Origin: Hemiscyllium ocellatum
Lineage: Eukaryota
DNA length: 64,000 nucleotides
Direction: 5' to 3'
Assembly: GCF_020745735.1 (NCBI RefSeq)
Contig: NW_026868080.1
Coordinates: 1 to 64,000 of the forward strand
Numbering within the stretch: the stretch's first letter is position 1; each line of letters begins with the position of its first letter. The notes under the pieces were generated by a model that made no database searches, was not told the origin of the DNA, and was given only the letters and a program-made list of their open reading frames with translations. Position numbers and translations under genes: made by a program. Positions 1-64,000 of this stretch are shown here, piece after piece.

Positions 1-749
1 AATTGCAGATCTCATCCCTGGAATTTAGAAGGTTGGAGGAGATTTCACTGAAACATTTCAAATTCTCCAGGGACCTGACAGGGTAGATTTTGGGAGGATC
101 TGCCACTATTTGGGAATTCTAAAGCTGAGAGACCTGTCTGGGAATAAGGGGTTAGACGTTTCGATCTCCGATGTGGAATGGGGTCACAGCAGCTATCACC
201 ACTGCTTGACAACACCAGGGACCTGGTTCGATTCCACCCTCAGGGTAACTGTCTGTGTGAGTTTGCTTTCCCCCATGTCTGTGGGGGGGTTCCTCTCTCA
301 ATCCAAAGATGCAGGCTAGGTGGATCAGCCATGGGACGTGTAATGCTCCAGGAAGCTGAGAGGGAGGTGGCTGTGGCTGAATGTCCTTCTTCCACACACT
401 AGATTTATGATTCATCATTGCTGTGGGTCTGCAGTGATATGTCAGTTGTATGACACCAGGACAGCATCCTAAAGGACTTTAGTGGGCTCAATGGGACTCT
501 CCCCAACCATTGTCATCATTAGACTCTTAATTTTGAGATTTTTAAAATTTAAATTACCACCCGTGCCTTTGCCAGATTTTGAACCCAGGTCCCCCAGAAC
601 ATGACTTGGCTCGCGGATTAACAATCTTGTAATGATACCACTAGGCCATTGCCGCCCCACATGCAGGTGAGCTCTATCTTGAATTTATTCAAATACTAAG
701 TACTGACTAAGTATCTGAGATGAGTATTCCAAAATTCCTCTGAGTGAAG

Positions 750-1020
750 AATCAATAGAATCCCTACAATGAAAACAGGCCATTCTCCCATACCGCCTCT
801 CCAAAGAGCATCTCACCCAGACCCACTCCCTATAACCTTGCATTTCCCATGGCCATTCAACGATCCCATGCTTTTTGGACTGTGGAAGGAAACCAGATCA
901 CCTGAGGGAACCCAGGCCGACACAGGGAGAATGTGTAAACGCCACAAACAGCTGCCCGAGGAATCGAACTCAGGTCCCTACGCTGTGAGGCAACAGTGCT
1001 AGTCTCTGTGCCACCCCACT
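750..1020 (-). mobile_element. HE1-like tRNA-derived SINE (degenerate)
   Basis: Matches the reverse complement of the SINE copy at 62623-62917. Confidence 0.8.
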
Positions 1021-1059
1021 TGATTCTGGGCAAAAAATGCTGGCATACCATGTGATGCC

Positions 1060-1940
1060 CAATCCCGTAAATAAATTTAAGAAAAGATCAGTAAAGCTGG
1101 ATTGGGGGAGTGTGATGGATTACTCCCCACATCTGGATGGGCACAGCTCCAAAAACAGTCAAGAAGCTTGATATCATCCAGTACAAAGCAACCTGCGATT
1201 GGCACCACATCCACAAACATTCACTCCTCCCTCCACCACTGATACTCAGTAGCAGCCGTGTGCACCTCACAAGATCTCTGCAGAAATCCACCAAGTCTCC
1301 TGAGACAGCACAGTCCAAACCCAAGGCCATTTCCATTTGAAGGACAAGGCAGCAGATACACAGAACACCACCACCTTCAAGTTCCACTCTAATCTACATA
1401 GCATCCTGATTTGAAAATATACTACTGTTCCTTCAGTATCGCTGGGTCAAAATCTTGGACTTCCCTCCCTTAGGCATTGTGGGTTTATCTACAGCACATG
1501 GACTGCAGCGGTTCAAGAAGACAGCTCACGACCACCTTGCAAAGGGCAGCATTGTGGGTCAGTGGTTAGTGCTGCTCCCTTACAGCGCCAGGGACCTGGG
1601 TTCAAATCCATCCTGGGATGACTGTCTGTCTGGAGTTTGCACATTTTTCCCCATGTCTGAGTGAGTTTCCTCCACACAATCCATAGATGTGCAGGTTTGG
1701 TGGATTAGCCATGCTAAATTGCACGTCGTGTCCAGGGATGTGCAGGCAGGGTGGATTAGCCATGGGAAATGCAGCATTACAAGGATGGGGCTGATCTAGA
1801 TGGGATGCTGTTTGGTGGGTTGGTGTGAACTTGATGGGCTGAATGGCCTGCTTCCACACCATATAATGATTCTATGAGGGCAACTAGGAATCTTGCCCAG
1901 ACAGCAACACCCATGTCCTCCAAGTGAGTTTTAAACAAAA
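1060..1940 (+). mobile_element. LINE 3' end (second CR1/L2-clade family) with a nested HE1-like SINE at 1547-1876
   Basis: RT C-terminal remnant and tail; the SINE is flanked by an AGGGCA direct repeat. Confidence 0.7.
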
Positions 1941-3404
1941 ACACCATCTTCACCACTTACTATTCCATCAGTCTTTGTGTCAATGTGGAACTATGATTCT
2001 CATTAATACATACAGTAAGTAGTTAAGGCCTCACCACAGAATCCTTGTGGAACACCACTCGTCACTTTCTTTCTCTGTTGTCTGTCACTAAACCAGCCTC
2101 TGAACCAAGTCAAACATTCATCTTCAATCCCATGGGTTTTAATATTGGTCAGCAGACTGTTGTGGTAAATGATCGAGTACTTCTGAAAGTTGATAAGCCT
2201 ATACATCCTATCAACTATTTTATTTAATGCATTTGGTTTGTTAGTTAGAACTTACCCATCACAAATCTATGTGGGCTATTTCCAATTCTGTACATGTTCA
2301 TTCTCTCGGCTGTTAATTATAGATTCCAATGAAACCCCTAAAAGAGATGTTAGATTGACCAGGATATAATTTCCTCGGTTCCCTCGCTCATCTTTCTTCA
2401 ACCCGTGGAGTTACAGCAAGACATTTTCCAAACTAAAGGAATCGTTACTGCTTTGGAATCTGATGGGAAAAGCCTCTTAAACTTCTTCCCCCCCTTCCTT
2501 TAAACTCCTAAGGTCCTGGAGATCTGTCAGCCTTTAGAGCTACTCACTTTACAATGCTGTTTTCTGGCAAGTATCAAGTATTGTGAATTCAAATCTTCCA
2601 TTCATTATTAACCTCCCTGGAGTGGAAGCTGCATTATCCCGTGTTTTGACTGTGAAGACCGACACAACTAATTATTGTTCACATCGGCCATTCCCTTAGT
2701 CTCATTCATGGAATTCCCAGTTTGTTTTTAAAGGGCTCACATTGCACTGGAGCCTCCTTGATTTTCTAATTTTCGTGTAAAGCATTTGTGTTATTCTTGT
2801 GACCCCTTGCAGGTCTCTCTCTCAATCACTTTTTTGTAACTCTTGCTTCCTTTTTGTCTTCCTTTGCAGTTCTTCATATCTTCCTTTAGTTGCCTGAATT
2901 CTCACTGATATTCCCACATTTGAGTGTTCTCACCTTTAGTTTTCTGTGTTCTCCCCTTATTTTGTCAGTGATGATGGCTAACAAGTGGGGACCTGTTCCA
3001 TACTGAGCTGAATTCATTTGAACCATCTCCCCATCTCATTGGGAGTCTAATCTGACAATTTTGGCTGACACCAATCTCTATTGCATTCTGGTTTCTGGGA
3101 GGTGGGTGTCACTGGCATAGATCACCATTTGTTACCCAAGACTAATTATCCTTGAACTGCTGGCCTTGCTGTGGCCTCTCAGAAGGCACCTAAGAGTTAA
3201 CCAGATTGCTGTGGGGCTGGAGTCACATGAAGTCCAGACTGGGTAAGGCTGAGGCTGGACAGCATTCAGGGATCATTATTGTGGTCACCATTAATGAGGC
3301 TTGCTTTGTGATTTGAATTCAAATTCCAGCACTTGTCACTGGGGAGATAGTACAGTTCGATGTATTGTGGCAGGATCTCTGTTTTGTATCTCACCTGAAA
3401 GACA

Positions 3405-3965
3405 ACAGCTCCCTCAGTTTTGCAGTGTCAGCCTTGACTGTGTGCTCAACATAGGAATTAGGAGCAGGAGGAGGCAATTCAGCCCTTTGACCCCGCTCCG
3501 CCATTTAACATGGCCGTGGCTGATCTTATCCTGGTCTCAATTCCACTCTCCTGCCTGCTCCCCCTTGTTCTTTATCTCATGTTTAATCAGAAACACATCG
3601 TTCTTGAGCCTATTGATTGATTCTGCCTCCACTGCACTCTGGGGCATTGAGTTTCACAGATTCACAACCCTCTGGGAGAAGTAGTTTCTCCTCATCTCAG
3701 TTTTGAACCAACCTCCTCTCACTCGATATCGATGACCTCTTGTTCCAGACTGTCCCACAAGGGGGAGCATCTATTCAATATCCACCTTATCAATCCCTTT
3801 CACATTTTCTATCCCTCAGTCAGATCCCTCCTCATTCTTTTGAACTCCAGTGAGTACAAGCCCAATCTATTTAACTGCTCCTCATAGGACAGCCCTTTCA
3901 TCCCTGGGATCAGTCTGGGGAACATCCTCTGAACAGCCTCCAGTGCCACCACATCCTTCCTCAAA
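3405..3965 (-). mobile_element. CR1 LINE 3' fragment
   Basis: Reverse complement of the CR1 RT C-terminus and GCAGGAGTAGGCCATTC-type tail. Confidence 0.75.
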
Positions 3966-4149
3966 TGGTGTAAGGTGTAAGGGAATGGGTTTGGGTGGGA
4001 TGCTCTTCGGAGGGTCAGTGTGGACTTGTTGGGTCGAGGGGCCTGTTTCCATACGTAAGTAATCTAATTTCATAAGCAGACCACAATTGGACACAATACT
4101 GCAGTTGTGTCTCACCAATGTCTTCCATATGTTCTGGTTTGTAATGTAT

Positions 4150-4960
4150 GATCAATGCGTGTTCAGATGGGCCAATGGGCAAGGAGTGGGAGATGGAGTT
4201 TAATTTAGATAAGTGTAAGGCATTGCTTTTTGGGAAGGCAAATCAGGGCAGGTTCCTGGAGATTGTTACTGAGCAAAGAGACTTGGAGTGCAGGCTCACA
4301 GTTCCTTCAAAGTGAAGCCATGGATAAACAGGGTAGTGACGAAGGTGATTGGTACACTTGCCTTTATTGGTCCATGCATTGAGTATAGGAGTTGGGATGT
4401 CATGTTCTGGCTGTCCACCAAAGTGGCCATTGGTGAGGACACCTTGAGAATACAGGGCTCAGTTCTGGTCTTCCTGCTCTAGGAATAATGTTGTTCAACT
4501 TGAAAGGGGGCAAATAAAGATTTGCAAGGATGTTGCTGGTTTGAGCTACAAGGAGAGGCTGAATAGATTGGGGCTACTTTCCCTGGAGCGTTGGAGGTTG
4601 AGGGGTGAACTTATGGAGGTTTATAAAATCATGAAGGGCGCATCGATAAGGTGAATATCCAAGGTCTTTTTCCCAGGGTATGTCAGTCCAAAACTAGAGG
4701 GCATAGGTTTAAGGTAATAGAGGAAGAATTTGTAAGGGAATTAAGGGGCAACTTTTCATGCAGAGGATGGTGCATGCACGGAATGAGCTGCCAGTGGAAG
4801 TGGTGGAAGCTGGTACAATTACATCATTTATATGGGTCCATGAACAGGAAGGGTTTAGAGGGATAAGGGCTAAATCATGGCAAATGGAACTAGATGAGGA
4901 TGTCTGGTTGGCATGGATGAGTTGAACCGAAGGGTCTGTTTTCCGTGCTGAATGACTCTC
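4150..4960 (+). mobile_element. CR1 LINE ORF2 3' fragment
   Basis: Remnants such as FIGPCIEYRSWDVM and KTRGHRFKV. Confidence 0.85.
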
Positions 4961-5511
4961 TGACTAAGACACTGGTTTAAATAGACAAAGCTTCTGAGAC
5001 AGAGGTGACAGTGCTCCCACTGACCAGGTTCCAGTTTGTACAGGGCTCCGCTCTCAGCTGGATGGTTGGGAGTTGGAGCTGATTTTAAGCTGTATTTTGG
5101 AGAGGAGTAAGCAACCTTTTTGATCAAAGCCTCCAGAAATGTGAAGGTGACATTTATGAGCAATTCAGAGCAATGATCAACTCGGTTATTTTGACTCCTG
5201 GGGCCTGCTGAGTACTAAACCTCAGCATTTAGGGATTGCTGAGAAATATCTTCATTGACTTGGACATTAATTGTACTTTTCAGGTCCCACAGTTTAATGA
5301 AGAGTCCAGAAGATTATATCTTTAGGTTATTTCCCGACCTCATTGTTGCTGTCTACAAGGCTGTGAAGGACACAGAGTGGAAGAAGTACTTTCCAAAAGA
5401 ATAGAGGCTGCTCCTGTCTTCAAAGGTTGCCATCTCTTGAGTGGATATGAGACAGAACCACATGTATGCTTCAGGGCTAGAATGGAAAGAAGGAACTTTC
5501 ATTTGTATCAC

Positions 5512-5835
5512 AAAATCCCTATAGTGTGGAAGTAGGCCATTCAGCCTATCGAGTACACACCACCCCTCTGAAGAGCATTCCATCCAGACCCCGATGCTAT
5601 CCCTGTATTTTCCAATGGCTAATCCACCTAGCCTGCTCATCCCTGGACACTGTAGGCAATTTAGCATGGCCAATTTACCAGCCTGCAGATCTTTAGGACA
5701 GTGGGAGGAAGCCAGAGTACCTGGGGGAAGCTCACGCAGATACAGGGAGAACGTGAAAACTCCACACAGACCTGTCTGAGGCGGGTCCCTGACGCTGTGA
5801 GGCAGCAGTGCCAACCACTGAGCCATCGTGCCACC
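5512..5835 (-). mobile_element. HE1-like SINE
   Basis: tRNA-like head GGTGGCACGATGGCTCAGTGGTTGGCACTGCTGCCTCAC on the minus strand. Confidence 0.85.
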
Positions 5836-6119
5836 CCAAATGTATAGCACTTTTTGTTACCTGAGGATGTTCCAAAGCATTTTATTGATAGAGATGTGGG
5901 TTTGGAACATGAATAAGGTTACATTTGGGCCACACAGCTGCCAGGCAATGACTGTCTCCAACAAGAGAGAATGTAACTATCTTGCCTTGATGTTCAGTAG
6001 CTGTGTGCTGTATGAACACATTACCTTTAAGAAAATCCATCCCTGTGTATGTACAGTGTTGAACTCTACCCACCAGTTAGTCATCTGTGAGCCTGCAAGC
6101 TGCACAGACCAAGATCAAT

Positions 6120-6437
6120 TCGCTGAATCCCTACAGTGTGGAAATAGGCCTCCACACTGACCCTCCAAAGAGCATCCCACTCCCCCACCCCATTACTCTA
6201 CATATTCCTGACTACTGCACCTAACCCACATATCCCTGAACACGATGGACAATTTAGTTTGGCCAATTCACCGAACCTGCATATCCTTTGACTGTGGGAA
6301 GAAACCGGAGCATCCAGAGGAAACCCACAGAGACACGGGGAGAATGTGCAAACTCCAAACAGACAGTTGCCCGAGGCTGGAATCGAACCTGGGTCCCTGG
6401 TGCTGTGGGACAGCAGTGCTGACCACTGAGCCTCAGT
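6120..6437 (-). mobile_element. HE1-like SINE
   Basis: Same family body and head on the minus strand. Confidence 0.85.
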
Positions 6438-8127
6438 GCAGTCCATTCTTGCTTGCTGTAATGTCTGCTTCACGACTTGTAATGTGTTTTTGCTTTAACT
6501 AAACTAACTTACAAAGTTAATGGATTGATTATGGGACCATTATCCTAAACATATGATGGTGAAAGGCTGGACAAAACACTGTACAGATGAGGCCTATTGC
6601 ACAAGCAGCTTCATCTGCATGTAGAATATACAAATGACAGTCTTTGATTGTGTGAAAGTGTATGAGGCAACATATGGGCAAGGAACAAAAGTAGGCCACT
6701 CGGCCCTTATGGCTGATCTGATTTTAACCTCAACTCTACATTCTCTGATAATGTTTCATCCCTTCAGTCACCAAGAATCTATCTATGGTCATGGCTGATC
6801 ATCGAGCACTACACTGTAATCCCTCCCTACCCCATATCCCTTGAATCTTTAGCCACAAGAGCTATCTCTACCCCCTTCTTGAAAACATAATGTTTTGGCC
6901 TCAACAACTTTCTGTGACAGAGAATTCCACAGGCTCACCACTCTCTGGGTGAAAACATTTTTCCTCATCTCTATCCTATAGAGTTTACCCCTTAACCTTA
7001 AACTATGAGCCCTGGTTCTGGACTTCCCCACCATTTGGAACATCCTTCCTCCATCTAACATGTCTCATCCTGTTCCAATTTTATACCTTTGTACAAGATT
7101 CCCTTCCTTCATTCTTCTAAACTCCAATGAACACAATCCTCACCAACTCAACCTCTCTTTATACATCAGTCCTGCCTTCACAGAAATCAAATGGCATTCA
7201 GTAATTAATATTAATCACCTCATTATGGAAGACAGACTTTGAAGGTCAGGGTGAGAGGACAATCATTGCCAGTTCTAAAATTCAGGCTTCTGTTGCAGTA
7301 AGCTCAATGGAATCATTGTATACAATCTGACAACAGCAGAAAGATGGGAGGTGTAGATGGAGGGTGCAGACAGCGGTGTAGACAGTGGGTTTGGACACGG
7401 GGTGTAAACGGAGGGTGCAGACAGTGTGTATAGACAGTCGCATCGACAGAAGGTGCAGATGCTGGGTGCAGACTGTGCTGTAGCAAGTAGTATAAACATG
7501 TGCCAGACTTTGCGTGGTGACCAGACGAGTGGCTGTGTGGAATCACACAGAGAGCAGTCAGTGAGCCTGACACAGTCAGGGACACCCCCTGGTGCTGAAG
7601 GTCATGCTGCTGCTGGCAAAGGTCGCATTTCATTTGAAACTGTACTCACTCCCTACACACTCCCCTCTTGTCCCCATATTCCTCACGACAACCCCTGGAG
7701 ATGTCAGCCAGCACTCTGTGCTTTTGCTCAGTCTCCATTGGCCTTGCTTCCATTAGTCTTGACCCTCCTTCCAAGCTCCTACTTGGGCCTTCACTGAAGC
7801 TTAAACCATTTCCTCTGAACCTTGATCATGTATGTTCCACCCTCGACAGCCTATACTAGTCACCATTAACCTGCACAGCCCTCTCAGCATAGATACAACA
7901 TAGAAAAGGCATTTCGGCCCATTGAGTCTGCACGAACATAATTACAACTGAAGGCACTTTTATCCCAATTTCCTGCCGTTGTCCCAAATCCATGAATGTT
8001 ATGATATTCAAGGGTTGTAAGGTATCTACCCTCCACTACCTTCCCTGACAGAGGGTTGCGAGTTTATAGTTTGTGTCACATCAGACTCATGAAGCTGAAT
8101 GAAATCTCAACTCTTTGGGCTTTTTTA

Positions 8128-8465
8128 TGGGTGGCATGGTGGCTCAGTGGTTAGTACTGCTGCCTCACAGCACTAGGGACCCGGGTCGATTCCAGCCCCG
8201 GGTATCTGTGTGGAGTTTGCACAGTCTCCCCGTGTCTGTGTGTTTTTCCTCTGTATGCTCCAGTTTCCTCCCACAACCCAAAGATGTGCAGCTTAGGTGA
8301 ATTGGCCATGCTAAAATTGCCATAGTGTTCAGGGATGTGTTAGTTAGGTGTGTTAGTCAGGGGAAATAGCCAAGGGGAGTGGATCTCGGGTGAATTTCTC
8401 TTCGGAGGATTGGTCGGGACGTGTTGCACCAAATGGCCTGTTTCCACACTGTAGGAATTCTATGA
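8128..8465 (+). mobile_element. HE1-like SINE
   Basis: GGTGGCATGGTGGCTCAGTGGTTAGTACTGCTGCCTCAC head and CCTGTTTCCACACTGTAGG tail. Confidence 0.88.
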
Positions 8466-8854
8466 CAGTCCATTCCAGATTCCCACCACCCTCTGAGTGA
8501 AAGAGGTTCTTTCCCAAATCTCATTTGCGATGTTCGTAAAGGAATCTTTCAAACCATTCATATTGTTCAGTGTCCTTTAGCTCTTGCGCTCCTTGTTCGA
8601 TAAGTGTTTTTTTTCCTGATAAAATATGAGTTCCCTGATGGGTTTAACCTTGTCCAATCAGGGAGCCTTGGCTGACAGATAAAAATGGGAGTGTCAGAAG
8701 GACTGATACTCTGTTACCTGACTCTGAATAACAACCTGCCAACCATCCCCCTCCTTCTGTTACCCTCAATCTCCTCATGCTTATTCTTGATACCCCTTCA
8801 ATCCAGCTTGTGCTTCCTTTGGGAGAGGTTGACCTTCCCTCCATCACCCAGGAA

Positions 8855-9170
8855 CGTGGTTATCATCCCTGCTAGCACTGCTGCCTCACAGCACCAGGGT
8901 CCCAGGTTCGATTCCAGCCTCGGGTGAATGTCTGTGTGGAGTTTGCACATTCTCCCTGTGTCTGCCTGGGTTTCCTCCGGTTGCCCTGGTTTCCTCCCAC
9001 AGTCCAAAGATGTGCAAATCAGGTGAATTGGCCATGTTAAATTGCCCATAGTTTTAGGTGCATTAGTCAGAGGGAAATGAGTCGGGTGGGTTTCTGTTTG
9101 GAGGGTCGGTGTGGATTGGTTGGGCCGAAAGGCCTGTTTCCACACTGTAGGTAATCTAATCTAATCTAAT
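8855..9170 (+). mobile_element. HE1-like SINE with (TAATC)n tail
   Basis: B-box GGTTCGATTCC; tail GTAATCTAATCTAATCTAATC. Confidence 0.88.
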
Positions 9171-9839
9171 CCCAGAGGAGCATAGTCCCACTCACTCATT
9201 ACAGACAGAGCCAAATGGTGGTGAGTTTAATCCAAGGGTCACCACAGCTGAGGCAGGGGGAGAGAAGGTGGCACCTTCATGTTAGTCGTACCCTTCATTA
9301 ATCCACTGCAACCCCCCTTGGGGCTGCAAGAATTCAACCACCCTCGTTCAGACAGCTCCCCTCTCTGTAAGGTAATATTACTGCACGTAGTTTTGAGCTA
9401 ATTGACCATTGAAATATGACTATGGGTAGTCAGCACTGGCTGGGCAGGCAGCCACAACTGCAATGACCCTGGATCCAGAAAATCCCCTTGTAATCAGGCA
9501 ACACATTAGGGAGCACAGTGCCCACTGCCTCTGAAATCCCTCCCTTACTGAGAACACACTCTCAGTATTCACCTTTCTCAGTTGCCATCTCAATTTCACT
9601 GTAAATTCTATCAACTATGATCCTGCCCCACTAGCTGCCTGATGAAGGAGCTCTGAAAGCATGTACTTCCAAAGAAACCTGTTGGACTATAACCTGGTGT
9701 TGTGTGATTTTTAACTTTGGCCATCTCACTGAGGCACCATTTCAGACTGAACTGTTTTTCATTCATGATTTGAGACGATTAAAGCCAAGTCTTCAATTCC
9801 CATCACAAAGCCCATTCTCTATCCATCACTCAGAGACAA

Positions 9840-10400
9840 ATACCTCAGAGACACCTACAGGCAGCACAGAGTAACACATTCACACTCAATGAGATACTGA
9901 CAGGCAGTACAGAATAACACACACGCTCAGAGAGATATCTACAGGCAACACTGAGTAACGCACACACTCAGAGTGCCAGGCAGCACTGAGTAACACACAC
10001 ACTCAGAGTTCCAGGCAGCACTGAGTAACAAGGCAAAAGTGAGGACTGCAGATGCTGGAGCTTAGAGTCGAGAGTGTGGTACTGGAAAAGCACAGCAGGT
10101 CAGGCAGCATCTGAGCAGCAGCAAAATCAACGTTTTGGACATCCTGATGAAGGAATTTTCCTGATGAAGGCATTGATTCTCCTGCTCCTCGGATGTTGCC
10201 TGACCTGCTATGCTTTTCCACCACCACACTCTCTGAGCACTGAGTAACATGCTCACAGTCCATGCTGCCTGGAGGTGTCTCTCTGAGTGTGAACATGTTA
10301 CTCAGTGCTGCATGTCGATGTCTCTGAATAACACACCCACACTCACAGTGACACCTCAGGCAGCATTATGTAAAACACGCACACTCAACTCAGAGAGACA
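9840..10400 (+). repeat. Degenerate ~35-45-bp minisatellite 3' of C, interrupted by a MER6-like element
   Basis: Recurrent CAGGCAGCACTGAGTAACACACACACTCAGAG units. Confidence 0.75.
10030..10231. mobile_element. MER6-like internally palindromic short element
   Basis: CTGCAGATGCTGG...GAAAAGCACAGCAGGTCAGGCAGCATC ... GATGTTGCCTGACCTGCTATGCTTTTCC. Related pieces at 36222-36352, 41815-41905, 43527-43658 and 49325-49538. The family name is from recall, not a database search. Confidence 0.6.
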
Positions 10401-11310
10401 CACAGCCTCCATTCTCAGTGACTGGCCTTAAAACATTACAGGTACTATCCAGCATGCAGCAGAGAGCGCACAGTACTATCCCAGCAACTCTACCTGGATC
10501 AAAAGAGTGAAGAGGGAATGCCTCAGATTGTAATTACAGAGTCCCAACAGCTTTCAGTTTCTGTTTTGTTTGGAAACTTGTAACCTCCACAGTTTCCAGA
10601 TCAAAGGGATCATTTGAAAATGATTGATGATTAGCTGTCAGTCCATACTACAATGAAAGTCTTACTGATTGACAGACCAAACAGCCAATTGTGACAATGC
10701 TGTGCTGAAATGCATCCAATCAGCTGAAGGGAGTGATCCATTTCCAAAGCACACAGAAACAGAGACTGAATCTTCTTCAACTTTAATCTGATTTGATTGG
10801 CTTTGGGAGAATAAACACTAAAATTAACAGCCCAGACAGAGGAAGCTGCTCAAATTCACAGCCACAATGGTGCTTGAGGAAAACACTTGTGGAGGTTTTC
10901 TCAGTAACATGAGAATCCTGTCCCTTTAAACAGTGACAAAACCTTAAATTGGAACTGGTGGCTGAGCAGGAAGGAGATCTGTTTTACTGAAGCAGAGACT
11001 TCAGAGGTTCACATTGTTTTGTACAGCTGGCACTTTTCAGCATCTTCAAGAGATTTTACTTAGCATCACAAGTCAACCCTGACCCGTCAAACACTCCCAG
11101 GACAAGGACAGCATGAGGTTTTACATAGGATAAAACTCTCTCTACGCTGTCCCAATGAACTGCCTGAACTCCTGAACCTCAGAAGTGTCCCCTAGACCAG
11201 TCCTGAGAAGGAGGAGCGTTGACATTCAGTGCTGACAATGACCTTTGTCCTGCCAGCTCAGCCCTGTTCTGTTTAAAGTTGTGTCTCCTCTGTGGACTGT
11301 CTCAAACACT

Positions 11311-11639
11311 CTACACACATTCTGATCTCCTGATGCTCTTGCTGAGGGGAGAGGGGAGGGTCACGTGGGTGAGGGCACAGGAGAAGCGAGCGTTGGACTC
11401 CCAGTCAGACCCAGAGAGGGTCAGCAGGCTGCTGACACTGTAGGTGCTGTCCGAAGCTCGCAGGTAGTTGCTGGTCTGAACCCCGTCCGAAATGACTGCA
11501 CCGTCCTTCTTCCACTGCACCTCCAGCTCATCGGGATAGAAGTGATTGGCAAGGCACACCAGGGTGGCAGTGCCCTTGGCATTGACCTGCTCCAGGGAGG
11601 GGGGCAGCAGGGTCAGCTTGGGCTGAGAGTTCTCACGGC
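11311..11639 (-). CDS. IGKC: Ig kappa (type III/NS4-like) light-chain constant exon, open and apparently intact
   Basis: Acceptor ctttcag at 11641-11640, then GC+RENSQPKLTLLPPSLEQVNAKGTATLVCLANHFYPDELEVQWKKDGAVISDGVQTSNYLRASDSTYSVSSLLTLSGSDWESNARFSCALTHVTLPSPLSKSIRRSECV*. Both C1-set Cys, the Trp and the terminal Cys are present, and the phase matches the J donor (A|GC=Ser). Confidence 0.96.
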
Positions 11640-12959
11640 CTGAAAGACAAAAGAAACAATTTTAATCCCTGCCATTTGAAGAAACTTCAACTCTCAGAAC
11701 ATTCACTGGTAAAATGTTTGAACATTTGTATCCAATACCTACCAAACCCGACAAAAAAAACAGGTATTGTTTAAATTGCTTCTTGGGAGTGAGTGTCACG
11801 AGCAGGGCCAGCATTTATTTCTCATCCCTAATTGCCCCGAGAAGGTGATGGGGAAAGACAAGGAACAGGTTTGGACTCTTGTTTAGGGAATGAATGTGGG
11901 CAGCTGGAAGGCTATCAATGGGGGAGCAGTTTAGTGACAGTGATCAGAACTCAGTGAGATTGAGAGTAGAGATGGAAATGGAGAACCATGCAGCAAGTGT
12001 TAACGTTTTCACTTGGGAATGAACTATTTTACTAAACTGTGCGATAATTTAGTAAAAGTGGACTGGAACCAACGCCATCATGTGAAATCAATGTCAGGGC
12101 AGTGGGATCCCTCAAAAGAAAAGACAGAGATTGTTCAGAATCTTTTCCCACAATGAGTAAGGGTGGGACTCCCAAATCTAGACTCTCAGCCTGGGATGTC
12201 AAAAGGCAGCCAGAGTAGGGAAGACCAAACAGGGAAGGTGATGTTGGTTATCTGGAGTTATCTGCAGAAAGCCCAGAGGAGGATCGAAAATGCAGGGGTG
12301 GCATTGAACAGGACCTGAGGAAGGCAAAGACAGGATTAACTGTGTCCAACTGAATCAAAGAAATCACAACAAACAAGAGGATTGGGGTCAGGTACTGACA
12401 TGGATTGAGAACTGGTTGGCAGACAGGACAGGAAGAGCGAGTCTTTTTCTGAATGGCAGATATTTCCCAGTTGGGGTACCACAGGGATCAGTCCTTGGTA
12501 CCCAGTTATTCATAACATATAATAATAGAGTCAGAGTCAGAGAGACCCAAAAGGCCCAACGGATCATTGTGTCAAAAAACAACTCAATACTTCTCATCAA
12601 TTTACCAGCATGAGAGAATTAGATGCGGTATGTGTTCAAGAAGGAATTAGATACAGTTCTTAAGATTAATGAGTTCAAAGAATGTGGGGAGCAAGCAGGA
12701 ACAGGGGACAGTGTTGGATGATTGACCATGATCATATTGAATGGTGGAGCAGGCTTGAGGGGCCGAATGGCCTACTGCTGCTCCTGTGTTTTATGTTTCT
12801 GTCCGTTTCTCAGATAATGAAGGAATGTCTCTCGTCAGCTTGAGGCTGGAAGTCAGATGTGTGTGCAGGTGGAAGATGTGGCCATGGTGATTAATGAATG
12901 CAGGTCAGTGAGGTGGTTCAGAAGACACATGGGATAAACTGTTTTTCTTTTTCCCTTGA

Positions 12960-13292
12960 TGGAATGAGGGCATTGCTGGATCGGCAGCATTTATTGCCCA
13001 TCCCTAATTGCCCAGAGGGCATTTTAGAGTCACCCACATTGCTGTGGGTCTGGTGTCACATGGTAAGGATGGCAGTTTCCTTCCCTAAAGGACATTAGGG
13101 AATCAGATGGCTTTTTTTCCTGACAATCAACAATTGTTTCATGGTCATCATCAGACTCTTAATTCCAGATTTTTAAAATTGAATTCAAATTCCACCATCT
13201 GCTGTGGCAGGATTCTGCCCTGGTCCCTAGAACATTAATCTGGATCTCTGGATTAACAGGTCAACAATAATACTATTAGGCCATCACCTCCC
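12960..13292 (-). mobile_element. Second tRNA-headed SINE family (related copies at about 400-660 and 3110-3350)
   Basis: Minus-strand head GGGAGGTGATGGCCTAATAG..., with a LINE-type tail AATTAGGGATGGGCAATAAATGCTG. Confidence 0.6.
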
Positions 13293-14369
13293 TTATCTCA
13301 TTTTTGGTTGAGAGTGAAAGCAAGAAATTTGTTTATTCTGGAACTTTATCAAACCCCAGTTAGAGCACAGTGAGAGAACAGTGTACAGTTCTGGTCACCA
13401 CATTACAGGAAGGATATGATCCCCTGAGTGATGGGGACAGTGGAGGATTTTGTCAGGAATGGGGAGTTTTAGTTTTGAGGAATGATTGGTTTGGCTGGGA
13501 CTGTTTTCTTTGGAACAGAGAAGGCTGAGGGGAGATTTGATCAAGGCGTGTAAAATGATGAGGGCCAAGATAGAATTGGTAGGAAGGACTGATTTCCATC
13601 AGCAGAGAGGGCAATAACCATGGGGAGAGATTGAAATGAATTGGGGACAGGGTTCGAGGTGAATTGAGGAGTAATTGTTTTCACCCAGAGGCTGATGGGA
13701 TCTGGGACTCACTGTCTGAAAGGGTGGGAGAGGCAGAAACCCTCATCACATTGAAAAAACACTTGGATATTCACTTGGAACAGCGAAACATCCAGAGCTA
13801 TGGAGCAAGAGCTGGAGAGTGGGATGGAGCTCGATCCCTCTTTAACAAACCTCGGATTACCCACAGATGAGGAGAACTTTATCCGAGAACATTGGAGCAG
13901 ACTTGGATCCAAACATTTCGGGAAGGAGTCACATTGGCGTGTCTGTGTAGAATGCTCTTGAATACATTTCAAACCTTGCTGCACACCACTGGGCTGAGAT
14001 CAAGGGTGAGGCTGCAAAGAGTCTCAGTGACCTGGGGTCAGGCAGGGTCACTGCTCCTAATGACCCCATGCCTCCTGGAAGGTGAGAGTGCGCAGACAAT
14101 GGGTGAGGTTCAGGATCAAGAGACTCTAACCTTAAAGAAAGACCTGCATTTGTGTAGCACCTGTCCCCAGCTCAGGATGTCCCAATGGCTCTTTCCAGCA
14201 GACTTTGTGCAGTGAGATCCCAAACACAGTATGATAATTAGCAGAGAAATAGATTTTTAGTGATTTTTATTGGGGGATAAATAGTGACCAGGTACACCAG
14301 AAGGAACTGCCTGCTCTTCATCCAACAGTGCCATCTGAAAGACTCCCAGTTCAACCAAAAAAAAAGTTC

Positions 14370-15040
14370 CGTGAAAGTGGAGTTGCAGGTAGGTAGGGGA
14401 GTGACGAAGTAACTTGGTATGGTTTCCTTTATTGGGCAGCGCATTGAGTATTGGAGTTGGGAGCTGTTGTGGTTGTGCCAGACATTGGTCACTTTTGGAA
14501 TACGGTGTGTAATTCTGGTCTCCCTGCTGTAGGAACAATATTGTGAACCTTAAAATGCTTCAGAAAAGTTTTATAAGGGTGTTACCAAGGTTGGAGAGTT
14601 TGAGCTATCGGAGGAAGCTGAATAGACTGAGACTATTTTCCCTGGATTGTTGGAGGCTGAGGGGTGACCACACAGTGGTTTATAAAATCATGAGGGATAT
14701 AGATACGGTGAATAGAGTAGATCTTTTCTTCAGAGTGGGGGAGTCCAGAACTAGAGGGCATAGGTTGAAGGTGACAGGGGAAAGATTTAAAAAGGACCTA
14801 AGGTGCAACGTTTTCATGCAGAGGGTCGTACATTTTTGGAATGGGCTGCCAGAGGGAGTGGTGGAGGCTGGTATGATTACAATATTTAAAAAGCCATCTG
14901 GATGGGTATATGTATAGGAAGGGTTGAGAGCGACATGGGCCTCATGCTGGCAAATGGGACTAGATTAATTTAGGGTATCTGGTCAGGATGGATGACTTGG
15001 ACTGAAGGGTCAGTTTCTCTGCTGTACATCTCCATAACTG
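14370..15040 (+). mobile_element. CR1 LINE ORF2 3' fragment
   Basis: ORF 14543-14917 (RLRGD...ESRTRGHRLKV...QRVVHFWNGLP). Confidence 0.88.
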
Positions 15041-15499
15041 TAATTGTATTTCAATCGAGCCCCTAACACCTCAGGCTCTCCCAAAGACATTTACATTTTG
15101 TTTTAAAACAAGTCACTGTTGCAATGTCAGGAAAGGGACAGCCAATTTCTACACAGCAAGATCCCACTAGAAGCAATGAGATCAAAGAGCATTTTTGATG
15201 ATGTTGGTCCAAGGATAAATATTGTCCTGAACTCAACCCAAAGAGAAAGGAATTTGGTTCAGTTGGATGGAAAATGAGAAAATGGAAGGTAAAGGAGAAG
15301 GCAGGATTGCTGGTTAGTGATGGGATTGATTGTTACCAGAAAATAAAAGGAAGGGATAGAATTTTTGAATATTAAAGGAACCATAAAAGTGCAGGGAAAA
15401 CGAACAATAGAACAAACTTAAAGGGTTTGTATCTAAATGCACGAAGCATTCTGAGTAAGGCAGACAAAGTGATGCCATAAATCGAGGTAAATTGAGTTT

Positions 15500-18335
15500 C
15501 CAAGGAATTTAAACTAGTTAAAGTGGAGGAGGGCTCAAGAGAGGCTATTCGGTTTCTAGAAGGCATACCAGGAGAGAGAGTACAGAAAGGAACAAGAGTC
15601 GAGCATCAAGCACAGCAGATAAGAGGATAATGATGAGAAAGAGAGCAGTCAATGCAGGACTGAAGGTGTTGGACTTAAAAGCACACAGTATACGCAATGA
15701 GCTGGTAGTGCAGATTGAAACTGGCAGGTACGATGTTGTGGGTATCACAGAGACATGGCTGTAAGGGGATCCGGGCTGGGAACTAAATATCCAAGGATAC
15801 ATGTCCCATCAAAAGAACAGGCAGATGGACAGAGGGGGAAGAGTTGCCTTGTTAGTACGATATTAAATTAAATCAAAGCAAGAAGTGAGATAGAGTCAAA
15901 AGGTGTAGAATGTGTGTGGGTAGAGTTGAGGAACCGCAAGAAATAAAGAATATGATGCAAGTTATGTCCAGATCTCCAAGCAGTAATCAGGGTGTGGAGA
16001 AGGAAATCAATCAGGAGACAGAAAAGCCGTATACAAAATGTCAGGGCAGACCTCAATGGATAGGTGGACTGGGTAGCACGTCTCAAGAAAAGGTTTTCAT
16101 GGATGTCTACAAGATCGTTTTTGGAGCAGCTTGCGGTTGAGCCATTATGGAACAGGCAGTTCTGGATTCAGTGATGTGGAATGAGGCAAACTTGATTAAT
16201 GAGTTGAAGGTGAAAGTATCCTTCTGGAAAAATGATCATAATATGATAGAATTCCCCCTGTAGTTTGAGAGGGAGAAGCTGCAATCAGATGGATCTGTAT
16301 TTCAGTTGAGTAAAGGGAACAACAAAGACATGAGGAAGGAGTTGACCAGAGTTGGTTGGAAGGGGAGCCGAGCAGGTAAGATGGTGGGGCAGCAAACAGC
16401 AGGGTTTCTGGGCATAATTCAGGAAGCAGAGCAGGAATTCATCCGAAAAAAGAAGAAACATACTAAGGGGAGGACAAGGCAACCATGGCTGGTGAGGGAA
16501 GTCACGGACAGCATAAAAGCAAAAGAAAAAAATGCACAATGTGGTAGAGAAAAGTGGGAAGCCAGAGGGTTAGGAAGCCTTTGAAAACCTGGAGAGGATA
16601 AATAAAAAAGCATTAAAGGTGGAGAAGGGGAAATGTGGGGGTAAGTTAGCCGGTAATACAAAAGAAGATTGCACGAGTTTTATCAGATGTATAAAAAGGA
16701 AGAGGAAGGCAAAAATAGACATTGGAAAATGAGGCTGGAGAAAGTATTATAGGAAGTGAAGAAATAGCAGAGGAATTGAATCGAAGCTGAAAGGTTGAAT
16801 GTGGATAACTCACCCAGACTAGATGAACTACATGAGTGTGTTCTGAAGGAGATCACTGAGTAAATTATGGAGGTATTGGAGATGATCTTTCAGGAATCAA
16901 TGGAGTCAGGGTATGACAGTGTGGTGGACAGGGATCTGATGGGGGCAAGGGACTGGAAAGTGGCTCACATAACAGCCCTGTTTAAGAAGGGAGGGAGGAG
17001 GGAGAAGATGGGAAATTATAGGCCAGTTAGCCTGGACTCAGTTGTTGGTAAGGTTTTAGACTTCAATTTAAGGATGAAGTTGCAGAGGACTTAGAGGTGC
17101 AATTGTAAACTAGGGCTGAGTCAACACGGCTTCATCAAGGGGAGGTCATGCCTGGCAAATCTGTTAGAATTCTTTGAGGAGGCAATGAGCCAGTCAGACA
17201 AAGGAGAGTCAAAGGAAGTAATGTATTTGGATTTCTAGAAGGCCTTTGACATTAGATAAAAGCTTACAGTGTGAGGGCCGAGGCACTGGCATGGACTAAG
17301 GACTGGCAGGTTGGCATAAAGCAGAGAGTGAGGAAAAATGGTCGTTTGTGACTGGTAGAGTCATGTAGGGGTCAATGTTAGGACCTTAACTATTCACGTT
17401 ATACATTAACAATCTGGATGAAGGAAGTGAAGACATTGTTGCTAAGTTTGCAGATGACATGAGATAGGTGGAGGGACAGGTAGTGTTGAGGAAGTGGGAA
17501 GAATGTAAAAGCTCCTGGAAAGGCTGGGAGAGTGGGCAAAGAAGTGGCAGATAGAATACAATGTGTTACAGTGTGAGGGTGTGCACTTTGGGAGGAAGAA
17601 GAGATGCAAAGACTATTTTCTAAATAAGAAAAGCTTTCGGAAATCTAAAGCACGAACCTCATTCAGGTTTCCCTTCAGGTTAACAGGCAGGTCCAGTTTG
17701 TGCTTGGGAAGGCAAATGAAATGTTAGCATTCATTTCAGTAGGGTCAGAATACAAGAGCAGAGATGTACTGCTGAGGCTGTGTAAGGCTCTGGTCAGACT
17801 GCATTTGGAATATTGTGAGCAGATTTGGGACCCATATTCTAAGAAACCATGGGCTGGCATTGGAGAGGTTTACAACAATGATCCTGGGGATGAAGGACTT
17901 ATCGTATCAGATGTGCTTGAGGACTCTGGGTCTGTACTCAATGGAGTTTAGAAGGATGAGGAGGGATCTTATTGAAATTTACAGAATACTGATCAACCTG
18001 GATAGAGTGGATGTGAAAAAGATGTTTCCAAAAACAGGAGAGAGTCGGTAACCAAGGCACAGCCTCAGTATGAAGGGCCAACCCTTTCGAGCTGAGATGA
18101 GGAGGAATTTCTTCAGCCAGAGGGTGGTGAATCTGTGGAATGTATTGCTACAGAGGGCAGTGGAGGCCAAGTCACTGAGTGTATTTAAGACAGAGATAGA
18201 TAGTTTGTGATAGTTAAGGGGATCGAACGTTCCTGTGGATCAAGCAGAGAATGGGGGTGAGAAGCATATCTGCCAAGATCAACTGGCAGAGCAGATTCAA
18301 TGGGCTGAATGGCTGATTTCTGCTCCTATTTCTTA
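15500..18335 (+). mobile_element. Degenerate CR1 ORF2 (endonuclease + RT) in the J-C intron of cluster 1
   Basis: Endonuclease start YDVVGITETWL, RT motifs GNYRPVSL and FADD, and a 3' tail. Confidence 0.9.
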
Positions 18336-18429
18336 AAGTCTTCTGGAGAGTTTCCCCAAAACCCTGGAACACTGAACCCACTGGACTGTGAGCCCTGCTG
18401 GAGCTGTTTGTCATCAGAACTTTGCCAAG

Positions 18430-19380
18430 AGATGACCAAAGGGTGAAGAGAGTGTGCATTTAGGTGGGAACTTCAGAATGCTTCCTAGCTCCTGGAATAC
18501 CATGAGAACAGAAAGTGTGGTCAGTGACAGCAGTTGGAACTCCGGGTTTTGGAGCTTGAGCAGCAGCTGGTGTCAGTGCGGAGCGTCCGTGAGGCTGAGA
18601 GCTCCGTGGAGAGCACGTTTCTAGATGTGGTCACTCTGCAGCTTCAGCGAATGCAGGGTGAGAGGGAATGGGGGAGCAGCAGACAGTCCAAAAGGACCAG
18701 GCAGCTAGTAGTGGAATCCCCTGAGTGCATCGCACTCTCTAACCAGGATTCAGTTCAGAATCCTGATGAGAATGATGGTTCATCTGGGGAGTGCAGCCAG
18801 AGCCAAGCCCATGGCACCAAGGTGGAGGGTTCAGCAGTACAGGGGGTACAAGGAAGAGGGAGAGCGAGAGGAGATTCGAGAGTGAGGGCAATCGATAGGT
18901 GTTTCTGCAGTTGCAGATGGGAATCCAGGATGGTGTGTTGTCTCCCTGGTGCCAGGGTCAAGGATGTCTCTGAGCGGCTGCAGAGCACCCTGAGGGGAGA
19001 GGGGGAACAGGCAGCAGTCGTGGTCCACATCGGTCCCAGTGACAGAGGGAGGAAAGGGATGTGGTCCTGCAGTCAGAATTTAGGGGGCTCTGGAGGGAAT
19101 TAGTACTAGGATCTCAAAAGTTAGAATCTCCGGATTTCTCCCAGTGCCCCATCCAAGTGAGAATAGGAACAGGAGGATAACACAGGTGAATGTGAAGCTG
19201 GAAAGAGGATCCAAGTTGGAGGACTTTAGATTCTTGGGACATTGAGACTGGGTCTGGGGGAGATGGGACCTGGACAGACCAGACAGCGTTGTTCCTGAAC
19301 CGAGCTGGGACTGAGTTCCTTTGGGGTGATTTACTAGTGCAGTTGGCGAGGGTTTAAATTAACTTGGCAGGGCTGTGGGA
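18430..19380 (+). mobile_element. CR1 ORF1 fragment (SGNH/esterase-like domain)
   Basis: ORF 18534-19103, RMVCCLPGARVKDVSERLQSTLRGEGEQAAVVVHIG. Confidence 0.85.
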
Positions 19381-19619
19381 GCCAGGAGGGAATAACAGAG
19401 AGGAACACCAAGGACCACAGAATCCTCAGAACAGTCAACAAGTCACCACCCAATGGGAAGGATGCAGAGGAATACAAATGCAAGGAATTTACAGATACCT
19501 GCAAACGTGATAGAGTCATTATAAATGGTTCTTTAATTTTTGAATATAGACTGGGGTAGTAGCAGTGTAACAGGCAGGGAGGGGCCAGAGTTGTGAGAGT
19601 CTGTTCAGGTGAATTTTCA

Positions 19620-21120
19620 GGTGGCATTGTGGCCAGTGAAGAAGGCTGTCTAAGAGTACAATGGGATCTTGACCAACTGGGCCAGTGGGCTGAGGAATGG
19701 CAGATGGAGTTTAATTCAGATAAATGTGAGTGCTGTACTTTGCAAAGCCAAACCAAGGCAGGACTTTTACGGTTAATGGTAGGGCCCTGCGGAGTGTTGC
19801 TGAACAAAGAGACCGAGGGGTGAAGGTGCAGGTGCATTATTCCTTGACAGTGGAGTCACAGGTAGACAGGGAGATGAAGAAGGTGTTGGGTATGCTTACT
19901 TTTATTGGTCACTGCATTGAGTAAAGGAGTTGGGACATGATGTTGCAGCTGTACAGCAGCTGGTGAGGCCACTTTGGGAATAATGTGAACAATTCTGATC
20001 ATCCTGAGATAGGAAGGATGTTGTTAAACTTAAAAGGCAGCGGAAAAGATTTACAAGGATGTGGCCAGGAATTGGAGGGTTTCCGCTGTCGGGAGAGGCT
20101 GAAGAAATGGGCCTAATTTCCCTGCAGCATCTAAGGCCTCGAGGTGACCTTATGGATGTGCAGAAAATCATGAAGGGCATGGACAGGGTGTATATCCAAG
20201 GTCTTTTCCTTGGGAACGGGAGTCCAAAACAAGAGGGCATAGGTTTAAGGTGAGAGGCAAAAGATTCAAAAGGGACCTGAGGGGTAACTTGTCACACAGA
20301 GGGTGGTGTGTGTCTGGATCGAGCTGCTAGAGAAAGCGTTGGAGGCAGATACAGTTACAACATTTAAAACACATTGGGATGGGAACATGGATAGGAAGGG
20401 TTTAGAGGGATGTAAGCCAAATGCTGGCAAATGGGATGAGGTCATTTAGGATATCTGGTTAACACAGGCAAGTTGGACTGAAATGTCTGTTTCCACGCTG
20501 TATGACTCCATGACTATGAGGGACTGGAAAAGCTGAGACTTTTTTCCCTCTAGTGTAAGAGTCTGAGGAGTGACCTTATAGAGGTTTATAAAATCATGAG
20601 GGACATAGATAATGTAAATCATTCAGGAAGCAGGTGAAATTTTGTAGAAATGGCAAAAATATTCCCAAAGATCATTCCAGGGATGAGGAACATCAGTTAT
20701 TAAGATAGTTTGGACAATTTGGGACTGACTTCTTTGGAGAAGGCTGAGAGGAGATTTGTTGGAGGAATTAAAATCAGGAGGGGCCTGGATACAGTAAATA
20801 GGGAGAAAATGTTCCCAAGAGAAAGGATTGAGACCGAGAGACCACAGATTGAAGGCAATTGGGAAAAGTCACAAAAGTGAGATGGGGAACAACATTTTGG
20901 CCAGTGGTGGTTAAGGTGTGGAGTGCACTGCCTGAGAGTGTGGTGGAGGCAGCTTCAATTAAAACATTCCGAAGGGAATGAGACTGATATTTGAAAAGCA
21001 ACAATGTTCAGGGTGACAGGGAGAAGGCAGGAGAATGACACTCAGTGAATTGCTCATTCGGAGAGCCAGTCCAGACAGGATGGGCAGAATGGCCTCCTTG
21101 TGCAATGTGACAATTCTGTG
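19620..21120 (+). mobile_element. Stacked CR1 3' fragments
   Basis: QWAEEWQMEFNSDKCE and RGD..VYKIM remnants, repeated tails. Confidence 0.85.
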
Positions 21121-21547
21121 ATTATGTGATTGAGCAGAGTTAAAGCTGGGGGAGGTGGGAGCTCGGTGTCTCACTGTGCTGCTGCTGAGGTCAGTGAGGT
21201 CAGAGACTGGGACAGGGAGCCAGAACTCACATCAAACTCTGCCCGTGTCCGTCACACTGAGACTGGCAGGAGGCTACTCATTGAATTCACTCCATGCTGC
21301 AGGAATGGGACCACAGGCTGCAAATGGACAGAGCTCCTCCACACGATGAGTAAAACTTACTGACTTATATCTTGCTGTTTAATGGGGTTATAGGACTAAA
21401 GAAATACATGTGTACACCGTATGGGACGCGGTGTTCCTCAATCAAACATTTCCTTCACTGCAACACTTCAACAATTCAGTATTTGTGTTTTATAAATTGT
21501 GTTTAGAGATTGAAAGGGTTAATAACAGAGGATTGAGGTTTACTTCC

Positions 21548-21582
21548 TCAGTCTGAGCTTGGTTCCTTTACTGAACGTAAGC
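21548..21582 (-). pseudogene. IGKJ: J kappa segment of cluster 1, defective
   Basis: G CTT ACG TTC AGT AAA GGA ACC AAG CTC AGA CTG A = LTFSKGTKLRL, so FGxG has become FSKG. The donor reads GGAAGT where the paralogue has GTAAGT. Confidence 0.92.
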
Positions 21583-21621
21583 CACAGTGAGAGCTCCCAG
21601 TGCAGAGGCTGTACAAAAACC
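21583..21621 (-). other. 23-RSS of J1 (perfect heptamer and nonamer)
   Basis: Plus strand CACAGTG 21583-21589, 23-nt spacer, ACAAAAACC 21613-21621. Confidence 0.97.
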
Positions 21622-22017
21622 TCAGCTCTCTGCTTCCCTCCATCATTCTCAACCGCTCCCTGTCTCTCTCTCTCTGTCTCTTACTTAGTCTCACCCACTC
21701 CCTGACCTCCCTCTGTCTCTCTCGGTAGTGTTCAGCTGGGCTTGTGCAGTTTGTGAACTTTATTTTTCGATGTTAAATCTTGCAGCTGCTCTTCACGTGT
21801 GGCCATGGAATGCAAGAGGGAAACTTGAGGCCTTCAGTGAGCGGTGGACACCACAGGGACTGGAGTGTGTCATGTACAGTGACAATCCCGGTATGGGGTA
21901 ATTTGTTCAATTTCATTTACATATAACTGTGGATGTATCAGTGCAGGAGGTGGAACTGTGTATATGTCACAAAAATGTGGAATGTGTTAGTACAGGTGGG
22001 GGTGCTGTGCTTATTGA

Positions 22018-22045
22018 GATTTTTGGATGGCTCTGTATCACCGTG
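22018..22045 (-). other. 12-RSS of V1 (degenerate)
   Basis: Minus strand CACGGTG + ATACAGAGCCAT (12 nt) + CCAAAAATC: one heptamer mismatch and two nonamer mismatches. Confidence 0.9.
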
Positions 22046-22333
22046 AAGGCCAGCTGTAATGCTGCTGACAGTCATAGTCAGCGACATCCTCATTCTGAAC
22101 GTTGCTGATTGTCAGGGTGAAACTGGTCCCTGATCCACTGCCGGTGAATCACTCGGAGATTCCTGTGAGTTGAGTTGCTGCAGCATAGATCAGGAGAGAG
22201 GGTTTCTGACCTTCTCGCTACTGGTACCAAGCAAGGTAGCTGCTAATGGCCCTACAGGTGATGGTTGCGGTCTGGCCCAGTCCCACTGACAGCAGTGGGG
22301 GAGACTGGGTCATGATGATGTCCTCACTGATAC
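22046..22333 (-). pseudogene. IGKV: V kappa exon of cluster 1, pseudogene
   Basis: [94 protein letters not shown]. Lesions: TAG and TGA stops, a 9-nt CDR1 deletion and YYC>YDC. Confidence 0.95.
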
Positions 22334-22519
22334 CTGAGGGATCAGAGAGAAACACAGTGAAGTCAGAACTTTCACACAAAGAGCCTGTCAAATGAGAGAT
22401 TGTTGGAGACACTGAGCATTCCTCTGGTTTCAGCATTTTCCCTTCAATCACAAGTCAGTGGAATTGGAGTGAAATGGAGAGCAGCTAAAGATTCAAGGTG
22501 GAAGGAGAGAGATTTGTAC

Positions 22520-22568
22520 CTGCGACACAGAATGCCAGGGGCCAGATCAGCTGGATGTGTGAAATCAT
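22520..22568 (-). CDS. Leader exon of pseudo-V1 (MISHIQLIWPLAFCVA-G)
   Basis: 49-nt exon, ATG at 22568, GT donor at 22519-22518, intron 22334-22519. Confidence 0.92.
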
Positions 22569-22721
22569 GGTGTGTGCTCCTGTCCCTGTGCCTGGTTCCT
22601 GATAAACTCTCCCTTCACTGGGCTCTGCTTTATAAAGCTGCAGCCTGTGAGAGTCTGACTGGGTGTTCCTCAGTATGTAAATGGCATCAGGCAGAGAGAG
22701 CCACGTCAGCCCCTCACACTT

Positions 22722-22727
<6 letters not shown>
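22569..22727 (-). promoter_or_regulatory. V1 promoter: PU-box, TGACGT, octamer variant ATTTACAT, TATAAA
   Basis: Plus-strand complements: CACTTCCTCTT 22717-22727, ACGTCA 22703-22708, ATGTAAAT 22675-22682, TTTATA 22629-22634. Confidence 0.8.
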
Positions 22728-22758
<31 letters not shown>

Positions 22759-23649
22759 GGCCCATTGTGTCTGTGCTGGTAAACAAAGATCTGATGATCC
22801 TCCAGCTCTTGGCCCATTACCCTGGAGGCTACAGCAACACAAGGGAATATCTAAATACTGCTCCAATGTCATGAGAGTTTGTGACTCAACCAGCCTTTCA
22901 GGCAGTGAGTTCCAGACTCCCACCACCCTCTGGGTGAAAACATTTCTCCCTAACTCTTCTCTCACTCTCCAACTCGATTGGGCCTGGACTCAGAAGGATA
23001 AGAGGGGATCTGATTGAAATGTATAATATTCTAACAGGGCTGGGCAGGGAGGAGGTTTCCCCTGGTCGGGGAGTCTGGAACCGGGAGACAGTCTCAGGGG
23101 GATATGGGGTAGACTATTTCAGACTGAGATGAGGAAACATTTCTTCACTCAGAGGATGGTCGATCTGTGGAATTATCTTCCACTGAAGGCTATGGAGGAC
23201 AAGGAACTGAATATATTCAAGAGAAAGAGAGAGATATTTGTTTTGCATTTTAACAGCATGAAGGGAATGGGGAGAAAGTAGGAAGGTGACTTCAAGAGAG
23301 AGGATCAGCCATGATCATACTGAATGACAGAACAGTCTCAAAGGGCCGAATGGCCTACTCCTGCAGCACTTTCTTTGTGTCCGTGTCTATTTTTCCTTCA
23401 ATCTCTGTCCCTGGTTATTGAGTCCTTGACTCTTGTAAAAAGTGCCTTCCTACTCCCCCTATCACTGCCCTGAATAATCTTATCCCCCTCTATCAGGTCC
23501 CCTCTCAGCCTTCACTGCTGCATGGAAAACAACCCCAACCTTTCCAATCTTTCCCCACAGCTGACCCTCCATCCCAGGCAGCATCCTGGTAAATCTCTGC
23601 ACCCTCTCAAGTACAATCACATCCTTCCAAGAATGTGGTGACCAGGACT

Positions 23650-23659
23650 TGTCCCTCTG

Positions 23660-23691
<32 letters not shown>

Positions 23692-24200
23692 ACTCTGTCT
23701 CAAAGCCACTCTCTCCAACTTACACTTCCTCACTCCGTCTCATAATCTCTATTTCTGCATCTTTCTCTCTCACCATCACTCGCTCCATTGCTCACTTCAA
23801 TTGAAAACCTCCAAATGTTAATTGCCCCTCTCTATTCCTCTCTCTGTCTCTCCCTCCCTCTCTGCATCCCAATCTACAGTCTCTCTCCCTCCATCTCTGT
23901 CATTCTGTCTCTGACCATACTCATGTCTCTCTCTCTCTCTCACACTCAACCCTACCCACTCTCTCTTGATTCCCTTCACTCTTGTTATCACACCCATCCT
24001 ATCTCTTTTTCTCTATCCATCCCGATCAGTCACATCTTGTTTCTCTCTCTCTCTATCCCTCAATCACACCACGTCTACCTCCCTCTACCTCTCTCTTGGC
24101 CCCTTCACATATCACACACTGTCTCAGATGCCCCTCCCTCTATCGCTCGATCACACACACAATTTGCATCTACCTCTCTCTTTGTCTTGCTTCTCTGTCT
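23650..24200 (+). repeat. CT-rich low-complexity tract upstream of V1
   Basis: (CT)n runs and pyrimidine skew; a further (TC)n at about 22727-22753. Confidence 0.85.
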
Positions 24201-24659
24201 TTCTCACAGTGTCCCAGGTGGTGAAAGTTGAATTCAGGATAAATCTCCCTCTGCTCTGCCCCACTAATGGATGTTAACCCTTGACCCAAAAGCATGTCTT
24301 TTCCTGGAGTAACTCCCCATTTCTCACAGGGATTGACCTCATTCAGGACGATGGACAGATTCTTGTCAAATGAAGGGCAGTTCTGTTCTGTTGCCCTATT
24401 CTCACTGGGGACTGGTTTGGACACAAACCTCATTCCATGAAGGCCCAGCAGAGAGAGGAGATCCTCAGGCCATCAGTGTGAGCTGGAGGGACAGGACAAT
24501 TTCTGACTCAGTGACCCAGCCTGTCCATCCACAACATGTTCCAATCCTTTTCCCTTTCCTTCCCCTGCCATGATCAGTCTCTGAATCAGGCTGTTTGACT
24601 GGGATGAGGGCTGGAGCATCACACAGTTCCAACAGAAAGGAACTGACCACATACCCACC

Positions 24660-24900
24660 ATGTGTACATGACGTACTGGACTCTCCAACAGAGTCCACTA
24701 AACATGGAATTTAGTTCACAAGGCTGCTCGATAGAGAGACATGGGCCTCCTTCCCACTGAAGTTCCCAGAAGAGACCAGTAAACATGAGCTCCTTCCTGC
24801 TGGAATCTCCAACAGAGACCAGTAAACATTGGCCTACTTCTGATTTGATCCTCCAAGAGAGATCAGTCAACATGGGCCTCCTATTCATTGGACTTTCCGA
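24660..24900 (+). repeat. Degenerate 43-44-bp minisatellite, part A (continues at 26160-26330)
   Basis: Recurrent GAGACCAGTAAACATGGGCCTCCTTCCCACTGGA-like unit. Confidence 0.75.
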
Positions 24901-24904
24901 TTCA

Positions 24905-26155
24905 GACAAGTAGATGACTGAGTTTTTGAAGAAGTAATCACAAACCTTGATAAAGGTAGAGCAGTACACTCTGTCTACTCGGACTTTAGCAAGGCCTTAG
25001 ACAAGGTTCCTCATGGTAGATTGCTCAGTAAGATTATATCACATAGGATCCAAGGAGAGTGAGCCAATTAGATATAAAATTGGCCTGATGATAGGAGGCA
25101 GAGGCTGGTGAGAGAGGGTTGTTCTTCAGACTGGAGGCCAGTGACCAGCCGTCTGCCACAAGAATCGATCCTGGATCCACTGTTGTTCGTCATTTATATG
25201 AACAATTTGGAGAGAAAATAGCAGGAATGGTCAGGAAGTTTGTGGCTGACATTAAAATTGTTGGCATCGTGGACAGGGAAGAAGGTTATCGAAGAGTGCA
25301 ATGTCATCTTCATCAACTGGGCCAGTGGGTCAACAAATCCAGATGGAAATTCTGATGAATGGAAGGAGTTACATTTTGGTAAGGCAAACCAGGGCAGGAA
25401 TTACACAATTAATGGTAGAGCCATGGGGAGTGTTGTTGAACAGAGAGACCGAGGGGTACAGGTACATAGTTCCTGGAAAATGGTGTCACAGGTAGACAGG
25501 GTGGTGAAGAAGGTATTTGGCACGTGCACCTTCACTGGTCAAAGCAGAGAGTACAGGAGCTGGGACATCATGTTACAGCTGTACAAGGCATCGGTAAGGC
25601 CACATTTGGTCACTGTGTACATTTCTGCTCACCCTGCTATAGGAAGGAAGTCATTACGCTGGTTTGAATAAAAGAAAGATTAACAGGGATGTTACCAAGA
25701 TTGGAGGGTTTGAATTATAAGGCGAGGATGGATATGCCAAGATGTTTTTTCCAGGGAATGCAGGAGATTGAGGGGTGACCTTATATAGGTTTATAGAATC
25801 ATGAGGGTCATAGATAAGGTAAATAGCCAAAGTCTTTTCCCCAGGGTAGGAGAATCCAGTACTAGAAGGAATAGGTTTAAGTTGAGGGGGGAAAGGATTA
25901 AAAGGAAACTGAGAGACAACCTTTTCACACAGAGGTTGGTGTGTATGTGTAATGAGCTGCCAGAGGAAGTGGTAGAGGGGAGTACAGTTACTACATTTCA
26001 AGGAGATTTTTACAGCAACATGGATAGGAAGGATTCAGAGAGATTTGGGCCAAACACAGGCAAATGGGATTTGTTCAGTTTTGGAAACTTGGTAAGCATG
26101 GATGAGTTGGGCTGAAGGGCCTGATGCCATGCTGTAAACCTCTATGACTCTATGA
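24905..26155 (+). mobile_element. CR1 RT-to-3'-end fragment inserted in the minisatellite
   Basis: DFSKALDKVPH, FVADIKI and TRRNRFKL remnants; CTATGACTCTATG tail. Confidence 0.88.
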
Positions 26156-28320
26156 TGATGTATACATGAGCCACCTTCCCATAGAACCAGTAAACATGGA
26201 CCTCCGTCCCACTGGAACCTCCAACAGACACCAATAAACATAGACCTCCTTCTCACTGGATGCTTCAGGAGAGACCAGTAAACATGGGCCTCCTTCCCAC
26301 TGGACTGTCCAGTACTTGAGCTGCAAACCCCAAATCCACTCCATCATGAAGGTCCCTTATTTCAGTCTCAACAACACTGTCTGTCTCTGCACGACTTCAG
26401 TCCCCTGACCACAGAAACACTAATTCCTGCTTGTCCTAACTATTGATTCCAATGTCCTCTCCCGGCTTCCTGAAGTCACATTCCATAAACCCCAACTTGT
26501 CTGATATGGAGTGGTCCCTTCCTTGTCTGACATCTGAAGTCGTTCAAGAATGAGCTCACATACAACCAATTGCCTCCATGGCCTCCCTCCTCCCTCAATC
26601 TGTGTCCTGCTGCAGACTCACTTTCCCTCCCTCCCCCTTCCATCTTCTGTCTCTAGTCTCCTGCCCATTGCTGCTTCCTCCATCCCACCATTGACAGCAG
26701 AGCCTTCAGGCCCCTACAGCATGCTCTCTGACCTCCTGCCCTTCATCCCTCCTCCTCCTCTCAATTGTTGTGTTACTGAATATATTGTTCAGTCCCATTG
26801 CTTTTGGTTTACTGTTCCCTTGTCATTGATTTGCTGACTTACTCTAGTGAATCTAGTCTGGGCCTGTTTCCTGAGTTGTCAAGAGTGTTTGAGAAAGCAT
26901 TCTTCTGTAAACTGGATTGTCTGTTTCTCCCAGTCTTTGTGTAAAGGTGAGACTAAGTGTGTGTAAGTTCTTATACAGCACAGACAGAGGTCATTGGGCC
27001 TATTGTGACTGTTAGACAAATTAGTCCAATGAGTCCCATTTACCCAGCCCTTCCTGTATAACCCTGCAATTGTTTCCTTTACAGCTATTTCTCCAAAGGC
27101 CCTTTTGAAAGTTGCTGTTGAATCCACTCCCACTCACCTTGCAGACAGACATCATAAACTCGCTGGATAAAAATGTTCCTATCTTCTCTCTTGTTCTTCA
27201 GACCCTTTCTGAAATGTGTGCCCTCTGGTTACTGACCCTCCTGCCTGGAGAAACAATTTGTCCTGTATTTACTGCATCCAAACTCTCTAATTGTGAACCC
27301 CTCATTGAGTGAGACCTATTTCCAGCACAGGGGGAGAACATTCAGCCTGTCAGGTAAATGCTGTCATTTCATGGAGCAATCCAGTCAGTCCCACCCCCTC
27401 CCCTACTCGACCCCCAGAGCCTTGCAGGTTTATTTCCATCAAGAGCCCATCCAATCTGCCATTGCAATCACTGAGTGTCTTCACCTGCCTCACCTGAATG
27501 GCACTAATTTCCAATTTATTACCAATTGCTGTTCAAAACAAAGTTCTTCCTGACATCCCGAATCTCTTGCCCAACAAAATGTAAGGTAACTTAAATGTGA
27601 AGATGGGATTTTGTCTCCACACGGACTGTGCGGTGGTCACCCTTACTGATACTGTCATGGACAGATACACCAGCAGCAGGCAGGTTGGTGAGGGTGATAG
27701 TGAGTATGTTGTTCCCTCTTGTTGGTTCCCTCACCACCTGCCCCAGGTCCAGTCGAGCAGCTGAATCAGGTGGAACCTGACCAGCTTGCTCAGTAGTGAT
27801 GCTTCTGAGCAGCTTTTGATGGTGGACTTTGAAGTCCCTTACTCACGGTATATCCTGCATCATTCCCACCCTCAGTGCTCCCTCCAAGTGTTGTCAAACA
27901 TGGAGGAGGACTGACTGCTCAGTTGAGGTTGGAGGGGAGGGCGGTGCTATGTGGTAATCAGCAGGAGGTTTCCTTCCCCATGTTTGACCTGCTGTCATGA
28001 GGCTTCATGGGTTCCATAGTTAATGGTGAGGACTCCCAGGGCAACTCCCTTCTGACTGTACACACCACTGTGTTGCTTCCCCTGCTTGGTCTATCCTGCC
28101 AGTTAAAAACTGAATGAGGGAACAATTCTGTGCAGGTTTCACAGCTTGGAGACAGAGCTGCTGCTGGATTCTGTTTCTAATCTCGAAGTGCAGGCGTGTG
28201 TGTTTGTGAGAGAGTGACTGACACTTTTTCCATCACTGTGCTGTTTCTGAAAAGAAAAATCCCAGAACCAGCCTCCTGTGCTGTCAGGTTCCAGGGAGAG
28301 CAGACAGTTCACAGTTTTCT

Positions 28321-28512
28321 CCCATCTCAGTAACAAACACCCAGCTGCTCCGAGCTCCTTCTTTCACTTCCTCTTTTGGTGAATTTTCAACCTTGTGCTC
28401 TGACAGTCTTTGCAACTATTTTTTACACTGGGGCTTTCTGCTGTGGTCAGAATCTCTAATAATAAGTGTCTAATCAGTGACAATCACAGCAGCTAAGAGC
28501 AGTCAGGACTGA
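28321..28512. promoter_or_regulatory. Candidate B-cell enhancer upstream of V1 (EICE + E-box + RUNX)
   Basis: TTTCACTTCCTC (GGAAGTGAAA on the minus strand) 28362-28373, CAGCTG 28342-28347, TGTGGT 28442-28447. Non-repetitive and conserved in the other arm. Confidence 0.6.
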
Positions 28513-29159
28513 AAAGCCCGGACTCACTGTGTAACATATTGGGAAGATCAAAGCCATCCTCTTCATCTCCTGCTCCAAACTCCATCCCTCTCCCTGGGGG
28601 TCTGCTGCACAACCAGACCCTTTACAAACGTGGCCACATCTCTGAGAATGATCTGACCCCTATATCCTCCATATTATACAGACCAGCCACTGAAAATCTC
28701 AATCATGTCTGTGGGACTCCAAACATGACCATTCCAATGTTGTGCTAGCACACATCACAGCAATCGCCCTCCATAACCTTCAGTTCATCCCAAATTCTGA
28801 TGCCTGTATTCAAACTTGCATCAAGTCCTGTTCCCCCAACCCCCTGCACCCTGTATCTACATTGGCTCCTCTCCAGCAACTCCTTGATTGTCGAGTTCTC
28901 ATCCTTGTTCGCAAAACCCTCTCTGCCCTCCACCCTCCCTATCTCTGCCTCAGTCAGTGTGATCAGCAATCTTGGATGTACAGCTCTCTGTTTCTTCATC
29001 CAAGTCATTCAGAAATATCATAAAAAGCTGAGCTCCCAGCACAGATCCCTGGGGATACCACTATTCACATCTTCCTCACTGGAGGATGCACTCACTATTC
29101 TTCCTCTCTGCCTCCTACCTCCAAACTAATTCCTGACCAAAGACAAATACTTTTCTCTG

Positions 29160-30215
29160 ATTGGCTTGATGGTAGGAAGCAGTGGGTAACAGTGGAAGGA
29201 TGCTTGTCAGACTAGAGGCCTGTGTCTAGTGGAGTGCCTCAGGGCTCAGTCCTGGGCCCATTACTCATTGCTATCCACATCAATAACTTGGATGAGAATC
29301 TGCAAGGCATGATTGGGAAGTTTGCAGATGACATTACAGTAGACATTGAGGGAGGTTATCAGAAATTGCAGCAGGACCTTGATCAGCTGGAGAAATGAGC
29401 AGAGAAATGACAAAATGAGTTCAGAGAGATAATTGTGATAGTTGCACTTTCGGAAGTTTAATCGAGGTGGGAGTACCATGGTGAATGGTAAGGCCTTAAG
29501 GACTGTAGTGAAACAGAGAGATCTTGGAGTTCAGGTACACGGTTCTCTGGAAGTTGAGTCACAGTTCGACAGGGCAGTGAGGAAGGCTTTTGACACACTG
29601 GCCTTCATCAGTCAGGGCATTGAGTATAGAAGTTGAGAAGTTATGTTACCATTGTACAGAACGTTGGTGAGGTCGCACTTGGAGTATTTGGTCACCTTGT
29701 TATAGGAAGGACATTATTAAACTGGAACAAGTTCAGAGGAAATGTACAAGCATGTTGCTAGGACTCAACAATCTGAGTTTTTGTGAGAGGTTGGACAAGC
29801 TAGGACTTTTTTCAGAGAGTGTAGGAGACTGAGGGTTTTTTTTTTAGAAGTGTATAAGACCTTGAGAGACATGGATAGGGTGAATGCACTCAGTCTTTTT
29901 CCCAGGGTTGGGGAATTGAGGATGAGAGGGGTTTTAGGTTAGAGGAGAAAGAATAAAAGGGAACCTGAGGGACAACTTGTTTACACAGAGGGTGGCACGC
30001 ATATGGAATGATCTGCCAGTGGAAGTGATTGAGGCGGGTATATTAACAACTTTAAAAAGGCATTTGGACAAATGCATGGATAGGAAAGGCTCCGAAGGAT
30101 ATGGGCCAAGTGCAGGGAAATGGGGTTAGCATGGATGGACATTTTGGTCAGCATGGACCAGTGTGGACCAAAAAGCCTGTCTCTGTGCTGTAGGACTCGA
30201 TGACTCTTTGACTCT
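29160..30215 (+). mobile_element. 5'-truncated CR1, present only in arm 1
   Basis: RT motifs SGVPQGSVLG and FADD; the flanks are contiguous in arm 2 at about 48700-48770. Confidence 0.88.
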
Positions 30216-31519
30216 ATAATTCCATAGGTTTCTATGTTTACGGACAGTCTCTCAAACGCAGAACAAAGTAACGAACAGCAGGACTAGGCCATTCAGCCCT
30301 TCGAGTGGGGTCTGCCATTAAATATGACCATGGCTGATCATTCAACTTAGTCCCGTTCCCACTTTTTTCCCATAACCTTAATCCCTTTCGTCCTAAGTCC
30401 CTTTAGACCTATCTCCTTCTTGAAAACTTTTAATGTTTTGGTCTCAACTGCTTTCTGTGATAGAATATTCCATGAGCTTCCCACTCTCTGGCTAAAGAAA
30501 TGTCTCCTCAGCTCAGTCTGAAATAACCTTTCCCTTTTCTTTAAACTGTAATTCCTGGTTCTGGATTCTCCAATGATCAGGAACATACTTCCTGTGTTTT
30601 TCCGGTCTTGTCCTGTTAGGATTTTAAAGGTTCCAACGTGATTCCTCTCAATCTTCTAACCTCCAGTGAATATAATCCTAACTGATCCAGTTTCTCAACA
30701 GATCTAAGTGCTGTCATCCCAGGAATCAGTCTGGTAAACTTTCGCTGTCCTCCCTCCACAACCAGAACATCCTTTCTCAGATAAGGAGACCAAAACTGTA
30801 CACAATACAATCATAAAATCACACAGTACAGAACAGGTCCTTCAGCCCATTAACTGTGTACCAGCCAAACTACACTAAACCTGCACCAATCCCACTTTCC
30901 AATATGAGCCCATAGCTAGAATGTTATGACATTTCAACTGCTCACCCAAGTACTTTTTAAAGTTTGTGAGGTTTCCCACGTCAACTGCTCTCCCAGGCTG
31001 TGCGTTCCAGACCCCCACCACCCTCTGGATAAAAAAACATTTTCCTCAAAACATCTTGAAACTTCCTATCTTTCACAATGAATGTAAACCAACTTTTTAT
31101 TGACCCTCCCATGAAGAAGAACAGCTGCTTTCTCTCCTCCCTGTCCATTCCTCTCATAACCTTATACACCTCGATCAGGTCCCCCTCCACCTTCTCTGCT
31201 CTGAAGAAAACAACCGAGCTGATCCAATTTCTCTTCATCACTAAGAGGTTCCATCCCACACAACATCCTGGTGATTCCCCTCTGCACCCCATCCAGTGCA
31301 ATCACATCCTTCCTACAGTGTGGTGACCTGAACTGCACACAGTACTCCAGCTGTGGCCTAACCAATGTTCTGCTTAACTGCACCATATCCTCCTGCTTTT
31401 ATAACCAATACCTGACATGACCAAGGCAAGTGTCCTCTGTTAACCTGTCTTGCCACATTCGGGGATCAGTGGACAAGTACCCCAAGATCATTCTGTTCCT
31501 TTGAGCTTTCTCAGGTCCA

Positions 31520-34500
31520 AGAACAAGGGACAAAGAAAATTACAAAACAGGAACAGGCCCTTCGGCCCTCCAAGCCTGCACTGATCCATAGCTTCAATCT
31601 CGACCTATCATCAATTTTCCAAGGATCTGTATCCCTCTGCTCCCTGCCCATTCATGCATCTATCTCGATACATCTTTAATGATGCTATCATGCCCGCCTC
31701 TACCACTTCCGCTGGCAACGTGTTCCAGGTACCAACCACTCTCTGCGTAAAGAACGTTCCACGCATATCTCCCTTAAACCTTTCTCCTCTCACCTTGAAC
31801 CCATGGTCCCTAGCAATTGAACCCCTCACTCTGGGAAAAATCTTCTTGCTATCCATCATGTTTATAGCTCTCATGATTTTGTAGACCTCTAGCAGGTCCT
31901 CCCTCAATCTTCAACTTTCTATTGAAAATGATGCTAATCTACTCAACCTCTCTTCATAGCTCATGCCCTCCATATGAGACAATCCTGGTTAAGCTCCTCT
32001 GCACCGTCTCCAAAGCATCCTCATCCTTTTGGTAATGTGGCGACCAGAACTGTATGCAGTATTCCAAATGTGGCCAAGCCAAATTCTGATACAATTCTAA
32101 CATGACCTGCCTACTCTTGTACCCCAACCGATGAAGGAAAGCATGCCATCTGCCCTCTGGACCACTCTATCAACCTGCATTACCACCTTCAGGGTACAAT
32201 GGACCCGAACATCCAGATCTCTCTGTGCATCAATTTTCCCCAGGGCTTTCCATTCAGCATCTAGTTTACTCCAGAATTGGATCTTCCAAAATTCATCAGA
32301 TCACATTTGCCCGGATTGAACTCCATCTGTCTGTTTCTCTGCCCAACTCTCCAATCTATCTATATTCTGCTGCATTCTCTGACAGTCCCCTTCACTATCT
32401 GCTACTCCACCAATCTTAGTGTCATCTGCAAACTTGTTAATCAGACCACCTATACCTTCTTCCAGATCATTTATATATATCATATAAACAAGAGTGTTCT
32501 CAGCATGTATTCCTGTTCTCCATTTTGAGAAATTCCCTTCCACTACTACTCTCTGTCTCCTGTTGCCCAGCCTGTTCTATATCCATCTAGCTAGTACATA
32601 CTGGACCCCATGCAACTTTAATTTCTCTATCAGGCTACATGGGGAATGTTATCAAACACCTTACTGAAGTCCATGTGTATGACATCTACAGCTCTTCCCT
32701 AATCTATCAACTTTGTCACTTCTTCAAAAAATTCTATGAAGTAGGTAAGACATGAAATTCCCTGCACAAAATCATGTTGCCTATCACTGATACATCCATT
32801 TTCTTCCAAATCAGTATCTGCTTCAGCAGCTTCCCTTCCACTGACGTCAGGCTCACCGCTTGATAATTACCTGGATTATCTTTGCTACTCTTTTTATACA
32901 AGGGGACAACATTAGCTATTCTCCAGTCCTCTGGGACCTCACCCATGTTCAAGATTGCTACATAGATATCTCTTAAGGCCCCAGCTATCTCCTCTCTTGC
33001 TTCCCACAGTACCCGGGGATAGATTCCATCCTGACCTGGGGACCTGTCCACCTTAATGCCTTTTAGAATACTCAACACTTTCTCCCGCCTTAAACCAACT
33101 TGACCAAGAGTAATCAAACATCTATCCCCAACTTCAATGTCCAGCTTTTCCCTCTCCTTGGTGAGTACCAAAACAAACCACTCATTTAGAATCTCTCCCA
33201 TTTTCCCTAACTCCATGCTTAAATTTCCTCTGTCCTTGAGTGGGCCAACCCTTTCTCTAGTCACCCTCTTGCTCCTTATATATGAATAAAAGGCTTTGGG
33301 ATTTCCTTAACCCATTTTGATAATGATATTTTGTGACCCCTTTTAGCCCTTTTAATTCCTAATTTCAGATCGGTCCTAGTTTCCCAATATTCTTCCAAAG
33401 CTTTGCCTGTTGTCAGCCACCTAGACTTTATGGATGCATCCTTTTTCCTCTTAGCTAGTCTCACAATTTCACCTGTCATCCAGGGTTCCCTAATCTTGTC
33501 ATTTCAATCCCTCATTGTCACAGGGTCATGTCTGTCCTGCATTCTAATCAACCTCTCTTACAAAGCCTCCCACATATCAAATGTGGATTTACCCTCAAAC
33601 AGCTGCTCCCAATCCACATTACCCAGCTTCTGCCGAATTTTGCTATAGTTGGCCTTCCCCCAGTTTAGCCCTCTTCCTTTCGGACCACTCTTGTCTTTGT
33701 CCATTAGCATTCTAAAAACTTACGGAATTGTGATCACTGTTCCCAAAGTAATCCCCGACTGAGATTTCAACCACCTGGCTGGGCTCATTCCCCAACACCA
33801 GGTCCAGTATGGCCCCTTCCTGAGTTGAACTATTTACATACTATGTAAAATCCTCCTGGGTGCTCCTTACAAATTTTGCTCTGTCTAAACCTATAACTTT
33901 AAATGAATCCCCGTCAATGTTGAGAAAATTAAAATCTCCCATCGCCACCACCCTGTTGCTCCTACATCTTCTGTAATCTGTTTACATATTTGACCGCTAT
34001 CTCGTGCTGGCTGTTGGGAGGACTATAGTACAGCCCCAGCATTGTTACTGTACCCTTCCTGTTTCTGAGGTCTGCCCAAATTGCCCCTCTGCTCAAGTCC
34101 TCCATCGTGCCTTCCTTCAGCACAGCTGTGATGTCCTCTCTGACCAGTAATGCTACTCCTCTACCCCTTTTACCTCCGTCTTGAACCCATCAGATACATC
34201 TGTATCCTGGGATATTTAGTTGCCAATCTTGCCTTTCCCTCAACCAAGTCTCAGTAATAGCAATAACATCATACTACCAGGTACAAATCCAAGCCCTAAA
34301 TTCCTCTGCCTTACCTACTACACTTTTTGCATTAAAACAAATGCATCTCAGACCACCTGTCCCTTTGTGTTCATCATCTACCTATTCTTACCCTTAGTCA
34401 CGCCCATTTCATTACTTAGTTCCTTACAGGTTTTAGTTACTACCTCCTTACTGTCCACTAACCTCCTCATTTGGTTCCCATCACTCAGCTACATTATTTT

Positions 34501-34940
34501 GAACCGTCCCCAAGAACGTGAGCAAAAGTAGCCTGGAGGACATTGGTTCCAGTCCTGCCCAGGTGCAGGCATTCTTGATTTGTAATAGTCCCACCTCCCC
34601 CAGAACCAATCCCAATGTCGCAAAAATCTGAACCCCCCCCCCCCCCCCTCACTGCGCCATATCTCAAGCCACTCATTCATCCTGCCTATTCTTCCATGTC
34701 TATTCTGACTAATACGCGGCACTGGTTGCAATCCTGAGATTACTACCTCTGAGGTCCTTATTTTTAATGTGGTTCCTAACTCCCTAAATTCTGCATGTTG
34801 GACCTCATCCCGTTTATTATGTATATCATTGCGGCCTACATGCACCATCACAGCTATCTGTTCACCCTCCCCCTTCAGAGCTATTCGGAAGTCTCGTTTT
34901 TGACCACAGAACCACCTATCTATTCCCCTTACAAAGTCCA
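31520..34940 (-). mobile_element. Near-complete degenerate CR1 (3' part of ORF1 + ORF2)
   Basis: ORFs 34489-35037 (esterase-like ORF1), 32734-33264, 32301-32543 (YINDL...FADDTKIGG) and 31611-31907. Confidence 0.9.
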
Positions 34941-35334
34941 AATAAACCACATCCGCTGGCTCCCCCTTGTCAAATCCATTCACTACATCCTCAAACAAGT
35001 CCAGTCGATTTGTTAAGCATGATTTTTCTTTTGACAATCCATGCTGACTCTGCCCAATTCTGTCACTGTTTTCTCAGTGCGAAGCTATAAAATATTTTAT
35101 AATGAATTCGAGCTTTTTCTCCACTGCTGATGTCTGACTAATTGGTCTAACATTCCCTAAAGTTAATGCTCAATGTTTCCCTTCATGGGAAAGTAAGGGC
35201 AATGCAGAAAACCACTGAGTGACCACTAGGACACGATCCAGGATACAGGAGGATCAGAAAGCTGAATTGTAGCTATTTCAATGTAAGGAGCTTGACCAGT
35301 AATGTGGTTGAACTGAGAACATTGAACGGCACTT

Positions 35335-36430
35335 GGGAATACAGAGTCAGCGAGACATAGAGATGTACAACGTGGAAACAAACCCTTTGGTCCAACCTGT
35401 CCATGCCGACCAGATGTCCCAACCCAATCTAGTCCCACCTGCCAGCACCCGGCCCACATCCCCCCAAACCATTTTTATTCATGTGTGCATCCAAATGCCT
35501 TTTAAATGTTGCAATTGTACCAGCCTCCACCACTTCCTCTGGCAGCTCATTCCATACACATACCACCCTCTGCGTGAAAAAGTTGCCCCTTGCGTCTCTT
35601 TTATATCATTCCCCTCTCACCCTAAACCTATGCCCTCTAGTTCTGGACTCCCCAACCCCAGGGAAAAGACTTTGACTATTTATCCTATCCATGCTCCTCA
35701 TAATTTTGTAAACCTCTATAAGGTCACCCTCAGCCTCTGCCGCTCCAGGGAAAACAGCCCCAGCCTGTTCAGCCTCTCACTTTAGCTCAAATCCTCCAAC
35801 CCTGGCAACATCCTAATAAATCTTTTTTGAACACTTTCAAGTTTCACAACATCTTTTCGATAGGAAGGAGACCAGAATATTTCAACAGTGGCCTCACCAA
35901 TGTCGTATACAGCCACAACATGACCTCCTAACTCCTCTATTCGATACTCTGACCAATAAAGGAAAGCATAGCAAACACCTTCTTCACTATCCTATCTACC
36001 TGTGACTCCACTTTCAAGGAGCTATGAACCTGCACTCTAAGGTCTCTTTGTTCAGCAACACTCTCTAGGACCTTATCATTAAGTGTATAAGTCCTGCTAA
36101 GGTTTGCTTTCCCAAAATGTATCACCTCGCATTTATCTGAATTAAACTCCATCTGCCACTTCTCAGCCCATTGGCCCATCTGATCAAGATCCCGTTGTAA
36201 TCTGAGGTAACCTTCTTTGCTTAAAAGAAATCCCTGAAGAAGGGCTTATGCCCGAAACGTCGATTCTCCTGCTCCTTTGATGCTGCCTGACCTGCTGCGC
36301 TTTTCCAGCAACACATTTTCAGCTCTGATCTCCAGCAACTTCAGTCCTCACTTTCTCCGAACCTTCTTTGCTGTCCACTCCACCTCCAATTTTGGTGTCA
36401 TCTGCAAACTTACTAACCATACCTCTTATG
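35335..36430 (-). mobile_element. CR1 3' fragment with a MER6-like piece at 36222-36352
   Basis: ORF 35937-36179 QWAEKWQMEFNSDKCEV and a well-preserved tail. Confidence 0.88.
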
Positions 36431-38569
36431 CTATTTCATATGCTGTTGCATTGTCTTTTTGGAATATCATATTGTTGCAATTGCTGAGACAAGATTGAAC
36501 AAAGATAGGACTGGCCACTCAACATTCCAGGGTAGACAAGTCTGAGGTGGGATAGACAGGGCGCAAGAGAGGTGGGTGTGTTGCATTATTGATAAAAGAA
36601 ACCATGACTGCAGTATTGCTACTGAAGGAGCATTTCTTGGAAGGGTCTTCAAATGACGCCGTCTGGGTAGAGCTAGACAAAAGGACAATCACTTTGCTGG
36701 GATTATACTACAGCCTCCCCAATAGTCAGATGGAGAGAGAGGAGCAGATATGTCGGCAAAGCAATGAGAGGCTTGAGAGGAATAGGGCTATATTAGCAAG
36801 GAATTTCAACTTCTCTAACATAAACTTTATGTTTGACTTCATGTGAATGGAATTTTTAAAGTCCATCCAGGAGAGCTTTTGGTGCCAGTACGTAGATAGT
36901 CCCACTAGACATGGGCAGTGCTGAGCTCAATCCGAGTAATGTCAAATTGTTGAAGAGTCAATGGGTGAGCATTTTGGAGATAGGGAACATAACTCCGTAC
37001 GTTTCCTAACTATTATGGAAAGGAATAAGGGTAGTGCAGAAGTTAAATGTCTAAAGTGAGGCAAGGCCAATTTCAATTTCATTAGACAGGATCTGGCAAA
37101 TATAGACTGGGATCAGTTACTTGGAGGTCAGTCTACATTTGGAAAATGGGGATCTTTTTAATGTAGTTCAGCGCCAGCTCAGAAAGAAAGGCAAGGACAG
37201 CAGCTCCTGGGATCCTGGATGTCAAAGGACATGGATAGTTTGTGAAAGAAAAAGGAATAAGCACATACCAAGTACAGAGCATCAAAAAGAGGGGAGGCCC
37301 TTCAAGAGAAGCGAAAGTGTGGGGAGGTACTTAAAAAATAGGAGGACAAAGAGGGGCCATAAAATATCTTTGGCAGCCTGATCCCCTCACCCCAGAATAC
37401 TTAGGAAAGTGGTATTAGAAAGAATAGATGCACTCGTCGTCATCTTTCAGAAATCTAGACTCAGGAGCAGTTCCTATGGACTGGAAAGTGGCTAAAATAA
37501 CCCCACTATTTTAAGAAGGAAGACAGATAGAACACAGTGTTTTTTGTCGACCAGTTAGCTTGGCATCAGTAGTGGGAGAAATACGGGAGTCTATTATAAA
37601 AGATACGCAGCAAATGTTATTGTAACCTGTACCTTATGAACCGGCATTCTTGACAAACCGGCAAAAGTTATATCCCTCAAATGCTGCAAAGTTTAATATA
37701 TCATTCTGTCCAATTATTATACATTTATAATTTATTAACTTCAGTGTAAATATACTTGTTTTCCAATTGAATGGCCACATGAAATACCAACAGTTGATTC
37801 AATTTCGAGTCAATTTCTCCTCAAACACAGTGACCTGCCGCGATGCCTGGGTAATCAGTTGAGAGTGTGAGTGAGAAGGATATGGGGAGAAAGTGGGCTA
37901 TTCTAGATACAAAGCATTGCTGACCACAATCATCATCTAGTGGCCTGCTGGGTGTAGCTTGTCAGGAGCTGAACAAGAAAGAAAGAGTCATTAGGCTGAA
38001 CAAGAAAGTTTGCAATTAAAGATGCCCAAGTACATCAGTCACATACTGAGAGCAAAAGGATTTGCCTGGATTCTGGAAAGGTAAGAGCGGTGGCAGTGAT
38101 GTGGTGACTGACAGATGTGAAAACAGTGTAAGGGTTTGTTGGATTCATCAAATACGAAGTGTCAATTTCTAATTAGAGTGACAATCATGATGCTAGCCAA
38201 CTATTCCCATCCCAACTGCTGGTATTATTGGACAACACAGATCTCAGACTGAAACACAAACAAACTGCTGAAGAAATGCAGTTGGTCTGCAGCATCTGTA
38301 GAGCATAAGTACGCAATGCTGATGATTTAGATTGAATAATAAGACCTCAGTGTACAAAAGAAATGATGATAAAATAAAACATACTGACAGAAAACACAAT
38401 TGCAAAAGATTTCAAAACAAGGCAAAATAAAATCCTTTCTATTCAAACATTATAGCTTTATTGTATTGAAATAACAGTGAGAAGGCGTTCATTTCTCTAA
38501 CGTGTCTTTAGGTTTAACTTAACTGTAGTTTTCATTTCATTGTCTTGAAAGTTTAATTGCCTTTTCCTT

Positions 38570-40615
38570 GATGAATACTTCGCTGGCCACAGGTGAAGTG
38601 CCAGACTGGAGGATTGTCAATGTGGTTCCTTTGTTCAAGAAGGGCAGCAGGGATAGGCCAGGCAATTCCAGACCAGTTAGTCTGATGTCAGTGTGAGGGA
38701 AATTATTAGAAAAAATCCTGAAGTACAGGATTAAGCAATACTTGGAGAGGTCGGGATGCCAGTATTGATTTGTTTGACAAAGGCCCCACATGGAAGGCTG
38801 GTCCAGATGGTCAGAGCCCATGGGATCCAAGGCAAGTTGACAAGTTGGTGAAGGGTTGTCTTCGTAATTGGAAGCCTGTGACCAGTGGTGTATGACAGGA
38901 ATTGGGGCTGCGACCCTTTCTGTTTGTAATGTACCTTAATGAATTGACTGTGATTGTATAATTAGAAAGTTTTCAGATGCCACGTAAATTGGTGGTGTTG
39001 TTGATATTGATTTTATTTTATTTTAGTGTTACATGGACTCAAGTACAAAAGTATTGGAGTACAGTGAAAAGTATGTGATGTCACCTTGGAAGGAGCCATC
39101 TTAGGTACAAGGACCGAGATACAGAATCTTAAGAACAAGGTATAAAGAAAGAATAAATTTAAAAGTTACACGTTACAGACTTTTTGACCTTTTTAGTTTT
39201 AAGAATAAAATAAAGAAATAAATCTGGAAGTTCAATCATTACAGTCTTTCTTAAGTGCTTAGCTACCGTGGGATCATACTTTGAATCATTCACTTCGAGA
39301 CCGGAAGGCAAGCTGAGGCTGTGCTGGGCTGAAAGACCACTATATACAGCAAAAGACCACACTGTGGGCCGAGAGACAACCACGTTGGTCCATTGAGAGA
39401 TCGCCATGCTAGGCCGAGAGTTCGTCACGCTGGAGTGACAGTCGAGCATTCTGAGCCGAGAGGCCTCCACATTAAACTGAGAGCCCAACACGTCAGACCG
39501 AGAGTCTGCCTCACCGAGCTGGGAGGTCTCTCTGCCAGGTTAGGACTCTGCCACACCAAGTCAAGAGGCCGCAACACTGGGGCTGCACTGGTCAGAGGCC
39601 TGGCGAGTGAGGCTGGAAGTCCGTGGCTGGGAGAGAAAAGAAGGGAGAACGACAAAAGAAAAACACAAAAGAAAATAAAAACCAGTGGAAGAAAAAGCAG
39701 AAAAGGAAACAGACGGAGCAGATGAACTTGGTCTGAAGAGTCCTACTCTGCTGCCATCTTGGATTACTGGGTCTCAGGCTACAGTCTGATATTGATCAGC
39801 TGGTAACTGGGCAGAACAATGGCAGATGGAATTTAATCCTGACAAGTGTAAGGTGATCCAGTTTGGGAGGTCTAATAAGGGAAGGATATACACAATGAAA
39901 GGCATGTGCCTTGAGTGTCCTTATGCATGAATCACAGAGGGTTGGTCTACAGGTACAACAAGCAATTAGGAAGGCAAATGGAATTTTGTCCTTCATTGCT
40001 AAAGGGATTGAGTTTAAAAAGCAGAGAGGTTATGTTGCAGCTGTACAGGTGCTGGTGAGGCCACACCTGGAGTACTTTGTGCAGTTTTGGTCTCCTTACT
40101 TGAGAAAGGATGTACTGGCACTAGAAGGGGTGCAGAGAAGGTTGATTCCAGAGTTGAGGGTGTTAGCTTATGAGGAGAGACTGAGTAGACTGGCATATAT
40201 TCATTGGAACTTAGAAGAATGAGGGGGGATCTTATAGAAACATATAACATTATGAAGAGAATAGATAAGACTGAAGTAGAGAGAATATTTCCACTGGCAG
40301 GTGAAACTTGGACAAGAGGGCATCGCCTCAAAATTAAGGGGAGCAGATTTAGGATTGAATTGAGAAGGAACTTCTTCACCCAGAGGGTCAAAATCTATGA
40401 AATTTCTTGTCCTATGAAGTAGTTGATGTTTCTTCAGTAAATATTTTTAGAGCTCAGATTTTTTTTTGAAAAATAAAGGAATTAAGAGATAAGATGAGAG
40501 TGCAGGTATGTGGAGTTGAGTCCAGGAAAAGATCAGCCATGATCTTATTGCACAGTGGAGCAGGCTCGAAGAGCCAGATGGCCAACTCCTGCTCCTAGCT
40601 CTTATGTTCTCATGT
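38570..40615 (+). mobile_element. CR1 RT fragments, interrupted by an element at 39011-39771
   Basis: The host RT (FSDAT.IGGVV / DIDQLVTWAEQWQMEFNPDKC) flanks the insertion on both sides. Confidence 0.8.
39011..39771 (-). mobile_element. Non-autonomous LINE-tailed element (Rex1/Babar-type tail suspected)
   Basis: Minus strand begins near CCAAGATGGCAGC, has a CpG-rich body, and ends CTTTTCACTGTAC...CATGTAACACTAAAATAAAATAAAAT. No coding capacity seen. Confidence 0.5.
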
Positions 40616-41349
40616 TCCTTGGGAGTAGTGAGGAACAAAGGGACCTTGGTGTACAAGTCCAGCGATCCCAGAAGGTATCAGCACAGCTAGACAGGGTGGT
40701 GAAGAAGGCATATGGGATGCTTGCCATCATTAGCCGGTGTGCAGAATATCGGAGTAAGGAAGTCTCATTGTTAATTTACAGAGCATTGGTTAGGCCATAT
40801 CTGGAACACTGTGTACATATCACTGTTGGACAAACATGATTGGACTGGAGAGGGTGGAGAGTAGATTCACCAGGATGTTGCTTGGGATGGAAAGTGTTAG
40901 TTATGAGGAGAGAGACTTGATCAACTGAGTTTGTTTCCTGTGGAGCAGAGGAAGCATGGGGGGGTGGGTGGGGGTGGGGGCGTGGTGGAAGGGGTTGGTG
41001 AATCTGATTCTGAGAGACATAAACAAAGTCAATTGTGATCATCTTTTCCCCATGGCAGACATGTCTATGACCGGAGGAAATAAGCTTAATGTGATGAAAA
41101 GGTGGTTGAGAGGGAATTGAGGATTTTTTTTACCCCAGAGGGTTGTAGAAATATGGAATGTGCTGCTTGAGAAGGTGATGGAGGCAGCTCCTCTCACAAC
41201 ATTTAAGACACATCCAGATGAGCACATAAAATGCCAGGGCATGGAATGCTATGGACCAAGTGCAGGTAAATGGGATTAGTGCAGTTTGGTGTTTACTGAT
41301 CAGCACTAACATGGTGGGCAGAAAGGCCTGTTTGTTTGCTTTATGACTC

Positions 41350-44300
41350 TATGACTATGAAGAGAAGGAGGTGGAGACATTTTTCATGCCTTTTGAGAAG
41401 ATATTTAAACAAGTGAGGCGAGGAAAAACAATGGAGTTTGCCCATGCAAAATGAACTTGGGAAGCACAAGAAGTTTCTATACCCCTGCCAGAGGAACATT
41501 CTCAGGATCACAAGGAAGTGAAAAGGTGAAAAGCACATATGCATTGATCCCAGAAACATACAGACAGATGTTTCAGAACTTACAGAAACAGCCTCCACAA
41601 ACTTCTACTGAGTTTGAGAGAATTCAGCAAAATAATGTTGACAGGTGGATAAGAGCATTAACAGCTGAGAATACTTACAATGCTGTCGGAGAAATTATTC
41701 TCTGAGAAGGATTTAAAACTTCCTTCCCTTCTAGAATCAGAATTCATGTAAAAGCCTGAAGGGGAAGAACAGCATGACAAGCAGCTAGAATGGTTAATGA
41801 TTATAGTCTTCATTAAAGCCAAAACCTTGCAGATGCTGGAATCCAAAGTCGACAAACAGGAGGCTGGAAGAGCACAACAAGCCAAGCAGCATCAGGAGGT
41901 GGAGAAGTCACCTGATGGGAGACCGATCCAGAAACCTTATTCCCATCAGGCCCAGAAATGGGAGAAAAATAAAAATTGGGAGTGTGTGTGGAAGGCAGGT
42001 AGACAGGGGAGAGAATGGACAGGAGGGACCTGCCCGAGAACTACTCTTCAGATTAAGAAAGAAATTGCTGAGGCTGGAAGCGATGATCAGAAGTTGAAAC
42101 GATTCTCTTGGAATAAGGTGGGCCATGTGCGTATGGAATGTTGGAAGCTGTGAGGTAAGACCCAGGAGATTTATGGGAGTTAGTAAAAATGAGTCAGAGG
42201 AGGGAATGCAAACAGATAATCCCACGGAGCAGGTTGTAGCTGTAACTATAACAAAAAGGCTGGAGGTGAATTCTGTCATCAGTAAAGGAAGTTGTAAAAT
42301 AGATGAGAGGTGGACAGGATTTTTATCAAAAGGAATGGTGACTCCTTTTTCTTCAGCTAAACCCAGAATCAAACTGAGAGATACAGGGGCAATACAATCA
42401 CTTTTACTGGAGAAAGAATCGATTTTCCCTCCAGAGAGCTCAATGGATTCTAAGGTGTTCATCAAAATGTACAACTGGAATGTGATTTGTTATCAGGAGA
42501 AGTAATTGTCGGAGTGGGGAAAATATTCCCTGTTGAGGGAGTTGATTTTCTTCTGGGGAATATTTTGTCAGGATTAAAGGCAGTATCTTCCCCAATGATT
42601 ACAGAATGTCCAAAGGAGGGCCAAGAAACAGAACAATGACAGGAACAGGTTCCTGGTCTCTCTCCTTCGTGTGAGGTAACCAGAGCAATGGTTAAACAAA
42701 ATCCATCAATAAGGGTTGATGTGACATCACAGCAAGTGAAAGGATCGCTGAAACTTTCCAAAAGGGTGAAGATAATCCAGGTGGAGTGGTTGGTATGATG
42801 TCCCTAATTACAGCAGATCCAAAAAGCAGATCCCGAATGAAATAAATGAGCACTGTCAGTTCATACTGAGGTCGAGGCTGGAGAGGTTTCAGAATGCTAT
42901 TATCTTCAGAATGGAGCACTGATGAGGAAGTGGAGACCGCCCCCCCCACCACCGTCCCTCCATGGACCCCCAGATGAAGAATGGTTGGTTAGATATTGGC
43001 TCGTGGTACCATCCAGCTATCACAGGGAGATATTGTGAGGAGCACATCAGATTTCCATGACAGGACCATGGGGATTTGGAAATTGTCCAATTGTCCACAG
43101 GCATCCAGAATCAGGTGTTTTATTGAGCCAAAATTATATAAAGATGTGGCACAGTTTTATAAATGTAACATACTTGAACTCATTTTTACCAATCTGCCAG
43201 CTGCAGATGCTTCTGTCCACGAAAGTACCAGTAAGGGTGACCACCGCACAGTCCTTGTGAAGACCAACACCCGCCTTCATTGAGAATAGCCTCCATCGTG
43301 TTGTGTGGCACTTTCACGAGACTAACTGGGACAGACTTACAACCAACCTCACAACTCATGACTGGGCATCCATGAAGTACTGTGGGCCATCAACAGCAGC
43401 AGAATTGTGCTCCAGCCCCGACACGACCATTATCATCAAACCAGGGAATCAACACTGGTTCAATGGAGAATTCAGGAGGGCGTACCAGGAGCAGCACCAG
43501 TCATTCATCAAGATGAGGTATTCCTGCATTCCTGATGAAGGGTTTTTGCCCGAAAGGTCAATTTTACTGCTCCTCGAATGCTGCCTGAACTGCTGTGCTT
43601 TTCCAGCACCACTCTAATCTAGACTCTGGTTTCCAGCATCTGCAGTCATTGTTTTTACCAAGATGAGGTATTTACCTGGTGAAACCACCAAACAGGACTA
43701 CTTGCATGGCAAGCAGCACAAGCAGCAATTGACAGACAGTATTAGACAACACACAACCAATGGATCAGGTCTAAGCTCTGCAGCCCTGTCACATCCAGTC
43801 ATGAGTACTGGTAGACGATTAAACATCTCACTGGATGAGCGGGCTCCACAAATATCCCCACCCTCAATGATGGAAGAGTCCAACACATCAGGGCAAAAGA
43901 TAAGGCTGAAGCTTTTGCAGAAATCCTCAGCCAGAAGTTCTGAGTGGATGATCCATCTTGGCCTCCGCCAGTGGTCCTCAGCATTAAAGATAACCATCTT
44001 CAGTCAATTTGATTCACTCCACGTGTTATCAAGAAATGGGTGGAGGCACTGGGTACTGCAAAGGCTTTGGACCCTAACAACATTCTGGTTATAATACTGA
44101 AGACTTGTGCTCCAGAACTTGTCACTTCCCTAGCCAAGCTGTTCCAGGAAAGCTATAACACTAGCATCTGCCCAACAATGTGGATAATTACCCAACTATG
44201 TCCTGTACATAAAAAGCAGGACAAATCCAAGCCAGCCAATTACCGCCCCATCAGTCTCCTCTCGATAATCGGGAAAGTGATGGAATGTCATCAACAGTGC

Positions 44301-46240
44301 TATCAATCAGCACCTGCTCAGCAATAACCTGCTCAGTGATGCCCAGTTTGGGTTCCACCAGGGTCACTCAGCTCCTGGCTTCATTACAGATTGGTTCAAA
44401 CATGGACAAAAGAGTTGAATTAGGGATGAGCAATAAATGCTGGCCTTGGGCAACTGGGGATAAGCAACAAATCCTGGCCAACCAGTGATGCTCACATTAC
44501 ACAAAATGAATAATTTTTTAAAAACACTTGTCAAGTTATAGGTAAACCTCAACATGTGACTGAACCAGCATCCTTAATTCCTCTCCCAGTTTTTGAGGAA
44601 CCATTCAGTCGTGTACAGGTGTGTCAAGTAGTGAGTATAATGGAGGAGGGGATGAGAAAAAGCATGAGATCCAAAGGCAATTGGACAATTTCCAAAGTGA
44701 ACTTCCTCCTACGAGGTGAACAAATTCAGAGATATTAGAGAATTCAGACACTGTATTTTTGCATCTGGAGGAAGATCAACAGAGGGACAGAGTGAGATTG
44801 CTCAGAGAATACAAAGAAGTTTGTCTGAGGAGTGGTTGGAGTTTGTCTTCGGTCTGTACTTGATGGAGTTTGGAAGGATGAGGGGCAATCTCAGTGAAAC
44901 ATACTGTATACTGAGAGGCCTGGATAGAGTAGACATGGAGAAGATGTTTCCACTTGGCAGAGAGACTGAGGGCACAGCTTCAGAATGAAGGGACCATCCT
45001 TTGGAACTGAGATGAGGAGGAGATTTTTCATCCAGAGAGTGGTTAATCTGTGGATTAATCATTGCTGCAGAATGCTGTGGAGGCCAAGTCATTGAGTGTA
45101 TTTAAGACAGAGATAGATGGATTCTTGATTGGTAAAGGGATCAAGGGTAATGGAGAAAAGGCAGGAGTATGGGGTTGACAAACAAATCAATTATGATCGA
45201 ATGGCAGAGCAGACGTGATGGGCTGAATGGCCTAACTCTACACTGATACATGGTCTTTAAAAGATACACATAGGTGTCCCAGATTAATCGAACATGATGT
45301 GGATGTAGGTTATTCAGACCCAATAAAACAAAATCCATTTTGATTAAAACCAGAGAAACAAGTCAAAGTAACAAATGAAGCTCAATACTTGTTGGAGAAT
45401 CAATTGATTGAATTGTCAGCGTAATTGGAGTTCTCTTGTGTAGGATTGAGCAAAAGTCATGATCATTTAAAACCCTGGATTTTTTGTAAAAAATGGCTGC
45501 CTGGAACTATTGTTCTGCCTGGAATTCCAGTTCACACCTCAACTCTGAAAGGGACACCAACCAGAACACATTCTCTTGACTGAAACTAACTTTTACAACC
45601 TCGGCCTACTAACACACACTACCAACAAGCAGCTTTAGAACCAAGAACAACAGAGGCCAAACACAGAAGCTGAATCCAGACACCAAACCAAGAGCATCAT
45701 CGTAACAAAGGACACCCGAGAGCGGGAACACCAACCAAACGCTATCTGAACAAGAGCTTCCAGACACAGGCCTGTTCTGAATAAACACAGAGATTCTTTT
45801 GCCCTGAAACACCTGTCTATTGCCTTCTTAATTTCACAGTTTTAAATCAGCCCATTTGTGGAACCAGGGATCTGGGGATGATTCAAACCACCTAAAAATC
45901 AGCAAATTACTGATCACAAACAAGAGAGGGTCCCCTGATTGAACTGTTAAGAGTAGTTGGAGTTCTCTTGTTTGGTGACTCAGCCAGATGTTTCAATTCG
46001 ATTCTGTGTACACTATAGGAAAGTGAATGTAGTCACAAAGATGGATTTGTATCCTATTCCCAGGTCAGAAGATTGCATTGAAATGGTGGGTAGTGTGTCA
46101 TTCCTATTGAAAATTGATTGGATGAAAGTATATTGACAAGTATCGCTGACAAAAGCTGACAAGGAAATTTCTGCCTTTGCTGCATTCTGGATCTTTGTAC
46201 ACAAAGGAAAACTCAAATCCATTTGAAACATGTTGGGACG
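41350..46240 (+). mobile_element. Fragmented Ty3/Gypsy LTR retrotransposon, Gmr1-like (gag-PR-IN-RT order)
   Basis: SCAN-like gag (YALIPETYRQMFQNLQKQPPQT...FER...DRWIRAL), knuckle remnant NKVGHVRMECWKL, protease LRDTGAIQSLLL, integrase (VVPSSYHREIL; PASLIPLPVFEEPFSRV), then RT (IEHDVDVG..PIKQ; RFCVHYRKVNVVTKMDLYPIP). Broken by insertions at 41815, 43190-44480, 44800-45250 and 45440-45935. Confidence 0.85.
43190..44480 (+). mobile_element. LINE ORF2 fragment (second CR1/L2-clade family) nested in the Gypsy integrase
   Basis: ORF 44040-44327 KALDPNNILVIILKTCAPEL...PANYRPISLLSIIGKVME. The same family occurs on the minus strand at about 27600-28100. Confidence 0.82.
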
Positions 46241-46329
46241 TCAGGGTATAGACTGAGGGCAGAACTGAAGAAAATTAGTTTTATTCGGGAAATGGTTTTG
46301 GAAAATTTATGGGATTAAAGTTTGATAAA

Positions 46330-49310
46330 TCCGCAGGGACCAATAACCTGCATTTCAGATTACTTCAGGAATTGCCCAAAAATTTTGGGAACATTGGTGT
46401 TCAAGATTCTATTGATTCTGGAACTTTCCCAGTGACTGGAGAGTTGCGAATGTAACATCACTGTTTAAAATGGGAGGGAGAGAGAAAGTGGGCAACCTGG
46501 ACCAGTCAGCCTGGCATTGGTATTGGGAAAAATAGTCAAGTTCGTTGTGAAAGATTTAATCACTGGGCACGTGGAAGACAGTGATAGGATTAGACAGAGT
46601 CAGCATGGTTTGTGGAAAGGGAAATCATGCAGAACAAATTGACTGGAATTGTTCGAGGATGGAATGAGCAGATTTGACAAGGGGGAGCCAACGGATGTGG
46701 TTTATCTGGAACCTTCAGAAGGCTTTTAAACAGTCCCACAGTAGAAATTAGCGAGTAAAAGTAAGACTCAATGGACTGGGGCAGTGTACTGACATGGATA
46801 GAGAAGTGGTTGGCAGGCTGGAAACAAAGAGTAAAAAAAAAACAGACCTTTTCAGAAAAAGGTCTGTTTTTTTTACTCTTTGTTTCCAGCCTGCCAACCA
46901 CTTCTCTATTCATGTCAGTAATGTTCATATTTGTTCATGGTTTAGATGAGGGAACTTAAGAGTAATATCTCCAATTTGCAGATGACACAAAGCTGGGTGG
47001 GAGGGGGAGCAGTGAAGAAGATGCAGAGATGCCTGTGTCCGTGTATACCAGTCACTGAAAGTCAGCGTGTAGGTGCAGCAGGCAGTGCAGAAGGTAAATG
47101 ATATGTTACCTTTATAGTGAGAGAATTTGCGTACAGGAACAGGGATGTCTTGCTGTAATTGTATGGGGCCTTAGTGAGTCCACTCCTGAATATTCAAACC
47201 AAAACTGGTTCAGTGACAGGAGACAGAGGGTGGAGGCAGAAATTTGTTTATGTGACTGGGCCCAGTGTGCAGTGGGATACCACAGGGATCAGTGCTGGGT
47301 CCCTTATTGTTCAGGATGTATTGAAACAATGAAGATGAGAATGTGAGAGGTGAGGGGTGGGGGTGAGTGGATGATGACTGAGTTTTTGGATGACACGAGG
47401 TTTGGCAGATGGTTGACAATGAGGAAGAAGGTCTTGGGTGACACGAGGATCTAACTGGATTGGTCAGATGGGCAGATCAGAGTCAGATGGAACTTACCCC
47501 TGATAAATGTGAGGTGATGAACTTTGGACAATGTAACAGGTGAATAAAGTATTGATGAAATCATATGGGACACTTGCCTTTATCATTTCAGTTATAGATG
47601 AGAAGACCAGGGAAGATATGTTGGAGCTATTCAGAATTTTTGTTAGGCCACAGCTGGAGTACTGTGTGCAGTTCTGGTCACCACGCAATCGGAAGGATGG
47701 GATTGTATTGGAGGGGGTGCAGAGAATAGTCACCAGGATGTTGCTTGGGATGAAGCATTTCAGCGATGAAGAGAGGCTGGATAAACTCGGGTTGTTTTCT
47801 TTGAAGCAGAGAAGGTTGAGAGGACCTGATAGAGGTGTAAACGGCTATGAGGGGAATGGACACAATGAATAGAAAGCAGTTGTTCCTCTTCTTCGGAGTT
47901 GGCACACATTCACTGTGAAAGACAGGAGCTTCATAGGGGATTTGAAGAGGAGATTTTCACCCAGAGGGTGGTGGGGGTCTGGTTTGCATTGTCTGGGCTG
48001 GTAGTTGAGGAGGACTTTTAAAAGTACTTGGATTAACCCTTGAAATATCATAACATTTAAAGCTATGGGCCTTGTGTTGGAAATTTGGATGAATGCAGGT
48101 TTACTGTAGTTTGGATGGTACAGGTACAATGGGTCGAAGGGCCTCTTCTGTACTGTGCGATTTTACGATTGTATTGTGTGCAGTTTTGGTCTACTTATCT
48201 GAGGAAAGATGTTCTGGCTGTGGAGGGAGGGCAGCGAAGGTTTACCAGGCTGACTCCTGGGATGACAGCAATTAGACTTAGATCTGATGAGAAACTGGAT
48301 CAGTTAGGATTATATTCACTGGAGGTTAGAAGATTATGGGGAGTCACACTGAAAACTCTAGAATCCTAACAGGACAAGACAGGATGTTCCTGATGATGAA
48401 GGAGTCCAGAATCAAGGATTAAAGTTTAAGGATACGGGAAAGGACATTTAGAGCTGAGATGGAGAGAAATATTTTCATTCTACAGGAAGCCTGTAGACGT
48501 TTCTGTCACTGAAAGCAGTTCAGCTCAAACCACTGAATGTTTTCCAGAAAGGGCACAATACAGTTCTTAGAATGAAAGGGATCAAAGGTTATGGGGATGA
48601 AGCAGGAACAGGCAACTGAGTTGGATGATCAGCCATGATCATATTGAATGGCAGAACAGGCTCGAAGGGCTGAATGGCCTATTCCTGCTCCGAGTTTCAC
48701 TGTTTGAGAGATTGTTCATCAACGTGGAACCATATTGAATAAGAGAAAAAACATTTGCCTTGGGTTAGGAATTAGTTTGGAGATAGGAGACAGAGTGAGG
48801 GAATAATGTGTGTGTCCTCAAATGAGCAAGAGGTGAATAGTGGTGTGCCCAGGGATCCGTCCTGGGACTTTAGCATTTCATAATATTTCTGAATGACTTG
48901 GATGAAGGAATAGAGAGCCATATATCCAAGATTGCTGACCACACTGAGTGAGGCAGCTAGGAGGAGGTTACAGAGATGGGGAGGGTCGATGGACAGGGAG
49001 GGACTTCAGAACAAGGACGAGAATTTGAAAATCGAGGTGTTATTGGACCGGGAGCCAATGTCGCTCAGTGAGGACAGTGGGGGATGGGGATGGGATTTGT
49101 TGCGAGTTCGGATTCGGGCAGCAGAGTTTTGGTGTGAGCTGAAGATTACAGAGGGCAGTGGCTGTGATGTGGCCCAAGACAACATTAGAATGGTCATGTT
49201 TGGAGTCCCAAAGCAACGAGTGGGACTTTCAGTGAGTGATCTCTGTGCTGTGGAGGATTTGGGGCTCAGATCAGCCTCAAAGATGAGGCCAAGATTTTAA
49301 GGAATCTGGT
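46330..49310 (+). mobile_element. Mosaic of CR1 RT/3' fragments
   Basis: ORFs 47540-47872 and 48085-48369 (RPQLEYCVQFWSP); largely paralogous to 28560-31400. Confidence 0.8.
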
Positions 49311-49324
49311 ATGAAATAAAAGCC

Positions 49325-49538
49325 GAAAAAGCTGCAGATGCTGCAAATGAGGAACAAAAACAGAAATTGCTGGAAAAGCTCGGCAGGTCTGGCACCATCT
49401 GTGGAGAGAAAGCAGAGTTAAAATTTTGGGACGTGAACCTTCTCAGAACTGTTCTGAGGAAGGGTCACTCGACCTGAAAGGTTAACTCTGATTTCTTTCC
49501 CCAGATGCTGCCAGACCTGCTGAGGTATTCTGTTTTTG
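49325..49538. mobile_element. MER6-like hairpin element, absent from the paralogous arm
   Basis: GCTGGAAAAGCTCGGCAGGTCTGGCACCATCTG ... CAGATGCTGCCAGACCTGCTGAG; no equivalent near 28620. Confidence 0.6.
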
Positions 49539-49649
49539 TAAAGAGTCTGGTTGAGCAGCAGACAGTGCTCAGGGAGAGGGATGGAGGTTGTACCGGGACC
49601 TGAAGGGGATGGCTTTGATCTTCCCAATGTGTTTCCCAGTGAGCCTGGC

Positions 49650-49845
49650 TCCTCAGTCCTGACTGCTCTTAGCTGCTGTGATTGTCACTGATTGGACACT
49701 TATTATTAGAGATTCTGACCACAGCAGAAAGCCCCAGTGTAAAAAATAACTGCAAAGGCTGTCAGATCGCAAGGTTGAAACTTCACCAAGTGAGGAAGTG
49801 AAAGAAGGAGCTCGGAGCAGCTGGACATTTGTTACTGAGACGGGA
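49650..49845. promoter_or_regulatory. Candidate B-cell enhancer upstream of V2 (paralogue of 28321-28512)
   Basis: GGAAGTGAAA 49794-49803, CAGCTG 49818-49823, ACCACA 49718-49723, ATTGG (CCAAT) near 49691. Confidence 0.6.
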
Positions 49846-50969
49846 GAAAACTGTGAACTGTCTGCACTCCCTGGAATCTGACAGCACATAAGAACATTAA
49901 AACCAGGAGCAGGAGCAGGCTCTCTGGCCTCTTGGGCTGCTCTGCCATTCAGTAAGATCATGGCTGATCTTTTCATGGCCTCAGCTCCCCCTTACCCACC
50001 TTTTCACCAAAACCCTTGATTCATTTACTGTTCAAAAAATTACCTAAATCAGCTTTAAAAACATTTACTGAGGAAACCTCAACGACTTCGCTGGGCAGGG
50101 AATTCCATAGATTCACCACCCTCTGGGTGAAGAAGTTCCTTCTCTATTTAGTCCTAAACCTGCCCCCCCCCCCCCCCCCCCCACCTGTGGTGTCTGTGAG
50201 TGATCCAATTATTCCCACTGCCCCCTCTCTCCCCATAACCCAGCAAATCTTTCCTTTCAGCTCGATCTCCAGCTGCCTCTTGTTGACTTGGGTCCACAGC
50301 AGAGACTGTCCCTAACCTGGGCTCCAAGCTGGCATCTCATTCATTCATTGGGAGGCAAACTGCCTGGGCTGGGAAATGGAGCTCAGGACCCTGAACATTC
50401 CCTCTCCCCTCCTGAGGGACATTTGATGCTGAGGTTTAATTCTATGGAAGTTTACAATATATGCCTACAATACACACTTCTCCATTCTGTGTGTAAAAGG
50501 CTGGAGCCTGCCAGCAGGATATTCAACTGCAGGAGCTGTCATCAATTTGACCAATTCTGACCACACCCACTCTCCGTAAACTTTCAACTAATTACTAAAA
50601 TCAAATCTGTCAATCTCCTCCTTGGTATGAGACAGGGAAGGGGCCATTTCATTCCAGACAATTTGGAATTTATGGAGCACAGATGGAGTAAGCTGAGAGA
50701 GGACATCAGAATGTTGGAGTTTGGAGGTGGGATGAGCAGGAATAAGAGTTTCTGTGGTCAAGGGGCTGATGTAGTGCAGAGACAAACAATGTAGTGGAGA
50801 TTGAAATAAGAGACCTAGGTGATGGAGAGGAAGTGGGGTTTGAAGCTCCAATACTGGAGGGTCCAGTGGGAAAGAAGCTCAGGCTTATTGCTGTCCATTG
50901 GACATTCCAGTGGGATGGAGGCCCATGTTTCCTGATCTCTGTTGGAGGTTCCAATTGAGTCCCATGGAA

Positions 50970-52045
50970 TTGGAATGTTGGCATTTCTTGCAGCAATTGG
51001 AATCTTGGTATTTATTATAAAAGGACTGAATTACAGAAATAAAGAAATATTGTGACAATTCTATTAGGCATTGGTGAGGCCACATCTGAAGCATTGTGTC
51101 CAGTTGTGGTCTCCTTACTTGGTGAAGGATATGGTGGCACTGGATTCAGTTCAGAGGATGTTCACCAGACTGATTCCCCGGATGAAAGGGCTGCCATATG
51201 AGGAATGGTTGAATAGCTAGGGCTTGTACTCACTGGAATTCAGTCGCATGACGGGGAGATCTGAGTGAAGTATATAAGATGCTAAAGGAGATTGATAGGG
51301 CAAGCATTGAACAGATGTACTCTCTTGTGGGCCAGTCTCGAACAATAGGTCATAGACATAGAGTGAGAGGAGGTATGTTTAAAACTGAGATGAGGAGAAA
51401 CTACAGGTGACAGAGTGGTGCAGTGGTGAGCACTGCTGCCTCACAGTGCCAGGGCCCCAGGTTCGACTCCACCCTCAGGCAACTGCATGGAGTTTGCACA
51501 TTCTCCCCCTGTCTGTGTGAGCTTCATCTGTGTGCTCTGATTTCCTCCCACAGTCTAATGATGTACACGTTCAGAGGATTGGCCATGCTAATTTACCCAT
51601 AGTGTCCAGGAAAGTGTAGGTTAGATTCATTAGTCATGGGAAATATAGGGTTACAGGGAAAAGGTTCCAGAATGGCTCTGGGTGGAATGCTCTTTGAAGG
51701 GTTGGTGTGGACTTATTGGGCTGAATGGCCTGGTTTCATACTGTATGGAATCTGTTCCATTCCAACTACTTCTCGCAGAAGGTTGCGAATCTGTGGATGT
51801 CAGTGCGCACCATCATCTCCACCCCCCCCCCCCCCCCGCCCCCCCCCCTCCCCACCCCCTTCCTCAAGCACAGTGGAGGCAGAATCAATCAACAGATTCA
51901 AGAAAGAAACAGATATCTTTCTGATGAAAAGCAGGATAGAGGGCAATAGGTAGCCGTCTGGAAAGTGGAGAGGAGGTTAAGTTCAGCCATGATCATGTTA
52001 AATAGGAAACGGGTTTGATTACCTATTCCTGCTCCTCATTCCGAA
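50970..52045 (+). mobile_element. CR1 3' fragment with a nested HE1-like SINE (about 51405-51762)
   Basis: RPHLKHCVQLWSPY remnant, SINE head and CR1 tail. Confidence 0.8.
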
Positions 52046-52059
52046 GTTCAATCTTGCAA

Positions 52060-52420
52060 TGAGATCCTTGTTTACTGGTCTGTATTGGAGGATCCATTCA
52101 CAAAGAGTCACATCTTTACTGGTCTGTATTGGAGGAGCCAGTTTGAAGCTCGTCTATATTTACTGGTCTGGACTGGAGAGTTCAAAGAAATGGAGGCCTT
52201 TCTCTCCTGGTTTCTATTGGAGGGCCCAGTAGGAATAAGGTCCATGTTAACTAGGCTCTGCTCGAGTATTCAGTGGGAAATAGACCCATATTTACTGGTC
52301 TCCATTGGAGGCTCCAGCGGCAAAGATGCCTATGTTTAATGGTCTCTACTGGAGAGTTCTGTGGGAATGAATTCCATGCTTACTGGTCTCCACTGGACAG
52401 TCCAGTGGGACATGGATACT
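52060..52420 (-). repeat. Paralogous 43-44-bp minisatellite (continues at about 50840-50960)
   Basis: Recurrent ATGTTTACTGGTCTC units, the reverse complement of the 24.7-kb array. Confidence 0.75.
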
Positions 52421-52869
52421 GTAGTGAGTGTGGGGCTCATTTCCTTTCTGTAGTAACTGTGTGATGGTCCAATCCTCATACCAATAAAACTGGAGCTTGA
52501 CCATGGAAGGGAAAGGTGAGGGGAAAGGATTGGAACATGTTGTGAATGGATAGGATGGGTCAATGGGTCAGATCCTGTCCTATCCCTCCAGGTCATACTG
52601 ATGGCCTGAGGATCTCCTCCCTCTGCTGGGCTTTCATGGAATGAGATTTGTGTCCAAACCAGTCCCCAGGAAGAATGGGCCAACAGCACAGAATTGCCCT
52701 TCATTTGACAAGAATCTGACCGTCTTCCTGAGAGAGGCCAAACCCTGGTCAATGTGGGAAATGGGCCTTTATTCCAGGAGTAGACATACTCCTGGTGTCA
52801 AGGGTTAACATCCATTAGATTTGGAGGAGATATAACCTGTATTTAACTTTTACCACTTGGGACCTTGTT

Positions 52870-52888
52870 GGAAAGGCAGAGAGTGTGC

Positions 52889-52924
<36 letters not shown>

Positions 52925-53190
52925 GTTGACGAGAGAGACATAGAAGGGCAGGGTGTGAAAGTGAGAGAGAGCAGGATAAAGAATCTCAGGCAGTGTAAGA
53001 TGAGTAAAAGCGGGGGAGAGAGAGAGGTAGAGAGAGGTAGAGATGGTGGAGTTGAAGAATAGAGATAGAGCGAGATAGAGTATGAGACAGTGTGACTGAG
53101 AGAGAGGGGACAGAGAGAGAGACAGACAGACAGAGTAGGTGTGAGACAAAGAGTAGAGGCAATCCAGTGAAAGAGAGAGACAGACGTGCA
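52870..53190 (+). repeat. (GT)n(GA)n microsatellite and GA-rich tract
   Basis: Visible dinucleotide runs; counterpart of the CT-rich tract at 23650-24200. Confidence 0.8.
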
Positions 53191-53490
53191 GAGATGTTCT
53201 GGTCACCATATTATGAGAAAGATATGACTGTACTCGAGATGGTGCAAAGATTTCCCAGGATGCTGCCTGGCCTGGAGGGTGTGAGCTATGAGGAAGGATT
53301 GGAAAGTTTGGGATTGTTTCTCTTGGAGCAGTGAAGGTTGAGAGGGAACCTGCTGAAGGGCAAAAAGATTATGAGAGGCAGGGATAGAGTGGACAGGAAG
53401 GCAACTTTTTCCATGAATAGAGGGATCAATATCCAGGGACAGAGATTGGAGATTACACAGACATACAAAGATAGAAATAGAGAGCAGGAG

Positions 53491-53531
53491 TAGGGTTAGG
53501 TTTAGGGTTAGGGTTAGGGTAAGGGTTAGGG
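53491..53531 (+). repeat. Short interstitial telomeric array (TTAGGG)n
   Basis: TAGGG TTAGGT TTAGGG TTAGGG TTAGGG TAAGGG TTAGGG. Confidence 0.92.
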
Positions 53532-53639
53532 ATTGGCCCTGTGAGTCTGTTCTGCCATTCAATATGACCATGGCTGATCCTCTCCCTCAATGCCAAGCTG
53601 GGATTGATGTTGCTAGATCATTGATGATCAGTAGAGACT

Positions 53640-54151
53640 TGTTAAATGCTGTTCATGTCATTGAACTTTTGATTGAGAGAGACACAGAAGACACACACAG
53701 ACAGAGACAGAGAGCAAGTGTACATTGTGAGATTGAGTGAGAGAGGGCGAGGCATTTAATTGCTGCCCCAGGACTCACTGTTCCAATGTCCTGGAATAAT
53801 GCCTGCTAGAGAGTGACTGGAGGGAGGGAAACAAAGAGAGAGTGAGGCAATTAGAGATTGAGGGTATAAGGAGAGAATGAGTGAGGAATTAGGTAGTAAT
53901 ATAAGTGAAGGAGAAGAATGAATGATCAGAAAGAGAGAGAGAGAGAGACCAACCAAAACAGAAGGGAGGGAGATAAACAGAATGTCAAACATACATGGAA
54001 AAAAGGAAAGATATAAGTAGTTATATAATTGGGAGAGGACAGAGTTGGAGACGGAAATAGAAAAAGAGAGAGAAAGTCAACGAATAACAAGAACGTATAC
54101 AAGAGAAGGGTGAGAAAGAGAAAAAAGGGAAAAGGGAGAAAGAAAAGAAAG

Positions 54152-54183
<32 letters not shown>
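53640..54183 (+). repeat. GA-rich polypurine low-complexity tract ending in (GA)n next to the V2 promoter
   Basis: Strong purine skew; (GA)n at about 54156-54182. Confidence 0.85.
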
Positions 54184-54187
<4 letters not shown>

Positions 54188-54340
54188 AAGTGTGAGGGGC
54201 TGACGTGGCTCTCTCTGCCTGATGCCATTTACATACTGAGGAACACCCAGTCAGACTCTCACAGGCTGCAGCTTTATAAAGCAGAGCCCAGTGAAGGGAG
54301 AGTTTATCAGGAGCCAGGCACAGGGACAGGAGCACACACC
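54182..54340 (+). promoter_or_regulatory. V2 promoter: PU-box, TGACGT, octamer variant, TATA
   Basis: AAGAGGAAGTG 54182-54192, TGACGT 54201-54206, ATTTACAT 54227-54234, TATAAA 54275-54280, ATG at 54341. Confidence 0.82.
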
Positions 54341-54389
54341 ATGATTACACACATCCAGCTGATCTGGCCCCTGGCATTCTGTGTCGCAG
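54341..54389 (+). CDS. Leader exon of V2 (MITHIQLIWPLAFCVA-G)
   Basis: 49-nt exon, GT donor at 54390-54391, intron to the AG at 54573-54574. Confidence 0.95.
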
Positions 54390-54574
54390 GTACAAATCTC
54401 TCTCCTTCCACCTTGAATCTTCGCTGCTCTCCATTTCACTCCAATTCCACTGACTTGTGATTGAAGGGAAAATGCTGAAACCAGAGGAATGCTCAGTGTC
54501 TCCAACAATCTCTCATTTGACCGGCTCTTTCTGTGACAGTTCTGACTTCACTGTGTTTCTCTCTGACCCCTCAG

Positions 54575-54885
54575 GTATCAATGGGGAGATTATCATGACC
54601 CAGTCTCCCCCGGTGCTGTCAGTGGAACTGGGCCAGACTGCAACCATCACCTGTACGGCCAGTCAAAGCATTAGCAGCTACCTCAGTTGGTACCAGCAGC
54701 GAGAAGGTCAGAAACCCTCTCTCCTGATCTATGCTGCAACATCTCGATTCACAGGAGTCTCCGAGCGATTCACCGGCAGTGGATCAGGGACCAGTTACAC
54801 CCTGACAATCAGCAACGTTCAGAGTGAGGATGTCGCTGACTATTACTGTCAGCAGGATTACAGCTGGTATAGCAGCTCCGCTCAA
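54575..54885 (+). CDS. IGKV: V kappa exon of cluster 2, open, unrearranged, likely functional
   Basis: (G)[103 protein letters not shown]. Conserved Cys, WYQQ and YYC are present. Confidence 0.97.
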
Positions 54886-54913
54886 CACAGTGATACAGAG
54901 CCATACCAAAACC
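54886..54913 (+). other. 12-RSS of V2
   Basis: CACAGTG 54886-54892, ATACAGAGCCAT (12 nt), ACCAAAACC 54905-54913 (one mismatch). Confidence 0.96.
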
Positions 54914-55345
54914 TCAAGACACACAGCACCACCTCATGCACTGACACATCAATCAGTTATATAAAATGTATAATAATGGACACACAGTCCCACAGCCTGA
55001 ACTGACACATCCACAATTAGATACAAATGAAACTGAACAAATTACCCCATGCTGGGATTGTAACTGTCCATGACACACTCCAGTCCCTGTGGTGTCCACC
55101 GCTCACTGAAGGCCTCAAGTTTCCCTCTGACACTCCATGACCACGCGTGAAGAACAGCTGCAAGATTTAATATCGAAAAATAAATTTCACAAAGCTCCCA
55201 AGCCCAGCTGGACACAGAGAGAGATGGAGACAGAAAGACACATGAATGAGGGAGAGACAGAGAGGGGCAGAAAGAAGTTGAGAGTGAACGAGAGACTGGG
55301 AGACAGGGAGAGGTTGAGAGTGATGGGGGGGAAGCAGAGAGCAGA

Positions 55346-55384
55346 GGTTTTTGTACAGCCTCTGCACTGGGAACTCTCACTGTG
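55346..55384 (+). other. 23-RSS of J2 (perfect)
   Basis: GGTTTTTGT 55346-55354, 23-nt spacer, CACTGTG 55378-55384. Confidence 0.97.
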
Positions 55385-55419
55385 GGACACGTTCGGTAAA
55401 GGAACCAAGCTCAGACTGA
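55385..55419 (+). CDS. IGKJ: J kappa segment of cluster 2, intact
   Basis: G GAC ACG TTC GGT AAA GGA ACC AAG CTC AGA CTG A = DTFGKGTKLRL, with a GTAAGT donor at 55420. Confidence 0.97.
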
Positions 55420-55864
55420 GTAAGTAAACCTCAATCCTCTGTTATTAACCCTTTCAATACTGAAACACACTTTCTAAAATACAGTTACTGATTTGTTGAA
55501 GGTGTTAGTGGGGAGCTGCAGTGAACGAAATGGTTGATTAAGGAGCACTGTGTCTAACAGTTGTCCAACCGTACCACTTCAGTTCCATTGCCCCCTTTAA
55601 GAAGCAAGATATAAGTCAGTCAGTTTTACTCACCGTGTGGAGGAGCTCTGTCCATTTGCAGCCTGTGGTCCCATTCCTGCAGCATGGAGTGAAATCAGTG
55701 AGTAGCCTCCTGCCAGTCTCAGTGTGACGGACACGGGGCAGAGTTTGATGTGAGCTCTGGCTCCCTGTCCCAGTCTCTGATCTCACTGACCTCAGCAGCA
55801 GCAGCAGCAGCACAGTGAGACACCGAGCTCCCACCTCCCCCAGCTTTAACTCTGCTCAATCACA

Positions 55865-58260
55865 CAATCACAGAATAGTTACAGTGCACAAGGAGGCCAT
55901 TCCGTCCATCCTGTCTGTCATGGTTCTCCGACTGAGCAATTCACTGAGTGTCATTCTCCTGCCTTCTCCCTGTCACCCTGCACATTGTTCCTTTTCAAAT
56001 AACAGTCTCATTCCCTTCGGAATGTTTTAATTGAAGCTGCCTCCACCACACTCTTAGGCAGTGCATTCCACACCTTAACCACCCACTGGCTGAAAATGTT
56101 GTTCCCCCTCTCACTTTTGTTACTTTTACTTATTACTTTAAATCTGTGTTCTCTCGGTCTCAATCCTTTCTCAATTGGGAACATTTTCTCCCTATTTACC
56201 CTGTCCAGGCCCCTCCTGGTTTTAATTCCTCAAACAAATCTCCTCTCAGCCTTCGCCAAAGAAGACAGTCCCAAATTCTCCAATCAATCTGTATAACTGA
56301 TGTTCCTCATCCCTGGAAGGATCTTCAGGAATATTTTTTGCCATTTCTACAAAACTTCAGCTCCTTCCTGAATTATTCACATTTTCTATGACCCTCATGA
56401 TTTTATAAACCTTTACAAGGTCACTCCTCAGACTCTTACGTGTCAGAATAAAAAGTTTCAGCTTTTCCAGCTTCTCATCGTCATGGAGTCATACAGCGTG
56501 GAAACAGACCTTTCAGTTCAACTTGTCCATGATAACCAGATATCCTAAATCACCTCATCCCATTTGCCAGCATTTTGCTTACATTCCTCAAAACCCTTCC
56601 GATTCATGTACCCATCCCAATGCGTTTTAAATGCTGTAATAGTATCTGCCTCCAATACTTACTCTGGCAGCTCGATCCAGACACATACCACCCTCTGTGT
56701 GACAAGTTACCCCTCAGGTCCCTTTTGAATATTTTGCCTCTCACCTTAAACCTATGCCATCTTGTTTTGGACTCCCTTTCCCAAAGAAAAGGCCTTGGAT
56801 ATACACCCTGTCCATGCCCCTCATGATTGTATAAACATCTATAAGGTCACCCCGAAGCCTTAGATGCTGTAGGAAAAATAGACCCAGTTTCTTCAGCCTT
56901 TCCCTATAGCTCAAACCCTCCAATTCCTGGCCATGTCCTTGTAAATCTTTTCTGCAGCTTTATAAGTTTAACAGCATCCTTCCTATTTTCAAGGTGATCA
57001 GGATTGTTCACATTATTGCCAAAGTGGCCTCACTAATCTCCTGTACAGCTGCAACATGATGTCCCAACTCCTATACTCAAAATAGTGACCAATAAAAGCA
57101 AGTGTACCCAACACCTTCTTCATCACCCTGTCTACTTGTGACCCCACTTTCAAGTAATAATGCACTTGCATCTTCAATCCGAGGTCTCTTTGTTCAGCAA
57201 CACTCCACAGGGCCCTCCCATTAACTGTCTAACTCCTGCCCTGGGTTGCCTTTCCAAAATGCAACATCTCACAGTTATCTAAACTGAACTCCATATGCTA
57301 CACCTCTGCCCATTGCCCCATCTGATGAAGGTCCCGCTGTACTCTGAGATGAATTTCTTCGCTATCCACTATCGTACCAATTTAGATATCATCTACAAAC
57401 TTACTGTAACTCCTATATTCACATCCAAATCATTTCTATAAAATAGTGAATCCAGCACCAATGTTAGTGGCACACAGCTATTCACAGATCTCCAGTCTGA
57501 AAAGCAACCTTTTACCACCACTCCTGTCTCCTATCTTCAATCCAATTTTTTTATCCCAATGGCTCACTCCCCCTGGATCCCATGTGGTCTAACCTTACTA
57601 ACCAGTCTATCATGTGGAACCTTGTCAAAAACTTTACTGAAGTCCATATTGACAATGTCTATTGTTCTATCTCCATAAATCTTCTTTGTCACCTCCTCAA
57701 TCAAATTCAGGAGACATGATTTCCTATGCATAAAACCACATTGATTATCCAAAGAATGTAAATCCTATCCCACAGAATCCACTCCAACATCTTACCCAAC
57801 ACTGACATCAGGCTCACTGGTCTATAATTCCCTGGCTTTTCCTTACAGTCTTTCTTTCTTAAATAATGGCATAACATTAGCCAACCTCTCTGGTTCTCCA
57901 GCACCTTACCCATAGTTGTCAGTGATACACATATCTCAGTAAGGGGCCCAGCAATCTCTTCCCTAGTTTGCCACAATGTTCTGGGATACACCTGATCAGG
58001 TCCTAGGGTTTATCTACTACTTTTATGTGTTTTCAGATCTTGAGCGTCTCCTCATTTGTGTGTGGTCTCTTTTCAAGACATCACTATTTTTCCAAATTCC
58101 CTAGCTTTCTCCACAATATATACTGACCTGAAATATTTGTTTGGGATCTCACCCATGTCTTGTGTCTTACCAAAATATAGCACTCACATGTATCTGAATT
58201 AAACTCCATCTGCCATTCCTCAGCCCACTGGCCCAGTTGATCAAGATTCCATTGTATTCT
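55865..58260 (-). mobile_element. Stacked CR1 fragments in the J-C intron of cluster 2
   Basis: Paralogous to 19620-21120, plus about 0.9 kb extra (57260-58180). Confidence 0.85.
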
Positions 58261-58284
58261 TAGACAGCCTTCTTCACTGCCAAT

Positions 58285-58640
58285 GATTAGATTAGAGCCT
58301 CTACGGGGTCGAAACAGGCCCTTCTGCCCAAAAAGTCCTCACCGATCCTCCGAAGAGTAACCCACCCAGACCCATTTCCCTCTCAGTAATGCATCTAACA
58401 CTGTGGGCAATTTAGCATGGCCAATTCACCTGACCTGAACATCTTTGGACCATGGGAGTAAACCAGAACACCCGGAGGAAACCCACGCAGACACAGGGAG
58501 AATGTGCAAACTCCACACAGACAGTTACCCAAGGCTGGAATCGAACCTGTGACCCTAGCTCTGAGAGGCTGCAGTGCTAACCACTGAGCCACCGTGCTGC
58601 CCCACCTGAGCCACCACTGAGCCACCGATGCCACCTGAAA
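58285..58640 (-). mobile_element. HE1-like SINE, arm-2 specific
   Basis: Empty site in arm 1 near 19625-19635. Confidence 0.85.
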
Positions 58641-58869
58641 ATTCACCTGAACACACTCTCACAACTCTGGGCCCTTCCTGCCCATTACACTGCTACTATC
58701 CCAGTCTATATTCAGAAGCTAAAGACCGCCCCGCCCATTTATAACAACTCTATCATATTTGCAGGTCTCTGTAAATTCATGCATTTGTATTCTCCACATC
58801 CTTCCCACTGGGAGGTGACTTATTGACTGAACTGAGGATTCTGTGTTCCTTTGTGTTCCTCTTTGACAT

Positions 58870-59740
58870 TCTCTCCTGGTTCGCACAGCCCTGCCAAGTT
58901 AGTTTAAACCCTCTCTAACTGCATGAGTAAACCACCTCACAAAAATCCAAAGACCTCCCTCATGGATCCTCTTTCCAGCCCCACAGTCACCTGTGCTCAC
59001 CTCCTGATTCTATTCTCACCTGCATGTAGCACTGGAAGTCATCCGGAGATTCCTCCTTTTCAGTTCCTGCTGCTAATTCCCTCCAGAGCTCCCAACCTTC
59101 TGACTGCAGGACCACGTTCCTTTTTCTCCATCCATCACTGGGACCAATGTGGACTATGACTGCTGGCTGTTCCCCCTCTCCCCTCAGGGTGCTCTGCAGC
59201 CGCTCAGTGACATCCTTGACCTTGGCATCAGAGAGACAACACACCATCCTGGATTCCCATCTGCAGCTGCAGAAACACCTATCGATGCCCTCACTCTCAA
59301 ATATCCTCTCACTATCGCTCTTCCAGTTTTCCTTCTGCCCTCCTGTATAGCTGAGCCCCCCCCCCCCCCGTGGTGCCAGGGACTTGGCTCTGGCTGCACT
59401 CCCCAGATGAACCATCATTCTCATCAGGATTCTGAACTGAATCCTAGTTGGAGAGTGGGAGGCACTCAGGGATTCCTGTACTAGCTGCCTGGTCCTTTTG
59501 GACTGTCTGCTGCTCCCCCATTCCCTCTCTCCCTGCATACTCTGAAGGTGCAGAGTGACCACATCTAGAAACGTGCTCTCCACGGAGCTCTCAGCCTCAC
59601 AGATGCTCTCCACTGACACCAGCTGCTGCTCAAGCTCCAGAACCTGGAGCTCCAACTGCTGTCACTGACCACACTTCCTGCACTCATGGTATTCCAGGAG
59701 CTGGGAAGCATTCTGAAGTTCCCACCTAAATGCACACTCT
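58870..59740 (-). mobile_element. CR1 ORF1 fragment (paralogue of 18430-19380)
   Basis: ORF 58987-59655 MELQVLELEQQLVSV...RGEGEQPAVIVHIG. Confidence 0.85.
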
Positions 59741-60662
59741 CTCCACTCTTTGGTTATCTGTTGATAAACAGCTACAGCAGGGCTCACAGTCCAGTAGGTT
59801 CAGTGTTCCAGGGTTTTGGGAAACTCTCCAGAAGACTTTAAGAAATAGGAGCAGAAATCAGCCATTCAGCCCATTGAATCTGCTCTGCAATTTGATCTTG
59901 GCAGATATGCTTCTCAACCCCATTCTCCTGCCTACTCCACAGGAATTTTCCATCCCCTTAACAATCACAAACCTATCTATCCCTGTCTTAAATACACTCA
60001 GTGACTTGGCCTCCACTGCCCTCTGTAGCAATAAGTTCAACAGATTCACCACCCTCTGGCTGAAGAGATTCACCCTTATCTCAACTCTAAAGAGTCGGCC
60101 CTTCATTCTGAGGCTGTGCCTTGGTTACCGAGTCTCTCCTGTTTTTGGAAACATCTTCTCTGCATCCACTCTATCCAGGCCTGTCAGTATTCTGTAAATT
60201 TCAATAAGATCCCTCTTCATCCTTCTAAAGTCCATTGAGTACAGACCCAGAGTCCTCAAGCACGCCTGATATGACAAGCCCTTCATTGCCAGGATCATTC
60301 TTGTAAACCCCTCCAATGCCAGTACATTGTTCTATTAAAATATGGGTCCCAAAAATGCCCACAATATTCCAAATACAGTTTGACCAGAGCCTTACACAGC
60401 CTCAGCAGTACATCTCTGCTCTTGTATTCTGGCCCTATTGAAATGAATGCTATCATTTCATTTGCCTTCTCAAGCACAAACTGGACCTGCCTGTTAACCT
60501 GAAGAGAAACCTGAATGAGGTTTGTGCTTTAGATTTCCAAAGGCTTTCCTCATTTAGCAAACAGTCTTTGTATTTCTTCTTGTGTTCTATCTGCCACTTC
60601 TTTGCCAACTCTCAGAGCCTATTAGGACCTTTTACAGCCTTCCCACTTCCTCAACACTACCT

Positions 60663-60983
60663 TTAGATTAGAGATTACTTTAGATTACTTACAGTGTGGA
60701 AACAGGCCCTTCGGCCCAACAAGTCCACACCGACCCACCGAAGCGAAACCCACCCATACCCCTACATTTACCCCTTACCTAACACTACGGGCAATTTACG
60801 TGGCCAATTCACCTGACCCGCACATCTTTGGACTGTGGAGGAAACCGGAGCACCCGGAGGAAACCCACGCAGACACGGGGAGAACGTGCAAACTCCTCAC
60901 AGTCAGTCGCCTGAGTTGGGAATTGAACCCAGGTCTCTGGCGCTGTGAGGCAGCACTGCTAACCACTGTGCCACCGTGCCGCC
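60663..60983 (-). mobile_element. Young HE1-like SINE, arm-2 specific
   Basis: Near-consensus GGCGGCACGGTGGCACAGTGGTTAGC head and a GTAATCTAA tail; empty site CACTACCT|GTCCCTCC in arm 1 at about 17478. Confidence 0.92.
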
Positions 60984-61384
60984 CCTCCTGTCCCTCCACC
61001 TATCTCATGTTGTCTGCAAACTTAGCAACAATGTCTTCACTTCCTTCATCCAGATTGTTAATGTATAACGTGAATAGTTATTGTCCCAACATTGACACCT
61101 GCAGAACTCTACCAGTCACCAGCTGCCATCTTTCCTCACTCTCTGCTTTATGCCAACCTGTCCGTTCTCAGTCCATGCCAGTACATTGCCCCTAACACCG
61201 TGGGCGCTTATCTTATGTCAAATACCTTCTGGAAATCAAAATACATTACTTCCTCGGACTCTCCTTTGCCTGACTGGCTCATTGCCTCCTCAAAGAATTC
61301 TAACACATTTGCCAGGCATGACCTCCCCTTGATGAAACCGTGTTGACTCAGCCCTATTTTTACCATTGCACTTCCAAGTCCACC

Positions 61385-61575
61385 GGGTGACACTGTGGCA
61401 CATTGGTTAGCACTGCTGCCTCACAGCGCCAGGGACCTGGGTTCAATTCCTGCCTCAGGCGACTGACTGTGTGGAGTTTGCATGTTCTCCCCGTGTCTGT
61501 GTGGGTTTCCTCCAGGTGCTCCGGTTTCCTCCCACAGTCCAAAGATGTGCGGGTCAGGTGAATTGGCCTTAGCCT
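61385..61575 (+). mobile_element. HE1-like SINE, 3'-truncated
   Basis: Head and body present; it replaces about 170 bp present in arm 1. Confidence 0.8.

Positions 61576-64000: not shown

What the first reader, a model, noticed from the sequence alone, without database searches (positions are those of the whole stretch)
28321..28512. Candidate upstream B-cell enhancer: EICE, E-box and RUNX conserved in both arms
Seen: a unique block of about 190 nt, 5.8 kb upstream of V1 and 4.5 kb upstream of V2 (49650-49845), with about 13 differences between copies by hand count while the flanking LINE remnants are more diverged. Both copies keep GAGGAAGTGAAA, CAGCTG 14 nt away and TGTGGT; a CCAATCAGTGACAATCAC motif has one mismatch in arm 1. 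Known: GGAAnnGAAA is the Ets-IRF composite element bound by PU.1/Spi-B with IRF4/8, and it is paired with an E2A box in the mammalian kappa 3' enhancer. Inference: a shark kappa enhancer placed 5' of V, inside the shared inter-cluster interval. I know of no description of it but could not search.
Basis: partly seen in the sequence, partly recalled or inferred. Interest (0 to 1): 0.72.

Follow-up and report, generated by a model that had tools for sequence, protein, structure and literature searches.

The report
Candidate upstream enhancer of shark kappa genes
A 355-base non-coding block lies about 5 kb upstream of essentially every kappa antibody light-chain mini-gene in this shark genome. It changes more slowly than its surroundings and carries the binding-site set of mammalian and bird light-chain enhancers, so it is a credible but untested candidate for each mini-gene's own B-cell switch.

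Summary
The window holds two head-to-head kappa V-J-C clusters. Each has one copy, 5.8 kb and 4.5 kb 5' of the V start codon, in the same orientation relative to V.

- **Distribution:** it is not a dispersed repeat. There are about 210-255 copies, all in the kappa array, matching about 220 V promoters. All 22 clusters examined carry it.
- **Conservation:** within the family it evolves at roughly 0.4-0.9 of the flank rate, with strong site-to-site rate variation and almost no indels. Constraint is real but moderate, and gene conversion is not excluded.
- **Motifs:** the EICE and RUNX sites are invariant in 41/41 distinct copies, the E-box in 40/41 and a MEF2 site in 38/41. The CCAAT motif is kept in only 23/41.
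- **Spacing:** the 14-nt gap between EICE and E-box equals that of the human and mouse kappa 3' enhancer.
- **Exclusions:** no ORF, no Rfam match, no exon-level RNA.

The best reading is a cluster-autonomous B-lineage enhancer (confidence about 0.55); activity is untested. V1 is a pseudogene, and its copy of the block is the most diverged. This scan has already flagged the same block in other windows of this genome.

The parts
49535..49893 (+). Conserved upstream block, arm 2 copy (sense relative to V2). It lies 4.5 kb 5' of the V2 start codon.
   Evidence: Boundaries come from the arm-to-arm alignment and the 22-copy MAFFT alignment. It is 94-97.5% identical to 21 other clusters. Contigs from organisms C, D and E all start matching at 49536.
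28272..28628 (-). Conserved upstream block, arm 1 copy (sense relative to V1, which is on the minus strand). It lies 5.75 kb 5' of the V1 start codon.
   Evidence: It is 89.9% identical to the arm 2 copy over 355 nt. It is the most diverged copy in the sample, 6.9% from the family consensus.
49794..49803 (+). Ets-IRF composite element GGAAGTGAAA, with the PU-box GAGGAAGT starting at 49792. The arm 1 copy is at 28362-28371 (-).
   Evidence: Found by pattern match. It is invariant in 41/41 distinct copies. The GGAANNGAAA consensus is intact in all 100 listed genome copies.
49818..49823 (+). E-box CAGCTG, 14 nt 3' of the EICE. The arm 1 copy is at 28342-28347.
   Evidence: 40/41 copies. The spacing equals that in the human and mouse Ig kappa 3' enhancer (PMC3972084 Fig S5B).
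49718..49723 (-). RUNX/CBF core TGTGGT, inside the 11-nt invariant run TTCTGACCACA. The arm 1 copy is at 28442-28447.
   Evidence: 41/41 copies.
49700..49709 (-). MEF2 consensus CTAATAATAA (YTAWWWWTAR). The arm 1 copy is at 28456-28465.
   Evidence: 38/41 copies. The motif has only 6 matches in the 64-kb window.
49688..49695 (+). Y-box / inverted CCAAT (CTGATTGG).
   Evidence: Intact in only 23/41 distinct copies and broken in arm 1.
49613..49619 (+). TCF/LEF-like CTTTGAT motif. The arm 1 copy is at 28547-28553.
   Evidence: 38/41 copies. This is a consensus match only.
54215..54886 (+). V2 gene: promoter (ATTTACAT, TATAAA), leader exon 54342-54390, intron, and V exon 54573-54886. The open frame is intact. 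The 12-spacer RSS lies at 54887-54914.
   Evidence: Promoter, leader and intron are 95-98.5% identical across clusters.
55346..55421 (+). J2 with its 23-spacer RSS (55346-55384) and the J coding segment (55385-55421). C2 lies beyond the window end.
22050..22567 (-). V1 pseudogene. The leader ATG is at 22567 and the V exon is about 22050-22335. It has two in-frame stops and YYC changed to YDC.
11299..11646 (-). Kappa constant-region exon of cluster 1, about 10 kb downstream of J1 (J1 RSS at 21583-21621).
55600..56100 (+). Second conserved non-coding island, in the J-C intron. This is context: a rival or partner regulatory candidate.
   Evidence: It is about 97% identical to 20 other clusters, has tree length 0.22, and gives 322 genome candidates.

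Best explanation
The block is a cis-regulatory module that belongs to each kappa V-J-C mini-locus and is copied with it. It is most likely a B-lineage enhancer.

Inferred mechanism:
- A PU.1/Spi-B-type Ets factor recruits IRF4/8 on the composite GAGGAAGTGAAA site.
- An E-protein (E2A-type) binds the CAGCTG box 14 nt away, as on the mammalian kappa 3' enhancer core.
- MEF2 and RUNX/CBF sites about 75-95 nt 5' of the EICE add lymphoid input, as in tetrapod lambda enhancers.
- The assembled complex would open the cluster and drive the V promoter 4.5-6 kb away. Plausibly it also licenses V-J joining and hypermutation.

Shown here: the position, the one-per-cluster distribution, the reduced and mosaic substitution rate, the motif invariance and the spacing match. 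Inferred: factor binding, B-cell specificity and the target promoter.
For: **Distribution**
- There are 247-255 first-look candidates. The 31-mer around the EICE has 213 matches and 0 in the reversed control. The V promoter/leader has 222 candidates.
- All listed copies are on C9 between 5.6 and 24 Mb or on small contigs.
- 22 of 22 clusters carry it 4.5-6 kb 5' of V in a fixed orientation. Seven of these were chosen by V alone.
- About 31 of 39 listed copies pair with a listed V about 5 kb away.

**Conservation**
- It is 94-97.5% identical to arm 2 in 21 clusters, where ancestral flanks are 75-90%.
- On the same 14 clusters, pi is 4.5% against 5.5-11.8%. Tree length is 0.29 against 0.31-0.65. 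Gamma alpha is 0.20 against 0.85-2.9.
- Only 2 gap columns occur in 361.

**Motifs**
- EICE 41/41, RUNX 41/41, E-box 40/41, MEF2 38/41.
- Motif columns are variable in 4 of 32 cases against 115 of 329 elsewhere in the block (Fisher p=0.006, permutation p=0.013). Two of the three longest invariant runs are the EICE and the RUNX site.
- The two block copies are the only places in the 64 kb with all four motifs within 135 nt.

**Other**
- The EICE-14 nt-E-box arrangement matches human and mouse IgkE3'. The MEF2 + PU.1-IRF4 + E-box set is the one conserved in human, mouse and chicken lambda enhancers and needed for their activity (PMC3972084).
- The pseudogene cluster's block is about twice as diverged as those of functional clusters at equal neutral distance.
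- The block occurs full length and without indels in contigs from organisms D and E, at 91-95% identity. Organism C has a 233-nt piece at 96.6%.
Against: - No functional data exist: no chromatin, binding or reporter result. The one raw RNA run laid 0 reads.
- Constraint is only moderate. A partition model on one shared tree gives the block a relative speed of 0.89, against 0.91-1.34 for flanks.
- The adjacent segment 50190-50430 is nearly as conserved among most clusters.
- Gene conversion clearly acts in this family. The pseudogene V1 keeps a promoter 99% identical to V2. Conversion could therefore create identity islands without function.
- Between the two arms of this window, the block (90%) is hardly better than the intron (87-89%).
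- In organism E the block (9.0% different) is no better conserved than a neighbouring piece (about 8%).
- The EICE pattern alone is not rare: 5 in the window against 3.6 expected.
- There is no NF-kB or octamer site.
- The motifs were chosen after seeing the sequence.
Confidence: 0.55

Rival explanations
1. The block is a non-functional identity island. It would be an old unique piece of the duplication unit that looks conserved for two reasons: concerted evolution (gene conversion or unequal exchange among about 220 paralogs) homogenises it, and its TE-derived flanks align poorly. The motifs would then be chance.
For: - Conversion is evident at the promoter of the pseudogene V1, which is 99% identical to V2 against about 12% neutral divergence.
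- In the block, arm 2 is no further from the other clusters than they are from each other (4.2% against 4.2%). In the flanks it is a clear outlier.
- The linked-tree rate is 0.89.
- Arm 1 against arm 2 in the block is roughly at intron level.
- The EICE pattern count in the window is about what chance gives.
Against: - The a-priori binding-site columns are significantly less variable than the rest of the same block. Conversion alone does not predict this.
- Gamma alpha is 0.20, like the V exon and unlike the flanks.
- There are no indels across 41 distinct copies or in the contigs of three other organisms.
- The exact 14-nt EICE-to-E-box spacing is shared with mammalian kE3'.
- Four lymphoid motifs co-occur only here in 64 kb.
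Confidence: 0.22
2. The block is functional but not an enhancer. It could be the promoter of a germline/sterile or non-coding transcript, a silencer, or a boundary element that separates neighbouring clusters.
For: - In the V-sense direction, a Y-box lies at 49688 and an A/T-rich TATA-like run at about 49740, followed by a PU-box. This resembles a TATA/CCAAT promoter layout.
- The block lies between clusters, where a boundary would sit.
- PU.1 sites are common in TATA-less haematopoietic promoters (background knowledge).
Against: - The Y-box is kept in only 23/41 copies.
- In the lymphoid RNA run X15, the V exon reaches a depth of about 1.3 million. The block contig has depth about 11-38, similar to other intergenic pieces (3.5-8.6), and no splice joint leaves it.
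- I saw no CTCF-like core when reading the sequence by eye; no scan was run.
- The motif set is that of activating Ig enhancers.
Confidence: 0.15
3. The block is a fragment of a transposable element or other dispersed repeat, carried along with the clusters.
For: It is embedded among LINE/SINE remnants and exists in more than 200 copies.
Against: - Every listed copy lies in the kappa array, and where a listed V could be paired, at a fixed distance and orientation from it.
- Only two copies occur in the TE-rich 64-kb window.
- Copy number equals cluster number.
- It has no ORF.
- The flanking TEs are lineage-specific insertions next to it. The 49311-49534 stretch is absent in arm 1, and the 49868-50189 stretch is absent in organism D's contig.
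Confidence: 0.04
4. The block is an exon or a structured non-coding RNA gene.
For: It is conserved and has a fixed orientation relative to V.
Against: - All six frames contain stops, and variable columns show no 3-periodicity (44/40/35).
- There is no Rfam match inside the block.
- RNA depth is at background level and there are no joints.
Confidence: 0.03

Closest known systems
Mammalian Ig kappa 3' enhancer (kE3') core
   Same: Both have a PU.1-IRF4 composite site (GAGGAAnTGAAA) followed by an E-box exactly 14 nt downstream in the same orientation. Mouse and human read GGAACTGAAA + 14 nt + CATCTG. The shark reads GGAAGTGAAA + 14 nt + CAGCTG (PMC3972084 Fig S5B). Both serve a kappa-type light-chain gene.
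   Different: - Position: the block lies 4.5-6 kb 5' of V, whereas kE3' lies 3' of C.
- Copy number: one copy per mini-locus (about 220 copies), not one per locus.
- E-box subtype: CAGCTG against CATCTG.
- No NF-kB site was found.
- No sequence similarity beyond the motifs was established.
- Activity is untested.
Tetrapod Ig lambda enhancers (human, mouse, chicken cIgLE)
   Same: The motif vocabulary and order are shared: MEF2, then PU.1-IRF4, then an E-box 3' of it. In those enhancers these sites are conserved and are required for transcriptional activity and for targeting hypermutation (PMC3972084).
   Different: - The lambda enhancers also have an upstream E-box and an NF-kB site, which are absent here.
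- The MEF2-to-EICE distance is about 84 nt here, against about 50 nt in chicken as read from the supplement text.
- The shark block has a RUNX site between them.
- The location is 5' of V rather than 3' of C.
Teleost Ig enhancers (catfish/zebrafish IgH Emu3', Atlantic cod IgL enhancers)
   Same: They are enhancers of fish Ig genes found at non-mammalian positions, including cluster-type light-chain loci. This is recalled from memory and was not retrieved from the paper library.
   Different: The lineage and sequences differ. Those elements were shown active in reporter assays; this one has not been tested.

Membership tests
EICE-containing Ig light-chain enhancer (kE3' / lambda-enhancer type) | Ets-IRF composite element GGAANNGAAA with a PU-box | tested here: met
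   GAGGAAGTGAAA is in both arms. It is invariant in 41/41 distinct copies, and the consensus is intact in all 100 listed genome copies.
EICE-containing Ig light-chain enhancer (kE3' / lambda-enhancer type) | E-protein E-box next to the EICE (14 nt in kE3') | tested here: met
   CAGCTG starts 14 nt after the EICE in 40/41 copies. The spacing is identical in the human and mouse kE3' alignment.
EICE-containing Ig light-chain enhancer (kE3' / lambda-enhancer type) | MEF2 site (lambda enhancers) | tested here: met
   CTAATAATAA fits YTAWWWWTAR in 38/41 copies. This is a consensus match only.
EICE-containing Ig light-chain enhancer (kE3' / lambda-enhancer type) | NF-kB site | tested here: not met
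   There is no GGGRNNYYCC in either copy.
EICE-containing Ig light-chain enhancer (kE3' / lambda-enhancer type) | Position in the J-C intron or 3' of C | tested here: not met
   The block is 4.5-6 kb 5' of V in 22/22 clusters. In this head-to-head pair it lies between two V genes, not behind a C.
EICE-containing Ig light-chain enhancer (kE3' / lambda-enhancer type) | B-cell-specific enhancer activity; occupancy by PU.1/IRF4/E2A; open chromatin | not testable with these tools
   No chromatin or binding data were reachable. The single-cell RNA run X22 laid 0 reads.
EICE-containing Ig light-chain enhancer (kE3' / lambda-enhancer type) | Sequence homology to a known enhancer beyond the motifs | tested here: inconclusive
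   Only short shared words were seen by eye against the supplement text (GCTTTGATC with kE3', TCCAATCAG with chicken lambda E). These are about what chance gives. No alignment was run.
Conserved non-coding element under purifying selection | Substitution rate below that of neutral flanks on the same lineages | tested here: met
   Pi is 4.5% against 5.5-11.8% and tree length 0.29 against 0.31-0.65 on the same 14 clusters. However, the relative speed is 0.89 on a shared tree. The constraint is moderate and mosaic.
Conserved non-coding element under purifying selection | Better kept than flanks between species | tested here: inconclusive
   Differences from arm 2 are: organism C 3.4% against 7-17% for other pieces, D 5.4% against 8.6-12%, and E 9.0% against about 8-14%. 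The comparison is confounded by paralogy and by arm 2's own diverged flanks.
Dispersed repeat / transposable element | Copies scattered outside one locus; coding or terminal-repeat structure | tested here: not met
   All listed copies are in the kappa array; those paired with a listed V sit at a fixed offset from it. There is no ORF.
Exon or ncRNA gene | Transcript coverage, splice joints, an ORF or an RNA-family match | tested here: not met
   Depth in the lymphoid RNA run is at background level with no joints. There is no ORF or periodicity and no Rfam match in the block.

The most novel reading that the evidence does not exclude
The block is the first identified antibody-gene enhancer of a cartilaginous fish. 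Its MEF2-RUNX-EICE-14 nt-E-box grammar would be the ancestral jawed-vertebrate light-chain enhancer core, retained from sharks to mammals although it moved from 5' of V to 3' of C. One copy per mini-locus would give each of about 220 kappa clusters autonomous, probabilistic activation. That would offer a mechanistic handle on how sharks express one light-chain gene per B cell and target hypermutation.
Probability: 0.3. Interest if true: 0.8.

Novelty: new variant of a known kind. Interest (0 to 1): 0.6.

Why it matters
Shark antibody genes are organised as hundreds of independent V-J-C mini-loci. How each one is switched on, rearranged and hypermutated on its own, and how a B cell ends up using one, is an open question. 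I found no cis-regulatory element described for any shark Ig gene in seven full-text searches.

A short, well-bounded element present once per cluster, with the PU.1/IRF-E-box core of the mammalian kappa 3' enhancer, gives a concrete thing to test. It could be mutated, put in a reporter, or looked for in ATAC-seq. If it is active, the light-chain enhancer grammar would date back to the base of jawed vertebrates.

Tried and rejected
- **More genome DNA:** I covered those clusters only by coordinates from the 31-mer search. That search shows a block 4.8-7 kb 5' of at least eight of them.
- **Raw single-cell RNA run X22:** 0 reads were laid, so it is no test. RNA contig depth over the block (11-38) was not used as evidence of eRNA. 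A well-conserved 220-copy sequence collapses into deeper contigs than its diverged flanks.
- **Cross-species contigs as proof of constraint:** rejected as decisive. Arm 2's flanks are themselves about 14% from the family consensus, and paralog lineages may predate the species splits.
- **Linked-topology partition rates:** these disagreed with the separate-tree lengths. I report both and read the disagreement as recombination or conversion plus strong rate heterogeneity.
- **Other readings tested and dropped:** exon or ORF, Rfam RNA, and the CCAAT/Y-box as a conserved site.
- **Other EICE matches in the window:** 41514, 52505 and 59058 are not conserved between the arms.
- **Literature:** seven searches found no shark Ig enhancer. 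PMC2736800, on kappa enhancer evolution, is not held.

Full report
**What is in the window.** The window holds two Ig kappa-type V-J-C mini-loci arranged head to head.
- A large inverted duplication pairs about 15246-31435 with 63682-47568.
- Cluster 2 is on the plus strand. It has a promoter, a leader exon (54342-54390), an intact V exon (54573-54886) with a 12-spacer RSS, and J (55385-55421) behind a 23-spacer RSS. Its C exon lies beyond the window end.
- Cluster 1 is on the minus strand. Its leader ATG is at 22567, its V exon at about 22050-22335, its J RSS at 21583-21621 and its C exon at about 11299-11646.
- V1 is a pseudogene, with two in-frame stops and YYC changed to YDC.

**Checking the observation.**
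- Each copy lies 5' of its own V, at 5.75 kb and 4.5 kb, in the same orientation relative to V.
- GAGGAAGTGAAA, CAGCTG 14 nt further on, and TGTGGT are present in both copies. The CCAATCAG motif is broken in arm 1.
- The conserved unit is longer than reported, about 355 nt: 28272-28628 and 49535-49893.
- Its edges in arm 2 are lineage-specific insertions. A SINE-like 49311-49534 stretch is absent in arm 1. The 49868-50189 stretch is absent from a contig of another organism, which joins the block almost directly to 50190-50421.

Between these two arms the block is 90% identical. Collinear flanks are 76-80%, but the clusters' own J-C intron is 87-89%. This pair alone therefore does not demonstrate constraint.

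**Distribution in the genome.** The block is not a dispersed repeat.
- A whole-genome search gave 247-255 first-look candidates. The 40 scored in each of two searches were all full length and 92-100% identical to their query copy.
- The 31-mer around the EICE has 213 matches at up to 3 mismatches, and none for the reversed control.
- The V promoter/leader gives 222 candidates and a J-C intron island gives 322. This amounts to about one block per cluster.
- All listed copies lie on contig C9 between 5.6 and 24 Mb or on small contigs that also carry kappa V genes.
- Pairing coordinates shows a V about 5 kb away, in the expected orientation, for about 31 of 39 listed blocks. This includes V genes only 78-85% identical in protein.
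- I fetched 20 further clusters, seven of them chosen by V alone. All 20 have the block 4.5-6 kb 5' of the promoter.
- In the sample of 22 clusters, 18 V genes look functional, and all 18 have the block.

**Is it conserved above background?**
- Against arm 2, 21 clusters are 94-97.5% identical in the block. They are 75-90% identical in ancestral flanks present in most clusters (48800-49300, 50200-50400, 52500-52800) and in the V-J spacer.
- Only two other non-coding islands match the block: the promoter/leader/leader intron (95-98.5%) and 55600-56100 in the J-C intron (about 97%).
- The contrast shrinks with other reference clusters, so I measured it on the same 14 clusters for all segments:

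| Segment | pi | Tree length per site | Gamma alpha |
|---|---|---|---|
| Block | 4.5% | 0.29 | 0.20 |
| Five flank segments | 5.5-11.8% | 0.31-0.65 | 0.85-2.9 |
| V exon | 5.9% | 0.39 | 0.16 |
| J-C intron island | 3.3% | 0.22 | 0.26 |

- The low alpha groups the block with the V exon and the J-C island rather than with the flanks.
- A partition model forced onto one shared tree gives the block a relative speed of 0.89, against 0.91-1.34 for the flanks.
- I read the two results together as moderate, mosaic constraint: many fixed sites and a few fast ones. Recombination or conversion among paralogs inflates changes on a shared tree.

Gene conversion is clearly at work in this family. The pseudogene V1 keeps a promoter 99% identical to V2, against about 12% neutral divergence. 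Conversion therefore cannot be excluded as a contributor to the block's identity.

Three observations argue that conversion is not the whole story.
1. Within the block, the columns of the four candidate binding sites vary less than the rest: 4 of 32 against 115 of 329 (Fisher p=0.006, permutation p=0.013). Minor-allele counts there are tenfold lower. Two of the three longest invariant runs are the EICE and the RUNX site.
2. The block is almost free of indels. There are 2 gap columns in 361 across 41 distinct copies, and none in the contigs of three other organisms.
3. The block of the pseudogene cluster (arm 1) is 6.9% from the family consensus. Functional clusters at the same neutral distance are 2.5-4.8% from it. 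This is a single lineage, so it is suggestive only.

**Other species and RNA.**
- 31-mers of the block occur in runs of four further coded organisms, with shares of 0.60, 0.24, 0.16 and 0.12.
- Laid contigs show 96.6% identity over 233 nt in organism C, 94.6% over 332 nt in D, and 91.0% over 357 nt in E. All start at 49536 and none has a gap.
- This shows the element is older than this species. It does not cleanly show extra constraint. Arm 2's flanks are themselves about 14% from the family consensus, and in organism E a neighbouring piece is as similar as the block.
- Run X15 is RNA from a lymphoid source. The leader intron is spliced out, V-J junction ends are present, and V exon depth is about 1.3 million.
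- In that run the block has depth about 11-38, like other intergenic pieces (3.5-8.6), and no joint leaves it. It is therefore not an exon of an abundant transcript.
- There is no ORF, no codon periodicity and no Rfam match.

**Motif content.** In V-sense order the block holds:

| Motif | Arm 2 position | Kept in distinct copies |
|---|---|---|
| TCF/LEF-like CTTTGAT | 49613 | 38/41 |
| Y-box | 49688 | 23/41 |
| MEF2 consensus | 49700-49709 | 38/41 |
| RUNX core | 49718-49723 | 41/41 |
| EICE | 49794-49803 | 41/41 |
| CAGCTG E-box | 49818-49823 | 40/41 |

- The EICE consensus is also intact in all 100 listed genome copies.
- No NF-kB or octamer site is present.
- The EICE pattern alone is unremarkable: 5 in the window against 3.6 expected. 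However, the two block copies are the only places in the 64 kb where EICE, E-box, MEF2 and RUNX fall within 135 nt.

**Comparison with known enhancers.**
- The published alignment of the human and mouse kappa 3' enhancer reads GGAACTGAAA, then 14 nt, then CATCTG. The shark block has the same 14-nt spacing and orientation.
- MEF2, PU.1-IRF4 and E-box sites are the set conserved in human, mouse and chicken lambda enhancers, and they are required for activity there (PMC3972084).
- It differs from both. It lies 5' of V rather than in the intron or 3' of C, it is present once per mini-locus, and it lacks the NF-kB site.
- It therefore works like that family on paper but fails the positional and NF-kB features of strict membership. 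Homology is not established.

**Verdict.**
- The best-supported explanation is a cluster-autonomous B-lineage enhancer, using PU.1/Spi-B + IRF4/8 with an E-protein and supported by MEF2 and RUNX (confidence about 0.55).
- The rivals are:
  - a non-functional identity island kept by concerted evolution (about 0.22);
  - another kind of regulatory element, such as a germline promoter or boundary (about 0.15);
  - a TE fragment (about 0.04);
  - an exon or ncRNA (about 0.03).
- Seven full-text searches found no description of any shark Ig enhancer. Subscription literature is largely outside that library.
- Earlier notes of this scan describe the same block in other windows of this genome and reach a similar reading. 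They are AI notes on paralogous copies, not independent evidence. I re-tested the spacing claim, the one-per-cluster claim and the conservation claim myself.

Noticed in passing
window 55600-56100 (arm 1 equivalent about 20900-21400): This is a second conserved non-coding island, just 3' of J in the J-C intron. It is about 97% identical across 20 clusters, has tree length 0.22 and alpha 0.26, and gives 322 genome candidates. It holds a RUNX core but no EICE, MEF2 or CASSTG E-box. Its 3' part looks TE-derived. It could be an intronic regulatory element and a partner or rival of the upstream block.
   Followed up: partly
window 22050-22756: V1 is a pseudogene with two in-frame stops, YYC changed to YDC and a shortened CDR1. 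Even so, its promoter, leader and part of the leader intron are 94-99% identical to those of functional V2, while the V exon is about 90% and the introns about 88%. This points to gene conversion of the promoter region or to very recent inactivation.
   Followed up: partly
L035 7497-7829, L038 7499-7837, L040 7497-7828: Three of the 20 sampled clusters have J directly abutting V in the genome. These are germline-joined VJ genes, a known shark feature.
   Followed up: no
window about 15000-64000 and its paralogs (for example C9 9.36-9.39, 11.49-11.52, 13.28-13.31, 14.69-14.72, 16.55-16.58 Mb; C10, C13, C456, C628): The whole head-to-head pair (pseudogene cluster plus functional cluster, blocks 21.2 kb apart) recurs at least 10 times. 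The block copies are mostly 97-100% identical and the spacing is the same (21.22-21.42 kb). This indicates a recent segmental duplication of the pair, or partly assembly redundancy.
   Followed up: partly
window 54391-54572: The leader intron is unusually conserved across clusters: mean pairwise identity 97.5%, alpha 0.24. That is better than the V exon it precedes.
   Followed up: no
window 49842-49854: The longest invariant run in the block, GGGAGAAAACTGT, matches none of the motifs I scanned for. It may be a further unassigned binding site.
   Followed up: no
window 54150-54185: A (GA)n microsatellite sits immediately 5' of the V2 promoter and is shared with arm 1.
   Followed up: no
window 49396-49507: The SINE-like insertion next to the block gives weak, sub-threshold Rfam miRNA-precursor matches on both strands (mir-4524 at 25.7 bits against a gathering score of 68). 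This is probably a hairpin of the repeat, not a gene.
   Followed up: no
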